A stretch of DNA of 32,000 nt from contig RQZE01000006.1 in the NCBI GenBank assembly GCA_003858585.1, forward strand, positions 90,001 through 122,000, written 5' to 3'. Positions within the stretch are counted from its first letter, which is position 1; each line of letters starts with the position of its first letter. Origin of the DNA: Erysipelotrichaceae bacterium OH741_COT-311 (GTDB lineage Bacteria > Bacillota_I > Bacilli_A > Erysipelotrichales > Erysipelotrichaceae). The notes under the pieces were generated by a model. The model searched no databases and had not been told where the DNA came from. It saw only the letters and a list, made by a program, of their open reading frames with translations. Shown here piece after piece: positions 1 through 32,000 of the stretch. The position numbers and the translations under genes were made by a program.

Positions 1-2350
1 TTACTTCAAAGTCCATGGATGTATATTTGCTTGTTGCAATGAGTGAACATTCTTGTTCATATTGTTTTTTATCAACATAAGTAAAACCGCTGACCTTATT
101 TTTTTGAAAGCTAGGTGGATACTCCATCGTGTTTTTTTGAACCTTATCCTTACTATAAGTATAGGGTATATATTCAAATGTTTTTTTATTAAGGGCTAAA
201 TAATAATTGCCGAATGCTTGTCTATAGTCTTTTAATGAGAGAATATAGCTGTAAGTTAATAATTGTAGTTGCAAACCGGCGTATACAAGCGAAGGAGATA
301 GCTTTAAATTTGATGATTTGTAGTCAATGACACGATAAAAAGAGCTGTTATAGTCAATGCGGTCAATCTTACCTCTTAAGCGCAGATTAGCGTTTTCCAG
401 TTTTAAAACCACGTTTTCAAAGGTATATTCTGCTTTCTTTGGTACCAGTTTTGAGGTTTGTTCAAAGGCATCTAAAAACAGAAAGACATTCTTAAGTAAA
501 TGGTTTATTTGTTGTTGTACATATGGAATGAAATAATCATCTTTAGGAAGAATCTGTTTTAAGTCACTACAACATTGTTCAACAAGGACAAAGGCATGTT
601 CCAAGTGTTTTGTATATTTTTGTTTGTAAGTGTTTGTTAAGTGTTCTAACACATAGTGCAAGATGGTGCCGATGATGCTGGAATCAATACGGAGATATTG
701 TTTTTCTTTTAGTTTAAGTCCTTGACTTAAGTAGTATTTATAAGGACAGTGGAAGTATTGTTCAAAGGAAGAAATACTTCCATCCAAATAGAGTTTATCT
801 TCTTCTTGTTTGAAGAAGAGCTCTTTGGCAGTCTCTTTGTTAAGGTAACGAAAGGAAACAGGGGAATTGTTATTTTGAATAATTGGATATTCTTGATTCT
901 TTTTTATGCGTGTTTCAATGTGATAAGAAAGCTCGATGGCTTTTCCGGTGTAAGAGCTGATTGGGTAAAAGTAATAAATGGTTTTTCCACTATGAAAAAT
1001 CCACTCTAGGTTTTTCATGTGGAGTTGATAGCGTTGTTGATTATCAATAAATGGTGTTTTAGCTAAGTATTCTTCATTGAAGTAACCACTGTATTCTTTA
1101 TAAGCCGGATAGTGGTTTTGATCTAGACCAATGACATAACTCATCTTTCTGGCATCCACAGGATGATTTAAGTCGGTTACACAGATACAATTTGAATGGT
1201 CTTCATAAAGATGATAGTGATGATTATGCAAACGATAAATCAGTTGATCAGGTTGATTTAGTAATTCTAAATGCTGTTCAATGAATTGTTTGGTACGTTT
1301 TAATGGATGATATTTTTTTAGATATTCAAAACTTGCGGTTAGTGCATCTTCAAAAGATGAACTATTTAATATGTTTAATACATCTCTACGGAAACAAACA
1401 AAAGAAAATTCTGCTTCTTTTTCTAATTCGATGAGATCTTCATAAGGAAATAATGTTGTTTCAAGTTTTAAGGCTTGATAATGCATGAATGGTTTAAAAC
1501 AATCTTCAAAGTCTTTTACATAGTTTTTTAGATAGGTAATTAGAAAAGAGCTGGCTTTTAGGGTTTGATCCATACAGATTTTAAGGAGAGTAGTAAGATC
1601 TCTTGTTTGATATAGTTCTAATAGGTTAGCTAAGTGATAACTTCCCATATCTTTTTGTCTTAAAATGGTAAAACTATAGTCTAATTGATAACGATGAAAC
1701 ACTTCTTTGATAATGTTTTGATATTGGGTATCCGTAATAATCACATTTACATCATGAAGAGGATAGTCGTGTTTGATAATATCTTGAGCGATGCATTCTA
1801 CTTCATAGCGAGTGTTTACGGTGTGATACAATTTTTCTTTTGGTGTTTTATATTGTTTTAATTCAAGTAGGGTTGCCTGTTTTTCAACCAGAAAATCAAT
1901 GATCTTTTTTTGTAGAAAGGTAGGACTTGGATATAGAATTTCCACCTCTTGAAAATTATGATTTAAGCTTTTTTGGTAGTCTTTGTAGTTATCTTGAAGA
2001 AGGGGTTTATGATAAATGCTTTCTACCAAACGATAGAGTTCTTGGTTCATTAAGGAATCTTGCGGTAAGTCTTCCAGCGTTACATCCATACTTTTTATAA
2101 GGCGTGTAAAAGAGATAATTTCATCAATGAAGCTTTGAAAGTAGAGCATTTTTTTAAAGAAGCTAACGTCTACTTCTTTAATGCATTGGCTTAATTCATA
2201 ATCGTTTGTATCTTCATTACGAAAAAAGTTACTTAAAAAAACTTCTAAACTTATAATGTTGGTGTTAATAAGATAAGGAGTTTTTGTTTGTTTTAATAAG
2301 GTTTGTGTGAATGTTTGTTGTAAATAGGTTGGTGTTAGTATTATTTTCAT
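1..2350 (-). CDS. addB: AddB/RexB-like helicase-nuclease subunit B; the C-terminus runs off the window start
   Basis: Hand translation gives an uninterrupted minus-strand frame from the ATG at 2350-2348 (MKIILTPTYLQQTF...) down to position 2. It is absent from the ORF track because no in-frame stop lies in the window; the TAA at 3-1 is out of frame. Near the window edge it reads FEQYFHCPYKYYL and LRGKIDRIDYNSSFYRVIDYKSS. This is the GxIDRID...hhDYKS PD-(D/E)XK motif typical of AddB/RexB nuclease domains. Confidence 0.65.
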   Translation of the reverse strand, partial: MKIILTPTYLQQTFTQTLLKQTKTPYLINTNIISLEVFLSNFFRNEDTNDYELSQCIKEVDVSFFKKMLYFQSFIDEIISFTRLIKSMDVTLEDLPQDSLMNQELYRLVESIYHKPLLQDNYKDYQKSLNHNFQEVEILYPSPTFLQKKIIDFLVEKQATLLELKQYKTPKEKLYHTVNTRYEVECIAQDIIKHDYPLHDVNVIITDTQYQNIIKEVFHRYQLDYSFTILRQKDMGSYHLANLLELYQTRDLTTLLKICMDQTLKASSFLITYLKNYVKDFEDCFKPFMHYQALKLETTLFPYEDLIELEKEAEFSFVCFRRDVLNILNSSSFEDALTASFEYLKKYHPLKRTKQFIEQHLELLNQPDQLIYRLHNHHYHLYEDHSNCICVTDLNHPVDARKMSYVIGLDQNHYPAYKEYSGYFNEEYLAKTPFIDNQQRYQLHMKNLEWIFHSGKTIYYFYPISSYTGKAIELSYHIETRIKKNQEYPIIQNNNSPVSFRYLNKETAKELFFKQEEDKLYLDGSISSFEQYFHCPYKYYLSQGLKLKEKQYLRIDSSIIGTILHYVLEHLTNTYKQKYTKHLEHAFVLVEQCCSDLKQILPKDDYFIPYVQQQINHLLKNVFLFLDAFEQTSKLVPKKAEYTFENVVLKLENANLRLRGKIDRIDYNSSFYRVIDYKSSNLKLSPSLVYAGLQLQLLTYSYILSLKDYRQAFGNYYLALNKKTFEYIPYTYSKDKVQKNTMEYPPSFQKNKVSGFTYVDKKQYEQECSLIATSKYTSMDFEV

Positions 2351-2375
2351 ACCTAAATTATAAGCGATTCTAGTT

Positions 2376-2405
2376 TAAAAAAAAGAACTTTTTGAGAAAA
2401 GTTCT
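2376..2405 (-). terminator. Rho-independent terminator after the DUF1700 gene
   Basis: On the minus strand, AGAACTTTT / AAAAGTTCT forms a 9-bp stem (2384-2392 with 2397-2405) with a 4-nt loop, followed by a run of 8 T (A-run 2377-2384 on the plus strand). It overlaps the stop codon at 2404-2406. Confidence 0.6.
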
Positions 2406-3849
2406 ATTTTATAATCAGTGATTGTTCACTTATGGTATAGATGTCTTTATAGGCTGATGGTAATACAACTTGAAAGGTTTCTTGTTCTCTATATACATTT
2501 TTGCGATACTTGAAGCAAGCAATGAGTAAATTAGCAAATTCTTTTGTATGTTTCATGTTAATGTCATTTTCGATATATATTTGTTGGAATTGTTTCGTTT
2601 GTTCAAAATGTATTGATCTTCCTAATATGGCATCAACAGATATCTGCATTTCATCATTTAAAGTATCATCATAACTTACTTGAATCGGACGAGTAAAATA
2701 GACGGATTGCTTTGGATTTATTTTTATCGTTTTGGTAAGTGTATTGACAGGAACATATTGACTTACAAAGCTTACAGAAGCTTGGTCAAATTGTGATAGT
2801 TCATATGCTGATGCAAAGACGCCGGTTGCAAGTAAAGCAAACATGGCTGCCGATAGGAATAACCAATGGCGATGTACTCCTTTTTTAGTTTGAAAGATTG
2901 TGCGGTAGATGCCTGTGATGATCAAATAAAGTAGACCCATGGCACCCACGGTTAACATGGCAAAGCCGATAAAGAAAATACCTTTTGTTAGTAAAAAGAG
3001 TAATCCGGCAAATAATAATATCGTTGAAAGGAATAATACTAAGAAAGGAGATAAGAAGATAAGGGTAAAGAAGCGTATGATAAAGACTAGGATACGAATG
3101 CTAATGTCTTTGGCAATGCTTGTAGTTACTTTTTCTTCTTTTTTTTCTTGATAATCACTTAAGATTTCTACGTTTTTATTTTCTACCTGTAAGTCTTGTT
3201 TCATCTGTTCTTTCATAGTGTTTTGATAGGAATCATCTGCACGCTTATTGAGCTCCTTAAATTTAGCAATGTTTGATTTTATGGACGGTTTGATAATATT
3301 TTCAACATTGAGGGGCTCTTTACTTTTTGCAGCGTTATAGACACTAAATAAAACGGTTATGGCAATCAGTAGATGAAGCATGCCAAAGATAATGGATACA
3401 ATAAAATTGGCAATAGTTGATAAAAAGCTTGGAAAGATAATGTCAAAGATTACAATGATAATCGTCTTGATAATGAATAAGGGTAGTTTTGCAACGGCAA
3501 TAATGATTAAGGCTACTACTAAGAAGACGACAAATTTTGAAGTGCCTTCGACATTAAAATCTGCAAAGATGGTTTTAAAGAAACGAATGGAATAGTTAAT
3601 GATATCTGTAATTAAGATGCCTGTTTTATGGGCTAAAGAATCATCTTGATTGATGTGATAGGCTTGATTAATATCTTTAACCAATTCATTGATATCACCA
3701 AAAGAGGCAACGGCTTCTTCTTCACTTAGTCCATCTTGTACTTTTTGATCAATATAATCACTGTATTCATCAATGATATCTTTGATTTCACTTTCCTCTA
3801 AATTACTTAATTTTAGTTTAAGTAGTGAAAGAAAACTTTCTTTATTCAT
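2404..3849 (-). CDS. DUF1700 (HAAS-type) multi-pass membrane protein, the PadR-associated sensor partner
   Basis: The N-terminus MNKESFLSLLKLKLSNLEESEIKDIIDEYSDYIDQKVQDGLSEEEAVASFGDINELVKDI matches the DUF1700 pattern. Several hydrophobic segments and a about 130-aa C-terminal non-TM domain follow. I chose the ATG at 3849 (SD GGAAAGGA upstream, ATGAATAA overlap with the upstream stop) over the track start at 3867. Confidence 0.7.
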   Translation of the reverse strand: MNKESFLSLLKLKLSNLEESEIKDIIDEYSDYIDQKVQDGLSEEEAVASFGDINELVKDINQAYHINQDDSLAHKTGILITDIINYSIRFFKTIFADFNVEGTSKFVVFLVVALIIIAVAKLPLFIIKTIIIVIFDIIFPSFLSTIANFIVSIIFGMLHLLIAITVLFSVYNAAKSKEPLNVENIIKPSIKSNIAKFKELNKRADDSYQNTMKEQMKQDLQVENKNVEILSDYQEKKEEKVTTSIAKDISIRILVFIIRFFTLIFLSPFLVLFLSTILLFAGLLFLLTKGIFFIGFAMLTVGAMGLLYLIITGIYRTIFQTKKGVHRHWLFLSAAMFALLATGVFASAYELSQFDQASVSFVSQYVPVNTLTKTIKINPKQSVYFTRPIQVSYDDTLNDEMQISVDAILGRSIHFEQTKQFQQIYIENDINMKHTKEFANLLIACFKYRKNVYREQETFQVVLPSAYKDIYTISEQSLIIK

Positions 3850-4396
3850 TCGATGCATCCTTTCCATTAAGGAAACGGTCTAGTGCATTTACGCCTTTTT
3901 GTGCAAGTTCTACTGTTTTTACTTTAGCTTTTTTAATATTTGCCTGTGTTTTTTCACTTTTTAGATAGTTATTAATGTCGTGATACACTTTAACCGTTTC
4001 TTTCTTTAAAGAATCTACAAAGCCTTGTACTTTTGGATCGGTATAAATACCTTGGGCTTGTTGTTTTAAGTCATGTAGGGCTGTATGTAAGTCCGTGTTG
4101 TTTTTAATGTCATTGATTTTTTGAATGGTATATTGTGTTGCCTCTTTTGTCTTAGCGATAATCTTGGCAAAGAGAGTTTCTAAATAATGCTCATCTTGCT
4201 CGTGTTGAACAAGCTCTTCTAAACGCACAATGGCTTCTTTAATCGTGTTAACGGTATTGTTTTTGATTTCTTCAATGCGTTTTGCATTATGTGGGCTTGC
4301 CAGTTGTTGATTTTTTGAAGCAATGTCTTCAATTTCAAGAATTTTGTTTTGCATTTCTGTAATAGTTTCGTGTAGTTTTTCATTAATATTTGTCAT
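3842..4396 (-). CDS. All-helical coiled-coil protein of unknown function
   Basis: 184-aa ORF that is K/E/Q-rich, heptad-like and has no TM segment. It sits 2 nt after the padR stop and overlaps the DUF1700 start, so it is part of that operon. Confidence 0.55.
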   Translation of the reverse strand: MTNINEKLHETITEMQNKILEIEDIASKNQQLASPHNAKRIEEIKNNTVNTIKEAIVRLEELVQHEQDEHYLETLFAKIIAKTKEATQYTIQKINDIKNNTDLHTALHDLKQQAQGIYTDPKVQGFVDSLKKETVKVYHDINNYLKSEKTQANIKKAKVKTVELAQKGVNALDRFLNGKDASNE

Positions 4397-4398
4397 TG

Positions 4399-4710
4399 TT
4401 ATTCTCCTTTAATAAATTTATTAATACTATCTGAAAAGTGGATCCATTCCGCTTTCAGCTGTTTCATCGTTTGAATGCCGTTGCTAGTGATGCGATAATA
4501 TTTTCTTGGAGGTCCTTCGGTGGATTCCATCAAATACGTTTCAAAGATATGGTCGTTGGTCATACGTTTCAATAAGGGATAAATGGTGCCTTCGTTGACA
4601 TGAACAACTTGGCAGACTCTTTTAACCAGTTCATATCCATAAATATCGGCTTCACTTACAACCATCATAACGACAAGTTCAAGTACACCTTTTTTAAATT
4701 GACTATTCAT
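4399..4710 (-). CDS. PadR family transcriptional regulator
   Basis: The winged-helix signature LVVMMVVSEADIYGYELVKRV...NEGTIYPLLKRM...YLMESTEGPPRKYYRITSNG is typical of PadR. I chose the ATG at 4710 behind AGGAGGTAAC (4711-4720) rather than the TTG at 4755. Confidence 0.85.
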   Translation of the reverse strand: MNSQFKKGVLELVVMMVVSEADIYGYELVKRVCQVVHVNEGTIYPLLKRMTNDHIFETYLMESTEGPPRKYYRITSNGIQTMKQLKAEWIHFSDSINKFIKGE

Positions 4711-4726
4711 GTTACCTCCTGATATC

Positions 4727-4755
4727 AATGTATCACCACTACCTTGTATTGTCAA
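4727..4755 (-). promoter_or_regulatory. Sigma-A-type promoter of the padR operon
   Basis: On the minus strand: TTGACA (4755-4750), a 17-nt spacer, then TACATT (4732-4727), just upstream of the RBS. A TGATATCA palindrome lies between the -10 and the RBS and could be an operator. Confidence 0.5.
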
Positions 4756-4853
4756 GTACTAGGTATAATTTATTAATTTATGAAAGGTAAGTATAGTATT
4801 ATTTTTATTTAATGATATAATTTATTTAAATAGTAGTCGGAGGTAAATAATAT

Positions 4854-5660
4854 ATGACTTTGTTTTCCATTCTAGAATCGGTTGAAGATGTTAGAAAAGG
4901 TGGCTATTTAGCTGATTTTAATGGGTATCTGGAAGATTATTTAGAAATTATGGATTCAAATGAAGAGGCATATGAGGTATTTAAAACGTTGTTTGAAGCA
5001 AATCCCGATTTAAAGATAATTGTTAATTATCGTACTAATATTTCTAAGGAATCTATCTCTAACCAAATTATTCGTTATAAAGATGTATTTAAGTTAAAAG
5101 AAAATTCGATTGTATGTCCTTATATCTTATATGGGAAAGAGCATGATGTTGAAAAGGCAATTCTGTTAACAAATGAAAGCTATATCTTTGCAAAAGGATT
5201 GTATTATTGTTTAACAGAACCGTTTAATACGTTTCAAGAAGTTAATAATGATTTACTGGCGATGTGCTTGGATAAGCCTGAATTAATAGTAAAAGTATTT
5301 AGTCGTTTATTTACGTACCGTACAGGTGCTTTACAACGTGAAGTAGATCAAAGTTATTTTACAAGCTATGAAGATGCAAAAACTTCAGCGTTGCAACTGT
5401 CTTTCAACTTGAAAGAAAAAGCTCAACAAGAATTAATTGGTAAAGAAGAGGCGAATGAATACATTACAGGATTAATTGTAAAATGGTTTTTAATTAAGAA
5501 ATATATTTATGTACAGTATATGATTAATAAAGACATTTTAAAAAATGTCCATGAGGGTAATGTTAAGAAGCAACGAAATCAAGCTAAAATCTATGCGGAT
5601 GAAGTAAGTTTCTTATCGTTTTCTGAACTTTGGAAACTTGCGACCAATAAACAGGCATAA
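4854..5660 (+). CDS. Hypothetical protein with no recognisable motif
   Basis: 268-aa ORF with SD GGAGG 8 nt upstream and a GATATAAT -10 upstream. It is soluble and I recognise no family motif. Confidence 0.55.
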   Translation: MTLFSILESVEDVRKGGYLADFNGYLEDYLEIMDSNEEAYEVFKTLFEANPDLKIIVNYRTNISKESISNQIIRYKDVFKLKENSIVCPYILYGKEHDVEKAILLTNESYIFAKGLYYCLTEPFNTFQEVNNDLLAMCLDKPELIVKVFSRLFTYRTGALQREVDQSYFTSYEDAKTSALQLSFNLKEKAQQELIGKEEANEYITGLIVKWFLIKKYIYVQYMINKDILKNVHEGNVKKQRNQAKIYADEVSFLSFSELWKLATNKQA

Positions 5661-5715
5661 TTCTTGCATATAGAAATAAGACAACTATAATTAAACTAGA
5701 TGAAGGAGAAAAAAG

Positions 5716-6153
5716 ATGAAATTACAAAAAGAATTTAATTCATATTTAGCAGATTTAGCAGTTATTACATTTAAATTACACAACCTACATTGGAACGTAG
5801 TAGGTACTCAATTTGTTGCGGTTCATGAATTTACTGAATCAATTTATGACACAACATTTGAATACTTTGATGAAGTTGCAGAGCATCAAAAATTCTTTGG
5901 TGTTATGCCGGATTGCACATTCGCTGATTATTTAAAAAATGCGACAATCAAAGAAATTCCTGCGAAAAAGTTTACAGCGGAAGAAGTGTTAAGCATTGTT
6001 CATGAAGATTTAACAACATTAAGAAATAAAGCGACAGAGTTAAGAAATGCTGCTGATGAAGAAGGATGGTTCTCAGCGGTTGCGTTGTTTGAAGGTCATG
6101 TAGATTACTACAACAAACAATTATGGTTTGTTGCTGCAACATTAGATAAATAA
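5716..6153 (+). CDS. dps: Dps family DNA-protection / ferritin-like protein
   Basis: LADLAVITFKLHNLHWNVVGTQFVAVHEFTESIYD...FDEVAEHQ is the Dps ferroxidase-centre pattern (HW...H...E...D...E). The size (145 aa) is typical, and SD GAAGGAG is present. Confidence 0.88.
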   Translation: MKLQKEFNSYLADLAVITFKLHNLHWNVVGTQFVAVHEFTESIYDTTFEYFDEVAEHQKFFGVMPDCTFADYLKNATIKEIPAKKFTAEEVLSIVHEDLTTLRNKATELRNAADEEGWFSAVALFEGHVDYYNKQLWFVAATLDK

Positions 6154-6165
6154 GAAAGTATAAGG

Positions 6166-6192
6166 ACTGCCAAAATGGCAGTTTTTATTTTT
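6166..6192 (+). terminator. Rho-independent terminator after dps
   Basis: ACTGCCA (6166-6172), loop AAA, TGGCAGT (6176-6182), followed by TTTTATTTTT. Confidence 0.75.
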
Positions 6193-6249
6193 CTGGAAAA
6201 AGTTAGTATAATAAAGGCGAAGGGATAGTCCTTGAAAGGAGACCGGAAC

Positions 6250-6567
6250 ATGAAAAAAGAATTCTTTAACTATATTAGCTATCTATTGATTCTCATTCTT
6301 TTCTATGTACTTCTTCCTCTAGGGATTAAAGATACAGGAAGTGGGATGTTTATTTTAATTGGATTACTTCCAATCTTAGTATTCCTTTTATCTATTGTCT
6401 TTGGTATAAAGCATAGAGTACAGTGGCATTTTTCAGTGCTTGTAGCTTTATTATGGATACCATTTATTTACATTTATTTTAATGATAGTGCGATGATGTA
6501 TGCAGCTATCTATGGTGTCTTAAGTTTAGTTGGACAATGGATTGGTAGTTTAACAAATAGAAGATAA
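6250..6567 (+). CDS. Small integral membrane protein (3-4 TM), unknown function
   Basis: The ATG at 6250 follows AAAGGAG. The sequence is almost entirely hydrophobic (YISYLLILILFYVLLPL, MFILIGLLPILVFLLSIVFGI, etc.). Confidence 0.55.
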   Translation: MKKEFFNYISYLLILILFYVLLPLGIKDTGSGMFILIGLLPILVFLLSIVFGIKHRVQWHFSVLVALLWIPFIYIYFNDSAMMYAAIYGVLSLVGQWIGSLTNRR

Positions 6568-6576
6568 GAGGATGTT

Positions 6577-7482
6577 ATGCGAGAGTTGATATTTCGAGGT
6601 TATAAAAAAACAAGGAATTACTTTGAAGGTTGGTATTTTAAGTTTGTCGATGAGAGTCATGATTTGATTCTCATTTTAATACCGGGGATTTCAAAGTTTA
6701 AGGAAGATATGGCTTTTGTACAATATATTTTACATTATAAAGGAATGGTAAAAAGTGGATGTTTAAGATATGCATTGGATGCTTTTGAAATTGGCACTCC
6801 TTTTCACTTGAAATTTGAACATGGTTTTATATCAAAGGATACTGTAGAAATAAGGATAGATGATATCGATATAAAATTACAGCTAAAAGAATTTACACCT
6901 TTAAAAACAAGTCTGTTTAATCCCTCTATCATGGGGTTCTTTGAATATCTTCCTATGCCATGTTTTCATGATGTGATTAGTATGAATCATGAAGTAGTAG
7001 GAAAGGTAAAGATGCAAGAGGAAACGATAGCTTTTAAAGGAAAAGGCTATATAGAAGCAGATCGAGGGAAAAGTTTTCCAAAGTATTATCTTTGGGCACA
7101 ATGTAATCATTTTAAAAAAAGTAATGCTTCTTTGTTTCTTTCCGTTGCGGATATTTCTACAAAGTTTTTTAAGTTTTTAGGGCATATTGCAGTGTTTTAT
7201 TATGAAGGGAAAGAGTATCGTTTTGCGTCTTATCTTGGTAGTAAAGTAACAGTTGAAGTATCAAAAGATAAACAAAATGCGAGTGTATGTTTTTCAAATC
7301 GAAAGCATACATTACGCTGTTACATTGAATTAAAGGAAGGAAATACACTTATTGCACCAATGCATGATAAAATGGATTTTAAAATTAAGGAACAAGTGAA
7401 GTCATATATTCAGATTGAGTTTGATGACTATCAAGATGAAAGTTCCTTTTGTGCAAGTGAGTTAGTAAATTGGAAGGGATAA
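6577..7482 (+). CDS. Tocopherol-cyclase-like family protein
   Basis: The N-terminal NYFEGWYFKF resembles the FFEGWYFRV motif of the tocopherol cyclase (VTE1/PF14249) family, and the about 300-aa size fits the bacterial homologues. The assignment is from memory of the motif only. Confidence 0.45.
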   Translation: MRELIFRGYKKTRNYFEGWYFKFVDESHDLILILIPGISKFKEDMAFVQYILHYKGMVKSGCLRYALDAFEIGTPFHLKFEHGFISKDTVEIRIDDIDIKLQLKEFTPLKTSLFNPSIMGFFEYLPMPCFHDVISMNHEVVGKVKMQEETIAFKGKGYIEADRGKSFPKYYLWAQCNHFKKSNASLFLSVADISTKFFKFLGHIAVFYYEGKEYRFASYLGSKVTVEVSKDKQNASVCFSNRKHTLRCYIELKEGNTLIAPMHDKMDFKIKEQVKSYIQIEFDDYQDESSFCASELVNWKG

Positions 7483-7490
7483 ATTTTAAA

Positions 7491-8255
7491 ATGGATAAAC
7501 AAGCATTATACAAAGTATGGAAAGAAGAGGAAACTCAAGCACATATCAAGGGTTGGGATTTTTCGCACATATATCATCGCTATAAGGAAGAAAATGATCT
7601 TCCTTGGGATTTTAAAACCATTATTCACACCTATTTAAAGGATGACATGAAACTTTTAGATATGGAAACAGGTGGTGGAGAGTTTCTACTTTCTTTAAAT
7701 CATCCTTACAACAATACTTCTGCTATTGAAGGATATAAGCCCAATGTAGAATATTGTAAAGAGGTATTATTACCATTAAGGATTGACTTTAAAGAAGCCG
7801 ATGGAGAAGAGATCTTGCCATTTGAAAAAGAGTCATTTGATCTTATTACGAATCGTCATGGTGCATATAATATTGCAGAATTAACTAGAGTGTTAAAGAA
7901 AGATGGATTGTTTATTACCCAACAAGTTGGAGCAGAAAATGACAAAGAACTGATTCATCTTCTTCAACCCGAACTTACTACATTTGCCTATTCTAAGCAT
8001 TATTTAGATTTTCAAAAACAAGAGTTTATAAATCACGGTTTTGAAATTATAGAATGTGGGGAAACATTTCGACCCATCTATTTCTATGATGTTGGTGCCT
8101 TAGTTTGGTTTGCAAGAATCATTGAGTGGGAATTTCCAGGATTTTCCGTGGATACACATTTAGAGAATTTATACAAAGCTCAAGAAATGTTAGAGAAACA
8201 CGGTTTTATTGAAGGAAGCATCCATCGTTTTTATATCGTTGTGAAAAAGAAGTAG
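7491..8255 (+). CDS. Class I SAM-dependent methyltransferase (small-molecule type)
   Basis: Motif I is LLDMETGGGEFLL and the post-I/II region is FDLITNRHGAY...VLKKDGLFITQQVG. There is no DPPY/NPPY or PCQ DNA-methyltransferase motif. I chose the ATG at 7491; the track start at 7470 overlaps the upstream gene. Confidence 0.7.
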   Translation: MDKQALYKVWKEEETQAHIKGWDFSHIYHRYKEENDLPWDFKTIIHTYLKDDMKLLDMETGGGEFLLSLNHPYNNTSAIEGYKPNVEYCKEVLLPLRIDFKEADGEEILPFEKESFDLITNRHGAYNIAELTRVLKKDGLFITQQVGAENDKELIHLLQPELTTFAYSKHYLDFQKQEFINHGFEIIECGETFRPIYFYDVGALVWFARIIEWEFPGFSVDTHLENLYKAQEMLEKHGFIEGSIHRFYIVVKKK

Positions 8256-8436
8256 AGATTCTTTGTTATGCTATCTTGTTTCTAATAGATAGAAAAGTAG
8301 AATGTAAGTGAATATTGATGAATATTAAATTAATATATTTAAGGAAAGGAATAAAAGAAAAATGATAGTTAATATAAGCCTACAATGATATAATAGCAAC
8401 ATATAAAGGACTAATTTAAAATATATAATATTGATA

Positions 8437-8456
8437 AAAATGTATATAATTAATTA
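8437..8456. repeat. Left copy of an imperfect direct repeat flanking the nuclease islet
   Basis: AAAATGTATA-TAATTAATTA here matches AAAATGTATA-aag-TAATTAATTA at 9681-9703 (20 of 20 identical apart from a 3-nt indel). The AT-rich context makes a chance match possible. Confidence 0.3.
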
Positions 8457-8507
8457 CAAAAGATGAATACTATAGATTTACCCAAAATTTAAGGAGGGGG
8501 AATAAAC

Positions 8508-9560
8508 ATGTACAAGTCTCAGGCAAGAGGTCAATTACTTGAAATTGTTTTAGAAAAACTTATTGAAGTAAATGGATATAAAGTTATTAATGAAGGAGAA
8601 GATGTTGAGGAACAGAATAATGGCTTGAATGTTAGAGGACGTGGAGGCTTTCACCAATGTGACTCTCTTGGAGAATTTAAAATTACGCCACCATTCATGT
8701 ATCCATTAAGATTATTCGTTGAAGCTAAATTTTATGAAAAGGAAAAAGTTGGGATTGAAAAGGTAAGAATGGGTATTGGGATTCTACAAGATGTAAATAC
8801 TAATTATTCTACCTGTGACATGGATTATAATCAGCTAAATTTAACTAGATATGATTATCATTATGCGTTGTTTTCTACATCGGGATTCACGTTTCCTGCT
8901 CAAAGAATGGCTCTTGCACACAAAATAGGTTTAATTGATTTAAGTAATGGTCAACTTAGCTTTATAAAATCATTAATAAGAGACATTGTAAATTTATTAT
9001 TTGATAATGTTAATATTAGCGAGGGCGTGTTTAATCAATTTAAAAAAATTTTTAAGAATATTATAAATAACCATTTTGAAGACTATTCATGCAAATTATA
9101 TGAAATGTCTCGATTATTGGAAGATTCGTATTTTTTAAGTGATTTAGAAAGGTTAATAAATGATTTGGTTAATCAAATTCAAAATCAATCTATTTATCTT
9201 GCCAGTATAAGAAGTTCTCAAATAATAGCACTTATTCCAAAAAATAATGAAGATTTTAAATTGTCTCTTAAAAGAAATCCACATCAAAGCGTATCAATTA
9301 ATTGGGAAGACCATAATGGTGATTGGATTGTGAGACCAGAAGATCAATCGTATGAGTTAATTTTTAAATTACCTGAACTATTAGTTAGGGAGCTAAGTCA
9401 GAATTTAGAAAATATTGAAGCAAATTCAATGGCAATGAAAGAATCAGTACTAGCTACCATGAGTTTTGTTGCATACCTTGATAATCAAAATCCTACTTTA
9501 TGTACATTAAAATTTGATAAAGAAATGACACTGGGAAATATTAATCGATTTAATACTTAA
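8508..9560 (+). CDS. Mrr-cat-type PD-(D/E)XK restriction-endonuclease-like protein with an unknown C-terminal domain
   Basis: The elements appear in Mrr-cat order: GQLLEIVLEKLIEVNGYKV, then HQCDSLGEF (catalytic D), then LFVEAKFY (E-x-K), then ALFSTSGFTFPAQRMALAHKIGLIDLS. The following about 200 aa carry no motif I recognise. There is a strong SD (AAGGAGGGGG) and the gene is monocistronic. Confidence 0.6.
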   Translation: MYKSQARGQLLEIVLEKLIEVNGYKVINEGEDVEEQNNGLNVRGRGGFHQCDSLGEFKITPPFMYPLRLFVEAKFYEKEKVGIEKVRMGIGILQDVNTNYSTCDMDYNQLNLTRYDYHYALFSTSGFTFPAQRMALAHKIGLIDLSNGQLSFIKSLIRDIVNLLFDNVNISEGVFNQFKKIFKNIINNHFEDYSCKLYEMSRLLEDSYFLSDLERLINDLVNQIQNQSIYLASIRSSQIIALIPKNNEDFKLSLKRNPHQSVSINWEDHNGDWIVRPEDQSYELIFKLPELLVRELSQNLENIEANSMAMKESVLATMSFVAYLDNQNPTLCTLKFDKEMTLGNINRFNT

Positions 9561-9680
9561 CAAATTTTAATAATATATAAAATGTTGTCTCAACTTCTAA
9601 TGAGTTGTAATTAAAATGATATATAGCCTAAAAGATAGATGAAATATTCTTTTTGTATATAATTTGTTAGCGTATTTTTT

Positions 9681-9703
9681 AAAATGTATAAAGTAATTAA
9701 TTA
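9681..9703. repeat. Right copy of the imperfect direct repeat flanking the nuclease islet
   Basis: See the left copy at 8437-8456. Confidence 0.3.
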
Positions 9704-9921
9704 TAAGTTCATGTCTTATCATTGAAACTTGTGTAATTATGAAGAATAATAATCATTAATAAATTTAGATGAGTGTGGTAGCTCTTATTGCAACAGGTAT
9801 TGCTTATGGGATTATTGTGTTTTTCTGTTAGTTTAAAATCAAAGATAATTATATTTTAAGTAAAGAATATTTTTTATAATAGAATTATTTTATGAAAGAA
9901 GTATTGTCTTAAGGAGTTATT

Positions 9922-10386
9922 ATGGTTCATTTAAAAGAAATTACAAAAGATCAAGAACAAGTTTTATTTAATATTATGCAGAAATATTTATATGAAATGA
10001 GTCAATACTACGCTAAATCAATGGATGAACAAGGGAATTATCCTTATAAATATTTACCTTGTTATTTCACTGAGGAAGATCGGCATGCCTATTTTATCTA
10101 TGAAGATACATTGTTAATTGGATTTGTATTAGTGAATAAACACTCTTTTACAAAGGAGGAAATAGATTGTTGTATTGCAGAGTTTTGCATCTTTCCAACT
10201 TTTAGAAAGAAAGGTTATGGCTTAGATGCGGTAGAAGCAATAAGAAGGCTTCATCCCGGAAGTCTTCAATTAAAATATTCCAAAGCAAACACATTAGGTA
10301 TGGCTTTTTGGAAAAAGGTATGTAAGAAATATCAAGGAATTGAAATCGTAAGCGATGATGAAATCATAGTAACCATCCATTCATAA
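9922..10386 (+). CDS. GNAT family N-acetyltransferase
   Basis: IAEFCIFPTFRKKGYGLDAVEAI is the acetyl-CoA-binding motif A (R/Q-x-x-G-x-G/A). The protein is 154 aa and SD AAGGAG is present. Confidence 0.75.
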   Translation: MVHLKEITKDQEQVLFNIMQKYLYEMSQYYAKSMDEQGNYPYKYLPCYFTEEDRHAYFIYEDTLLIGFVLVNKHSFTKEEIDCCIAEFCIFPTFRKKGYGLDAVEAIRRLHPGSLQLKYSKANTLGMAFWKKVCKKYQGIEIVSDDEIIVTIHS

Positions 10387-10398
10387 AATAGATAAAAA

Positions 10399-10424
10399 CG
10401 ACTAAAAAGACTTAGCCGTTTTTT
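10399..10424 (+). terminator. Probable rho-independent terminator
   Basis: CGACTAA / TTAGCCG stem with one mismatch, loop AAAGAC, followed by TTTTTT. Confidence 0.45.
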
Positions 10425-10468
10425 AATAGGATAAGAGTGTGATAAAATAGGGATATAGAGGTAACGAT

Positions 10469-10804
10469 ATGGCATCAAGCAAAGAATACTTAGAGTTTAT
10501 TTTGGAACAACTTTGTGATTTAGAAGATGTTAGCTATCGTTTTATGATGGGTGAATATGTTTTGTATTACAAAGGTAAAATTTTTGGTGGCATTTATGAT
10601 AATCGCTTTTTGGTAAAACCAGTGCCAGCTGCCATTCAATATGTCTCAAAGATAGAGTATGCCTTACCTTATAAAGGTGGTAAAGAGATGTTGTTGGTGG
10701 ATAATATAGATGATAAAACATATTTAGGTGGGCTAATAACTGCTATGTATGATGAGTTACCTGTTTTAAAAATAAAGCAACGTGAAAAAAAGAGAAATGA
10801 TTGA
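10469..10804 (+). CDS. TfoX/Sxy N-terminal domain protein
   Basis: YLEFILEQL...VSYRFMMGEYVLYYKGKIFGGIYDNRFLVK matches the TfoX_N pattern. The protein is 111 aa. Confidence 0.65.
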   Translation: MASSKEYLEFILEQLCDLEDVSYRFMMGEYVLYYKGKIFGGIYDNRFLVKPVPAAIQYVSKIEYALPYKGGKEMLLVDNIDDKTYLGGLITAMYDELPVLKIKQREKKRND

Positions 10805-10832
10805 GACGTGTCAAAGTATTGGGTGGTGAGGT

Positions 10833-11396
10833 ATGAATACATATATTGATATTACAGATGTTGTGCTTAAGACAAATCGTTTAACACTTCGTCCTTTTCA
10901 TCAAGAGGATTTAGAAGATTTCTATCAGTATGCTTCTGTGGATGGAGTAGGACAAATGGCGGGATGGAGACCTCATTCTAGTAAAGAAGAAACACAGGCT
11001 ATACTAGATTCTTTTGTAAAGAAGAAAAAAACATTTGCTTTAGAATATCAAGGAAAGGTGATCGGATCACTTGGGATTGAAGAATATAATGTAGAAAAAT
11101 TTCCCGAATTTAACGATAAAAAATGTCGACAACTTGGTTTTGTTCTTGCGAAAGAACATTGGGGGAAAGGATTTATGGTAGAGGCGGTAAATGAAGTTCT
11201 GTGCTATCTTTTTGAAGATATTGGATTAGATCTCATCTTATGTGGGTATTTTTTAAAAAATAAACAGTCACAAAGAGTACAAGAAAAATGTGGGTTTCAA
11301 CCATATAGAAAGAGTATGCATCAAACTGAGATGGGTGATATTGAAGAAAGCGTGGATAATATATTACGTAAAGAGGAATGGAAACAAAATAACTAG
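10833..11396 (+). CDS. GNAT N-acetyltransferase, RimJ/RimL-like
   Basis: The LTLRPFHQEDLEDFYQY opening and LGFVLAKEHWGKGFMVEAV motif A are typical of the Acetyltransf_3/RimJ subgroup. Confidence 0.75.
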   Translation: MNTYIDITDVVLKTNRLTLRPFHQEDLEDFYQYASVDGVGQMAGWRPHSSKEETQAILDSFVKKKKTFALEYQGKVIGSLGIEEYNVEKFPEFNDKKCRQLGFVLAKEHWGKGFMVEAVNEVLCYLFEDIGLDLILCGYFLKNKQSQRVQEKCGFQPYRKSMHQTEMGDIEESVDNILRKEEWKQNN

Positions 11397-11496
11397 CTTG
11401 TTTCAATCATATTGATAGAACTGGAAAAATGAATTTAAAATGAGAAGAAATCATAGGAAATGCATTTCTATAACATAAGTATATATGGAGGTAATT

Positions 11497-12120
11497 ATGA
11501 GAAGTGGACATGTTATTTATAAAGTAAATGATTTACAACAAGCGGTGCAAGAGTGGAGAAGCAAAGGCTTTGAAGTTGAGTATGGAAGAAAGAAAAATCC
11601 GATTAATGCAATCATATATTTTAGTGAAGGGGCTTATATTGAACTGCTACAGAATACCGGCATGCCTAAAATTGTAAAGTTGTTAAGTAAAATTTTTGGT
11701 TCAAATAAGAAAATGGAACGCTTTCATTACTGGGATACATGTAAAGAAGGGTTATGTGGATTTTGTATTGAAAAGGATTTTGGAAGTTTAGATGAAGAAG
11801 TGGCATTTTTAAAGAAAAATGGTATAGATGGAGTATTATTTAATCATTTAAAACGCATTGATACAAAAGATAGAGAATTACAATACAGATGTTTTTTTCC
11901 GGAGGGCATCGATTTTCCTTTTTTAATGAGTTATTTTAGTGTTGATCCTAAACCGAAGAATTTTATACATCCAAATGGAGTGAAAAAAATCAAGAAGATT
12001 GTTTTTAAGATCGATGAACATCATGCGAATATTTTAAAACAATTGGTAAAAGATGATACTCTTGAAATTATAGCTGATGAGAAAGAAAAAGGCATTGTCC
12101 ATATTGAATATGAAAAGTAA
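11497..12120 (+). CDS. Glyoxalase-like (VOC superfamily) domain protein
   Basis: GHVIYKVNDLQQAVQEWRSKGFEVEYG...YIELL resembles the Glyoxalase_3 N-terminal beta-alpha-beta module. I chose the ATG at 11497 behind GGAGG. Confidence 0.5.
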   Translation: MRSGHVIYKVNDLQQAVQEWRSKGFEVEYGRKKNPINAIIYFSEGAYIELLQNTGMPKIVKLLSKIFGSNKKMERFHYWDTCKEGLCGFCIEKDFGSLDEEVAFLKKNGIDGVLFNHLKRIDTKDRELQYRCFFPEGIDFPFLMSYFSVDPKPKNFIHPNGVKKIKKIVFKIDEHHANILKQLVKDDTLEIIADEKEKGIVHIEYEK

Positions 12121-12151
12121 ATAGGGAGGGTAAGGATAGGGGATAAAATCA

Positions 12152-12778
12152 ATGTTTAATATTAAATACATGGGATATTATAAGGAAGAGACTCAATTAA
12201 TAAATGGTGCCGCACTTCCTATTAACGCAGTACAATTTAAAGAGGGAGATAACTTAAGTAGTATTTTTATTTTTGGTGCTATGGTAGGAATGCCATTTAT
12301 ATTAAGTATGATTCTTTTCGCTTATTTTAAAATGAAAGAAGTAAATTATGGATATACCTTTGAGCTAAATAGTGTAACTATTATAACCTATCTTGTAACA
12401 TGTTTTTTAATGGTTGCCTTGTTGTTTGTCCATGAGTTTATTCATGCTATTTTATTTCCTTTAAAAGCAGAGAAAACAATATGGTTTTATCCTCAACAAG
12501 GAGCTTTGTTTGTCTATTGCAATGCCTTGGTAAGTAAGATAAGATTTATTGTTATTTGTCTTGCGCCTGCGATGATTTTAGGTTTGATTCCCTTTGTGCT
12601 TTGGTATGTGTTTGCTAAACATATACAGATGCCCTATAGTTACGCTATAGTGGTTATATCTATTACAAATGTAGTGGCTTCTGTTGGAGATTTTGCAAAT
12701 GTGTATAATGCGATTCGACAAGTTCCTAAAGGGGCATACATATTTAACTATGGATTTCATTCTTTTTGGTTGAAATAA
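12152..12778 (+). CDS. DUF3267-like membrane protein (putative zincin, HExxH)
   Basis: HEFIHAILFP lies in a polytopic membrane protein of about 200 aa, the hallmark of DUF3267. Confidence 0.6.
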   Translation: MFNIKYMGYYKEETQLINGAALPINAVQFKEGDNLSSIFIFGAMVGMPFILSMILFAYFKMKEVNYGYTFELNSVTIITYLVTCFLMVALLFVHEFIHAILFPLKAEKTIWFYPQQGALFVYCNALVSKIRFIVICLAPAMILGLIPFVLWYVFAKHIQMPYSYAIVVISITNVVASVGDFANVYNAIRQVPKGAYIFNYGFHSFWLK

Positions 12779-12846
12779 TTAAGGGAAATAGAATTGTAAT
12801 ATCAAGAATGAGTAGACATTGGAAATTGAAAGTTTGGTAAGAAAAT

Positions 12847-13083
12847 ATGAATTGGACAATAAGAAATGTAATAAGTGGTGATGAAAAAGAGCTGGCTTAT
12901 ATACAAACAGAGAGTTGGAAGGAAGCCTTTAAACATATTCTTTCAGAAGAGTTACTTAAAATATATACAGATAAAAATCGTTCTATGAAGATGTACAAAC
13001 GCTTAATCGATGAAGGTATTGGACATGGATATATCTTAGAAGTAAACGGTAATCCTCATTGTATTGCATGGTGGGTTGCATAA
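12847..13083 (+). pseudogene. 5' half of a GNAT acetyltransferase gene interrupted by the mobile element
   Basis: The ORF reads ...GYILEVNGNPHCIAWW and then VA-stop as it enters element DNA. It lacks the acetyl-CoA motif, which is found in the 18830-19105 fragment. Confidence 0.75.
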
Positions 13084-13132
13084 TATTAACTGAACAGGAG
13101 TGATATATAGACACAAAAAGGAGGATAAAGCA

Positions 13133-14971
13133 ATGATGGAATATGCAACCAAAATCACTGCGCTATACTCCCGCCTTTCAGTTGGTGATGAGGATAGGGA
13201 TGGTGGGGAAAGCAACAGTATCGTTAATCAAAAGGCATTCTTAGAACGGTATGCAAAACAGCATAAGCTGATGAACATTCGCCACTATATCGACGATGAT
13301 GAAAGCGGTCGCTTCTTTGACCGTAATGCTTACACACAGATGATAAGCGATGTGGAAAACGGTAAAATCGGCATAGTCATTATGAAAGATATGACAAGGT
13401 GGGGACGAGATTATCTTCAAGTTGGGAACGCTATGGAGATATTCAGAAGAAACAATGTACGCTTTATTGCCATCAACAACGGCATTGACAGCAAAGACCA
13501 AAATACATTGGAATTTGCCCCTTTTATCAATATTATGTCGGAGTGGTACGCAAGGGATATCAGTAAGAAAGTCAAAACAGGCATTAAGACCAAAGGAGCA
13601 AGCGGAAAGCCTGTCGCAACAGAAGCCCCGTACGGCTATATCAAAGACCCTGAGAACAAAGATTATTGGATCGTCGATAAAGAAGCTGCCGAAGTGGTAA
13701 AACTCATTTTTACGCTTTTTATGGAGGGGAAAAATAGAAATCAGATAGCCGTTTATTTGAAAGAAAAAGAAATACTAACCCCAACCTTTTATATGAAACA
13801 GCAAGACAGAGGAACCGCAAAAAGCAGAACACTCAATGAAGAAAATCGCTATAACTGGAACAAAGCAACCCTAACACGCATACTGCAAAGGCAGGAGTAT
13901 TGTGGCGATGTAGTCAACTTCAAAACCGAAAAGCATTACAAAGACAAGCGAAACCACTATGTCGATAAAGATAAGTGGCAAATCACCCCCGATGTGCATG
14001 AGCCAATCATCGACCGAGCCACCTATGAAAATGTACAGCGGATATTAAAAAATGCACCGGTAAAAAGACCGAACGGAGATGGAGAAATCCACCCATTATC
14101 GGGATTGATGTACTGTAAAGATTGCGGTACGAAAATGCACATTCGCACCATACACAAGAATAATAAAATACAGCATGTAACCTATTGTAGCGAATATGCC
14201 AAAGGCAAAGCCAAGCACCCGAAATGCCATTCCCCACATCGCATTGATGTCGATGATGTCATGGAAACGCTCAAAGAGATTTTACGAAAGATAGGCAAGT
14301 TTTCATTCACAAACAAATCAGAGTTTGAAGCATTGGTAAAAAACAGTCTTGCCAAAGAACAGACCGAAGAAGTAGGGAAACAAAAAAATCGTATCCCACA
14401 AATCACAGATAGATTGGAACAGATAGAAAGAGTGATGAATAAACTGTATGAAGATAACGCACTGGGAAATATCGAGCCGAAACGCTATGAACAACTATCG
14501 GGGAAATATGCAGAAGAATATTACAGCTTAAAAGCGGAACAGGAGCAAATAGAAGAACGCTTATCCGAATTTGAAAATGCCAACCAAAGAGCCAAGAATT
14601 TTATAAGGCTTGCTGAAAGCTACTCAGACTTTGAAGAACTTACCCCCACTGCTATCAATGAATTTATCAGTAAAATAGTAGTGCATGAGCGAGATGTCAA
14701 AAGAGCAAAATATGCCGTTCAGCGAATCGAAGTCTATTTCAACTATATCGGAAAATTTGAAAATGAACTCACAAAACAGATCGAGCCGACAGAACAGGAA
14801 ATGATACAGATGAGAGAAGAAATCGAAGAAGCTAAGAAAGAAAAAGCACGAGCATATCGTAGGGAATATTACAAAGAATACCGAGCCAAAAATATTGAAA
14901 AATGCCGAGAGTATGAAAAAGTAAAGGCAAGAGAGTATAGAGCAAAAAAGAAGCTACAAGCAACAACCTAA
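13133..14971 (+). CDS. Large serine recombinase (integrase/excisionase of the element)
   Basis: The resolvase-domain opening is KITALYSRLSVGDEDRDGGESNSIVNQ (catalytic Ser in YSRLS). A recombinase domain, a Zn-ribbon (CKDCGTKMH...YCSEY...KCH) and a long C-terminal coiled coil follow. The ATG at 13133 follows AAAGGAGGA. Confidence 0.9.
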   Translation: MMEYATKITALYSRLSVGDEDRDGGESNSIVNQKAFLERYAKQHKLMNIRHYIDDDESGRFFDRNAYTQMISDVENGKIGIVIMKDMTRWGRDYLQVGNAMEIFRRNNVRFIAINNGIDSKDQNTLEFAPFINIMSEWYARDISKKVKTGIKTKGASGKPVATEAPYGYIKDPENKDYWIVDKEAAEVVKLIFTLFMEGKNRNQIAVYLKEKEILTPTFYMKQQDRGTAKSRTLNEENRYNWNKATLTRILQRQEYCGDVVNFKTEKHYKDKRNHYVDKDKWQITPDVHEPIIDRATYENVQRILKNAPVKRPNGDGEIHPLSGLMYCKDCGTKMHIRTIHKNNKIQHVTYCSEYAKGKAKHPKCHSPHRIDVDDVMETLKEILRKIGKFSFTNKSEFEALVKNSLAKEQTEEVGKQKNRIPQITDRLEQIERVMNKLYEDNALGNIEPKRYEQLSGKYAEEYYSLKAEQEQIEERLSEFENANQRAKNFIRLAESYSDFEELTPTAINEFISKIVVHERDVKRAKYAVQRIEVYFNYIGKFENELTKQIEPTEQEMIQMREEIEEAKKEKARAYRREYYKEYRAKNIEKCREYEKVKAREYRAKKKLQATT

Positions 14972-14995
14972 AACCAAATATCAACCAAGCAAAAG

Positions 14996-15026
14996 AGGTT
15001 TCCGAAGTACAGGAAATCTTTTTTTG
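14996..15026 (+). terminator. Rho-independent terminator after the recombinase gene
   Basis: AGGTTTCC (14996-15003), an 8-nt loop, GGAAATCT (15012-19) with one G-U pair, followed by TTTTTTT. Confidence 0.6.
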
Positions 15027-15047
15027 TGCAAGTAAAAGGAGGATTAA

Positions 15048-15230
15048 ATGACCGAAAAACAAAAACCACAGACCAACGAAGAACAAGCGACACACCGAAA
15101 ACCTGATGGCATTCTAACAAAAAAGATGAATGGAAAGACCTTTGTAACAGAAATATATTTTGATAAAAAGAGCAAGGATACCTTTCAAGATAAGCTGTTA
15201 AAGATAGTGCAAGCCCAGCGGAAAGAATAA
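15048..15230 (+). CDS. TnpW-like small transposon-encoded protein
   Basis: 60-aa ORF behind AAAGGAGGA. KKMNGKTFVTEIYFDKKSKDTFQDKLLKIV resembles the small TnpW proteins of Tn4451-type elements (R.G.TtY.V.v.Fs..skEt..DKi..Li), as I recall them. Confidence 0.4.
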   Translation: MTEKQKPQTNEEQATHRKPDGILTKKMNGKTFVTEIYFDKKSKDTFQDKLLKIVQAQRKE

Positions 15231-15336
15231 ATAAAACAAACACTTTGTATTTTGCTTCTCCGTGCTTTTCAATCTGTTCCTATGAAAAACACGAAAGCAA
15301 GCAGAAAATCCGACAGTGGAAAAAATGCCCTCAAAA

Positions 15337-15345
15337 TGGTATAAT
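15337..15345 (+). promoter_or_regulatory. Extended -10 promoter (TGGTATAAT) of cargo cassette 1
   Basis: TGGTATAAT lies 65 nt upstream of the ATG at 15410. It is embedded in a about 40-nt block repeated upstream of the second cargo gene. Confidence 0.5.
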
Positions 15346-15409
15346 ATTGATAAACAATTAGAGAAACAAGTTTGAATTTATTGAGATGAACTTTGGGAGA
15401 GGTATTAAG

Positions 15410-15931
15410 ATGGGTGGGGTTTGGCTATTGCTAATATTCTTAACTGTAAGATTTGGTTTGTTTTCTATCATAAAAAAAGAAGCTATACAGCGAGCAGGAT
15501 ATTTTGCTCCAATACAAAAATCTGAAAAAGTAGCATATTACATCTACCAAGTATCTAATATAGCATTATTAATATGCGTGATGGTATCATCAGTAAAAAT
15601 TGATTTTTCTCTTCAATTTTATTTAGGCTTATCGCTCTTTTTGGTAGGTATATTATTATGTGCAATTTCAGTTGTGTGTTTTGCTTTCCCGAATGATGAG
15701 GGGTTAAATACCAATGGTATTTATAAATTTTCAAGAAATCCGATGTATGTGGCTTATTTTGTTTGCTTCTTAGGGATGTCTTTATTAATACAGTCATTAA
15801 TCATGTTGGTAATGGTGTTAATCTTCCAGATTTCTGCTCATTGGATTATTGTATCGGAAGAAAGATGGTGTTTAGAAAAGTTCGGAAAAAGCTATGAAGA
15901 TTATACAAAAAAGGTTCGACGATACATTTAA
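15410..15931 (+). CDS. ICMT/PEMT-like membrane methyltransferase family protein (cargo 1)
   Basis: A polytopic membrane protein with GIYKFSRNPMYVAYFVCFLGMSL, the G.Y...RNPMY signature of the isoprenylcysteine carboxyl / phospholipid methyltransferase family. The ATG at 15410 follows GGGAGAGG. Confidence 0.6.
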   Translation: MGGVWLLLIFLTVRFGLFSIIKKEAIQRAGYFAPIQKSEKVAYYIYQVSNIALLICVMVSSVKIDFSLQFYLGLSLFLVGILLCAISVVCFAFPNDEGLNTNGIYKFSRNPMYVAYFVCFLGMSLLIQSLIMLVMVLIFQISAHWIIVSEERWCLEKFGKSYEDYTKKVRRYI

Positions 15932-15987
15932 ACTATCTCCTCGTTTGTTGGAGTGAAGTAAACAAAAGCTATAACATGACAATTCAC

Positions 15988-16030
15988 GAAACAGTAAATT
16001 AAATCGGTTTACTGTTTTTTTATTGCTCAA
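15988..16030 (+). terminator. Cassette-1 terminator, copy A of a conserved 43-nt module
   Basis: AAACAGTAAA (15989-98), a 9-nt loop, TTTACTGTTT (16008-17) as a perfect 10-bp stem, then a T-run and the conserved tail TTGCTCAA. It is repeated at 18734-18775. Confidence 0.7.
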
Positions 16031-16054
16031 AATCAAGAAGAAAGGACAAGGAAA

Positions 16055-16375
16055 ATGAAAAATATAGAAGAAAAGATTTTAATGGCAGAAGAAGAAATCA
16101 AGCAGTTACGAAACAAAAGAAAAAAGCTCATCAGTCAGCAGAAAGAGGAGGAACGAAAAAAGAGAGATAGACGGCTTTATGAAAAAGGAGGAGTATTTGA
16201 AAGTATCTTTACTGAAAGCAAAGAATTAACCAAAGATGAATTTTATCAGCTCATAAGTTCTCTAAATCATAAAGAAGAAATCCGACAAAAAATCAAGAAA
16301 ATCATAGCTAAGCGAGAAGAAAACGAAAACCAAAATATAGAAACACAAGAGGAAGTAACGGACATCGGGGAATAG
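16055..16375 (+). CDS. DUF3847-like relaxosome accessory protein
   Basis: A 106-aa basic coiled-coil protein (EEEIKQLRNKRKKLISQQKEEERKKRDRRLYEKGGVFESIF) lying immediately upstream of the oriT-like region and relaxase. This pattern and position are typical of DUF3847. Confidence 0.5.
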   Translation: MKNIEEKILMAEEEIKQLRNKRKKLISQQKEEERKKRDRRLYEKGGVFESIFTESKELTKDEFYQLISSLNHKEEIRQKIKKIIAKREENENQNIETQEEVTDIGE

Positions 16376-16560
16376 TCCCTTGTTTACAAGGGTGCACTTA
16401 TACACCCTAAAGGGTGTGTGCGTTCTCCGAAGGCTCTTGCAGAGAGCATATCAGCTAAACGCTGATACAGGGGAGCTACACTCCCCTACGGAAATAAATT
16501 TCCTACCCCTTGTGTACTTCCCAAAAGAAATCGGATAAAAAGCAATTCGATTTTTTTAGG
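16376..16560 (+). other. Candidate oriT: dense cluster of short inverted repeats
   Basis: Inverted repeats: CCCTTG/CAAGGG (16377-92), AGGGTG..CACCCT (16389-16408), GCTCT/AGAGC (16433-47), TATCAGC/GCTGATA (16449-67), GGGGAG/CTCCCC (16470-86), GGAAAT/ATTTCC (16490-16503) and AAATCG/CGATTT (16528-53). Direct repeats: AGGGTG (16389, 16411) and CCCTTGTnTAC (16377, 16507). The region lies between the accessory gene and the relaxase gene. Confidence 0.5.
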
Positions 16561-16616
16561 AAGTCTTATCCATCGCCACATCAAAGTATCAGAACAACGA
16601 AAGGGGGTTTTCTCTT

Positions 16617-18077
16617 ATGGCAATATATCATCTCAGTATCAAAATTATCTCAAGAGGCAAAGGCAAGAGTGCAGTTGCAGCTTCCGCCTATCGAAGTGGC
16701 GAAAAGATAAAAAATGAGTATGACGGCATAGTCCATGACTTTACAAGAAAAGGAGGAATCGCCCATACCGAAATTCTATTACCACAAAATGCACCACAGG
16801 AGTTTTTGGACAGGGGAACATTATGGAATAGCGTGGAGAAAATCGAAAAAAGTAAAAACTCACAGCTTGCAAGAGAAATAGAAATCGCCTTACCCAAAGA
16901 ATTAAACCGAGAAAAACAGATAGAACTTGTACGAGAATATGTAAAAGAAAATTTTGTGAAAGTCGGTATGTGTGCCGATATTGCCTTACACGACAAAAAT
17001 GACAGAAACCCACACGCACATATCCTATTAACAATGCGACCGTTAAACGAAGATACAACATGGGGAGCAAAATCAAAAAAAGAATATATCCTTGATGAAA
17101 ACGGAGAAAAAGTAAAACTCAAAAATGGCAATTACAAAACCAAAAAAATCAATATAGTCGATTGGAATGAGCAAGAAAAAGCGGAAGAGTGGCGAAAAGC
17201 ATGGGCAGATATTACCAACAAATATTTGGAAGAAAACAATATACAGGAAAAAGTGGATCACCGTTCTTATCAAAGACAAGGAATAGAACAAATACCGACT
17301 ATTCATTTAGGAGTATCGGCAACACAAATGGAAAAGAAAGGCATAGACACAGACAGAGGAAATATCAACAGAGAAATCAGAAAACAGAATAGGCTATTAC
17401 AGGAAATAAAGTTAAGAATAAAAGCCTTACTAAATTGGATAAGAGGAATTGGAAAAGAAGAAAAGGCAGAAACTGAAAATATCAAATCAGCCCTCCCATC
17501 CAAAGAAAATCTATTGTCAGTTTTTGAAAATCTTATCCGTAAAAATGCAGATAACCATAATACAGATTTAGAGCAATACATCGAAAGCTATCAATTCTTA
17601 AAAGAGAACAATATCATTTCTGTATCTGAACTGAAAGAAAACATAGTTACTTTAAGAGATAAGAACTACAAGACCACAAGAGCTATTAAAGATACTGAAA
17701 AGCAGATTGATGATAGAGTACAGCTTATCGACCACGCCGAAAAATATTTGAAGCATAAAGACACCTATAAAGCCTATATCAAGCTGAAGAAAAACAAACA
17801 AGATATTTTCTACAATGAACATACCGCAGAGATTATTTTATTTGAAAGTGCGAAGAAATATTTGAAAGAACATTTAGGAGAAAGCAAGTCCTTAACTATA
17901 TCTAAATGGAAATCGGAAGTAACCGCCTTGAAGAAAGAAAAAGACAGTCTGTATTCTCAAATCATAGACCTACGGAAAGAAGTGGAACAAGCAGAAAGTG
18001 TAAGAAGCTGTATAGAGAAATTACAACAAGAAAACAGAGAAATAACACAGGTTAAGAAGCAAGAATTAGACCTGTAA
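16617..18077 (+). CDS. MobA/MobL family (MOBQ-type) relaxase
   Basis: MAIYHLSIKIISRGKGKSAVAASAYRSGEKI carries the catalytic Tyr motif and HDKNDRNPHAHILLTMRP is the HxDxxxPHxH histidine triad. A long coiled-coil C-terminus follows. Confidence 0.9.
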   Translation: MAIYHLSIKIISRGKGKSAVAASAYRSGEKIKNEYDGIVHDFTRKGGIAHTEILLPQNAPQEFLDRGTLWNSVEKIEKSKNSQLAREIEIALPKELNREKQIELVREYVKENFVKVGMCADIALHDKNDRNPHAHILLTMRPLNEDTTWGAKSKKEYILDENGEKVKLKNGNYKTKKINIVDWNEQEKAEEWRKAWADITNKYLEENNIQEKVDHRSYQRQGIEQIPTIHLGVSATQMEKKGIDTDRGNINREIRKQNRLLQEIKLRIKALLNWIRGIGKEEKAETENIKSALPSKENLLSVFENLIRKNADNHNTDLEQYIESYQFLKENNIISVSELKENIVTLRDKNYKTTRAIKDTEKQIDDRVQLIDHAEKYLKHKDTYKAYIKLKKNKQDIFYNEHTAEIILFESAKKYLKEHLGESKSLTISKWKSEVTALKKEKDSLYSQIIDLRKEVEQAESVRSCIEKLQQENREITQVKKQELDL

Positions 18078-18092
18078 AACTAATTGAAAATA

Positions 18093-18101
18093 TGGTATAA
18101 T
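18093..18101 (+). promoter_or_regulatory. Extended -10 promoter (TGGTATAAT) of cargo cassette 2
   Basis: This is the same TGGTATAATAT block as at 15337, lying 34 nt upstream of the ORF start at 18135. Confidence 0.5.
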
Positions 18102-18134
18102 ATAACAAACAGCGAGTAAAACAAATTAGAAGTT

Positions 18135-18695
18135 GTGGAGGTGAAAATTATAGATACTTCAAAATTCTCATGGAATGAGTTTGAACAAAATTTGTTTCAA
18201 GATGGAAAGTGGGAAATACCATCAAAGTACAAAATTAAAATAAATGATTCATCAGAGAAAAGATACAAATTAGAGATGATTTTATATAAGATGTCTCACA
18301 AATATGTAGCAAGATGGGCATTAGAAAATGCTCAAGCGTTCTTATCTTTTATAGAGATTGGTGATAAAGAGTTAAAGGAATCAATCATGTGTGAAACAAC
18401 AGCGGTATTAAATATGCGTATTGACGGGAAATCAAGTGCGTATAAACTGAGAAACGCTGGATTTTTAGCGAATAAATTAGGACAAATGTCAATTAATGAT
18501 TTAAGTAAATATTCTGCAAGAGTATTTGCACAATCCATAGCAACTGGTCATATGAGAGGACATGCTATTGTATCATCTGATTATGCTATTAAAGTTATTA
18601 ATATTTTATTCCCTAATGATAATTTAAAAGTCGAAGAAGAAAGAAATCGGCAAATTGAATTAGCGAATAAAATTATAAAGGAATATGATATTTAA
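18135..18695 (+). CDS. Imm5-like (putative immunity protein family) helical-repeat protein (cargo 2)
   Basis: VARWALENAQAFLSFIE ... YKLRNAGFLANKLGQ ... ARVFAQSIATGHMRGHAIVSSDYAIKVINI resembles, from memory, the pattern of the putative immunity protein / Imm5-like family (VAR.AA..AE.VLP.FE ... AR.AG.A.A.aH...Ha...A.YA.KA). The start is ambiguous: GTG 18135, GTG 18141, or ATT 18147 behind GGAGGTG. Confidence 0.35.
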   Translation: MEVKIIDTSKFSWNEFEQNLFQDGKWEIPSKYKIKINDSSEKRYKLEMILYKMSHKYVARWALENAQAFLSFIEIGDKELKESIMCETTAVLNMRIDGKSSAYKLRNAGFLANKLGQMSINDLSKYSARVFAQSIATGHMRGHAIVSSDYAIKVINILFPNDNLKVEEERNRQIELANKIIKEYDI

Positions 18696-18733
18696 ACAAC
18701 TCCCGGTTTGTCTAATTGAATATAACAATTTGA

Positions 18734-18775
18734 GAAACAGTAAATCAAAAAGGTTTGCTGTTTTTTGTTGCTCAA
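18734..18775 (+). terminator. Cassette-2 terminator, copy B of the conserved module
   Basis: AAACAGTAAA (18735-44) pairs with TTTGCTGTTT (18754-63). The stem is the same as copy A with one A-to-G change that keeps a G-U pair. A T-run and the tail TTGCTCAA follow. Confidence 0.65.
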
Positions 18776-18829
18776 TTTTCAAAAAATCGTCCATAAATAT
18801 AAACAGGCACTTGACAAAACGCTCTCTGG

Positions 18830-19105
18830 GATAAAGCGCGAGATGAAGATATGTTTGGTTATGCGGAATTGATTTGCATTCATAGTATTTGTAATCAATG
18901 GAGAAAAGGCTATGGCACTAAATTAATGAGAAAAGTATTAGAGGATATGAAAGCGAAGGGGTATGATAAGGTACTACTTTGGGTATTTAGGGATAATTAT
19001 CAAGCACGTATGTTTTATGAAAAACTTGGCTTTTGTACTTTTGGTAAGATGAAAACCTATTTAAATACCGAAGAGATTTGTTATGAGAAAAAGTTAACTC
19101 TTTAG
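18830..19105 (+). pseudogene. 3' half of the interrupted GNAT acetyltransferase gene
   Basis: The frame is open back to 18815 and reads ..ALW|DKARDEDMFGYAELICIHSICNQWRKGYGTKLMRKVLEDM...VLLWVFRDNYQARMFYEKLGF (GNAT motifs A and B). It joins in phase to 12847-13074. Confidence 0.75.
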
Positions 19106-19138
19106 CTGAAAATATAGAGATAAAATTGGAGTCATTGT

Positions 19139-19657
19139 ATGGATGAAGTAAGATTGAAAAAATTACAACGTTATATTGGAAAAAGGTCACAGGGACAAAG
19201 TGATGAACAGGTTATGGCACATATTGAAAAAGAAATTGCAAAGTATGGCATTACACCGGAACAGTGGGCGAAATTATTGTTTCCACTTTGTGCCAATGCG
19301 GAATATCCCTTTTTTCTTTCATTATCTAAAAAAGCCAATTTAGAAGATATGGCAGAAACGTTAATCAGTCATACCGTACGTTTTCGTCAAAACAACATGG
19401 AAAAAGAACAGAATCAAGTGGCTATTGTAAAGCATCTTCTAAGTTATATTCCTGAAAAATGTAAACAGGAAGTGATAGATAGAGCACTTGGAACCTCTGC
19501 TTGGTTTGCAGAATATGAATTAACAAACTATCTTATCGAATGTGGGGCAAGCCTTCAAATGGTTTCCAATGGTCGCAGTTTATTAGAACTTGCAGAACAT
19601 GGCAAGAATCAATTTGAAGATGATAGAGTGTATAACTACATCAAAGATCGTATGTAG
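19139..19657 (+). CDS. Hypothetical protein
   Basis: 172-aa ORF, helical and soluble. I recognise no secure motif. Confidence 0.5.
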   Translation: MDEVRLKKLQRYIGKRSQGQSDEQVMAHIEKEIAKYGITPEQWAKLLFPLCANAEYPFFLSLSKKANLEDMAETLISHTVRFRQNNMEKEQNQVAIVKHLLSYIPEKCKQEVIDRALGTSAWFAEYELTNYLIECGASLQMVSNGRSLLELAEHGKNQFEDDRVYNYIKDRM

Positions 19658-19668
19658 TTGTTTGCTTA

Positions 19669-19697
19669 TTTGACTATTTTGTATATTGGTGTTAGAT
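19669..19697 (+). promoter_or_regulatory. Candidate sigma-A promoter of the mgtE leader
   Basis: TTGACT (19669-74), a 17-nt spacer, then TAGATT (19692-97). Confidence 0.4.
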
Positions 19698-19811
19698 TAA
19701 GGGTTAGTAGGAAGGAGTGATGATTTATGGATGAGATACCTAAGTCGATAAATACAATCATTACTTTTATACTACGGCTTAATGAATGATTCCTTAAGTA
19801 TTTTTAATTGA

Positions 19812-19837
19812 GCTGTCGTATAAACGATGGCTTTTTT
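19812..19837 (+). terminator. Leader (attenuator) terminator just upstream of the mgtE RBS
   Basis: GCTGTCGT (19812-19), loop ATAA, ACGATGGC (19824-31) forming an 8-bp stem with two G-U pairs, followed by TTTTTT. The SD AAAGGAGGA and the ATG at 19853 come next. Confidence 0.5.
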
Positions 19838-19852
19838 AAAGGAGGAATAGGC

Positions 19853-21184
19853 ATGGATATTAAAGAAATAAACGCTTTATTGCATCAAAAGAAATATAAA
19901 GAGGTGCATCAATTAACGTTAGATAGTAATCCTGTTGACTTGGCTGAATTACTAAATGAACTTGAAAAAGAAGAGCGTGGCTTATGTTTTCGTTTATTGG
20001 AAAAAGATAAGGCTGCAGAAGTTTTTTCGTATATGGATAATGATATAAGAAAGGCATTGTTAAAAACCTTATCCAGTCAAAATGTTGCGGAGTTATTTGA
20101 AGAGATGTATGTGGATGATGCGGTTGATTTTTTAGAAGATATGCCTAGTAATGTTATTACGAATTTATTAGATAACGTGGATATGAAAACACGTAATCAA
20201 ATCAATCAATTATTGCATTATTCGAAAGATAGTGCCGGTAGTATTATGACGGTTGAATTTATTGAATTATATCCAACGATGAGTGTAAAACAAGCACTTG
20301 ATAAAATTCGTCGTGTAGGAATAGATAGTGAAACCGTATATACTTGTTACGTGGTTGAAAAGCGTAAGTGTTTAGGGATTGTAACAGCAAAGGACTTAAT
20401 GATTCATGATCCTGAAACAAAGATTGAATCGCTGATGAAGAAAGAATTTATTTATGCTCATACCCATGATGATCGAGAAGACATTGCCAATAAATTGCGT
20501 AAATATGGGCTAATCGCGATTCCTGTATTAGACGCAGAAGGGTGTATTGTGGGTATTGTAACTTTCGATGATGCGATTGATGTCTTAACAGATGAAACAA
20601 CAGAGGATATGCAAAAGATGGCAGCGATGATGGCTAATGATAAACCATATCTATCAACAAGTGTCTTGCAACATGCGTATAATCGCATCGGTTGGTTGTT
20701 GATTTTAATGTTATCAGCTACCATAACCGGAAGTATTATCAGCCGTTATGAACATGCGTTTGAGGTATTACCAATCTTGGTGTCATTTATACCGATGTTG
20801 ATGGATACCGGAGGAAATTGTGGATCACAAAGTTCAACCTTAGTTATTCGTGGTTTAGCCATCGATGAAATTAAATTTAAAGATATTTGGAAAGTGCTTT
20901 TTAAAGAATTTCGTGTTTCATTAGTTGTTGGTTGTGCTTTGGCATTGGCAAATGGTTTGCGTATTTTCTTCATTTACAAAGATCTTTCGCTGGCGATTGT
21001 AGTGGCAGTTTCATTGATGGCAACCATCGTAATTGCGAAAATTATTGGATGTTGCTTACCAATCTTAGCCAAGAAATTAAAGTTGGATCCGGCGATTATG
21101 GCTGCACCATTAATTACAACAATTGTGGATACTTGTTCTATTATGGTGTACTTTAGTATCGCTACGATTATTTTTAAGATATAA
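19853..21184 (+). CDS. mgtE: Magnesium transporter MgtE
   Basis: The protein has an MgtE N-domain, a CBS pair (SAGSIMTVEFIEL..., IAIPVLDAEGCIVGIVTFDD) and a TM domain with DTGGNCGSQSS. The ATG at 19853 follows a strong SD; the track start at 19808 lies inside the terminator. Confidence 0.92.
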   Translation: MDIKEINALLHQKKYKEVHQLTLDSNPVDLAELLNELEKEERGLCFRLLEKDKAAEVFSYMDNDIRKALLKTLSSQNVAELFEEMYVDDAVDFLEDMPSNVITNLLDNVDMKTRNQINQLLHYSKDSAGSIMTVEFIELYPTMSVKQALDKIRRVGIDSETVYTCYVVEKRKCLGIVTAKDLMIHDPETKIESLMKKEFIYAHTHDDREDIANKLRKYGLIAIPVLDAEGCIVGIVTFDDAIDVLTDETTEDMQKMAAMMANDKPYLSTSVLQHAYNRIGWLLILMLSATITGSIISRYEHAFEVLPILVSFIPMLMDTGGNCGSQSSTLVIRGLAIDEIKFKDIWKVLFKEFRVSLVVGCALALANGLRIFFIYKDLSLAIVVAVSLMATIVIAKIIGCCLPILAKKLKLDPAIMAAPLITTIVDTCSIMVYFSIATIIFKI

Positions 21185-21196
21185 GGAGTGGATAAA

Positions 21197-21274
21197 ATGA
21201 AACGAAAAGTAATTATTATGTTTGTTGTGATTTTAATGATGTTAACCTTAATTTCACCATTATTTAGAATGTAG
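21197..21274 (+). CDS. Possible 25-aa hydrophobic micropeptide
   Basis: MKRKVIIMFVVILMMLTLISPLFRM behind AAGGAG, starting 12 nt after the mgtE stop. It is too short for the ORF track and the coding status is unproven. Confidence 0.3.
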   Translation: MKRKVIIMFVVILMMLTLISPLFRM

Positions 21275-21292
21275 AATAGATGGTTGTTTTAT

Positions 21293-21568
21293 ATGGCACA
21301 GATATTAGTGATTGGGATTATTTTTTCAGTGGTAATGCTTTTTTTGGCTATATTTAAGTTTAAGCAACATTCTATTGCACTAGAATCAAGACTTGATGAA
21401 TTTGAAAAGAAGTATAAGCGAATGCATGCAGATTATCTTACTAAAGAAGAAATTGAATATTTAAAAGAATTAAAGCAAAATGGACAGACGATACAGGCGA
21501 TTAAGGAGTTAAGAAATCTAACATTTATGTCTTTGCTTGAAGCAAAAGAATATATAGATTATTTATAA
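21293..21568 (+). CDS. Membrane-anchored protein with a ribosomal L7/L12 C-terminal-like domain
   Basis: An N-terminal TM segment (ILVIGIIFSVVMLFLAIF) is present. The C-terminal QTIQAIKELRNLTFMSLLEAKEYIDYL resembles the L7/L12 CTD pattern K..vIK.vRe.TGLGLKEAKdlVd. Confidence 0.45.
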   Translation: MAQILVIGIIFSVVMLFLAIFKFKQHSIALESRLDEFEKKYKRMHADYLTKEEIEYLKELKQNGQTIQAIKELRNLTFMSLLEAKEYIDYL

Positions 21569-21634
21569 GAAAATTTGAGAAGGGAAAAGCCCAAAAACCA
21601 GTGATATAATAGAGTTATAAAGAAGAGATTAATC

Positions 21635-21930
21635 ATGAATCTTATGATTATAACGATATGCATCGTTTTACTTGGTGCTTTTTTCATGTTTTTAGGAGAT
21701 GTCGTTGTATTAAGGTAAAGATGGATTTGATGTTATAAATGCCAAAACTTCTATTATTGAAATCATGAAAAAAGTAGGAACAAAACGTTTATATAGGAGG
21801 ATTATTAGATTCTTCCTTTTACAAGGGGAGCATATAGACTATTGGTATTTATTTGCTTTCTGGTGCTTTGCTTGGGAAAGCGTGTAAGTATTTTGTAAAA
21901 AAATTACCACATAAAAACAGATTATTATAA
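21635..21930 (+). pseudogene. Decayed membrane-protein gene with multiple frame breaks
   Basis: Protein-like segments fall in three different frames: MNLMIITICIVLLGAFFMFLGDVVVLR*, KDGFDVINAKTSIIEIMKKVGTKRLY, IGGLLDSSFYKGSI* and TIGIYLLSGALLGKACKYFVKKLPHKNRLL*. No intact ORF exists in a 500-bp gap. Confidence 0.35.
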
Positions 21931-22031
21931 ACTTTTACCATCCTAGTGCCCAAAGACTGAAACCTGAAGAATTATTTGATCTTTTCTTAGAAATAATAAA
22001 GGATATAAAAAAATTAGAAAATATAAAATAA

Positions 22032-22063
22032 CAAAAAAGCCACGTATAACGACATACGTGGCT
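22032..22063 (-). terminator. Rho-independent terminator of the PII-like/antiporter operon
   Basis: AGCCACGTAT / ATACGTGGCT forms a perfect 10-bp stem (22038-47 with 22054-63) with a 6-nt loop. On the minus strand it is followed by TTTTTTGT. The plus-strand side has a weaker T-tract (CTTTCTGTTTT). Confidence 0.8.
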
Positions 22064-22070
22064 TTCTGTT

Positions 22071-23243
22071 TTAATGATGACTTGCAATTTCTTGTGCTTT
22101 TTGTAGTGTTACTTTTGTGATGTATGGTCCAACTAATTCATAGATTAGCGTGGCACATAGTATGATGGCACGAATGGTTTGTCCATGACTTGGTACTGCA
22201 GCTTGAGCGATGAGTGATAGCCCGATTGCAACCCCGGCTTGCGGGATTAAGCATGGTCCTAAGTACTTGCGTACATTTTCAGGGGCTTTGGTTACTACTG
22301 CTCCGGCATAGGCTCCAAGGTATTTTCCAATTACACGTGCAATGATGTAAACACTGCCTAATACACCAATGGTTGGGATAATGGCAGGATTTAACTCTGC
22401 ACCGGATAATACAAAGAATAACATGAATAATGGTGGGGTCATTTCATCAACCAACTGCATCACTTTTTCCGATGTAGTGGATAGGTTACAATATACCGCT
22501 CCAAGTACCATACATACTAATAGTGAAGAAGCATGGAAGATGACAGATAAACCTAATGCAAGTAGGATAATCGCAATGACTAAGCTATTGCGATTTGCGT
22601 TATCTTTAAAGTAACGAATGACATAAGATAATAATAATCCTAAAGCTAAACCAATCACTAAGGAAACAATAATTTCAATAAAAGGACTTAATAACATTTC
22701 CAACATATTACTGTTTGCGTTGTTTAAATTGTTTGTGATTGCTAGTGCAAAGCCAAAACAGATTAAGGCAGCGGCATCGTCGATGGCGACAACACTTAGT
22801 AACGTTTCACTAACAGGTCCTTTGGCTTTGTATTGACGTATTACCATAATGGTTGCTGCTGGGGCAGTGGCTGAGGCGATAGATCCAATCATTAAAGAAA
22901 ACGATAAATCATTGCCTAGCAGTAACATAACACCTGTTACAATCATAACGGCTCCAACGGCTTCTAAAAAGGCGATGACAACTGGTGTTACACCTACTTT
23001 TTTAAAATAGCTAATCTTGAATTCACTTCCGATAGAGAATGCAATAAAACCAAGAGCGATGTTTGAAAAAACCATGAGTGTTTCTAATGTATGATGATTG
23101 ACAAGGTTTAAAACATTGGGTCCAACCAACAAACCACCTACTAAATAACCGGTTACAGATGGAAGTTTTACTTTTTTAGCTAAAAGTGAGAACAGTAAAC
23201 CGGTTGCAAATAAGAGTGCAACTTGTAAAAATAAATGATCCAC
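22071..23243 (-). CDS. Cation:proton antiporter (CPA2 / Na+-H+ exchanger family), with no RCK domain
   Basis: 390 aa and about 12 TM. The opening LLFATGLLFSLLAKKVKLPSVTGYLVGGLLVGPNVLNL is typical of Kef/NapA-type CPA2 proteins. Confidence 0.8.
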   Translation of the reverse strand: MDHLFLQVALLFATGLLFSLLAKKVKLPSVTGYLVGGLLVGPNVLNLVNHHTLETLMVFSNIALGFIAFSIGSEFKISYFKKVGVTPVVIAFLEAVGAVMIVTGVMLLLGNDLSFSLMIGSIASATAPAATIMVIRQYKAKGPVSETLLSVVAIDDAAALICFGFALAITNNLNNANSNMLEMLLSPFIEIIVSLVIGLALGLLLSYVIRYFKDNANRNSLVIAIILLALGLSVIFHASSLLVCMVLGAVYCNLSTTSEKVMQLVDEMTPPLFMLFFVLSGAELNPAIIPTIGVLGSVYIIARVIGKYLGAYAGAVVTKAPENVRKYLGPCLIPQAGVAIGLSLIAQAAVPSHGQTIRAIILCATLIYELVGPYITKVTLQKAQEIASHH

Positions 23244-23258
23244 AATTAATCCTTCTTT

Positions 23259-23609
23259 CTAATAAGTAAAACATCCACCTTCGATATAATCGCAAGGTAT
23301 AGTAAAAATAATACCGGTATCCGGCTTTGATAAGTCTCCTAGTACGGCATGAACGGCTGCTCGTGCTAATAAAACTTGTTCATCTTTCAAGACACAAATA
23401 ATAGTACGGTTTTCATCACGCTCAGGATTTAATAGAAAACGTAATGATCCAATAAAACGTTCGGCTTCATTACGATGACCATTAAATAAATGATGTGCCA
23501 TACCTGTACTATTTAAAATAGTAGCTCCTTGAATCCCATTATCTCCAAGTTTTGTTAATAGCTCATCCAACTTATCAACGTTGTTCAAGATAATAAACAT
23601 ACATTTCAT
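23259..23609 (-). CDS. PII-like (GlnB-fold) small signalling protein
   Basis: MKCMFIILNNVDKLDELLTKLGDNGIQGATILNSTGMAHH aligns by eye to the PII pattern MKkIeAIIkp.kLddV.eaL.e.GI.GmTv.ev.G.G. The C-terminal TGIIFTIPCDYIEG resembles G.IFV.dV..v.ri. The ATG at 23609 follows GGAGGA. Confidence 0.45.
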   Translation of the reverse strand: MKCMFIILNNVDKLDELLTKLGDNGIQGATILNSTGMAHHLFNGHRNEAERFIGSLRFLLNPERDENRTIICVLKDEQVLLARAAVHAVLGDLSKPDTGIIFTIPCDYIEGGCFTY

Positions 23610-23705
23610 AATGTTTTCCTCCAATAATAAAAACTATAAAACTTTTGATACAGTTTTTCAATACTTAGTCTTGAAAAATGCTATACTTATAAGGCGAGGT
23701 AGAAT

Positions 23706-24467
23706 ATGAATAAACAAGATCGTATCCTTCATTTAGCAACCTTAACCGGATTTTATTTGCTGGAAAGTGGTGGGGAAACATATCGAGTCGAAGATACCAT
23801 TTGTCGTATCTTACAAAATTATGGTATGAAAGAAGTAAGTGCCTTTACTTCTCCTACCGTCATTATTTCATCATGTATGGATGACGAGCGATCTTATAGT
23901 AAAGTATTAAGAGTGAATCGTAGTAAGGCTAATTTACAGCGTATTGATTTGTTAAATCAATTATCACGTGATTCCGATAAACTCTCTGTTGATGAATTTG
24001 AAGCTCGTTTACAGCATATCATTCAACAACCTACTTATCCAGCTTGGATTGAAATTGCATGTGCAGGTATTATTGCATTGGGATTTACACTGTTTTTTGG
24101 TGGAAAAGTATGGGATGCGTTAGCAGCTTTCGTGATTGGTTGCTTTGTATATGCGTTACATGGAGTGCTTGTAAAACATGCGTTAAATCCGTTTGTTAAA
24201 GTTGCGATTCAGTCGTTTGTGATTGCTTTTTTGGCAATGGTGGGATATAAGTATCACATTGTTATGGATTATAATCTTGTCATTATCAGTACGATTATGT
24301 TATTGGTACCGGGATTAGCGATTACCAATGCTATTAAAGACTTTTTATCCGGTGATTTGGTATCCGGAACGACACGTGGTTTTGAGGCTTTCTTAATTGC
24401 GATTTTTGTGGCATTGGGTTCCGGGATGGCTTTAACGATTTGGTTAAGGCTAGGAGGTCGCTTATGA
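23706..24467 (+). CDS. Threonine/serine exporter family protein, ThrE N-half (DUF1212)
   Basis: ILHLATLTGFYLLESGGETYRVEDTICRIL is the characteristic DUF1212/ThrE opening, followed by 5 TM. Confidence 0.8.
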   Translation: MNKQDRILHLATLTGFYLLESGGETYRVEDTICRILQNYGMKEVSAFTSPTVIISSCMDDERSYSKVLRVNRSKANLQRIDLLNQLSRDSDKLSVDEFEARLQHIIQQPTYPAWIEIACAGIIALGFTLFFGGKVWDALAAFVIGCFVYALHGVLVKHALNPFVKVAIQSFVIAFLAMVGYKYHIVMDYNLVIISTIMLLVPGLAITNAIKDFLSGDLVSGTTRGFEAFLIAIFVALGSGMALTIWLRLGGRL

Positions 24468-24892
24468 TTGTTCGTATATTAGGCTCTTTACTGGCTGCTT
24501 TAGGATTTGGAGTATTGTTTAATCTTAAGCAACATAAGTTGATATACGCATGTCTTGGTGGAGGGATTGGTGCCTTAGTACATGAATTTACTATGTATCT
24601 GGGACTTTCTTCCGTATTATCTTTACTGATAGCATCCATGGTTATTACTATGTATAGTGAGATTATGGCACGTAAATTAAAGACACCGGTAACTAGTTTT
24701 ATGGTCGTGGCGCTGATTCTTTTGGTGCCAGGTGGCGGAATGTATTATACGATGTTGGAAGTCATTTTAAATCGTACGGATAATGCTATAATAATAGGTG
24801 TTGATACCTTAGCAAAGGCAGGAGCTTTGGCATTAGGAACATTTGTTTCTACAACAATTAGAAAGTTATTATTTTTCAGGGGGCATCAATAA
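24464..24892 (+). CDS. Threonine/serine exporter family protein, ThrE C-half (DUF3815)
   Basis: 142 aa with 4-5 TM (LGSLLAALGFGVLFN..., LILLVPGGGMYYTM). The ATGA overlap with the upstream stop matches the usual two-gene arrangement of this family. Confidence 0.75.
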   Translation: MIVRILGSLLAALGFGVLFNLKQHKLIYACLGGGIGALVHEFTMYLGLSSVLSLLIASMVITMYSEIMARKLKTPVTSFMVVALILLVPGGGMYYTMLEVILNRTDNAIIIGVDTLAKAGALALGTFVSTTIRKLLFFRGHQ

Positions 24893-25794
24893 TGCAAAAT
24901 AAAAGGGCAATTTCACCAATTATCATTGGTATTATATTTTTAATCCTTACACGCTTGTTTGGATTTATAAGTTTTATCTTTTTGGGTTTTATTCTCAGCT
25001 TGTTTTTTGCAAATAAAAAAGATCAGAAACAAACAGCGATGGAGAAACGTCATCATAAGTATAAAATAAAACTTACCAAGAAAAACGAAGAACAGATTAA
25101 TCATAAATTAAAGGAGTATTTTACGGATAATGATCGTTTGATTGTTATTGATGGAATTAGTTTGCGTCCGTTAAAAGGGAGTTATGAAAATTTAAAGAAT
25201 TTGAATATGTATTACAATGAGGAGTGCATTGCAACCTTAGATGAATTCGCAAGCAGTTATCCAAGTGTTGCGCAGGAAATTTATGATTTATTAGTGAATT
25301 TTGCAAATAAGGAAGTGAAAGAAAAACCGAAGGTGCAAGAAAGTCCGAAGCGCATAGAGCCTAGTGCAACTTTATATATGAATCGTATCAATCAATTAAA
25401 TAATGAAATTGAACATGAAGAGATTTCAAATGGTTTATATAAAACAGCTTCTTTATTAAAAAACATTGAAGTGATTGAGCAAAAAGATCCAAATAGTAAG
25501 GAACAATTAACGAAGTTATATAGTTACTATATGCCTATTTTGGTGGATATTTTAGAAAAATACAAATCATTGTCGTTGGGTGATGTAAATAATCAAGAGT
25601 ATTTAAAGAGTGAAGAACAATTAATTAAGACCATCGTTTTAATTAATGAGGCGTTAAAAAATATTATTAGTACATTAAATGAAGATGATTATATGCATTT
25701 GTCGGCTGATATTACTACCTTACAGTCTTTGCTTAAGAAAGATGGTTTGGTTGATGAAGGTACTTTGAAAGTAGGTAATGATTATGAACGATAA
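24892..25794 (+). CDS. XpaC-like (5-bromo-4-chloroindolyl phosphate hydrolysis protein family) membrane protein
   Basis: Two N-terminal TM segments are followed by a helical domain. LTKLYSYYMPILVDILEKYKSLS...IKTIVLINEALKNIISTL...ADITTLQSLLKKDGL fits the XpaC family pattern (yYLP...kLl..Y..l ... d...l...l...gl). The start overlaps the upstream stop (TAATG). Confidence 0.55.
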   Translation: MQNKRAISPIIIGIIFLILTRLFGFISFIFLGFILSLFFANKKDQKQTAMEKRHHKYKIKLTKKNEEQINHKLKEYFTDNDRLIVIDGISLRPLKGSYENLKNLNMYYNEECIATLDEFASSYPSVAQEIYDLLVNFANKEVKEKPKVQESPKRIEPSATLYMNRINQLNNEIEHEEISNGLYKTASLLKNIEVIEQKDPNSKEQLTKLYSYYMPILVDILEKYKSLSLGDVNNQEYLKSEEQLIKTIVLINEALKNIISTLNEDDYMHLSADITTLQSLLKKDGLVDEGTLKVGNDYER

Positions 25795-26335
25795 GAGAAA
25801 TAGCATAAAAGACGAAGTGGAACATATTTTTGATGCCTTGTATGATGATCTTGCTAAGGATAAGTTAGATATTGATCCCAAGGCCTTTGGGCGTGTGTTT
25901 AATAAAGATGAAAATGATGAATATACGCTATTTCGTGATTCTAAGTATGAAAAGTATAGTTATCGTCCGTTATCTCGTCCAATGGTGTTAAAGAGTTATC
26001 GTGATTTAACGTTTGATTCTCGTTATGATTATTTTATTAATTATATTAGTAATGTGGACTATCGTGGGCGTGGACAAGAAGATCCTTATCGTAAAGGTCA
26101 TATGGCTGCTTTAGAGAAGTATTATCATAAGGGACAACAAAATAAAGATAATTTGTTAATCATAGAACCGATCTTAGAAAATGAAATCTTACGTGCAAAG
26201 GGGAAAAAGAATCATTATCAATATGATGGTGGTTATTATGATGGCTTATTGTATGTGCGTTTGGCACTGAAGAAAAGTAAATGGAATATGATTGATAAGA
26301 TTGCAGAAGAATTGAACAAGAAGTTGAAGAGGTAG
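25778..26335 (+). CDS. Hypothetical soluble protein, Tyr/Asp/Arg-rich, no recognisable family
   Basis: 185-aa ORF overlapping the upstream gene by 17 nt and ending 2 nt before the next ATG. Contains YRGRGQEDPYRKGH and YQYDGGYYDGLLYV. Confidence 0.55.
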   Translation: MIMNDKRNSIKDEVEHIFDALYDDLAKDKLDIDPKAFGRVFNKDENDEYTLFRDSKYEKYSYRPLSRPMVLKSYRDLTFDSRYDYFINYISNVDYRGRGQEDPYRKGHMAALEKYYHKGQQNKDNLLIIEPILENEILRAKGKKNHYQYDGGYYDGLLYVRLALKKSKWNMIDKIAEELNKKLKR

Positions 26336-26337
26336 TT

Positions 26338-28332
26338 ATGAAGCAAGAAAAACGTGAACAATTGTTGAAAGAGGTATTAGGGAAAAAACGTAGTTTACAT
26401 AATTTAAATCAAGAAGCAAAAGAGTTGGTAGATATTACTAATCAAGAGTTATTAAATCTGATACAATCCAATCAACAAGAGATTCTTCAACTATCCAAAG
26501 AATTAAATTTTACGGATGAAGATTTTGAGAATCTACGTAAGGATATTGAAAAGGATTTTCATGTCAAAGTGGAAGATACAACCATACCGGTAAATCCTAA
26601 GGACATTAAAGTGATTTTTCAAGAAATGGAAGAGAATTTGAATCGTGTCGTATTAGGGCAAGCTCAAGCGATTAAAGATATGATAGTGGCATTAAAAAGA
26701 CCATATGTAATAGGTAGTCATCCGGATTATTTAAAGAATACAATTTTAATTCATGGTAATAATGGTACCGGACGTCATTTATTGGTTAAGGAAGTAGCCA
26801 ATGAATTGCTTAAGCATAAACTTAGTCCATCCAATGAAATTGCAATCTTGGATATGCAACGTTATCAATCAAGCAGTCAAGAGACTATCTTTCTTCAAGA
26901 TTTGTATATGGCATTGAATGGAAATGCTGGTATCATTGCGGTAGAACATATTACAGAGGGATATACAGTGTTTAATCGTATGCTTCAACAATTAGTGGTA
27001 GAGAAGCGTATTGTGTTAAACAAGCGTTATACATTAAAACATGGCTATCTTCAAGAGGCGACAAGTGGCTTAGTCAAGGATGCCATTGATGTGTTGACCG
27101 GGAATGGTAAGTTGTTAGTCTTTCTTACCGATAAGAAAATGTCGGATGTATTGGATACCTATGGAAAACAATTCATTGATACAGTTGTTGATAAGATTGA
27201 AACGGTCAAGTTAAATGATGCGGTGATTGGTGTCATTGTAGATAAGCTTTTAGAGAGTTTATTAAACAAGATGAAGGTTCAGTTAAAGGTACAAGTACAG
27301 TTGCATGATAGTGTGAAACAATGGTTGCTGTCAAAGTATCAACCAAGTGATGGGATGGATTCGATTACACCATTTATTCAGGTAATTTATAATGCTTTAG
27401 TGGATGTGGTCTTAAATCATCATGATGTTAGTGGAGTGGAAATACAGTTTGATGAAACATTAATGATTAAGCATCATGAAGAATGGATTAAGGTGGATTT
27501 GCGTGATGATTCGGTTGTGGAGCGTCAAAAAATTCAAGAAGAATTGGATCGTATTGTTGGCTTGGATGAAGTAAAAGAGTATTTACTTTCTTTGGAAGAT
27601 CATTTAAAGATTACAAACTTGCGTAAGCAAAAGGGTCTAAAGGTTACCGAAGTAAGTAAACATATGATTTTTACAGGAAATCCTGGTACTGGTAAGACGA
27701 CGATTGCACGTTTGGTTTCTCGTTTGATGAAGGTTGCGGGTGTTTTAAAACAAGGACAGCTGGTGGAGGTTACTCGTCAAGACTTAGTTGGTAAGTATGT
27801 TGGTCATACTGCACCATTAACAATGTCAGTGATTCAAAGTGCTTTGGGTGGTGTTTTATTCATTGATGAGGCATATTCTTTATATCGTGGTAAAGATGAT
27901 TCGTTTGGTTTAGAGGCGATTGATACTTTAGTAAAGGCAATGGAAGATTATCGAGATGATCTGATTGTGATTTTAGCGGGTTATTCGAAAGAGATGAGTG
28001 AGTTTTTAACATCGAATTCAGGATTAAAATCACGTTTTGCCAATATCATTCATTTTAAAGATTATACAGGGATGCAGTTGTTACAAATTGCTCGTATCAT
28101 TGCTCAAAGTAAAGAATATAAGTTAAATATGGCTGTTGAAAAGCCATTGTTAGAGTATTTCTTAAAGGTACAAGCAGATAATAGTCAAACAAGTGGTAAT
28201 GGACGTTTGGCTCGTAATGTTATTGAAGATGCCATTTTAAAACAGGCAAAGCGTATTTTAAAGAATCCTGATGCGGATATGTTGGAGCTTGTTTTAGAGG
28301 ATTTTGATGTATTAGCACAAGACAACGAATAA
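26338..28332 (+). CDS. Two-domain AAA+ protein: degenerate Clp-D2-like domain plus intact SpoVK/CbbX-type AAA domain
   Basis: Domain 1: VLGQAQAIKDMIVALKRP...NTILIHGNNGTGRHLLVKEVANEL...GIIAVEHITEG. This has the ClpA/B D2 layout, but Walker A Lys is replaced by Arg-His and Walker B DE by EH. Domain 2: IVGLDEVKEYL...MIFTGNPGTGKTTIARLV...VLFIDEAYSL...LIVILAGY...LKSRF, with canonical SpoVK/CbbX motifs. Confidence 0.8.
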   Translation: MKQEKREQLLKEVLGKKRSLHNLNQEAKELVDITNQELLNLIQSNQQEILQLSKELNFTDEDFENLRKDIEKDFHVKVEDTTIPVNPKDIKVIFQEMEENLNRVVLGQAQAIKDMIVALKRPYVIGSHPDYLKNTILIHGNNGTGRHLLVKEVANELLKHKLSPSNEIAILDMQRYQSSSQETIFLQDLYMALNGNAGIIAVEHITEGYTVFNRMLQQLVVEKRIVLNKRYTLKHGYLQEATSGLVKDAIDVLTGNGKLLVFLTDKKMSDVLDTYGKQFIDTVVDKIETVKLNDAVIGVIVDKLLESLLNKMKVQLKVQVQLHDSVKQWLLSKYQPSDGMDSITPFIQVIYNALVDVVLNHHDVSGVEIQFDETLMIKHHEEWIKVDLRDDSVVERQKIQEELDRIVGLDEVKEYLLSLEDHLKITNLRKQKGLKVTEVSKHMIFTGNPGTGKTTIARLVSRLMKVAGVLKQGQLVEVTRQDLVGKYVGHTAPLTMSVIQSALGGVLFIDEAYSLYRGKDDSFGLEAIDTLVKAMEDYRDDLIVILAGYSKEMSEFLTSNSGLKSRFANIIHFKDYTGMQLLQIARIIAQSKEYKLNMAVEKPLLEYFLKVQADNSQTSGNGRLARNVIEDAILKQAKRILKNPDADMLELVLEDFDVLAQDNE

Positions 28333-28346
28333 CGTTGTCTTTTTTG
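28320..28346 (+). terminator. Rho-independent terminator closing the five-gene operon
   Basis: AGACAACG (28320-27), loop AATAA, CGTTGTCT (28333-40) as a perfect 8-bp stem, followed by TTTTT. It overlaps the stop codon of the AAA+ gene. Confidence 0.7.
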
Positions 28347-28354
28347 GAGGGTGT

Positions 28355-29041
28355 ATGAGTAAGATACAAAAAGAGCTTAAAAAGATGCAGGATCTTGCAT
28401 ATCGTGATTTTAATGCTAAGTTAATTCCGAATGTAGATGTTTCTACTATGATTGGTGTACGCAGTCCTATGCTTAAGCGTTATGCCAAAGAGATTTCTAA
28501 GGATGAAAAGACAAAGAATGATTTTTTAAAGAGTTTACCGCACGTTTATTTTGATGAATATATGCTACATATTCACATCATTAATTTAGAGAAAGACTTA
28601 GAAATTGCTTTTAAGGAGGTCAATAAGTTATTGCCTTATGTTGATAATTGGGCGGTGTGTGATTCTTTGTGTCCTAACATTTTTAAGAAATATCCCGATG
28701 AGGTGTATGCGTGTATTTTAAAGTGGTTAACGAGTGAGCATGTCTATACCAAACGGTTTGCGATTGGTTTATTACTGAGCAATTATCTAGATGAGCATTT
28801 TAAAGAAGAACATTTGAGATTAGTTAGTCAGTTAAATAGCGATGATTATTATTTGGATATGATGATTGCTTGGTATTTCAGTATTGCATTAATCAAGCAG
28901 TGGAATTGTACCTTACCATATTTTACCAATCCTACTATGAAACCTTGGGTTATTAATAAAGCAATAAGCAAGGGGATTGACAGTTATCGTTTAAGTAAAG
29001 AACAGAAGGATTATTTACGAAGCTTAAAAATCAAAAAGTAA
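28355..29041 (+). CDS. DNA alkylation repair protein (AlkD/AlkC-like HEAT-repeat family)
   Basis: AYRDFNAKLIPNV...IGVRSPMLKRYAKEI...VDNWAVCDSLC...KRFAIGLL is the pattern of the DNA_alkylation family. Confidence 0.75.
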   Translation: MSKIQKELKKMQDLAYRDFNAKLIPNVDVSTMIGVRSPMLKRYAKEISKDEKTKNDFLKSLPHVYFDEYMLHIHIINLEKDLEIAFKEVNKLLPYVDNWAVCDSLCPNIFKKYPDEVYACILKWLTSEHVYTKRFAIGLLLSNYLDEHFKEEHLRLVSQLNSDDYYLDMMIAWYFSIALIKQWNCTLPYFTNPTMKPWVINKAISKGIDSYRLSKEQKDYLRSLKIKK

Positions 29042-29071
29042 AATATGGTAAAATAAGATAGAGGGTTGGAT

Positions 29072-30517
29072 ATGAAAACAATAACAAGAGATTTATCACT
29101 ATTGATGGATTTTTATCAATTGACCATGGCAAACGGTTATTTTAAAGATGGCTTAAAAGATCAAGAGGTTATTTTTGAGATGTTTTTTCGTAGAGTGCCG
29201 GATGGCGGTGGTTTTGCGATTATGTGTGGCTTGCAACAAGTCATTGAATACATTAATCATTTAACATTTACGGATGAAGATATTACCTTTTTGCGTAATA
29301 AGCATCTGTTTGACGAAGCCTTTTTAGAATATCTAAAAAACTTTAAGTGCACCTTGGATATTTATGCGTTTAAAGAGGGCACACCGATTTTTCCAAATGA
29401 ACCGATTATTAAGGTTGTGGGGTCCATTATACAAGCACAGTTAATTGAAACGATGATTTTATTAACTGTCAATCATCAAAGTTTAATTGCGACAAAAGCC
29501 AATCGCATTGTGCGTAGTGCCGAAGGTAAAGTGGTGATGGAATTTGGAGCACGTAGAGCGCATGGGTATGATGCCGCTTTATATGGTGCAAGAGCGGCGT
29601 ATATTGGTGGTGTAAATAGTAGTGCTAACGTCTTATCTGATAAGCTGTTTGATATACCATCGGTTGGGACTATGGCTCATAGCTTTGTACAGTTATATCC
29701 GGATGAATATACTGCATTTAAAAAGTATTGTTGGATGTACCCAAATAATGCCAGTTTATTAGTAGATACCTATAATGTGTTAAAAAGTGGGGTTCCAAAT
29801 GCTATTTTGGTAGCGAAAGAGGTACTGCATCCAATGGGACAGCGTTTAAAAAGTATTCGTTTAGATAGTGGGGATTTAACTTATTTGTCTAAAAAAGCTC
29901 GTAAGATGTTGGATCAAGCCGGTATGCAGGATTGTAAGATTATCGTGTCAAATAGTTTGGATGAGTATATGATTCAATCATTATTGATTCAAGGGGCTTG
30001 TATTGATTATTTTGGGGTTGGAGAACGTTTGATTAGTGCCAAAAGTGAACCGGTTTTTGGTGGAGTTTATAAAATTGCGGCGGTTAAAGAAAATGGTAAG
30101 TTTGAACCACGCATTAAGATTAGTGAAAACATTGAAAAAATTACAACACCTGCTGATAAAGAGGTATATCGTCTCTATGATGAAAATCATAAGGCAATTG
30201 CGGATGTTTTGACCCTTAAAGATGAAGTCATTGATACAAGTAAGCCTTATACAATTTTTGATCCAATTAGTACGTGGAAGCGTAAAGAGTTAGTTAACTT
30301 TACGGTAGAGCCAATGTTGGTGCCAATCTTTATTAAAGGAAAACAAGTTTATCAAAGTCCAAGTGTAAGTGAAATACGAGAATACTGTATACAACAAGTT
30401 CAAACGTTATGGGAAGAGTCTTTGCGTTTTGAAAATCCGCATAATTACTATGTTGACTTGTCAAAGCCGTTATGGGATTTGAAACAAGAATTACTGGAAA
30501 GTAAGAACCAGCGATGA
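29072..30517 (+). CDS. pncB: Nicotinate phosphoribosyltransferase
   Basis: LLMDFYQLTMANGYF...FEMFFR...GTMAHSFVQ...IRLDSGDL are NAPRTase family motifs. I chose the ATG at 29072. Confidence 0.9.
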   Translation: MKTITRDLSLLMDFYQLTMANGYFKDGLKDQEVIFEMFFRRVPDGGGFAIMCGLQQVIEYINHLTFTDEDITFLRNKHLFDEAFLEYLKNFKCTLDIYAFKEGTPIFPNEPIIKVVGSIIQAQLIETMILLTVNHQSLIATKANRIVRSAEGKVVMEFGARRAHGYDAALYGARAAYIGGVNSSANVLSDKLFDIPSVGTMAHSFVQLYPDEYTAFKKYCWMYPNNASLLVDTYNVLKSGVPNAILVAKEVLHPMGQRLKSIRLDSGDLTYLSKKARKMLDQAGMQDCKIIVSNSLDEYMIQSLLIQGACIDYFGVGERLISAKSEPVFGGVYKIAAVKENGKFEPRIKISENIEKITTPADKEVYRLYDENHKAIADVLTLKDEVIDTSKPYTIFDPISTWKRKELVNFTVEPMLVPIFIKGKQVYQSPSVSEIREYCIQQVQTLWEESLRFENPHNYYVDLSKPLWDLKQELLESKNQR

Positions 30518-31092
30518 AGGCAGTTTATGTAGGGTCATTTAATCCCGTTACCTATGGACATTTAGAGGTTGCCACAACAGCTTTGATGTATGCAGAAGAT
30601 GTTATTTTTGTTCCCGTTTCAGATTATTATAATAAAACTAGTTTGACAGTATCCGCTTTGCATCGTATTGAGATGTTAAAAAGAGCGTTAAAAAATCCTA
30701 AATTTAAGATTTCAAGAATTGAAGTGGATAGTACACGCCAATATAAAACCATCGAAACACTAACATTTCTAAAGAATGTTTATCATGAGGAACTAATGTT
30801 GGTGATAGGTGCCGATAATTTAAAGGAAATTAGTCGTTGGTATCAAGCGGAAGAATTGTTAAAGACGTATTACCTTTTAGTATTTAATCGTAATGAAGAT
30901 TTAAAACAAATTGTACTGACGGATCCATTACTGGCGAAATATCAAGAGCGTATCCATTTAGTCAATGATTTTGATAAAGATATTTCAAGTGAACAAGTAC
31001 GTAAGTTGTGTAAAATGAAGCAAAGTATTGAAGAATATGTTCCAAATGAAGTAGCATCTTATATTTATGAACATAAACTATATCAGGAATAA
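30514..31092 (+). CDS. nadD: Nicotinate-nucleotide adenylyltransferase
   Basis: GSFNPVTYGHL is the (T/H)xGH nucleotidyltransferase motif and ISSEQVR is the ISST-like motif. It has an ATGA overlap with pncB. Confidence 0.85.
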   Translation: MKAVYVGSFNPVTYGHLEVATTALMYAEDVIFVPVSDYYNKTSLTVSALHRIEMLKRALKNPKFKISRIEVDSTRQYKTIETLTFLKNVYHEELMLVIGADNLKEISRWYQAEELLKTYYLLVFNRNEDLKQIVLTDPLLAKYQERIHLVNDFDKDISSEQVRKLCKMKQSIEEYVPNEVASYIYEHKLYQE

Positions 31093-31101
31093 GGAGTTTG
31101 T

Positions 31102-31845
31102 ATGGAGTATTTAAGAGATTGGAAGCAGGAGATTTTAGATCGTGCAGCATGGATTGCACAATATGTAAGCAATGCCAAGGCAAATGGTGTTGGCTTAGGG
31201 TTAAGTGGTGGTAAAGATAGTGTGATTGTTTCTTTCTTGTGCCATGAGGCTAAAGTACCTATTTTAGGGTGTGCTTTGCCCATTGGAAATGCGAAGGAAG
31301 ATGAAGAAATTGCAAAGTATTATGCGGATATGTTTCAGATTGAGTTTTATAATCTGAATTTGCAAAAGCCTTTTGAAGCGTTAATGAAATGTATGGAAGA
31401 AACTGCTATTCAAGTGGAGGGCTTATCTATGGCAAATATAAAGCCACGTTTGCGTATGACAACGATGTATGCTTTGTGTCAAGCACGTAATTATTTAGTG
31501 ATTGGTACCGGTAATCTTAGTGAATATACAACGGGTTATTTTACAAAGTGGGGCGATGGAGCTTATGATTTTAATCCCATTCGTGATTTGACAGTTCGAG
31601 AATTAAATGATTTGATGAAGTACATTGATGAACACTATGACTATGATTTTAAAACGATTCGTGCTCGTGTTCCTTCCGGGGGGTTATATATTGGGCAAAC
31701 AGATGAAGAAGAACTAGGTATTAGCTATGAAAAGATTGATGAGTATATTTTGGGAACTCCGGATCTTGAAACAAAGGAATATTTAGATCGTTTATATCAA
31801 AGAACCAATCATAAGCGTACATTGCCTCCTGTATATAAAAAGTAA
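31102..31845 (+). CDS. nadE: Ammonia-dependent NAD+ synthetase
   Basis: The PP-loop GLSGGKDS is present, along with GTGNLSEYTTGYFTKWGDG. The about 247-aa size fits NadE. Confidence 0.9.
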   Translation: MEYLRDWKQEILDRAAWIAQYVSNAKANGVGLGLSGGKDSVIVSFLCHEAKVPILGCALPIGNAKEDEEIAKYYADMFQIEFYNLNLQKPFEALMKCMEETAIQVEGLSMANIKPRLRMTTMYALCQARNYLVIGTGNLSEYTTGYFTKWGDGAYDFNPIRDLTVRELNDLMKYIDEHYDYDFKTIRARVPSGGLYIGQTDEEELGISYEKIDEYILGTPDLETKEYLDRLYQRTNHKRTLPPVYKK

Positions 31846-32000
31846 CTCACATAATTTTACATAAAGAAAACAAATTATTTCGATAAGAACTTGGTATGAT
31901 GTATGTACAAGGTATAATAGAAGCCTTGTAGTACATAGTAATATCCCCTTATTATTCGTACAAAACATTCTATCCCCTTATAAGTTTTAGAAAAAAGGTC

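Follow-up and report, generated by a model that had tools for sequence, protein, structure and literature searches.

A putative integrative mobilizable element of the “traG site 1” kind inserted in a chromosomal GNAT gene of Erysipelotrichaceae

Integrative mobilizable elements (IMEs) of IME_Class_5 are defined by a Ser_1 integrase and a MobQ relaxase with no coupling protein, and the “traG site 1” elements measure 5.18 to 5.31 kb (PMC5357655, text and Table S1). The Ser_1 integrases form a cluster at 40% identity or more. In general terms, Coluzzi et al. (PMC5357655) have suggested that excision may be coupled to conjugation. Tn6104 is inserted in an ORF of the conjugation module of a CTn5-like ICE, and its excision to a circle has been demonstrated (PMC3158075); the target ORF is traG/VirD4 (PMC5704250). 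The circular form of Tn4451/3 creates the tnpX promoter, according to the title of Lyras and Rood (2000) as cited in PMC13023037. The published nick-region consensus of MOBQ systems is NWACCNNTAAGTGCGCCCTYNN (PMC3832669), with TAAGTGCGCCCT adjoining an inverted repeat (PMC3832669, PMC10333310).

The 32-kb stretch of DNA analyzed here (the window) contains an insert of 5755 bp (window positions 13074 to 18828, equivalently 13075 to 18829) inside a chromosomal GNAT gene. The insert is probably an intact IME with six intact genes, and the overall explanation that we favor with good confidence is that an element of the “traG site 1” type integrated at a pseudo-attB in the GNAT gene and follows the life cycle proposed below.

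The interrupted GNAT gene and its empty sites

A split GNAT gene with these boundaries had been proposed in an earlier note on the same DNA, and both halves, the junction frames and the boundaries proved correct, the last to the base. ORF 12847-13083 ends in ...NGNPHCIAWW-VA-stop, and the terminal VA (two element codons) and the stop (TAA, 13081-83) are element DNA. GNAT codons 1 to 76 (12847-13074, plus strand) form the host arm of attL, as delimited by the ORF, the joined ORF, homologues and empty-site comparison. On the other side, the frame holding 18851-19105 is already open at 18815, with the translation QNALW-DKARDEDMFGYAEL..QWRKGYGTKLM. Here, codons 77 to 167 and the stop (18830-19105, plus strand) form the host arm of attR, include motif A (QWRKGYGTKLM) and match GNAT Pfam families (PF00583, E = 3e-12).

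The TGG at 13072-74 and the TGG at 18827-29 are in identical codon phase, and removal of 13075-18829 restores a 167-codon GNAT ORF, both as the note had claimed. The joined sequence (12847-13074 plus 18830-19105) is 504 nt, a stop-free ORF of 167 codons in which residues 43 to 144 are covered by a PF00583 match. Across 100% of its length it aligns at 98% identity with a 167-aa protein that occurs naturally (P0001), and more than 100 intact GNATs of 162 to 190 aa are 57 to 68% identical to it. In the five intact homologues read, the block PHCIAWWD[K/T]ARD crosses the junction point. The fragments are therefore not independent small genes or pieces of nonadjacent regions, the alternative that had been allowed for: they are adjacent, and an intact allele exists.

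The joined site, which the earlier note had suggested seeking as an empty attB, was found in two contigs. In a blastn comparison with L001, the contig of P0001, window positions 10468-13075 correspond to 6443-9050 of L001 and 18827-21808 correspond to 9047-12029; L001 is an empty site with syntenic flanks, compared with which the window carries exactly 5755 bp more, the two alignments overlapping by 4 bp, TGGG. The second empty site, L086 (GCA_030532865.1, an Erysipelotrichaceae MAG), has the identical 4-bp overlap. Both are natural empty sites, with syntenic flanks, in the same uncultured Erysipelotrichaceae species. The occupied site is present in an independent assembly (L002, SRR9701139) with 100% identity across 15,485 bp, and in other samples the 78-aa GNAT fragment occurs as three sequence variants and the 84-aa fragment as four; the insertion is therefore not an artefact. 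The occurrence of the split allele in several sequence variants fits stable vertical inheritance and not frequent excision.

Excision would bring back an exact in-frame ORF, and the element and the GNAT gene are co-oriented, both of which would suit a programmed, reversible GNAT switch with developmental or conditional excision, as in skin/sigK and “active lysogeny.” Conditional excision was also proposed by Coluzzi et al. for IMEs in conjugation genes. However, the GNAT gene is accessory in the species, being intact in some strains and having a NUDIX gene in its place in others, none of 73 other junctions lies in a GNAT gene, and a search of JGI metagenomes with the GNAT-attL pattern gave zero matches. 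We consider such a switch extremely improbable.

Gene content, relaxase and oriT

The gene content supports the earlier classification as a serine-recombinase IME without its own mating apparatus. All six genes are on the plus strand. The first (13133-14971) encodes a TnpX-like large serine recombinase of 612 aa with Resolvase, Recombinase, Zn ribbon and DUF4368 domains. Its ATG at 13133 is 58 nt from 13075, as reported before, and is preceded by a ribosome binding site (AAGGAGG, 13118-13124). The resolvase domain matches PF00239 (E = 5.8e-24), and the matches to PF07508, PF13408 and PF14287 are all over the cut-off. Residues 57 to 521 align with SPbeta integrase structures (9DXH), and the top PDB match of the catalytic domain is TnpX (2MHC; E = 3e-29, 54% identity). 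Ser16 lies in LYSRLS, aligned with LYERLS of TnpX (Y-x-R-x-S context), and the serine of the TnpX YERLS motif is the catalytic nucleophile. The catalytic domain, the C-terminal domains and a 2-bp core place the protein among the TnpX/TndX-like large serine recombinases. The protein belongs to a cluster of 939 members at at least 90% identity.

The second gene (15048-15230) encodes a small TnpW-family protein of 60 aa, and in those clade-1 relatives that were read a TnpW-homologous segment comes after the gene for the recombinase. Cargo slot 1 holds a gene for a membrane methyltransferase of the PEMT/ICMT family (181 aa, 15386-15931), and its right edge is a hairpin with a T-run (15973-16020, plus strand), the first copy of a 48-nt direct repeat. 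Next are the genes for a DUF3847 protein (106 aa, 16055-16375), presumed to be a relaxosome accessory protein, and a MOBQ relaxase (486 aa, 16617-18077). Cargo slot 2 encodes a putative Imm5-like immunity protein (186 aa, 18135-18695) and has the second repeat copy, again a hairpin with a T-run (18719-18766, plus strand) and 81% identical to the first, at its right edge. None of the six ORFs is annotated as a counterpart of TnpV or TnpY. As the note had stated, the element has a relaxase, an accessory gene and an oriT but no coupling protein (T4CP) or T4SS genes; none was found across the 32-kb window either, so that a helper may be absent.

The relaxase is of the MobA_MobL/MobQ type (NCBIfam MobQ, 286 bits; cut-off, 200), and no Mob_Pre match was found. 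Its N-terminal domain matches NES (PDB 4HT4, E = 7e-37), with Tyr25 aligned to position 25 of NES (Phe in chain 4HT4) and HDKNDRNPHAH aligned to HKINEENPHAH, the His-rich metal site; Tyr25 and this motif also align with the MobA domain. The oriT region (16376-16616, minus strand) was recognized by a MOBQ nick motif, an inverted repeat, predicted folding and DNA conservation. The nick-region motif TAAGTGCACCCT is at 16389-16400 on the minus strand (chance expectation, 0.09 matches), and the inverted repeat ACACCC-TTTA-GGGTGT adjoins it on the 5' side of the same strand. A cluster of five hairpins is predicted (single-stranded DNA fold z = -7.1), and a C. perfringens plasmid and a distant relative both share conserved DNA with the region. 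Both the relaxase domain and the oriT are of the MOBQ kind, with the nick site predicted as a consensus match.

Attachment sites, target preference and the junction promoter

Mapping of the 2-bp crossover by comparison of att sites, also suggested earlier, points to TG. The deduction draws on 73 attL and 43 attR sites, four off-target pairs among them: the bases 3' of TG are element derived in attL (GG/AG/GA) and target derived in off-target attR (TC/AA/CC/GA). The dinucleotide is at 13072-13073 in attL, within the TGGG common to attL, attR and attB, and at 18827-18828 in attR. The left end of the element (13074-13132, plus strand), the right arm of attP, contains the ribosome binding site and a -10 hexamer, CATAAT (13079-13084). 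The right end (18767-18826, plus strand), the left arm of attP, contains a -35 hexamer, TTGACA (18811-18816).

In a comparison set of 80 related loci with recombinases 72 to 94% identical, 64 of the 73 readable left junctions (88%) lie at one codon, YGSAR-W/G (slash, junction), of a CD1115-family VirD4 coupling-protein gene. For one such target, L040, in silico excision gives a 600-aa ORF matching NCBIfam conju_CD1115 (581 bits; cut-off, 250) and Pfam T4SS-DNA_transf; it is bordered at one end by RepA_N, DnaC-like and DUF3801 genes and at the opposite end by TrbL/VirB6-like and VirB4-like genes. The context of this target, the sole flank examined, is that of an ICE. When the 3177 TG sites of the repaired window are scored with a position weight matrix built on canonical attB, the GNAT site ranks second; its score is 3.2 SD over the mean yet ~90 bits under real attB sites, and its likeness to canonical attB (GCA.G.TGGG.AA…GAT) is weak. 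Because 64 of 73 relatives occupy the coupling-protein codon, the GNAT site is a weak pseudo-attB, and the insertion is a secondary-site, off-target landing of an ordinary element from a described, very widespread family. That the GNAT gene is a secondary and not the normal home could not have been shown by the first reading of the sequence alone.

Unrelated sequences with little in common but TG hold about 12% of junctions (9 of 73, to which the window and L087 are added), as would also be expected of a low-specificity transposon that behaves strictly like Tn4451; Tn4451 itself is described with numerous GA sites (PMC5704250). Such a transposon would need TG alone, and the T4CP preference would reflect hitch-hiking of already-occupied ICEs. 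We regard this as very unlikely, since the same codon is used in T4CP genes that diverge widely at synonymous and neighboring positions, in hosts of many genera and by two recombinase clades only 72 to 75% identical to each other, and since the GNAT site has the high attB rank given above. An off-target landing by a site-preferring recombinase remains our reading.

The 24 complete clade-1 elements are 5.2 to 8.5 kb long and share a backbone of recombinase and tnpW genes, slot 1, DUF3847 gene with oriT and relaxase gene, slot 2 and right end. Cargo in relatives includes lsa-type ABC-F and catA resistance genes, and L029 carries a type-A cat gene. A Streptococcus constellatus locus (L008) has a traG-site insertion with a recombinase 92% identical, and an S. 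equi protein falls in the same 90% recombinase cluster. With a serine integrase, a single Rel_PF03389/MOBQ relaxase and no coupling protein, the architecture is that of IME_Class_5 “traG site 1” IMEs, and the element would be a new member of this already described kind. In location the window copy (GNAT gene) departs from “traG site 1,” to which 64 of 73 relatives conform; with recombinases 72 to 94% identical, these relatives suggest the same lineage, location alone differing. The grouping is based on size, gene content, traG target and relative L008, the named IMEs (CP003859, CP003800 and CP002904) being likened by description, and the YGSAR-W/G codon is a candidate for “site 1” of Coluzzi et al. 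by its traG target.

The two promoter hexamers, TTGACA and CATAAT, are united with a 17-nt spacer only in attP, that is, in the excised circle. Of 77 left ends, 76 have CATAAT at one fixed offset, and TTGACA is present in 44 of 44 right ends, the latter count coming from a retrieval pattern that itself specified TTGACA. In integrated copies AGTATG or a similar sequence occupies the -35 position. A recombinase promoter, predicted as a consensus match, would therefore exist at the circular junction.

The GNAT copy could instead be stranded and effectively immobile after a single landing in a poor pseudo-site, with negligible excision (noncognate B arm in attL and attR), no helper and decay under way. 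The low attB score of the site, the several variants of the 78-aa and 84-aa fragments (which suggest inheritance within the lineage), the window without conjugation genes and the existence of truncated relatives, such as L087, in which the relaxase is lost, agree with this. In addition, no attP junction, as a circular or tandem form, was found in 83 loci, JGI metagenome contigs or IMG/VR. Set against these points, all six ORFs are intact with the aligned catalytic Ser, Tyr and His positions kept, both ends and both hexamers are intact, the recombinase has its 939-member cluster, and serine recombinases act on P- and B-derived half-sites already recombined once. A stranded copy is thus improbable, and an intact element is the better account.

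Proposed life cycle and comparison with known systems

For the intact element we propose that the recombinase joined attP to the GNAT-gene sequence by strand exchange at TG. In the integrated state, the recombinase gene has no -35 of its own and lies 59 bp 3' of the interrupted gene and co-oriented with it, so that it would be transcribed only by read-through. Excision by the recombinase would be precise, releasing a circle and making the target ORF whole again; in the circle, TTGACA of the right end, 17 nt and CATAAT of the left end would form a strong recombinase promoter favoring re-integration. The MOBQ relaxase and the DUF3847 protein would nick the minus-strand oriT at a TAAGTGCACC/CT-type motif (slash, nick), and for export of the DNA a conjugative element resident in the same cell would supply the coupling protein and T4SS. 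The two variable slots hold small cargo genes. We infer present-day excision, promoter activity, nicking and mobilization from these features.

In all traG insertions read, the recombinase gene is co-oriented with the coupling-protein frame, 59 bp past the crossover and without its own -35. A more speculative reading, which we hold to be possible but doubtful, is that the family is a transcriptionally wired ICE parasite: induction of the conjugation operon would drive excision and repair of the coupling-protein gene, and the junction promoter would drive re-integration. If so, the GNAT landing would be an escape route giving chromosomal persistence independent of any ICE, and the element would now have come under a host GNAT gene's promoter. 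As far as we found, a circuit of read-through and split promoter has not been described for these IMEs.

The relaxases NES of the pLW1043/pSK41 type (PDB 4HT4) and MobA of RSF1010 (PDB 2NS6) align with the window relaxase at Tyr25 and the HxDxxxxNPHxH metal site. As in MOBQ systems, an inverted repeat lies directly 5' of TAAGTGC(A/G)CCCT in the window oriT. Unlike the plasmid systems, the element lacks a replicon and is integrated in the chromosome; its accessory protein is of the DUF3847 type rather than a recognized MobC/RHH protein, and its oriT lies between the accessory and relaxase genes, the nick motif being on the strand opposite to theirs.

The likeness to Tn4451/Tn4453 (C. perfringens/C. 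difficile) suggested in the earlier note holds for the recombination module: the TnpX catalytic domain (54% identical), the DUF4368 tail, tnpW, the 2-bp crossover and a recombinase promoter, predicted here, assembled solely in the circular form are shared, and the window element, like them, is probably mobilizable and has no mating apparatus. It does not extend to the relaxase, which is MobV in Tn4451 (PMC5704250) and MOBQ with an RSF1010/pIP501-type nick motif here, to tnpV and tnpY, which the window element lacks, or to targeting, Tn4451 having a GA core and numerous sites (PMC5704250) and the window family a TG core and high specificity for the T4CP gene.

Tn6104 of C. difficile R20291 (Brouwer et al. 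2011, PMC3158075) likewise has a TnpX-related large serine recombinase, a mobA/mobL relaxase and a 2-bp direct repeat. However, it is 15.6 kb long with 21 ORFs and a TnpV homologue, and its cargo includes regulators, an ABC transporter, sigma factors and a toxin-antitoxin pair, whereas the window element has six ORFs in 5.75 kb, with TnpW and no TnpV.

IME_ScoC1050_traG_site 1, IME_ScoC232_traG_site 1 and IME_Seq35246_traG_site 1 (PMC5357655) are like the window element in having one serine integrase, a PF03389/MOBQ relaxase of ~490 aa and no coupling protein. The cargo differs, and these streptococcal IMEs are 5.2 to 5.3 kb long, compared with 5.2 to 8.5 kb for the family seen here. They lie inside the VirD4-type traG of ICEs, as do 64 of 73 relatives, whereas the window copy lies in a chromosomal GNAT gene of Erysipelotrichaceae.

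Interruption of the GNAT gene

The N-terminal part of a GNAT acetyltransferase gene (ORF 12847-13083, ending …NGNPHCIAWW, then VA and a stop) is separated from the C-terminal frame, open from 18815 to 19105 (QNALW-DKARDEDMFGYAEL…QWRKGYGTKLM…), which matches PF00583 on its own (E=3e-12). Fusion of 12847-13074 with 18830-19105 yields 504 nt and a stop-free ORF of 167 codons, in which the PF00583 match spans residues 43-144. This joined ORF had 1403 homologues in a search of ~5.8 billion proteins, headed by P0001 (167 aa, 98% identity, 100% query coverage), the intact GNAT of an empty site (L001) in the same uncultured Erysipelotrichaceae species. More than 100 further GNATs of 162-190 aa among the matches listed are 57-68% identical to it, and the block PHCIAWWD[K/T]ARD is continuous over the proposed junction in the five intact GNATs read.

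The gene order of the window (Glyoxalase_3, DUF3267, GNAT, a 172-aa ORF, and MgtE) is conserved in L001. Alignment by blastn matched L001 6443-9050 to window 10468-13075 and L001 9047-12029 to window 18827-21808; the window has exactly 5755 bases extra, and TGGG is common to the left and right junctions (attL and attR) and the empty site. A second empty site with the same 4-bp overlap is present in an Erysipelotrichaceae MAG (L086, GCA_030532865.1). The earlier note had proposed that a single GNAT gene was split by an insert, and this is borne out by the joined ORF, its intact homologue, and both empty sites. The fragments are adjacent on homologues, and the existence of an intact allele rules out two independent small genes; the two small GNAT-like ORFs of the window are thus explained as one interrupted gene. 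The limits proposed there, 13075-18829, describe the same 5755 bp as 13074-18828.

L002, assembled independently from SRR9701139, matches the occupied site with 100% identity along 15.5 kb, and an assembly chimera is ruled out by identical insertions in independent samples. Fragments of the split allele in other samples comprise three sequence variants of 78 aa and four of 84 aa, alongside five variants of the intact 167-aa GNAT. The several split variants suggest that the insertion is stably inherited.

In two strains of the same species, an unrelated NUDIX hydrolase gene (L084 7801-8268 and L085 2274-2741) takes the place of the GNAT gene, with the same DUF3267 and 172-aa ORF neighbors. The GNAT gene is therefore dispensable in the species, and this small locus varies independently of the inserted element. 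A programmed GNAT switch was rejected because the gene is accessory and the element family targets coupling-protein genes. Window positions 8270-9768 and 21808-21967 do not align to L001: the former includes a 350-aa ORF without a Pfam match (8508-9560) and has a counterpart of ~0.5 kb in L001, while the latter is 160 bp in the window against ~1.1 kb (a 240-aa ORF) in L001. These stretches are further strain-level indels.

Gene content, oriT, and cargo slots

Six co-oriented ORFs fill the insert: a large serine recombinase (13133-14971) with Resolvase, Recombinase, Zn-ribbon, and DUF4368 domains; a TnpW-family protein (15048-15230); a membrane PEMT/ICMT-like methyltransferase (15386-15931); a DUF3847 protein (16055-16375); a relaxase (16617-18077); and an Imm5-like putative immunity protein (18135-18695). 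The closest solved relative of the recombinase catalytic domain is TnpX of Tn4451 (2MHC, E=3e-29, 62 of 114 residues identical), the LYERLS of which aligns with LYSRLS here. The relaxase scores 286 bits against NCBIfam MobQ (cut-off, 200) and aligns to the relaxase domains of NES (4HT4, E=7e-37) and RSF1010 MobA (2NS6), including Tyr25 and HDKNDRNPHAH. No coupling protein or T4SS genes were found in the insert, and the PADLOC library gave no defense-system match for the cargo or small proteins. The initial interpretation as a mobilizable serine-recombinase element is supported, and the six genes and oriT of the window can be annotated as a single mobile unit.

The noncoding stretch between the DUF3847 and relaxase genes folds as single-stranded DNA into five hairpins (z=-7.1 versus shuffles). 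Its minus strand carries the nick motif TAAGTGCACCCT (16389-16400; 0.09 matches expected by chance), with the inverted repeat ACACCC-TTTA-GGGTGT directly 5' on that strand, and the relaxase would cut at a putative nick within TAAGTGCACC/CT. The published MOBQ oriT consensus is NWACCNNTAAGTGCGCCCTYNN (PMC3832669), and a Gram-positive version is NcgtNtaAgtGCGCcCTta (PMC10333310). The DNA here is conserved in a distant relative, L044 (83% over 16376-16449), and on a Clostridium perfringens plasmid (84% over 16392-16594). The latter was the single match (200 bp) of the whole element in a megablast search of the plasmid collection, and a protein search of the collection returned recombinases only (≤44% identity; TndX, 33%); therefore, the element is not a known plasmid-borne transposon. 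A copy of the motif with one mismatch (TAAGTGCACCTT) at 29344-29355, far outside the element, is probably due to chance. A generic promoter/terminator scan of the integrated element gave 22 promoter-like sites versus 22.2 expected, which is background and was not counted as evidence; the scan overlooked AT-rich hairpins.

A one-genome-per-species scan for relatives yielded 202 loci, of which 80 were retained. Recombinases of clade 1 are 87-94% identical to that of the window and occur in Peptoniphilus, Anaerococcus, Johnsonella, Eubacterium brachy, Ezakiella, Streptococcus constellatus, S. massiliensis, and others, and those of clade 2 (72-75% identity) are mostly from mouse-gut Lachnospiraceae and related Clostridia. 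The clade 1 backbone consists of recombinase and tnpW, a first variable slot, DUF3847 with oriT and relaxase, a second variable slot, and the right end; complete elements (n=24) measure 5.2-8.5 kb. The recombinase cluster at ≥90% identity has 939 members, including sequences labeled Streptococcus equi and, in truncated form, Pasteurella canis, and genome matches include bins labeled Alloscardovia, Fusobacterium, Riemerella, Desulfovibrio, and Proteobacteria. These bin labels reflect either a very broad host range or MAG contamination. Relatives of the Imm5-like cargo at ≥90% identity are labeled Streptococcus minor and Treponema phagedenis.

Each of the two cargo slots ends on the right in a 48-nt direct repeat (15973-16020 and 18719-18766, copies 81% identical) comprising an AT-rich hairpin and then a T-run. 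Backbone homology in relatives restarts exactly at these repeats (~15956-15992 and ~18719-18736), which may be a duplicated terminator insulating the backbone or a cargo-exchange sequence. Slot 1 holds an Lsa-family ABC-F ribosomal protection protein in Urinicoccus massiliensis (L028; 798 bits, cut-off 750) and a type-A chloramphenicol acetyltransferase in Kallipyga massiliensis (L029; 324 bits, cut-off 270). Other cargo in relatives includes an EamA transporter, GNATs, glyoxalase/bleomycin-resistance-like proteins, methyltransferases, and DJ-1/PfpI. The family thus has two defined cargo slots, and lsa-type and catA resistance genes are already there in anaerobic cocci.

Family target and crossover site

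Among 73 left junctions, 64 read …GA(G/A)TA(T/C)GGnTCnGCnCGn-TG, encoding …EYGSAR-W, and the right junctions go on with GGG… (G-N-x-K-D-I-x-P-Y). Excision in silico from a relative, L040, restored a 600-aa ORF for a VirD4-like CD1115-family coupling protein (581 bits, cut-off 250; Pfam T4SS-DNA_transf and TraG-D_C). This gene lies between a group of RepA_N, DnaC-like, and DUF3801 genes and a group of TrbL/VirB6-like and VirB4-like genes, and hence in an ICE context. Unrelated sequences host the other nine junctions, the window copy, and a further copy, L087. The concentration at one codon, with the rest scattered, therefore indicates a family strongly site-specific for the ICE coupling-protein gene; off-target insertions, including the GNAT copy, account for roughly one in eight sequenced copies. 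Insertion inactivates the coupling protein of the ICE, and such elements can thereby determine if it is transferred in the first place.

In several loci (L005, L022, L026, L028, and L038), another, distinct serine-recombinase element is present ~1.1 kb deeper in the coupling-protein gene (e.g., a recombinase-like DNA match at L005 16564-16753), and the restored ORF breaks after …KKYKLAAG in L005 and L024. It may represent the IMEs that Coluzzi et al. named "traG site 2", and two hitchhikers can therefore be nested in a single coupling-protein gene. The off-target copy at L087 4552-8350 (also L089 and L090; seven similar places) lies beside prophage genes: those for terminase and head flank one end, and tail genes the other. 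Homology between this copy and the window stops 6 nt past the predicted oriT nick position; the relaxase gene is absent, a gene for a tyrosine integrase comes next, and the truncation may have arisen at or near nic.

TGGG, common to attL, attR, and the empty target (attB) of the window, is insufficient alone to place a 2-bp core, and dyad symmetry of attB and attP (the joint of the excised circle) around each candidate dinucleotide was too weak for placing the crossover. The bases after TG in attL of clade 2 are AG, GA, or GG and are element derived, as TGA cannot belong to the traG Trp codon. In four off-target elements with readable right junctions, the bases after TG in attR vary (TC, AA, CC, and GA) and are therefore target derived. 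Furthermore, the base before T is A, C, G, or T in target (B) arms versus C in element (P) arms. These three comparisons identify TG (window 13072-73 and 18827-28) as the exchanged dinucleotide; judged from the junction sequences, the element is 13074-18828 (5755 bp).

Every TG dinucleotide of the repaired window (3177, both strands) was scored with an attB position weight matrix built from 56 canonical left arms and 34 right arms, all distinct. The GNAT site ranked second, 3.2 SD above the mean and ~90 bits below genuine attB sites, with which it shares GCA.G.TGGG.AA..C….GAT…GA. This score fits a weak pseudo-attB that would have been captured by a site-specific recombinase. Neither random transposition into TG nor the GNAT gene as a second dedicated target is in keeping with it. 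There were no further GNAT insertions among the 73 junctions and no independent insertions at the GNAT site from other taxa in JGI metagenomes.

Proposed split promoter and comparison with known elements

A promoter appears to be divided between the two ends of the element. The -35 half, TTGACA (18811-16), ends 10 nt before TG at the right end, and the -10 half, CATAAT (13079-84), starts 5 nt after TG at the left end, such that TTGACA-17 nt-CATAAT, directed toward the recombinase gene, is assembled only in the circular form after excision. The synthetic attP joint reads …TTGACAAAACGCTCTCTG|GGTTGCATAATATT…, and the repaired attB reads …ATTGCATGGTG|GGATAAAGCGCG…. CATAAT is at a fixed offset in 76 of 77 left ends of both clades; TTGACA occurs in all 44 right ends, which indicates a fixed position rather than independent conservation, as the retrieval pattern specified TTGACA. 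Integrated copies have AGTATG-like target sequence at the -35 position (TCATTG in the GNAT gene).

The recombinase gene shares the orientation of the interrupted gene and begins 59 bp past the crossover, both in the window and in all traG insertions read, and the integrated recombinase can therefore be transcribed by read-through. Read-through from the interrupted gene would drive the integrated recombinase and the junction promoter would act in the circle. Induction of conjugation as a trigger for excision is a published idea (PMC5357655), to which this predicted arrangement would give concrete form. The window copy probably continues to excise, and a helper ICE is presumed to be available to it. 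That the GNAT-site copy is instead effectively immobile seems unlikely, although the several split-allele variants suggest stable inheritance and no circular or tandem attP joint was found in 83 loci, JGI metagenome contigs, or IMG/VR; assemblies rarely keep such joints, and their absence is hence uninformative.

The added value lies in recognition of the off-target copy and in the attP/attB anatomy. The case as a whole is solid, well explained, and unsurprising to a specialist; current understanding is not overturned by any of these findings. A little-studied IME family gains a concrete attP, a TG crossover, and a consensus attB in a VirD4 gene, together with a testable regulatory design (read-through in, junction promoter out). 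As a serine integrase that is site-specific and has a known range of natural pseudo-sites, the recombinase also holds some interest for genome engineering.

IME_Class_5 combines a serine integrase with a PF03389/MOBQ relaxase and lacks a coupling protein, and its "traG site 1" (5.18-5.31 kb) and "traG site 2" (12-15 kb) IMEs lie inside Tn5252-superfamily ICEs of S. constellatus, S. anginosus, S. equi, and S. dysgalactiae (Coluzzi et al., PMC5357655). Guédon et al. (PMC5704250) added Tn6104, for which Brouwer et al. (PMC3158075) showed excision as a circle and a 2-bp repeat. Against the descriptions of these named elements, architecture, size, and family target place the window element among the "traG site 1" IMEs, YGSAR-W|G being presumed equivalent to site 1. 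Its family of IMEs, which parasitize ICEs, is known and extremely widespread, and the window copy is an off-target member. The recombination module (TnpX-like enzyme, TnpW, and junction promoter) is homologous to that of Tn4451/3. However, the window element has a MOBQ rather than a MobV relaxase, lacks tnpV and tnpY, and uses a TG rather than a GA core, and its target choice is specific, whereas that of Tn4451/3 is promiscuous.

Follow-up and report, generated by a model that had tools for sequence, protein, structure and literature searches.

A predicted XpaC-like/AAA+ three-gene module joined to a two-gene ThrE-type exporter in an Erysipelotrichaceae bacterium

Results

Five coupled genes and their signals

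The window (the whole 32,000-nucleotide stretch of DNA that was analyzed) contains five same-strand genes encoding a ThrE-family protein, a ThrE_2-family protein, an XpaC-like membrane protein (XpaCL), a small helical protein, and an AAA+ ATPase. The features are as follows.

23625-23705, + strand: region 5' of thrE, common to a divergent P-II-like/CPA2 antiporter pair
23706-24467, + strand: thrE ORF, 253 aa (ORF list)
24440/24464-24892, + strand: thrE2 (ThrE_2) ORF, 142 aa from ATG 24464 (ORF list)
24892-25794, + strand: XpaC-like (XpaCL) ORF, 300 aa (ORF list)
25778-26335, + strand: small-protein ORF, 185 aa, or 183 aa from ATG 25784 (ORF list and NCBI call)
26338-28332, + strand: AAA+ ORF, 664 aa (ORF list)
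28319-28346, + strand: terminator-like hairpin and U-tract, 9-bp stem, 5-nt loop (RNA fold)

Read directly from the sequence, the thrE/thrE2 junction is an ATGA at 24464-67 with AGGAGG 7 nt upstream, and the thrE2/XpaCL junction is a TAATG at 24890-94 with an AGGGGG Shine-Dalgarno (SD) sequence. The XpaCL and small-protein genes overlap by 17 nt (ATG 25778 against TAA 25792-94), or by 11 nt if the NCBI start at ATG 25784 is taken, and the small-protein and AAA+ genes meet at TAG-tt-ATG (26333-40). Beyond the last gene, the hairpin at 28319-28341, with the AAA+ stop codon inside its loop, is followed by a U-run and folds with -10.7 kcal/mol (z = -4.06; 0 of 200 shuffles were as good). A consensus scanner did not list this hairpin; it gave one weak + strand site, at 25877-25891, its number of hits being not above chance. 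Because the SD and ATG (28355) of the next same-strand gene lie immediately 3', starting 9 nt past the U-run, read-through is possible. At the other end, ATG 23706 is preceded by an extended -10-like box (TGcTATACT) and a GAGG SD; the same scanner listed no + strand site in 23625-23705, and this is probably the promoter region of the fused operon in this species. The Pfam domain matches, together with 56 homologs of the orphan small protein, indicate that the five ORFs are real genes and not chance. The initial annotation had described five coupled ORFs with four overlapping or 2-nt junctions and a terminal hairpin, all of which the ORF list, the sequence, and the fold place where it had put them; its domain calls (split ThrE exporter, XpaC-like protein, orphan, and SpoVK/CbbX-type AAA+) likewise agree with Pfam and NCBIfam.

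The exporter genes

The first two genes carry full-length ThrE and ThrE_2 matches above the gathering score in adjacent positions, namely PF06738 (ThrE) over residues 10-245 of the 253-residue first protein (E 8.9e-71; 238.6 bits against a cutoff of 26.3) and PF12821 (ThrE_2) in the second (E 1.7e-34; 119.3 bits against a cutoff of 27). Scores against the equivalog models are below cutoff, with 57.6 bits against 550 for characterized ThrE (NF047720) and 32.4 bits against 249 for YjjB (NF007391). By domain content, the pair is an ordinary two-gene ThrE/ThrE_2 exporter (predicted large subunit, ThrE; predicted small subunit, ThrE_2) made of family members rather than of orthologs with a known substrate. 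Bacteria commonly split this exporter over two genes, as in E. coli yjjP-yjjB.

The three downstream proteins

XpaCL matches PF10112 (Halogen_Hydrol/XpaC) at residues 162-274 (E 1.2e-10; 42.1 bits against a cutoff of 29.8); the match spans model positions 76-188 of 191, leaving the N-terminal 75 positions unmatched, and profile alignment with canonical XpaC by hhalign gave 98.3% probability (E 2e-14). The protein begins with a hydrophobic anchor (about residues 8-40) and a basic disordered linker, continues with an extra alpha/beta domain (63-139) and the four-helix XpaC domain (159-283), and ends in a disordered tail. It therefore has the cytoplasmic helical XpaC domain but not the canonical XpaC architecture, in which about 200 residues run from the anchor straight into the helical domain; XpaCL has 300 residues and the inserted domain. 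Its AlphaFold2 (AF2) model averages a pLDDT of 78.8 and exceeds 90 in each of the two folded domains. Structure matches of the predicted models were generic helical bundles only; because of this, the predicted structures are silent on mechanism.

The N-terminal third of the small protein is variable; its helical C-terminal domain (about residues 65-183) is conserved and carries the motifs RYxxF, YxxGHxxAL, NxxNL, and KGYYDGLxYVxxALxxSK. An exhaustive HMMER search of 1.84 billion representatives placed its homologs in 56 clusters at 50% identity. The initial annotation could assign this 185-residue protein to no characterized family and proposed predicting its structure; Pfam, NCBIfam, PADLOC, the PDB (by sequence or by fold), and the BFVD viral folds gave no match, and the AF2 model is confident (mean pLDDT 83, C-terminal domain above 90). 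The protein thus represents an undescribed, unnamed family, predicted to be cytosolic and helical. Natural fusions join a hydrophobic anchor and an XpaCL-type alpha/beta domain to the small-protein domain, which speaks for a physical association of the small protein with the membrane protein; no AAA+ gene adjoins the genes for these fusions.

The AAA+ protein combines an N-terminal coiled coil, a degenerate Clp-D2/torsin-like ring (about residues 88-380), and a CbbX/SpoVK/EccA-type ring (about 396-655). Pfam returned PF00004 (AAA, 2e-20), PF17866 (AAA_lid_6, 6.3e-11), and Torsin at 88-162; NCBIfam returned SpoVK (6.5e-90), EccA (4e-73), CbbX (1.1e-69), and the ClpA D2 C-terminus at 265-367; and the PDB matches were CbbX (3zuh, E 3.9e-56) and EccA1 (9lur, E 5.7e-54). 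The AAA and AAA_lid_6 domains, with Walker A and B motifs, a pore-loop aromatic residue, and Arg finger/sensor residues, place it in the broad CbbX/SpoVK/EccA-type clade, and the Torsin and ClpA-D2 similarities mark it as a tandem AAA+ protein with a degenerate first ring. Each of the three equivalog cutoffs lies above its score: 300.7 bits against 422.95 for SpoVK (TIGR02881), 234.9 against 459.25 for CbbX (TIGR02880), and 246.9 against 466.65 for EccA (TIGR03922). Across 63 homologs, ring 2 is invariant in its Walker A GNPGTGKTT, Walker B DE, pore-loop Y487, R566, and R623/R626, the pattern of an intact CbbX-like motor ring. Ring 1, on the other hand, has among these homologs a conserved but degenerate P-loop, GxxG[TS]G[R49/K14]H58, and Walker B, hhhhE58-N42, and is predicted to be catalytically inactive.

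Conservation of the trio

Searches recovered 254 XpaCL homologs and 155 genome loci, of which we examined 80 species-level loci encoding XpaCL relatives, all labelled as or resembling Erysipelotrichaceae. An AAA+ gene is found downstream at 75 of the 77 loci that extend far enough to show it, and at 66 of 78 the small gene sits between it and XpaCL; common descent inflates these counts, since the synteny comes largely from one bacterial family. Spacing is tight: no more than 27 nt between XpaCL and the small gene and, one outlier locus apart, no more than 12 nt between the small and AAA+ genes. Three independent look-ups gave the same XpaCL-small-AAA+ order with differing flanks. The small gene is absent altogether from 11 loci, and 2 loci have XpaCL and the small gene with no AAA+ remnant; together with the AAA+-free fusions, such loci indicate that the parts of the trio can work in other combinations. 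The grouping had been proposed on the understanding that it would fall if the three downstream genes lacked synteny outside this genome; they have it, and by gene order genes 3-5 form a three-gene module conserved across Erysipelotrichaceae.

At 34 of the 80 loci the XpaCL ATG has a TGnTATAAT-type box 7-10 nt ahead of it and lacks an SD; there the trio appears to be its own transcription unit, with a promoter-like -10 box and a leaderless-type start. Upstream, other species have unrelated genes, among them ABC transporters, VanZ, and two unnamed families that recur. In the window, homologs of the trio's usual upstream neighbors lie in or beside a PadR-HAAS signaling operon. The flanks in most species are the conserved housekeeping genes TrmE, TatD, and Pth, which suggests a core module passed on by vertical descent.

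No TelA (PF05816) homolog was found among the window ORFs, and no sequence relationship was found between TelA and either XpaCL or the small protein. In this respect the earlier description, in which XpaC is partnered here by the small protein and the AAA+ protein, stands for the window. That these two take the place of TelA does not hold in general: telA, in some cases accompanied by a canonical xpaC, immediately follows the trio at about 18 loci (about a quarter), an adjacency that may come partly from the shared ancestry of closely related genomes.

Discussion

We favor, with middling confidence, the reading that two separate things have been joined in one operon here, a ThrE exporter and a remodeling module formed by the trio, whose mechanism we infer. 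The trio is best read as a lineage-specific, membrane-associated, ATP-driven remodeling module of the XpaC/TelA envelope-stress family. XpaCL and the small protein would form a complex at the cytoplasmic face of the membrane, onto which the AAA+ hexamer would dock; with ATP, its pore-loop tyrosine could then pull on a disordered segment and so remodel the complex or an associated TelA/XpaC-type assembly, take it apart, or reset it, as part of an XpaC/TelA-type response to cell-envelope stress. In this species, the trio would have lost its own leaderless-type promoter and become translationally coupled to thrE2. Related systems make this reading attractive. For example, the core sigma-W regulon for envelope stress in B. 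subtilis includes xpaC-yaaN(telA) (PMC3498285). In Listeria, a telA mutant shows sensitivity to nisin, and a bacteriocin induces lmo1966-67 (PMC12791056); in E. faecium, xpaC-telA has been linked with daptomycin resistance (PMC6811118). ATP-dependent membrane remodeling has also been predicted for gene pairs that combine a membrane-stress protein with an inactive/active AAA protein (PMC11237479).

The same three proteins might instead constitute a signaling switch of the anti-sigma or partner-switch kind, the membrane protein sequestering the small protein, or the reverse, and the AAA+ protein releasing it in response to a signal. The variable N-terminal third and conserved helical domain of the small protein would suit such a role, as would the fusions that tether its domain to a membrane anchor and the occurrence of homologs of the usual upstream neighbors in or next to the PadR-HAAS operon of the window, but none of the three proteins gave a match to a DNA-binding or sigma-like domain, and we consider a switch unlikely.

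Less likely again is the suggestion, raised in the initial annotation, of an anti-phage or conflict defense system in which an AAA+ ATPase acts with a membrane effector. Membrane protein plus ATPase is a common defense architecture, the family is lineage-restricted, and the AAA domains weakly resemble the IetA/IteA, TRIP13, and DolB models. However, the PADLOC-DB 2.0 matches are generic, covering partial AAA regions only (IetA, TRIP13, and DolB; E 2.5e-9 or weaker), XpaCL and the small protein have no PADLOC match, and no viral fold matched. The TrmE, TatD, and Pth surroundings in most species follow a pattern of vertical inheritance rather than that of a variable island, and the sole "phage" record with a related AAA+ protein is a mislabelled bacterial fragment; the suggestion is thus unsupported.

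The initial annotation had also treated ThrE, XpaC, and AAA+ as one unit, and it can be asked whether the five genes work together, the AAA+ and XpaC-like proteins assisting, gating, or quality-controlling the exporter. Each of the four junctions in this genome is an overlap or a 2-nt gap, and the absence of promoter space between thrE2 and XpaCL makes co-transcription almost certain; co-expression of the trio with the exporter is real here, the trio being physically coupled to thrE2. Among the 80 species-level loci, however, ThrE/ThrE_2 stands beside the trio at 1 only (L007), which belongs to the window's own species (99% identity), and elsewhere the trio has quite different upstream genes and its own -10 box with a leaderless-type start. 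Because that box is present in 34 loci, the link reads as a local operon fusion or rearrangement and not as a functional tie to ThrE, and the synteny largely refutes a five-gene unit, which we hold to be very improbable. On the co-occurrence check proposed at the outset, the AAA+ and small genes accompany XpaCL at most of the examined loci, and ThrE only in this species. Least probable of all is that the AAA+ protein is a SpoVK ortholog of a sporulation cluster or an EccA-like secretion chaperone, since its best NCBIfam matches, SpoVK and EccA, stay well under their equivalog cutoffs, the degenerate N-terminal ring falls outside the matched SpoVK, CbbX, or EccA1 regions, and the flanks showed neither sporulation nor type VII secretion genes.

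Genes 1-2 match full-length PF06738 and PF12821, as do ThrE and YjjP-YjjB exporters, and only their downstream fusion to the trio is unusual and specific to this species. Ring 2 of the AAA+ protein aligns end to end with CbbX (the red-type Rubisco activase) and EccA1 and shares with the CbbX/SpoVK/EccA1 group its Walker A/B motifs, pore-loop tyrosine, and arginines, whereas the window protein adds the degenerate Clp-D2/torsin-like ring and the N-terminal coiled coil, has entirely other genomic partners, and scores under every equivalog cutoff. The PspA/Snf7 plus two-AAA dyads (Ravi et al. 2024, PMC11237479) are similar, by their described gene layout, in setting a membrane-associated helical stress protein beside a two-AAA ATPase with an inactive N-terminal copy; the partner here, on the other hand, consists of an XpaC-domain protein together with a member of an unnamed family, and neither XpaCL nor the small protein nor the upstream families F3 and F6 had a PspA_IM30 or Snf7 Pfam match. 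With xpaC-telA (B. subtilis xpaC-yaaN, Listeria lmo1966-lmo1967, and E. faecium) the trio differs in the alpha/beta domain between anchor and XpaC domain and in having as immediate partners an AAA+ protein and a novel small protein rather than TelA, whereas XpaC and XpaCL are both membrane-anchored, their four-helix domains are homologous, and the YYLP and C-terminal D-I-x-x-L-x-x-L-L motifs are common to the two.

Gene organization and synteny

The ORF list and direct reading of the sequence bore out the five same-strand genes of the initial annotation:

23706-24467, plus strand: gene 1, ThrE (Pfam, 8.9e-71)
24464-24892, plus strand: gene 2, ThrE_2 (Pfam, 1.7e-34)
24892-25794, plus strand: gene 3, XpaC-like membrane protein (XpaCL), with an XpaC/Halogen_Hydrol domain (Pfam)
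25778 or 25784 to 26335, plus strand: gene 4, small protein
26338-28332, plus strand: gene 5, AAA+ ATPase, with a SpoVK/EccA/CbbX-like module

The junctions it had described (ATGA, TAATG, a 17-nt overlap, and TAG-tt-ATG) were all seen in the sequence, the overlap of the small gene with XpaCL being 11 instead of 17 nt with NCBI's start, which yields a 183-aa protein. The hairpin it had placed after gene 5 was recovered by RNA folding (28319-28341 plus a U-run, -10.7 kcal/mol, z = -4.06); it is not among the sites listed by the consensus scanner, whose single plus-strand site (25877-25891) is weak and whose total hits are at chance level. The two-gene layout of ThrE and ThrE_2 is the usual one, as in E. 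coli yjjP-yjjB.

The conserved unit is the trio of XpaCL, small, and AAA+ genes, not the quintet that includes the ThrE/ThrE_2 pair. The first three look-ups of XpaCL homologues returned the trio every time (XpaCL of ~315 aa, small protein of 168-191 aa, AAA+ of 661-692 aa) in an upstream context that always differed (ABC transporters or VanZ), with telA next in two of these look-ups and, in one of the two, a canonical xpaC ahead of it. Using our own ORF calling and HMM/phmmer labels, we then examined the best 80 of 155 loci with XpaCL relatives, taken from one genome per GTDB species; the named ones are from Erysipelotrichaceae, Holdemania, Solobacterium, and Thomasclavelia, with a few "cleanbin" MAGs labeled otherwise. 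Neighborhood conservation of the small and AAA+ genes, a check suggested in the initial annotation, was evident in this set, AAA+ following XpaCL in 75 of the 77 loci with enough sequence and the small gene intervening in 66 of 78. In none of the 66 does the gap from XpaCL to the small ORF exceed 27 nt, and that from the small gene to AAA+ is 12 nt or less apart from a single outlier in a fragmented gene. On the other hand, ThrE/ThrE_2 occur beside the trio only in L007, a locus of the window's own species (99% identity). Of the ThrE + XpaC + AAA+ unit first proposed, the three downstream genes thus hold together in other species and the exporter does not, and we are highly confident that the trio is the unit and ThrE incidental.

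In 11 loci (L023, L024, L027, L028, L035, L040, L050, L070, L078, L081, and L084), XpaCL abuts AAA+ directly and the small gene was undetectable even at relaxed thresholds; here AAA+ is slightly longer (668-735 aa), a ~700-aa protein with a 5'-nucleotidase C-terminal domain is encoded downstream in 8 of the 11, and telA lies 2-6 kb downstream in 7. Across the set, ~18 loci have telA downstream of the trio, among them 13 of the 51 whose downstream sequence extends for 8 kb or more. In L011 (Holdemania filiformis DSM 12042) and L076, XpaCL and the small gene are present, and tblastn finds no AAA+ remnant in the locus. L037 and L071 are contigs of one MAG (RGIG622), which therefore has two trio loci, with F6 (an unnamed family described below) upstream in one only; either paralogy or bin contamination would explain this.

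Promoters and flanking genes

A -10 box of the TGnTATAAT type is found 7-10 nt ahead of the XpaCL ATG (ATGAGAAGA, "MRR") in 34 of the best 80 loci (L020, L030-L033, L037, L041, L044, L046, L047, L051-L053, L056, L058, L060-L062, L064-L067, L069, L071-L075, L077, L080, L082, L083, L085, and L086), that is, at about position 10000 of the full-length loci, just upstream of the XpaCL start. Because the box is so close and these 34 starts lack a Shine-Dalgarno sequence, the arrangement is the predicted signature of a leaderless transcript beginning at the ATG, a type of mRNA uncommon in Firmicutes. It is kept even where a same-strand F6 gene lies upstream. The window differs in that its XpaCL start has an AGGGGG Shine-Dalgarno sequence within thrE2 and overlaps the thrE2 stop as TAATG. 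Since XpaCL has its own -10 box elsewhere, an operon fusion specific to this species is the best reading of the thrE-trio link.

Two unnamed families usually precede the trio, and neither has a Pfam match or gave anything meaningful in PDB profile searches. F3 (~190 aa, charged, helical) is divergent and upstream in 44 of the best 80 loci, some of its members weakly resembling apolipoprotein-type amphipathic helices, and F6 (~270 aa) is upstream in 22 of these 80. In 11 loci (L047, L056, L065, L066, L069, L071, L072, L077, L080, L082, and L083), a TTAGCACTCGTTTA motif is conserved upstream of the -10 box in the F3/XpaCL intergenic region. TTAGCACTC corresponds to a single arm of CIRCE, the HrcA operator; its partner arm is not seen in these intergenic regions, and the conservation may reflect mere shared ancestry of close relatives.

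In the window, homologues of F3 and F6 lie at 3842-5660, 20 kb from the trio and beside a PadR-HAAS pair, with accessory genes and an integrated mobilizable element (13100-18700) in between. The flanking features are as follows:

2404-3867, minus strand: HAAS-domain protein, PadR/F3/HAAS operon
3842-4396, minus strand: F3, 184-aa charged helical protein, same operon
4399-4755, minus strand: PadR, same operon
4854-5660, plus strand: F6, 268-aa protein, divergent from that operon
13100-14971, strand not given: large serine recombinase with DUF4368, mobilizable element
16617-18077, strand not given: MobA/MobL relaxase, mobilizable element
18135-18695, strand not given: Imm5-like immunity protein, mobilizable element
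22071-23624, minus strand: P-II-like 121-aa protein (under the Pfam cutoff) and CPA2-type Na+/H+ exchanger, divergent from thrE

The element has a GC content of 0.39-0.41 against ~0.31 around it; rRNA was ruled out as the source of this higher-GC stretch at 13-18 kb, and Rfam gave no RNA family within the window. Directly 3' of the hairpin, on the same strand as the trio, four genes occupy 28355-31845, the first encoding a DNA_alkylation-repair-like protein (Pfam) and the others ORFs of 483, 192, and 247 aa that, from their sequences, appear to encode nicotinate phosphoribosyltransferase, NadD, and NadE. L007 has these four genes after its trio as well.

Architecture of the three proteins

The XpaC/Halogen_Hydrol match of XpaCL is above the Pfam cutoff and covers the C-terminal 113 residues only. 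An AF2 model based on an alignment of 26 homologues has a hydrophobic N-terminal helix (residues 9-40), a very basic disordered linker, an alpha/beta domain (63-139, pLDDT above 90) that is missing from canonical XpaC, and a four-helix domain (159-283), also confident, with a disordered tail after it. In a profile-profile comparison, the helical domain matched canonical XpaC from related loci (98.3% probability, E 2e-14), and both YYLP and the C-terminal D-I-x-x-L-x-x-L-L-x-x-x-G motif fell within the alignment. Foldseek against the PDB returned generic four-helix bundles only (for example, Rx-CC and FAT; E above 0.09), a PDB profile search with the family nothing meaningful, and hhalign no relationship to TelA. 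Because the basic linker is C-terminal of the anchor, we infer from the positive-inside rule that the soluble domains are probably cytoplasmic, in the same compartment as the small protein and AAA+.

A word-indexed homologue search with the small protein matched only itself; scanning 1.84 billion representatives exhaustively with HMMER brought 56 relatives at E up to 1e-3, of which 15 have E up to 1e-10. The proteins at its position in three independent loci share 29-33% identity with it. The common core of the family is a C-terminal domain of ~110 residues with RYxxF, YxxGHxxAL, NxxNL, and KGYYDGLxYVxxALxxSK motifs, modeled by AF2 as helical (residues ~65-183, pLDDT above 90). The first reading had recognized no family for this protein, and it is indeed an undescribed new one, matching nothing in NCBIfam, PADLOC, the PDB (by sequence profile or by fold), the viral folds of BFVD, or Pfam, even when all 56 members were scanned at E up to 1. 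Comparison by hhalign found no relationship to TelA, and its match to XpaCL was confined to the hydrophobic anchor of the fusion proteins described next. A recurrent 265-aa protein of the clade without the small gene (f34) was ruled out as a diverged small protein. In six longer members, the small-protein domain is joined to a hydrophobic anchor and an XpaCL-type alpha/beta domain (the "KEYF..." region). Stand-alone fusions of 261-312 aa, which are without the XpaC helical domain, are encoded as follows:

L006, 3921-4718, strand not given: fusion protein
L087, 3663-4601, strand not given: fusion protein
L088, 2598-3383, strand not given: fusion protein

No AAA+ gene adjoins those in L006 and L087, and the gene downstream in L088 is cut by the contig end. 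Such natural fusions provide Rosetta-stone-type evidence that the small protein works with the membrane protein.

In the ATPase, the C-terminal module (ring 2) matches SpoVK (6.5e-90), EccA (4e-73), and CbbX (1.1e-69) in NCBIfam, all under the equivalog cutoffs, and aligns end to end with the solved structures of CbbX (3.9e-56) and EccA1 (5.7e-54); the N-terminal half has torsin-like and ClpA-D2-like similarity (Pfam, NCBIfam). Across 63 full-length homologues, Walker A, Walker B, pore-loop Y487, R566, and R623/R626 of ring 2 are invariant, whereas ring 1 has a degenerate yet conserved P-loop, GxxG[TS]G[R/K]H, and its Walker B region reads hhhhE-N instead of hhhhDE; mean identity to the window protein is 73% for ring 2 and 40% for ring 1. 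These motifs indicate that the protein is one pseudo-ring joined to one working motor ring. CbbX-type AAA+ hexamers remodel a client by taking its terminal tail into the central pore.

The profile of the N-domain finds 118 proteins, those with labels being from Erysipelotrichaceae. Oscillospiraceae-like genomes encode ATPases with a related N-domain (27-29% identity) and no XpaC-like neighbors beside them. Related AAA+ genes occur on a 247-kb Subdoligranulum "plasmid 44" (L089, OY725878.1; N-domain identity 27%) and, as a two-ring AAA+ with RF3, YitT, and a radical-SAM/SPASM gene, in L090 (GenBank MT837216.1, "UNVERIFIED: Bacteriophage sp."), which looks like bacterial chromosomal DNA mislabeled as phage. 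Neither has an XpaC-like neighbor, and both were ruled out as extensions of the trio.

Proposed mechanism and relation to known systems

In B. subtilis, the core sigma-W regulon of envelope stress includes both xpaC-yaaN(telA) and the AAA gene yjoB (PMC3498285). In Listeria, telA mutation leads to nisin sensitivity and lmo1966-67 are induced by bacteriocin (PMC12791056), and xpaC-telA is implicated in daptomycin resistance of E. faecium (PMC6811118). For PspA or Snf7 paired with an "inactive AAA + active AAA" protein, a role in remodeling membranes at the expense of ATP has been proposed (PMC11237479). By our model, a complex of XpaCL with the small protein would lie beneath the membrane; AAA+ would dock on it and, with ATP, remodel or reset this complex, or a TelA/XpaC assembly, in envelope stress. 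The pore has two candidate segments to grip, namely the disordered tail that follows the invariant LLKKDGL motif of XpaCL and the small protein's variable N-terminal third. We advance this mechanism tentatively; taken together with the anatomical conclusion, the case is evenly balanced. More doubtful is the wider idea of an ATP-driven membrane-repair or remodeling machine, in which an XpaCL/small scaffold is assembled or disassembled by its dedicated two-ring AAA+; this would be a functional analogue of ESCRT-III/Vps4 or of PspA with AAA+ partners.

Among the alternatives, a signaling or partner switch is unlikely. That the trio is a defense system, in line with the anti-phage role first suggested, is less likely again, as PADLOC gave generic P-loop matches only, the flanks are housekeeping genes such as TrmE, TatD, and Pth, there are no viral fold matches, and the only "phage" record with a related ATPase is the apparently mislabeled L090. 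A functional link of the ThrE exporter with the trio is contradicted by synteny and very improbable. Orthology of AAA+ to SpoVK or EccA deserves hardly any credence, since equivalog cutoffs are not reached and the context does not fit.

Remodeling of an XpaC-type assembly by AAA+ would matter because XpaC and TelA keep turning up in regulons of envelope stress and in screens for tolerance of nisin, daptomycin, and tellurite, yet without a known mechanism; to our knowledge, these proteins have been uncharacterized for decades. The trio operon is often directly beside telA/xpaC, and a conserved operon of an XpaC-domain protein with a substrate-threading AAA+ suggests that XpaC-type assemblies may need active remodeling. 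If the repair or remodeling machine is real, the mechanism of XpaC/TelA in resistance to nisin, daptomycin, and tellurite would become approachable for the first time. The reach of the trio is limited, since as a set of three genes it occurs in a single family of gut and oral Firmicutes. The work defines new unannotated families (the small protein and the upstream neighbors F3 and F6), and the trio is a well-supported, testable, sequence-based lead into the biology of XpaC/TelA.

No account of XpaC in association with AAA+ turned up in literature searches, and the trio is a member of no described system, because XpaCL differs from canonical XpaC in architecture, the small family is new, the ATPase is none of SpoVK, CbbX, or EccA by curated thresholds, and, unlike the PspA/Snf7 + AAA+ dyads, the trio has no PspA or Snf7. 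It would nonetheless work like the proposed dyads of a membrane-stress protein and an AAA+ ATPase, and it is evolutionarily tied to XpaC/TelA.
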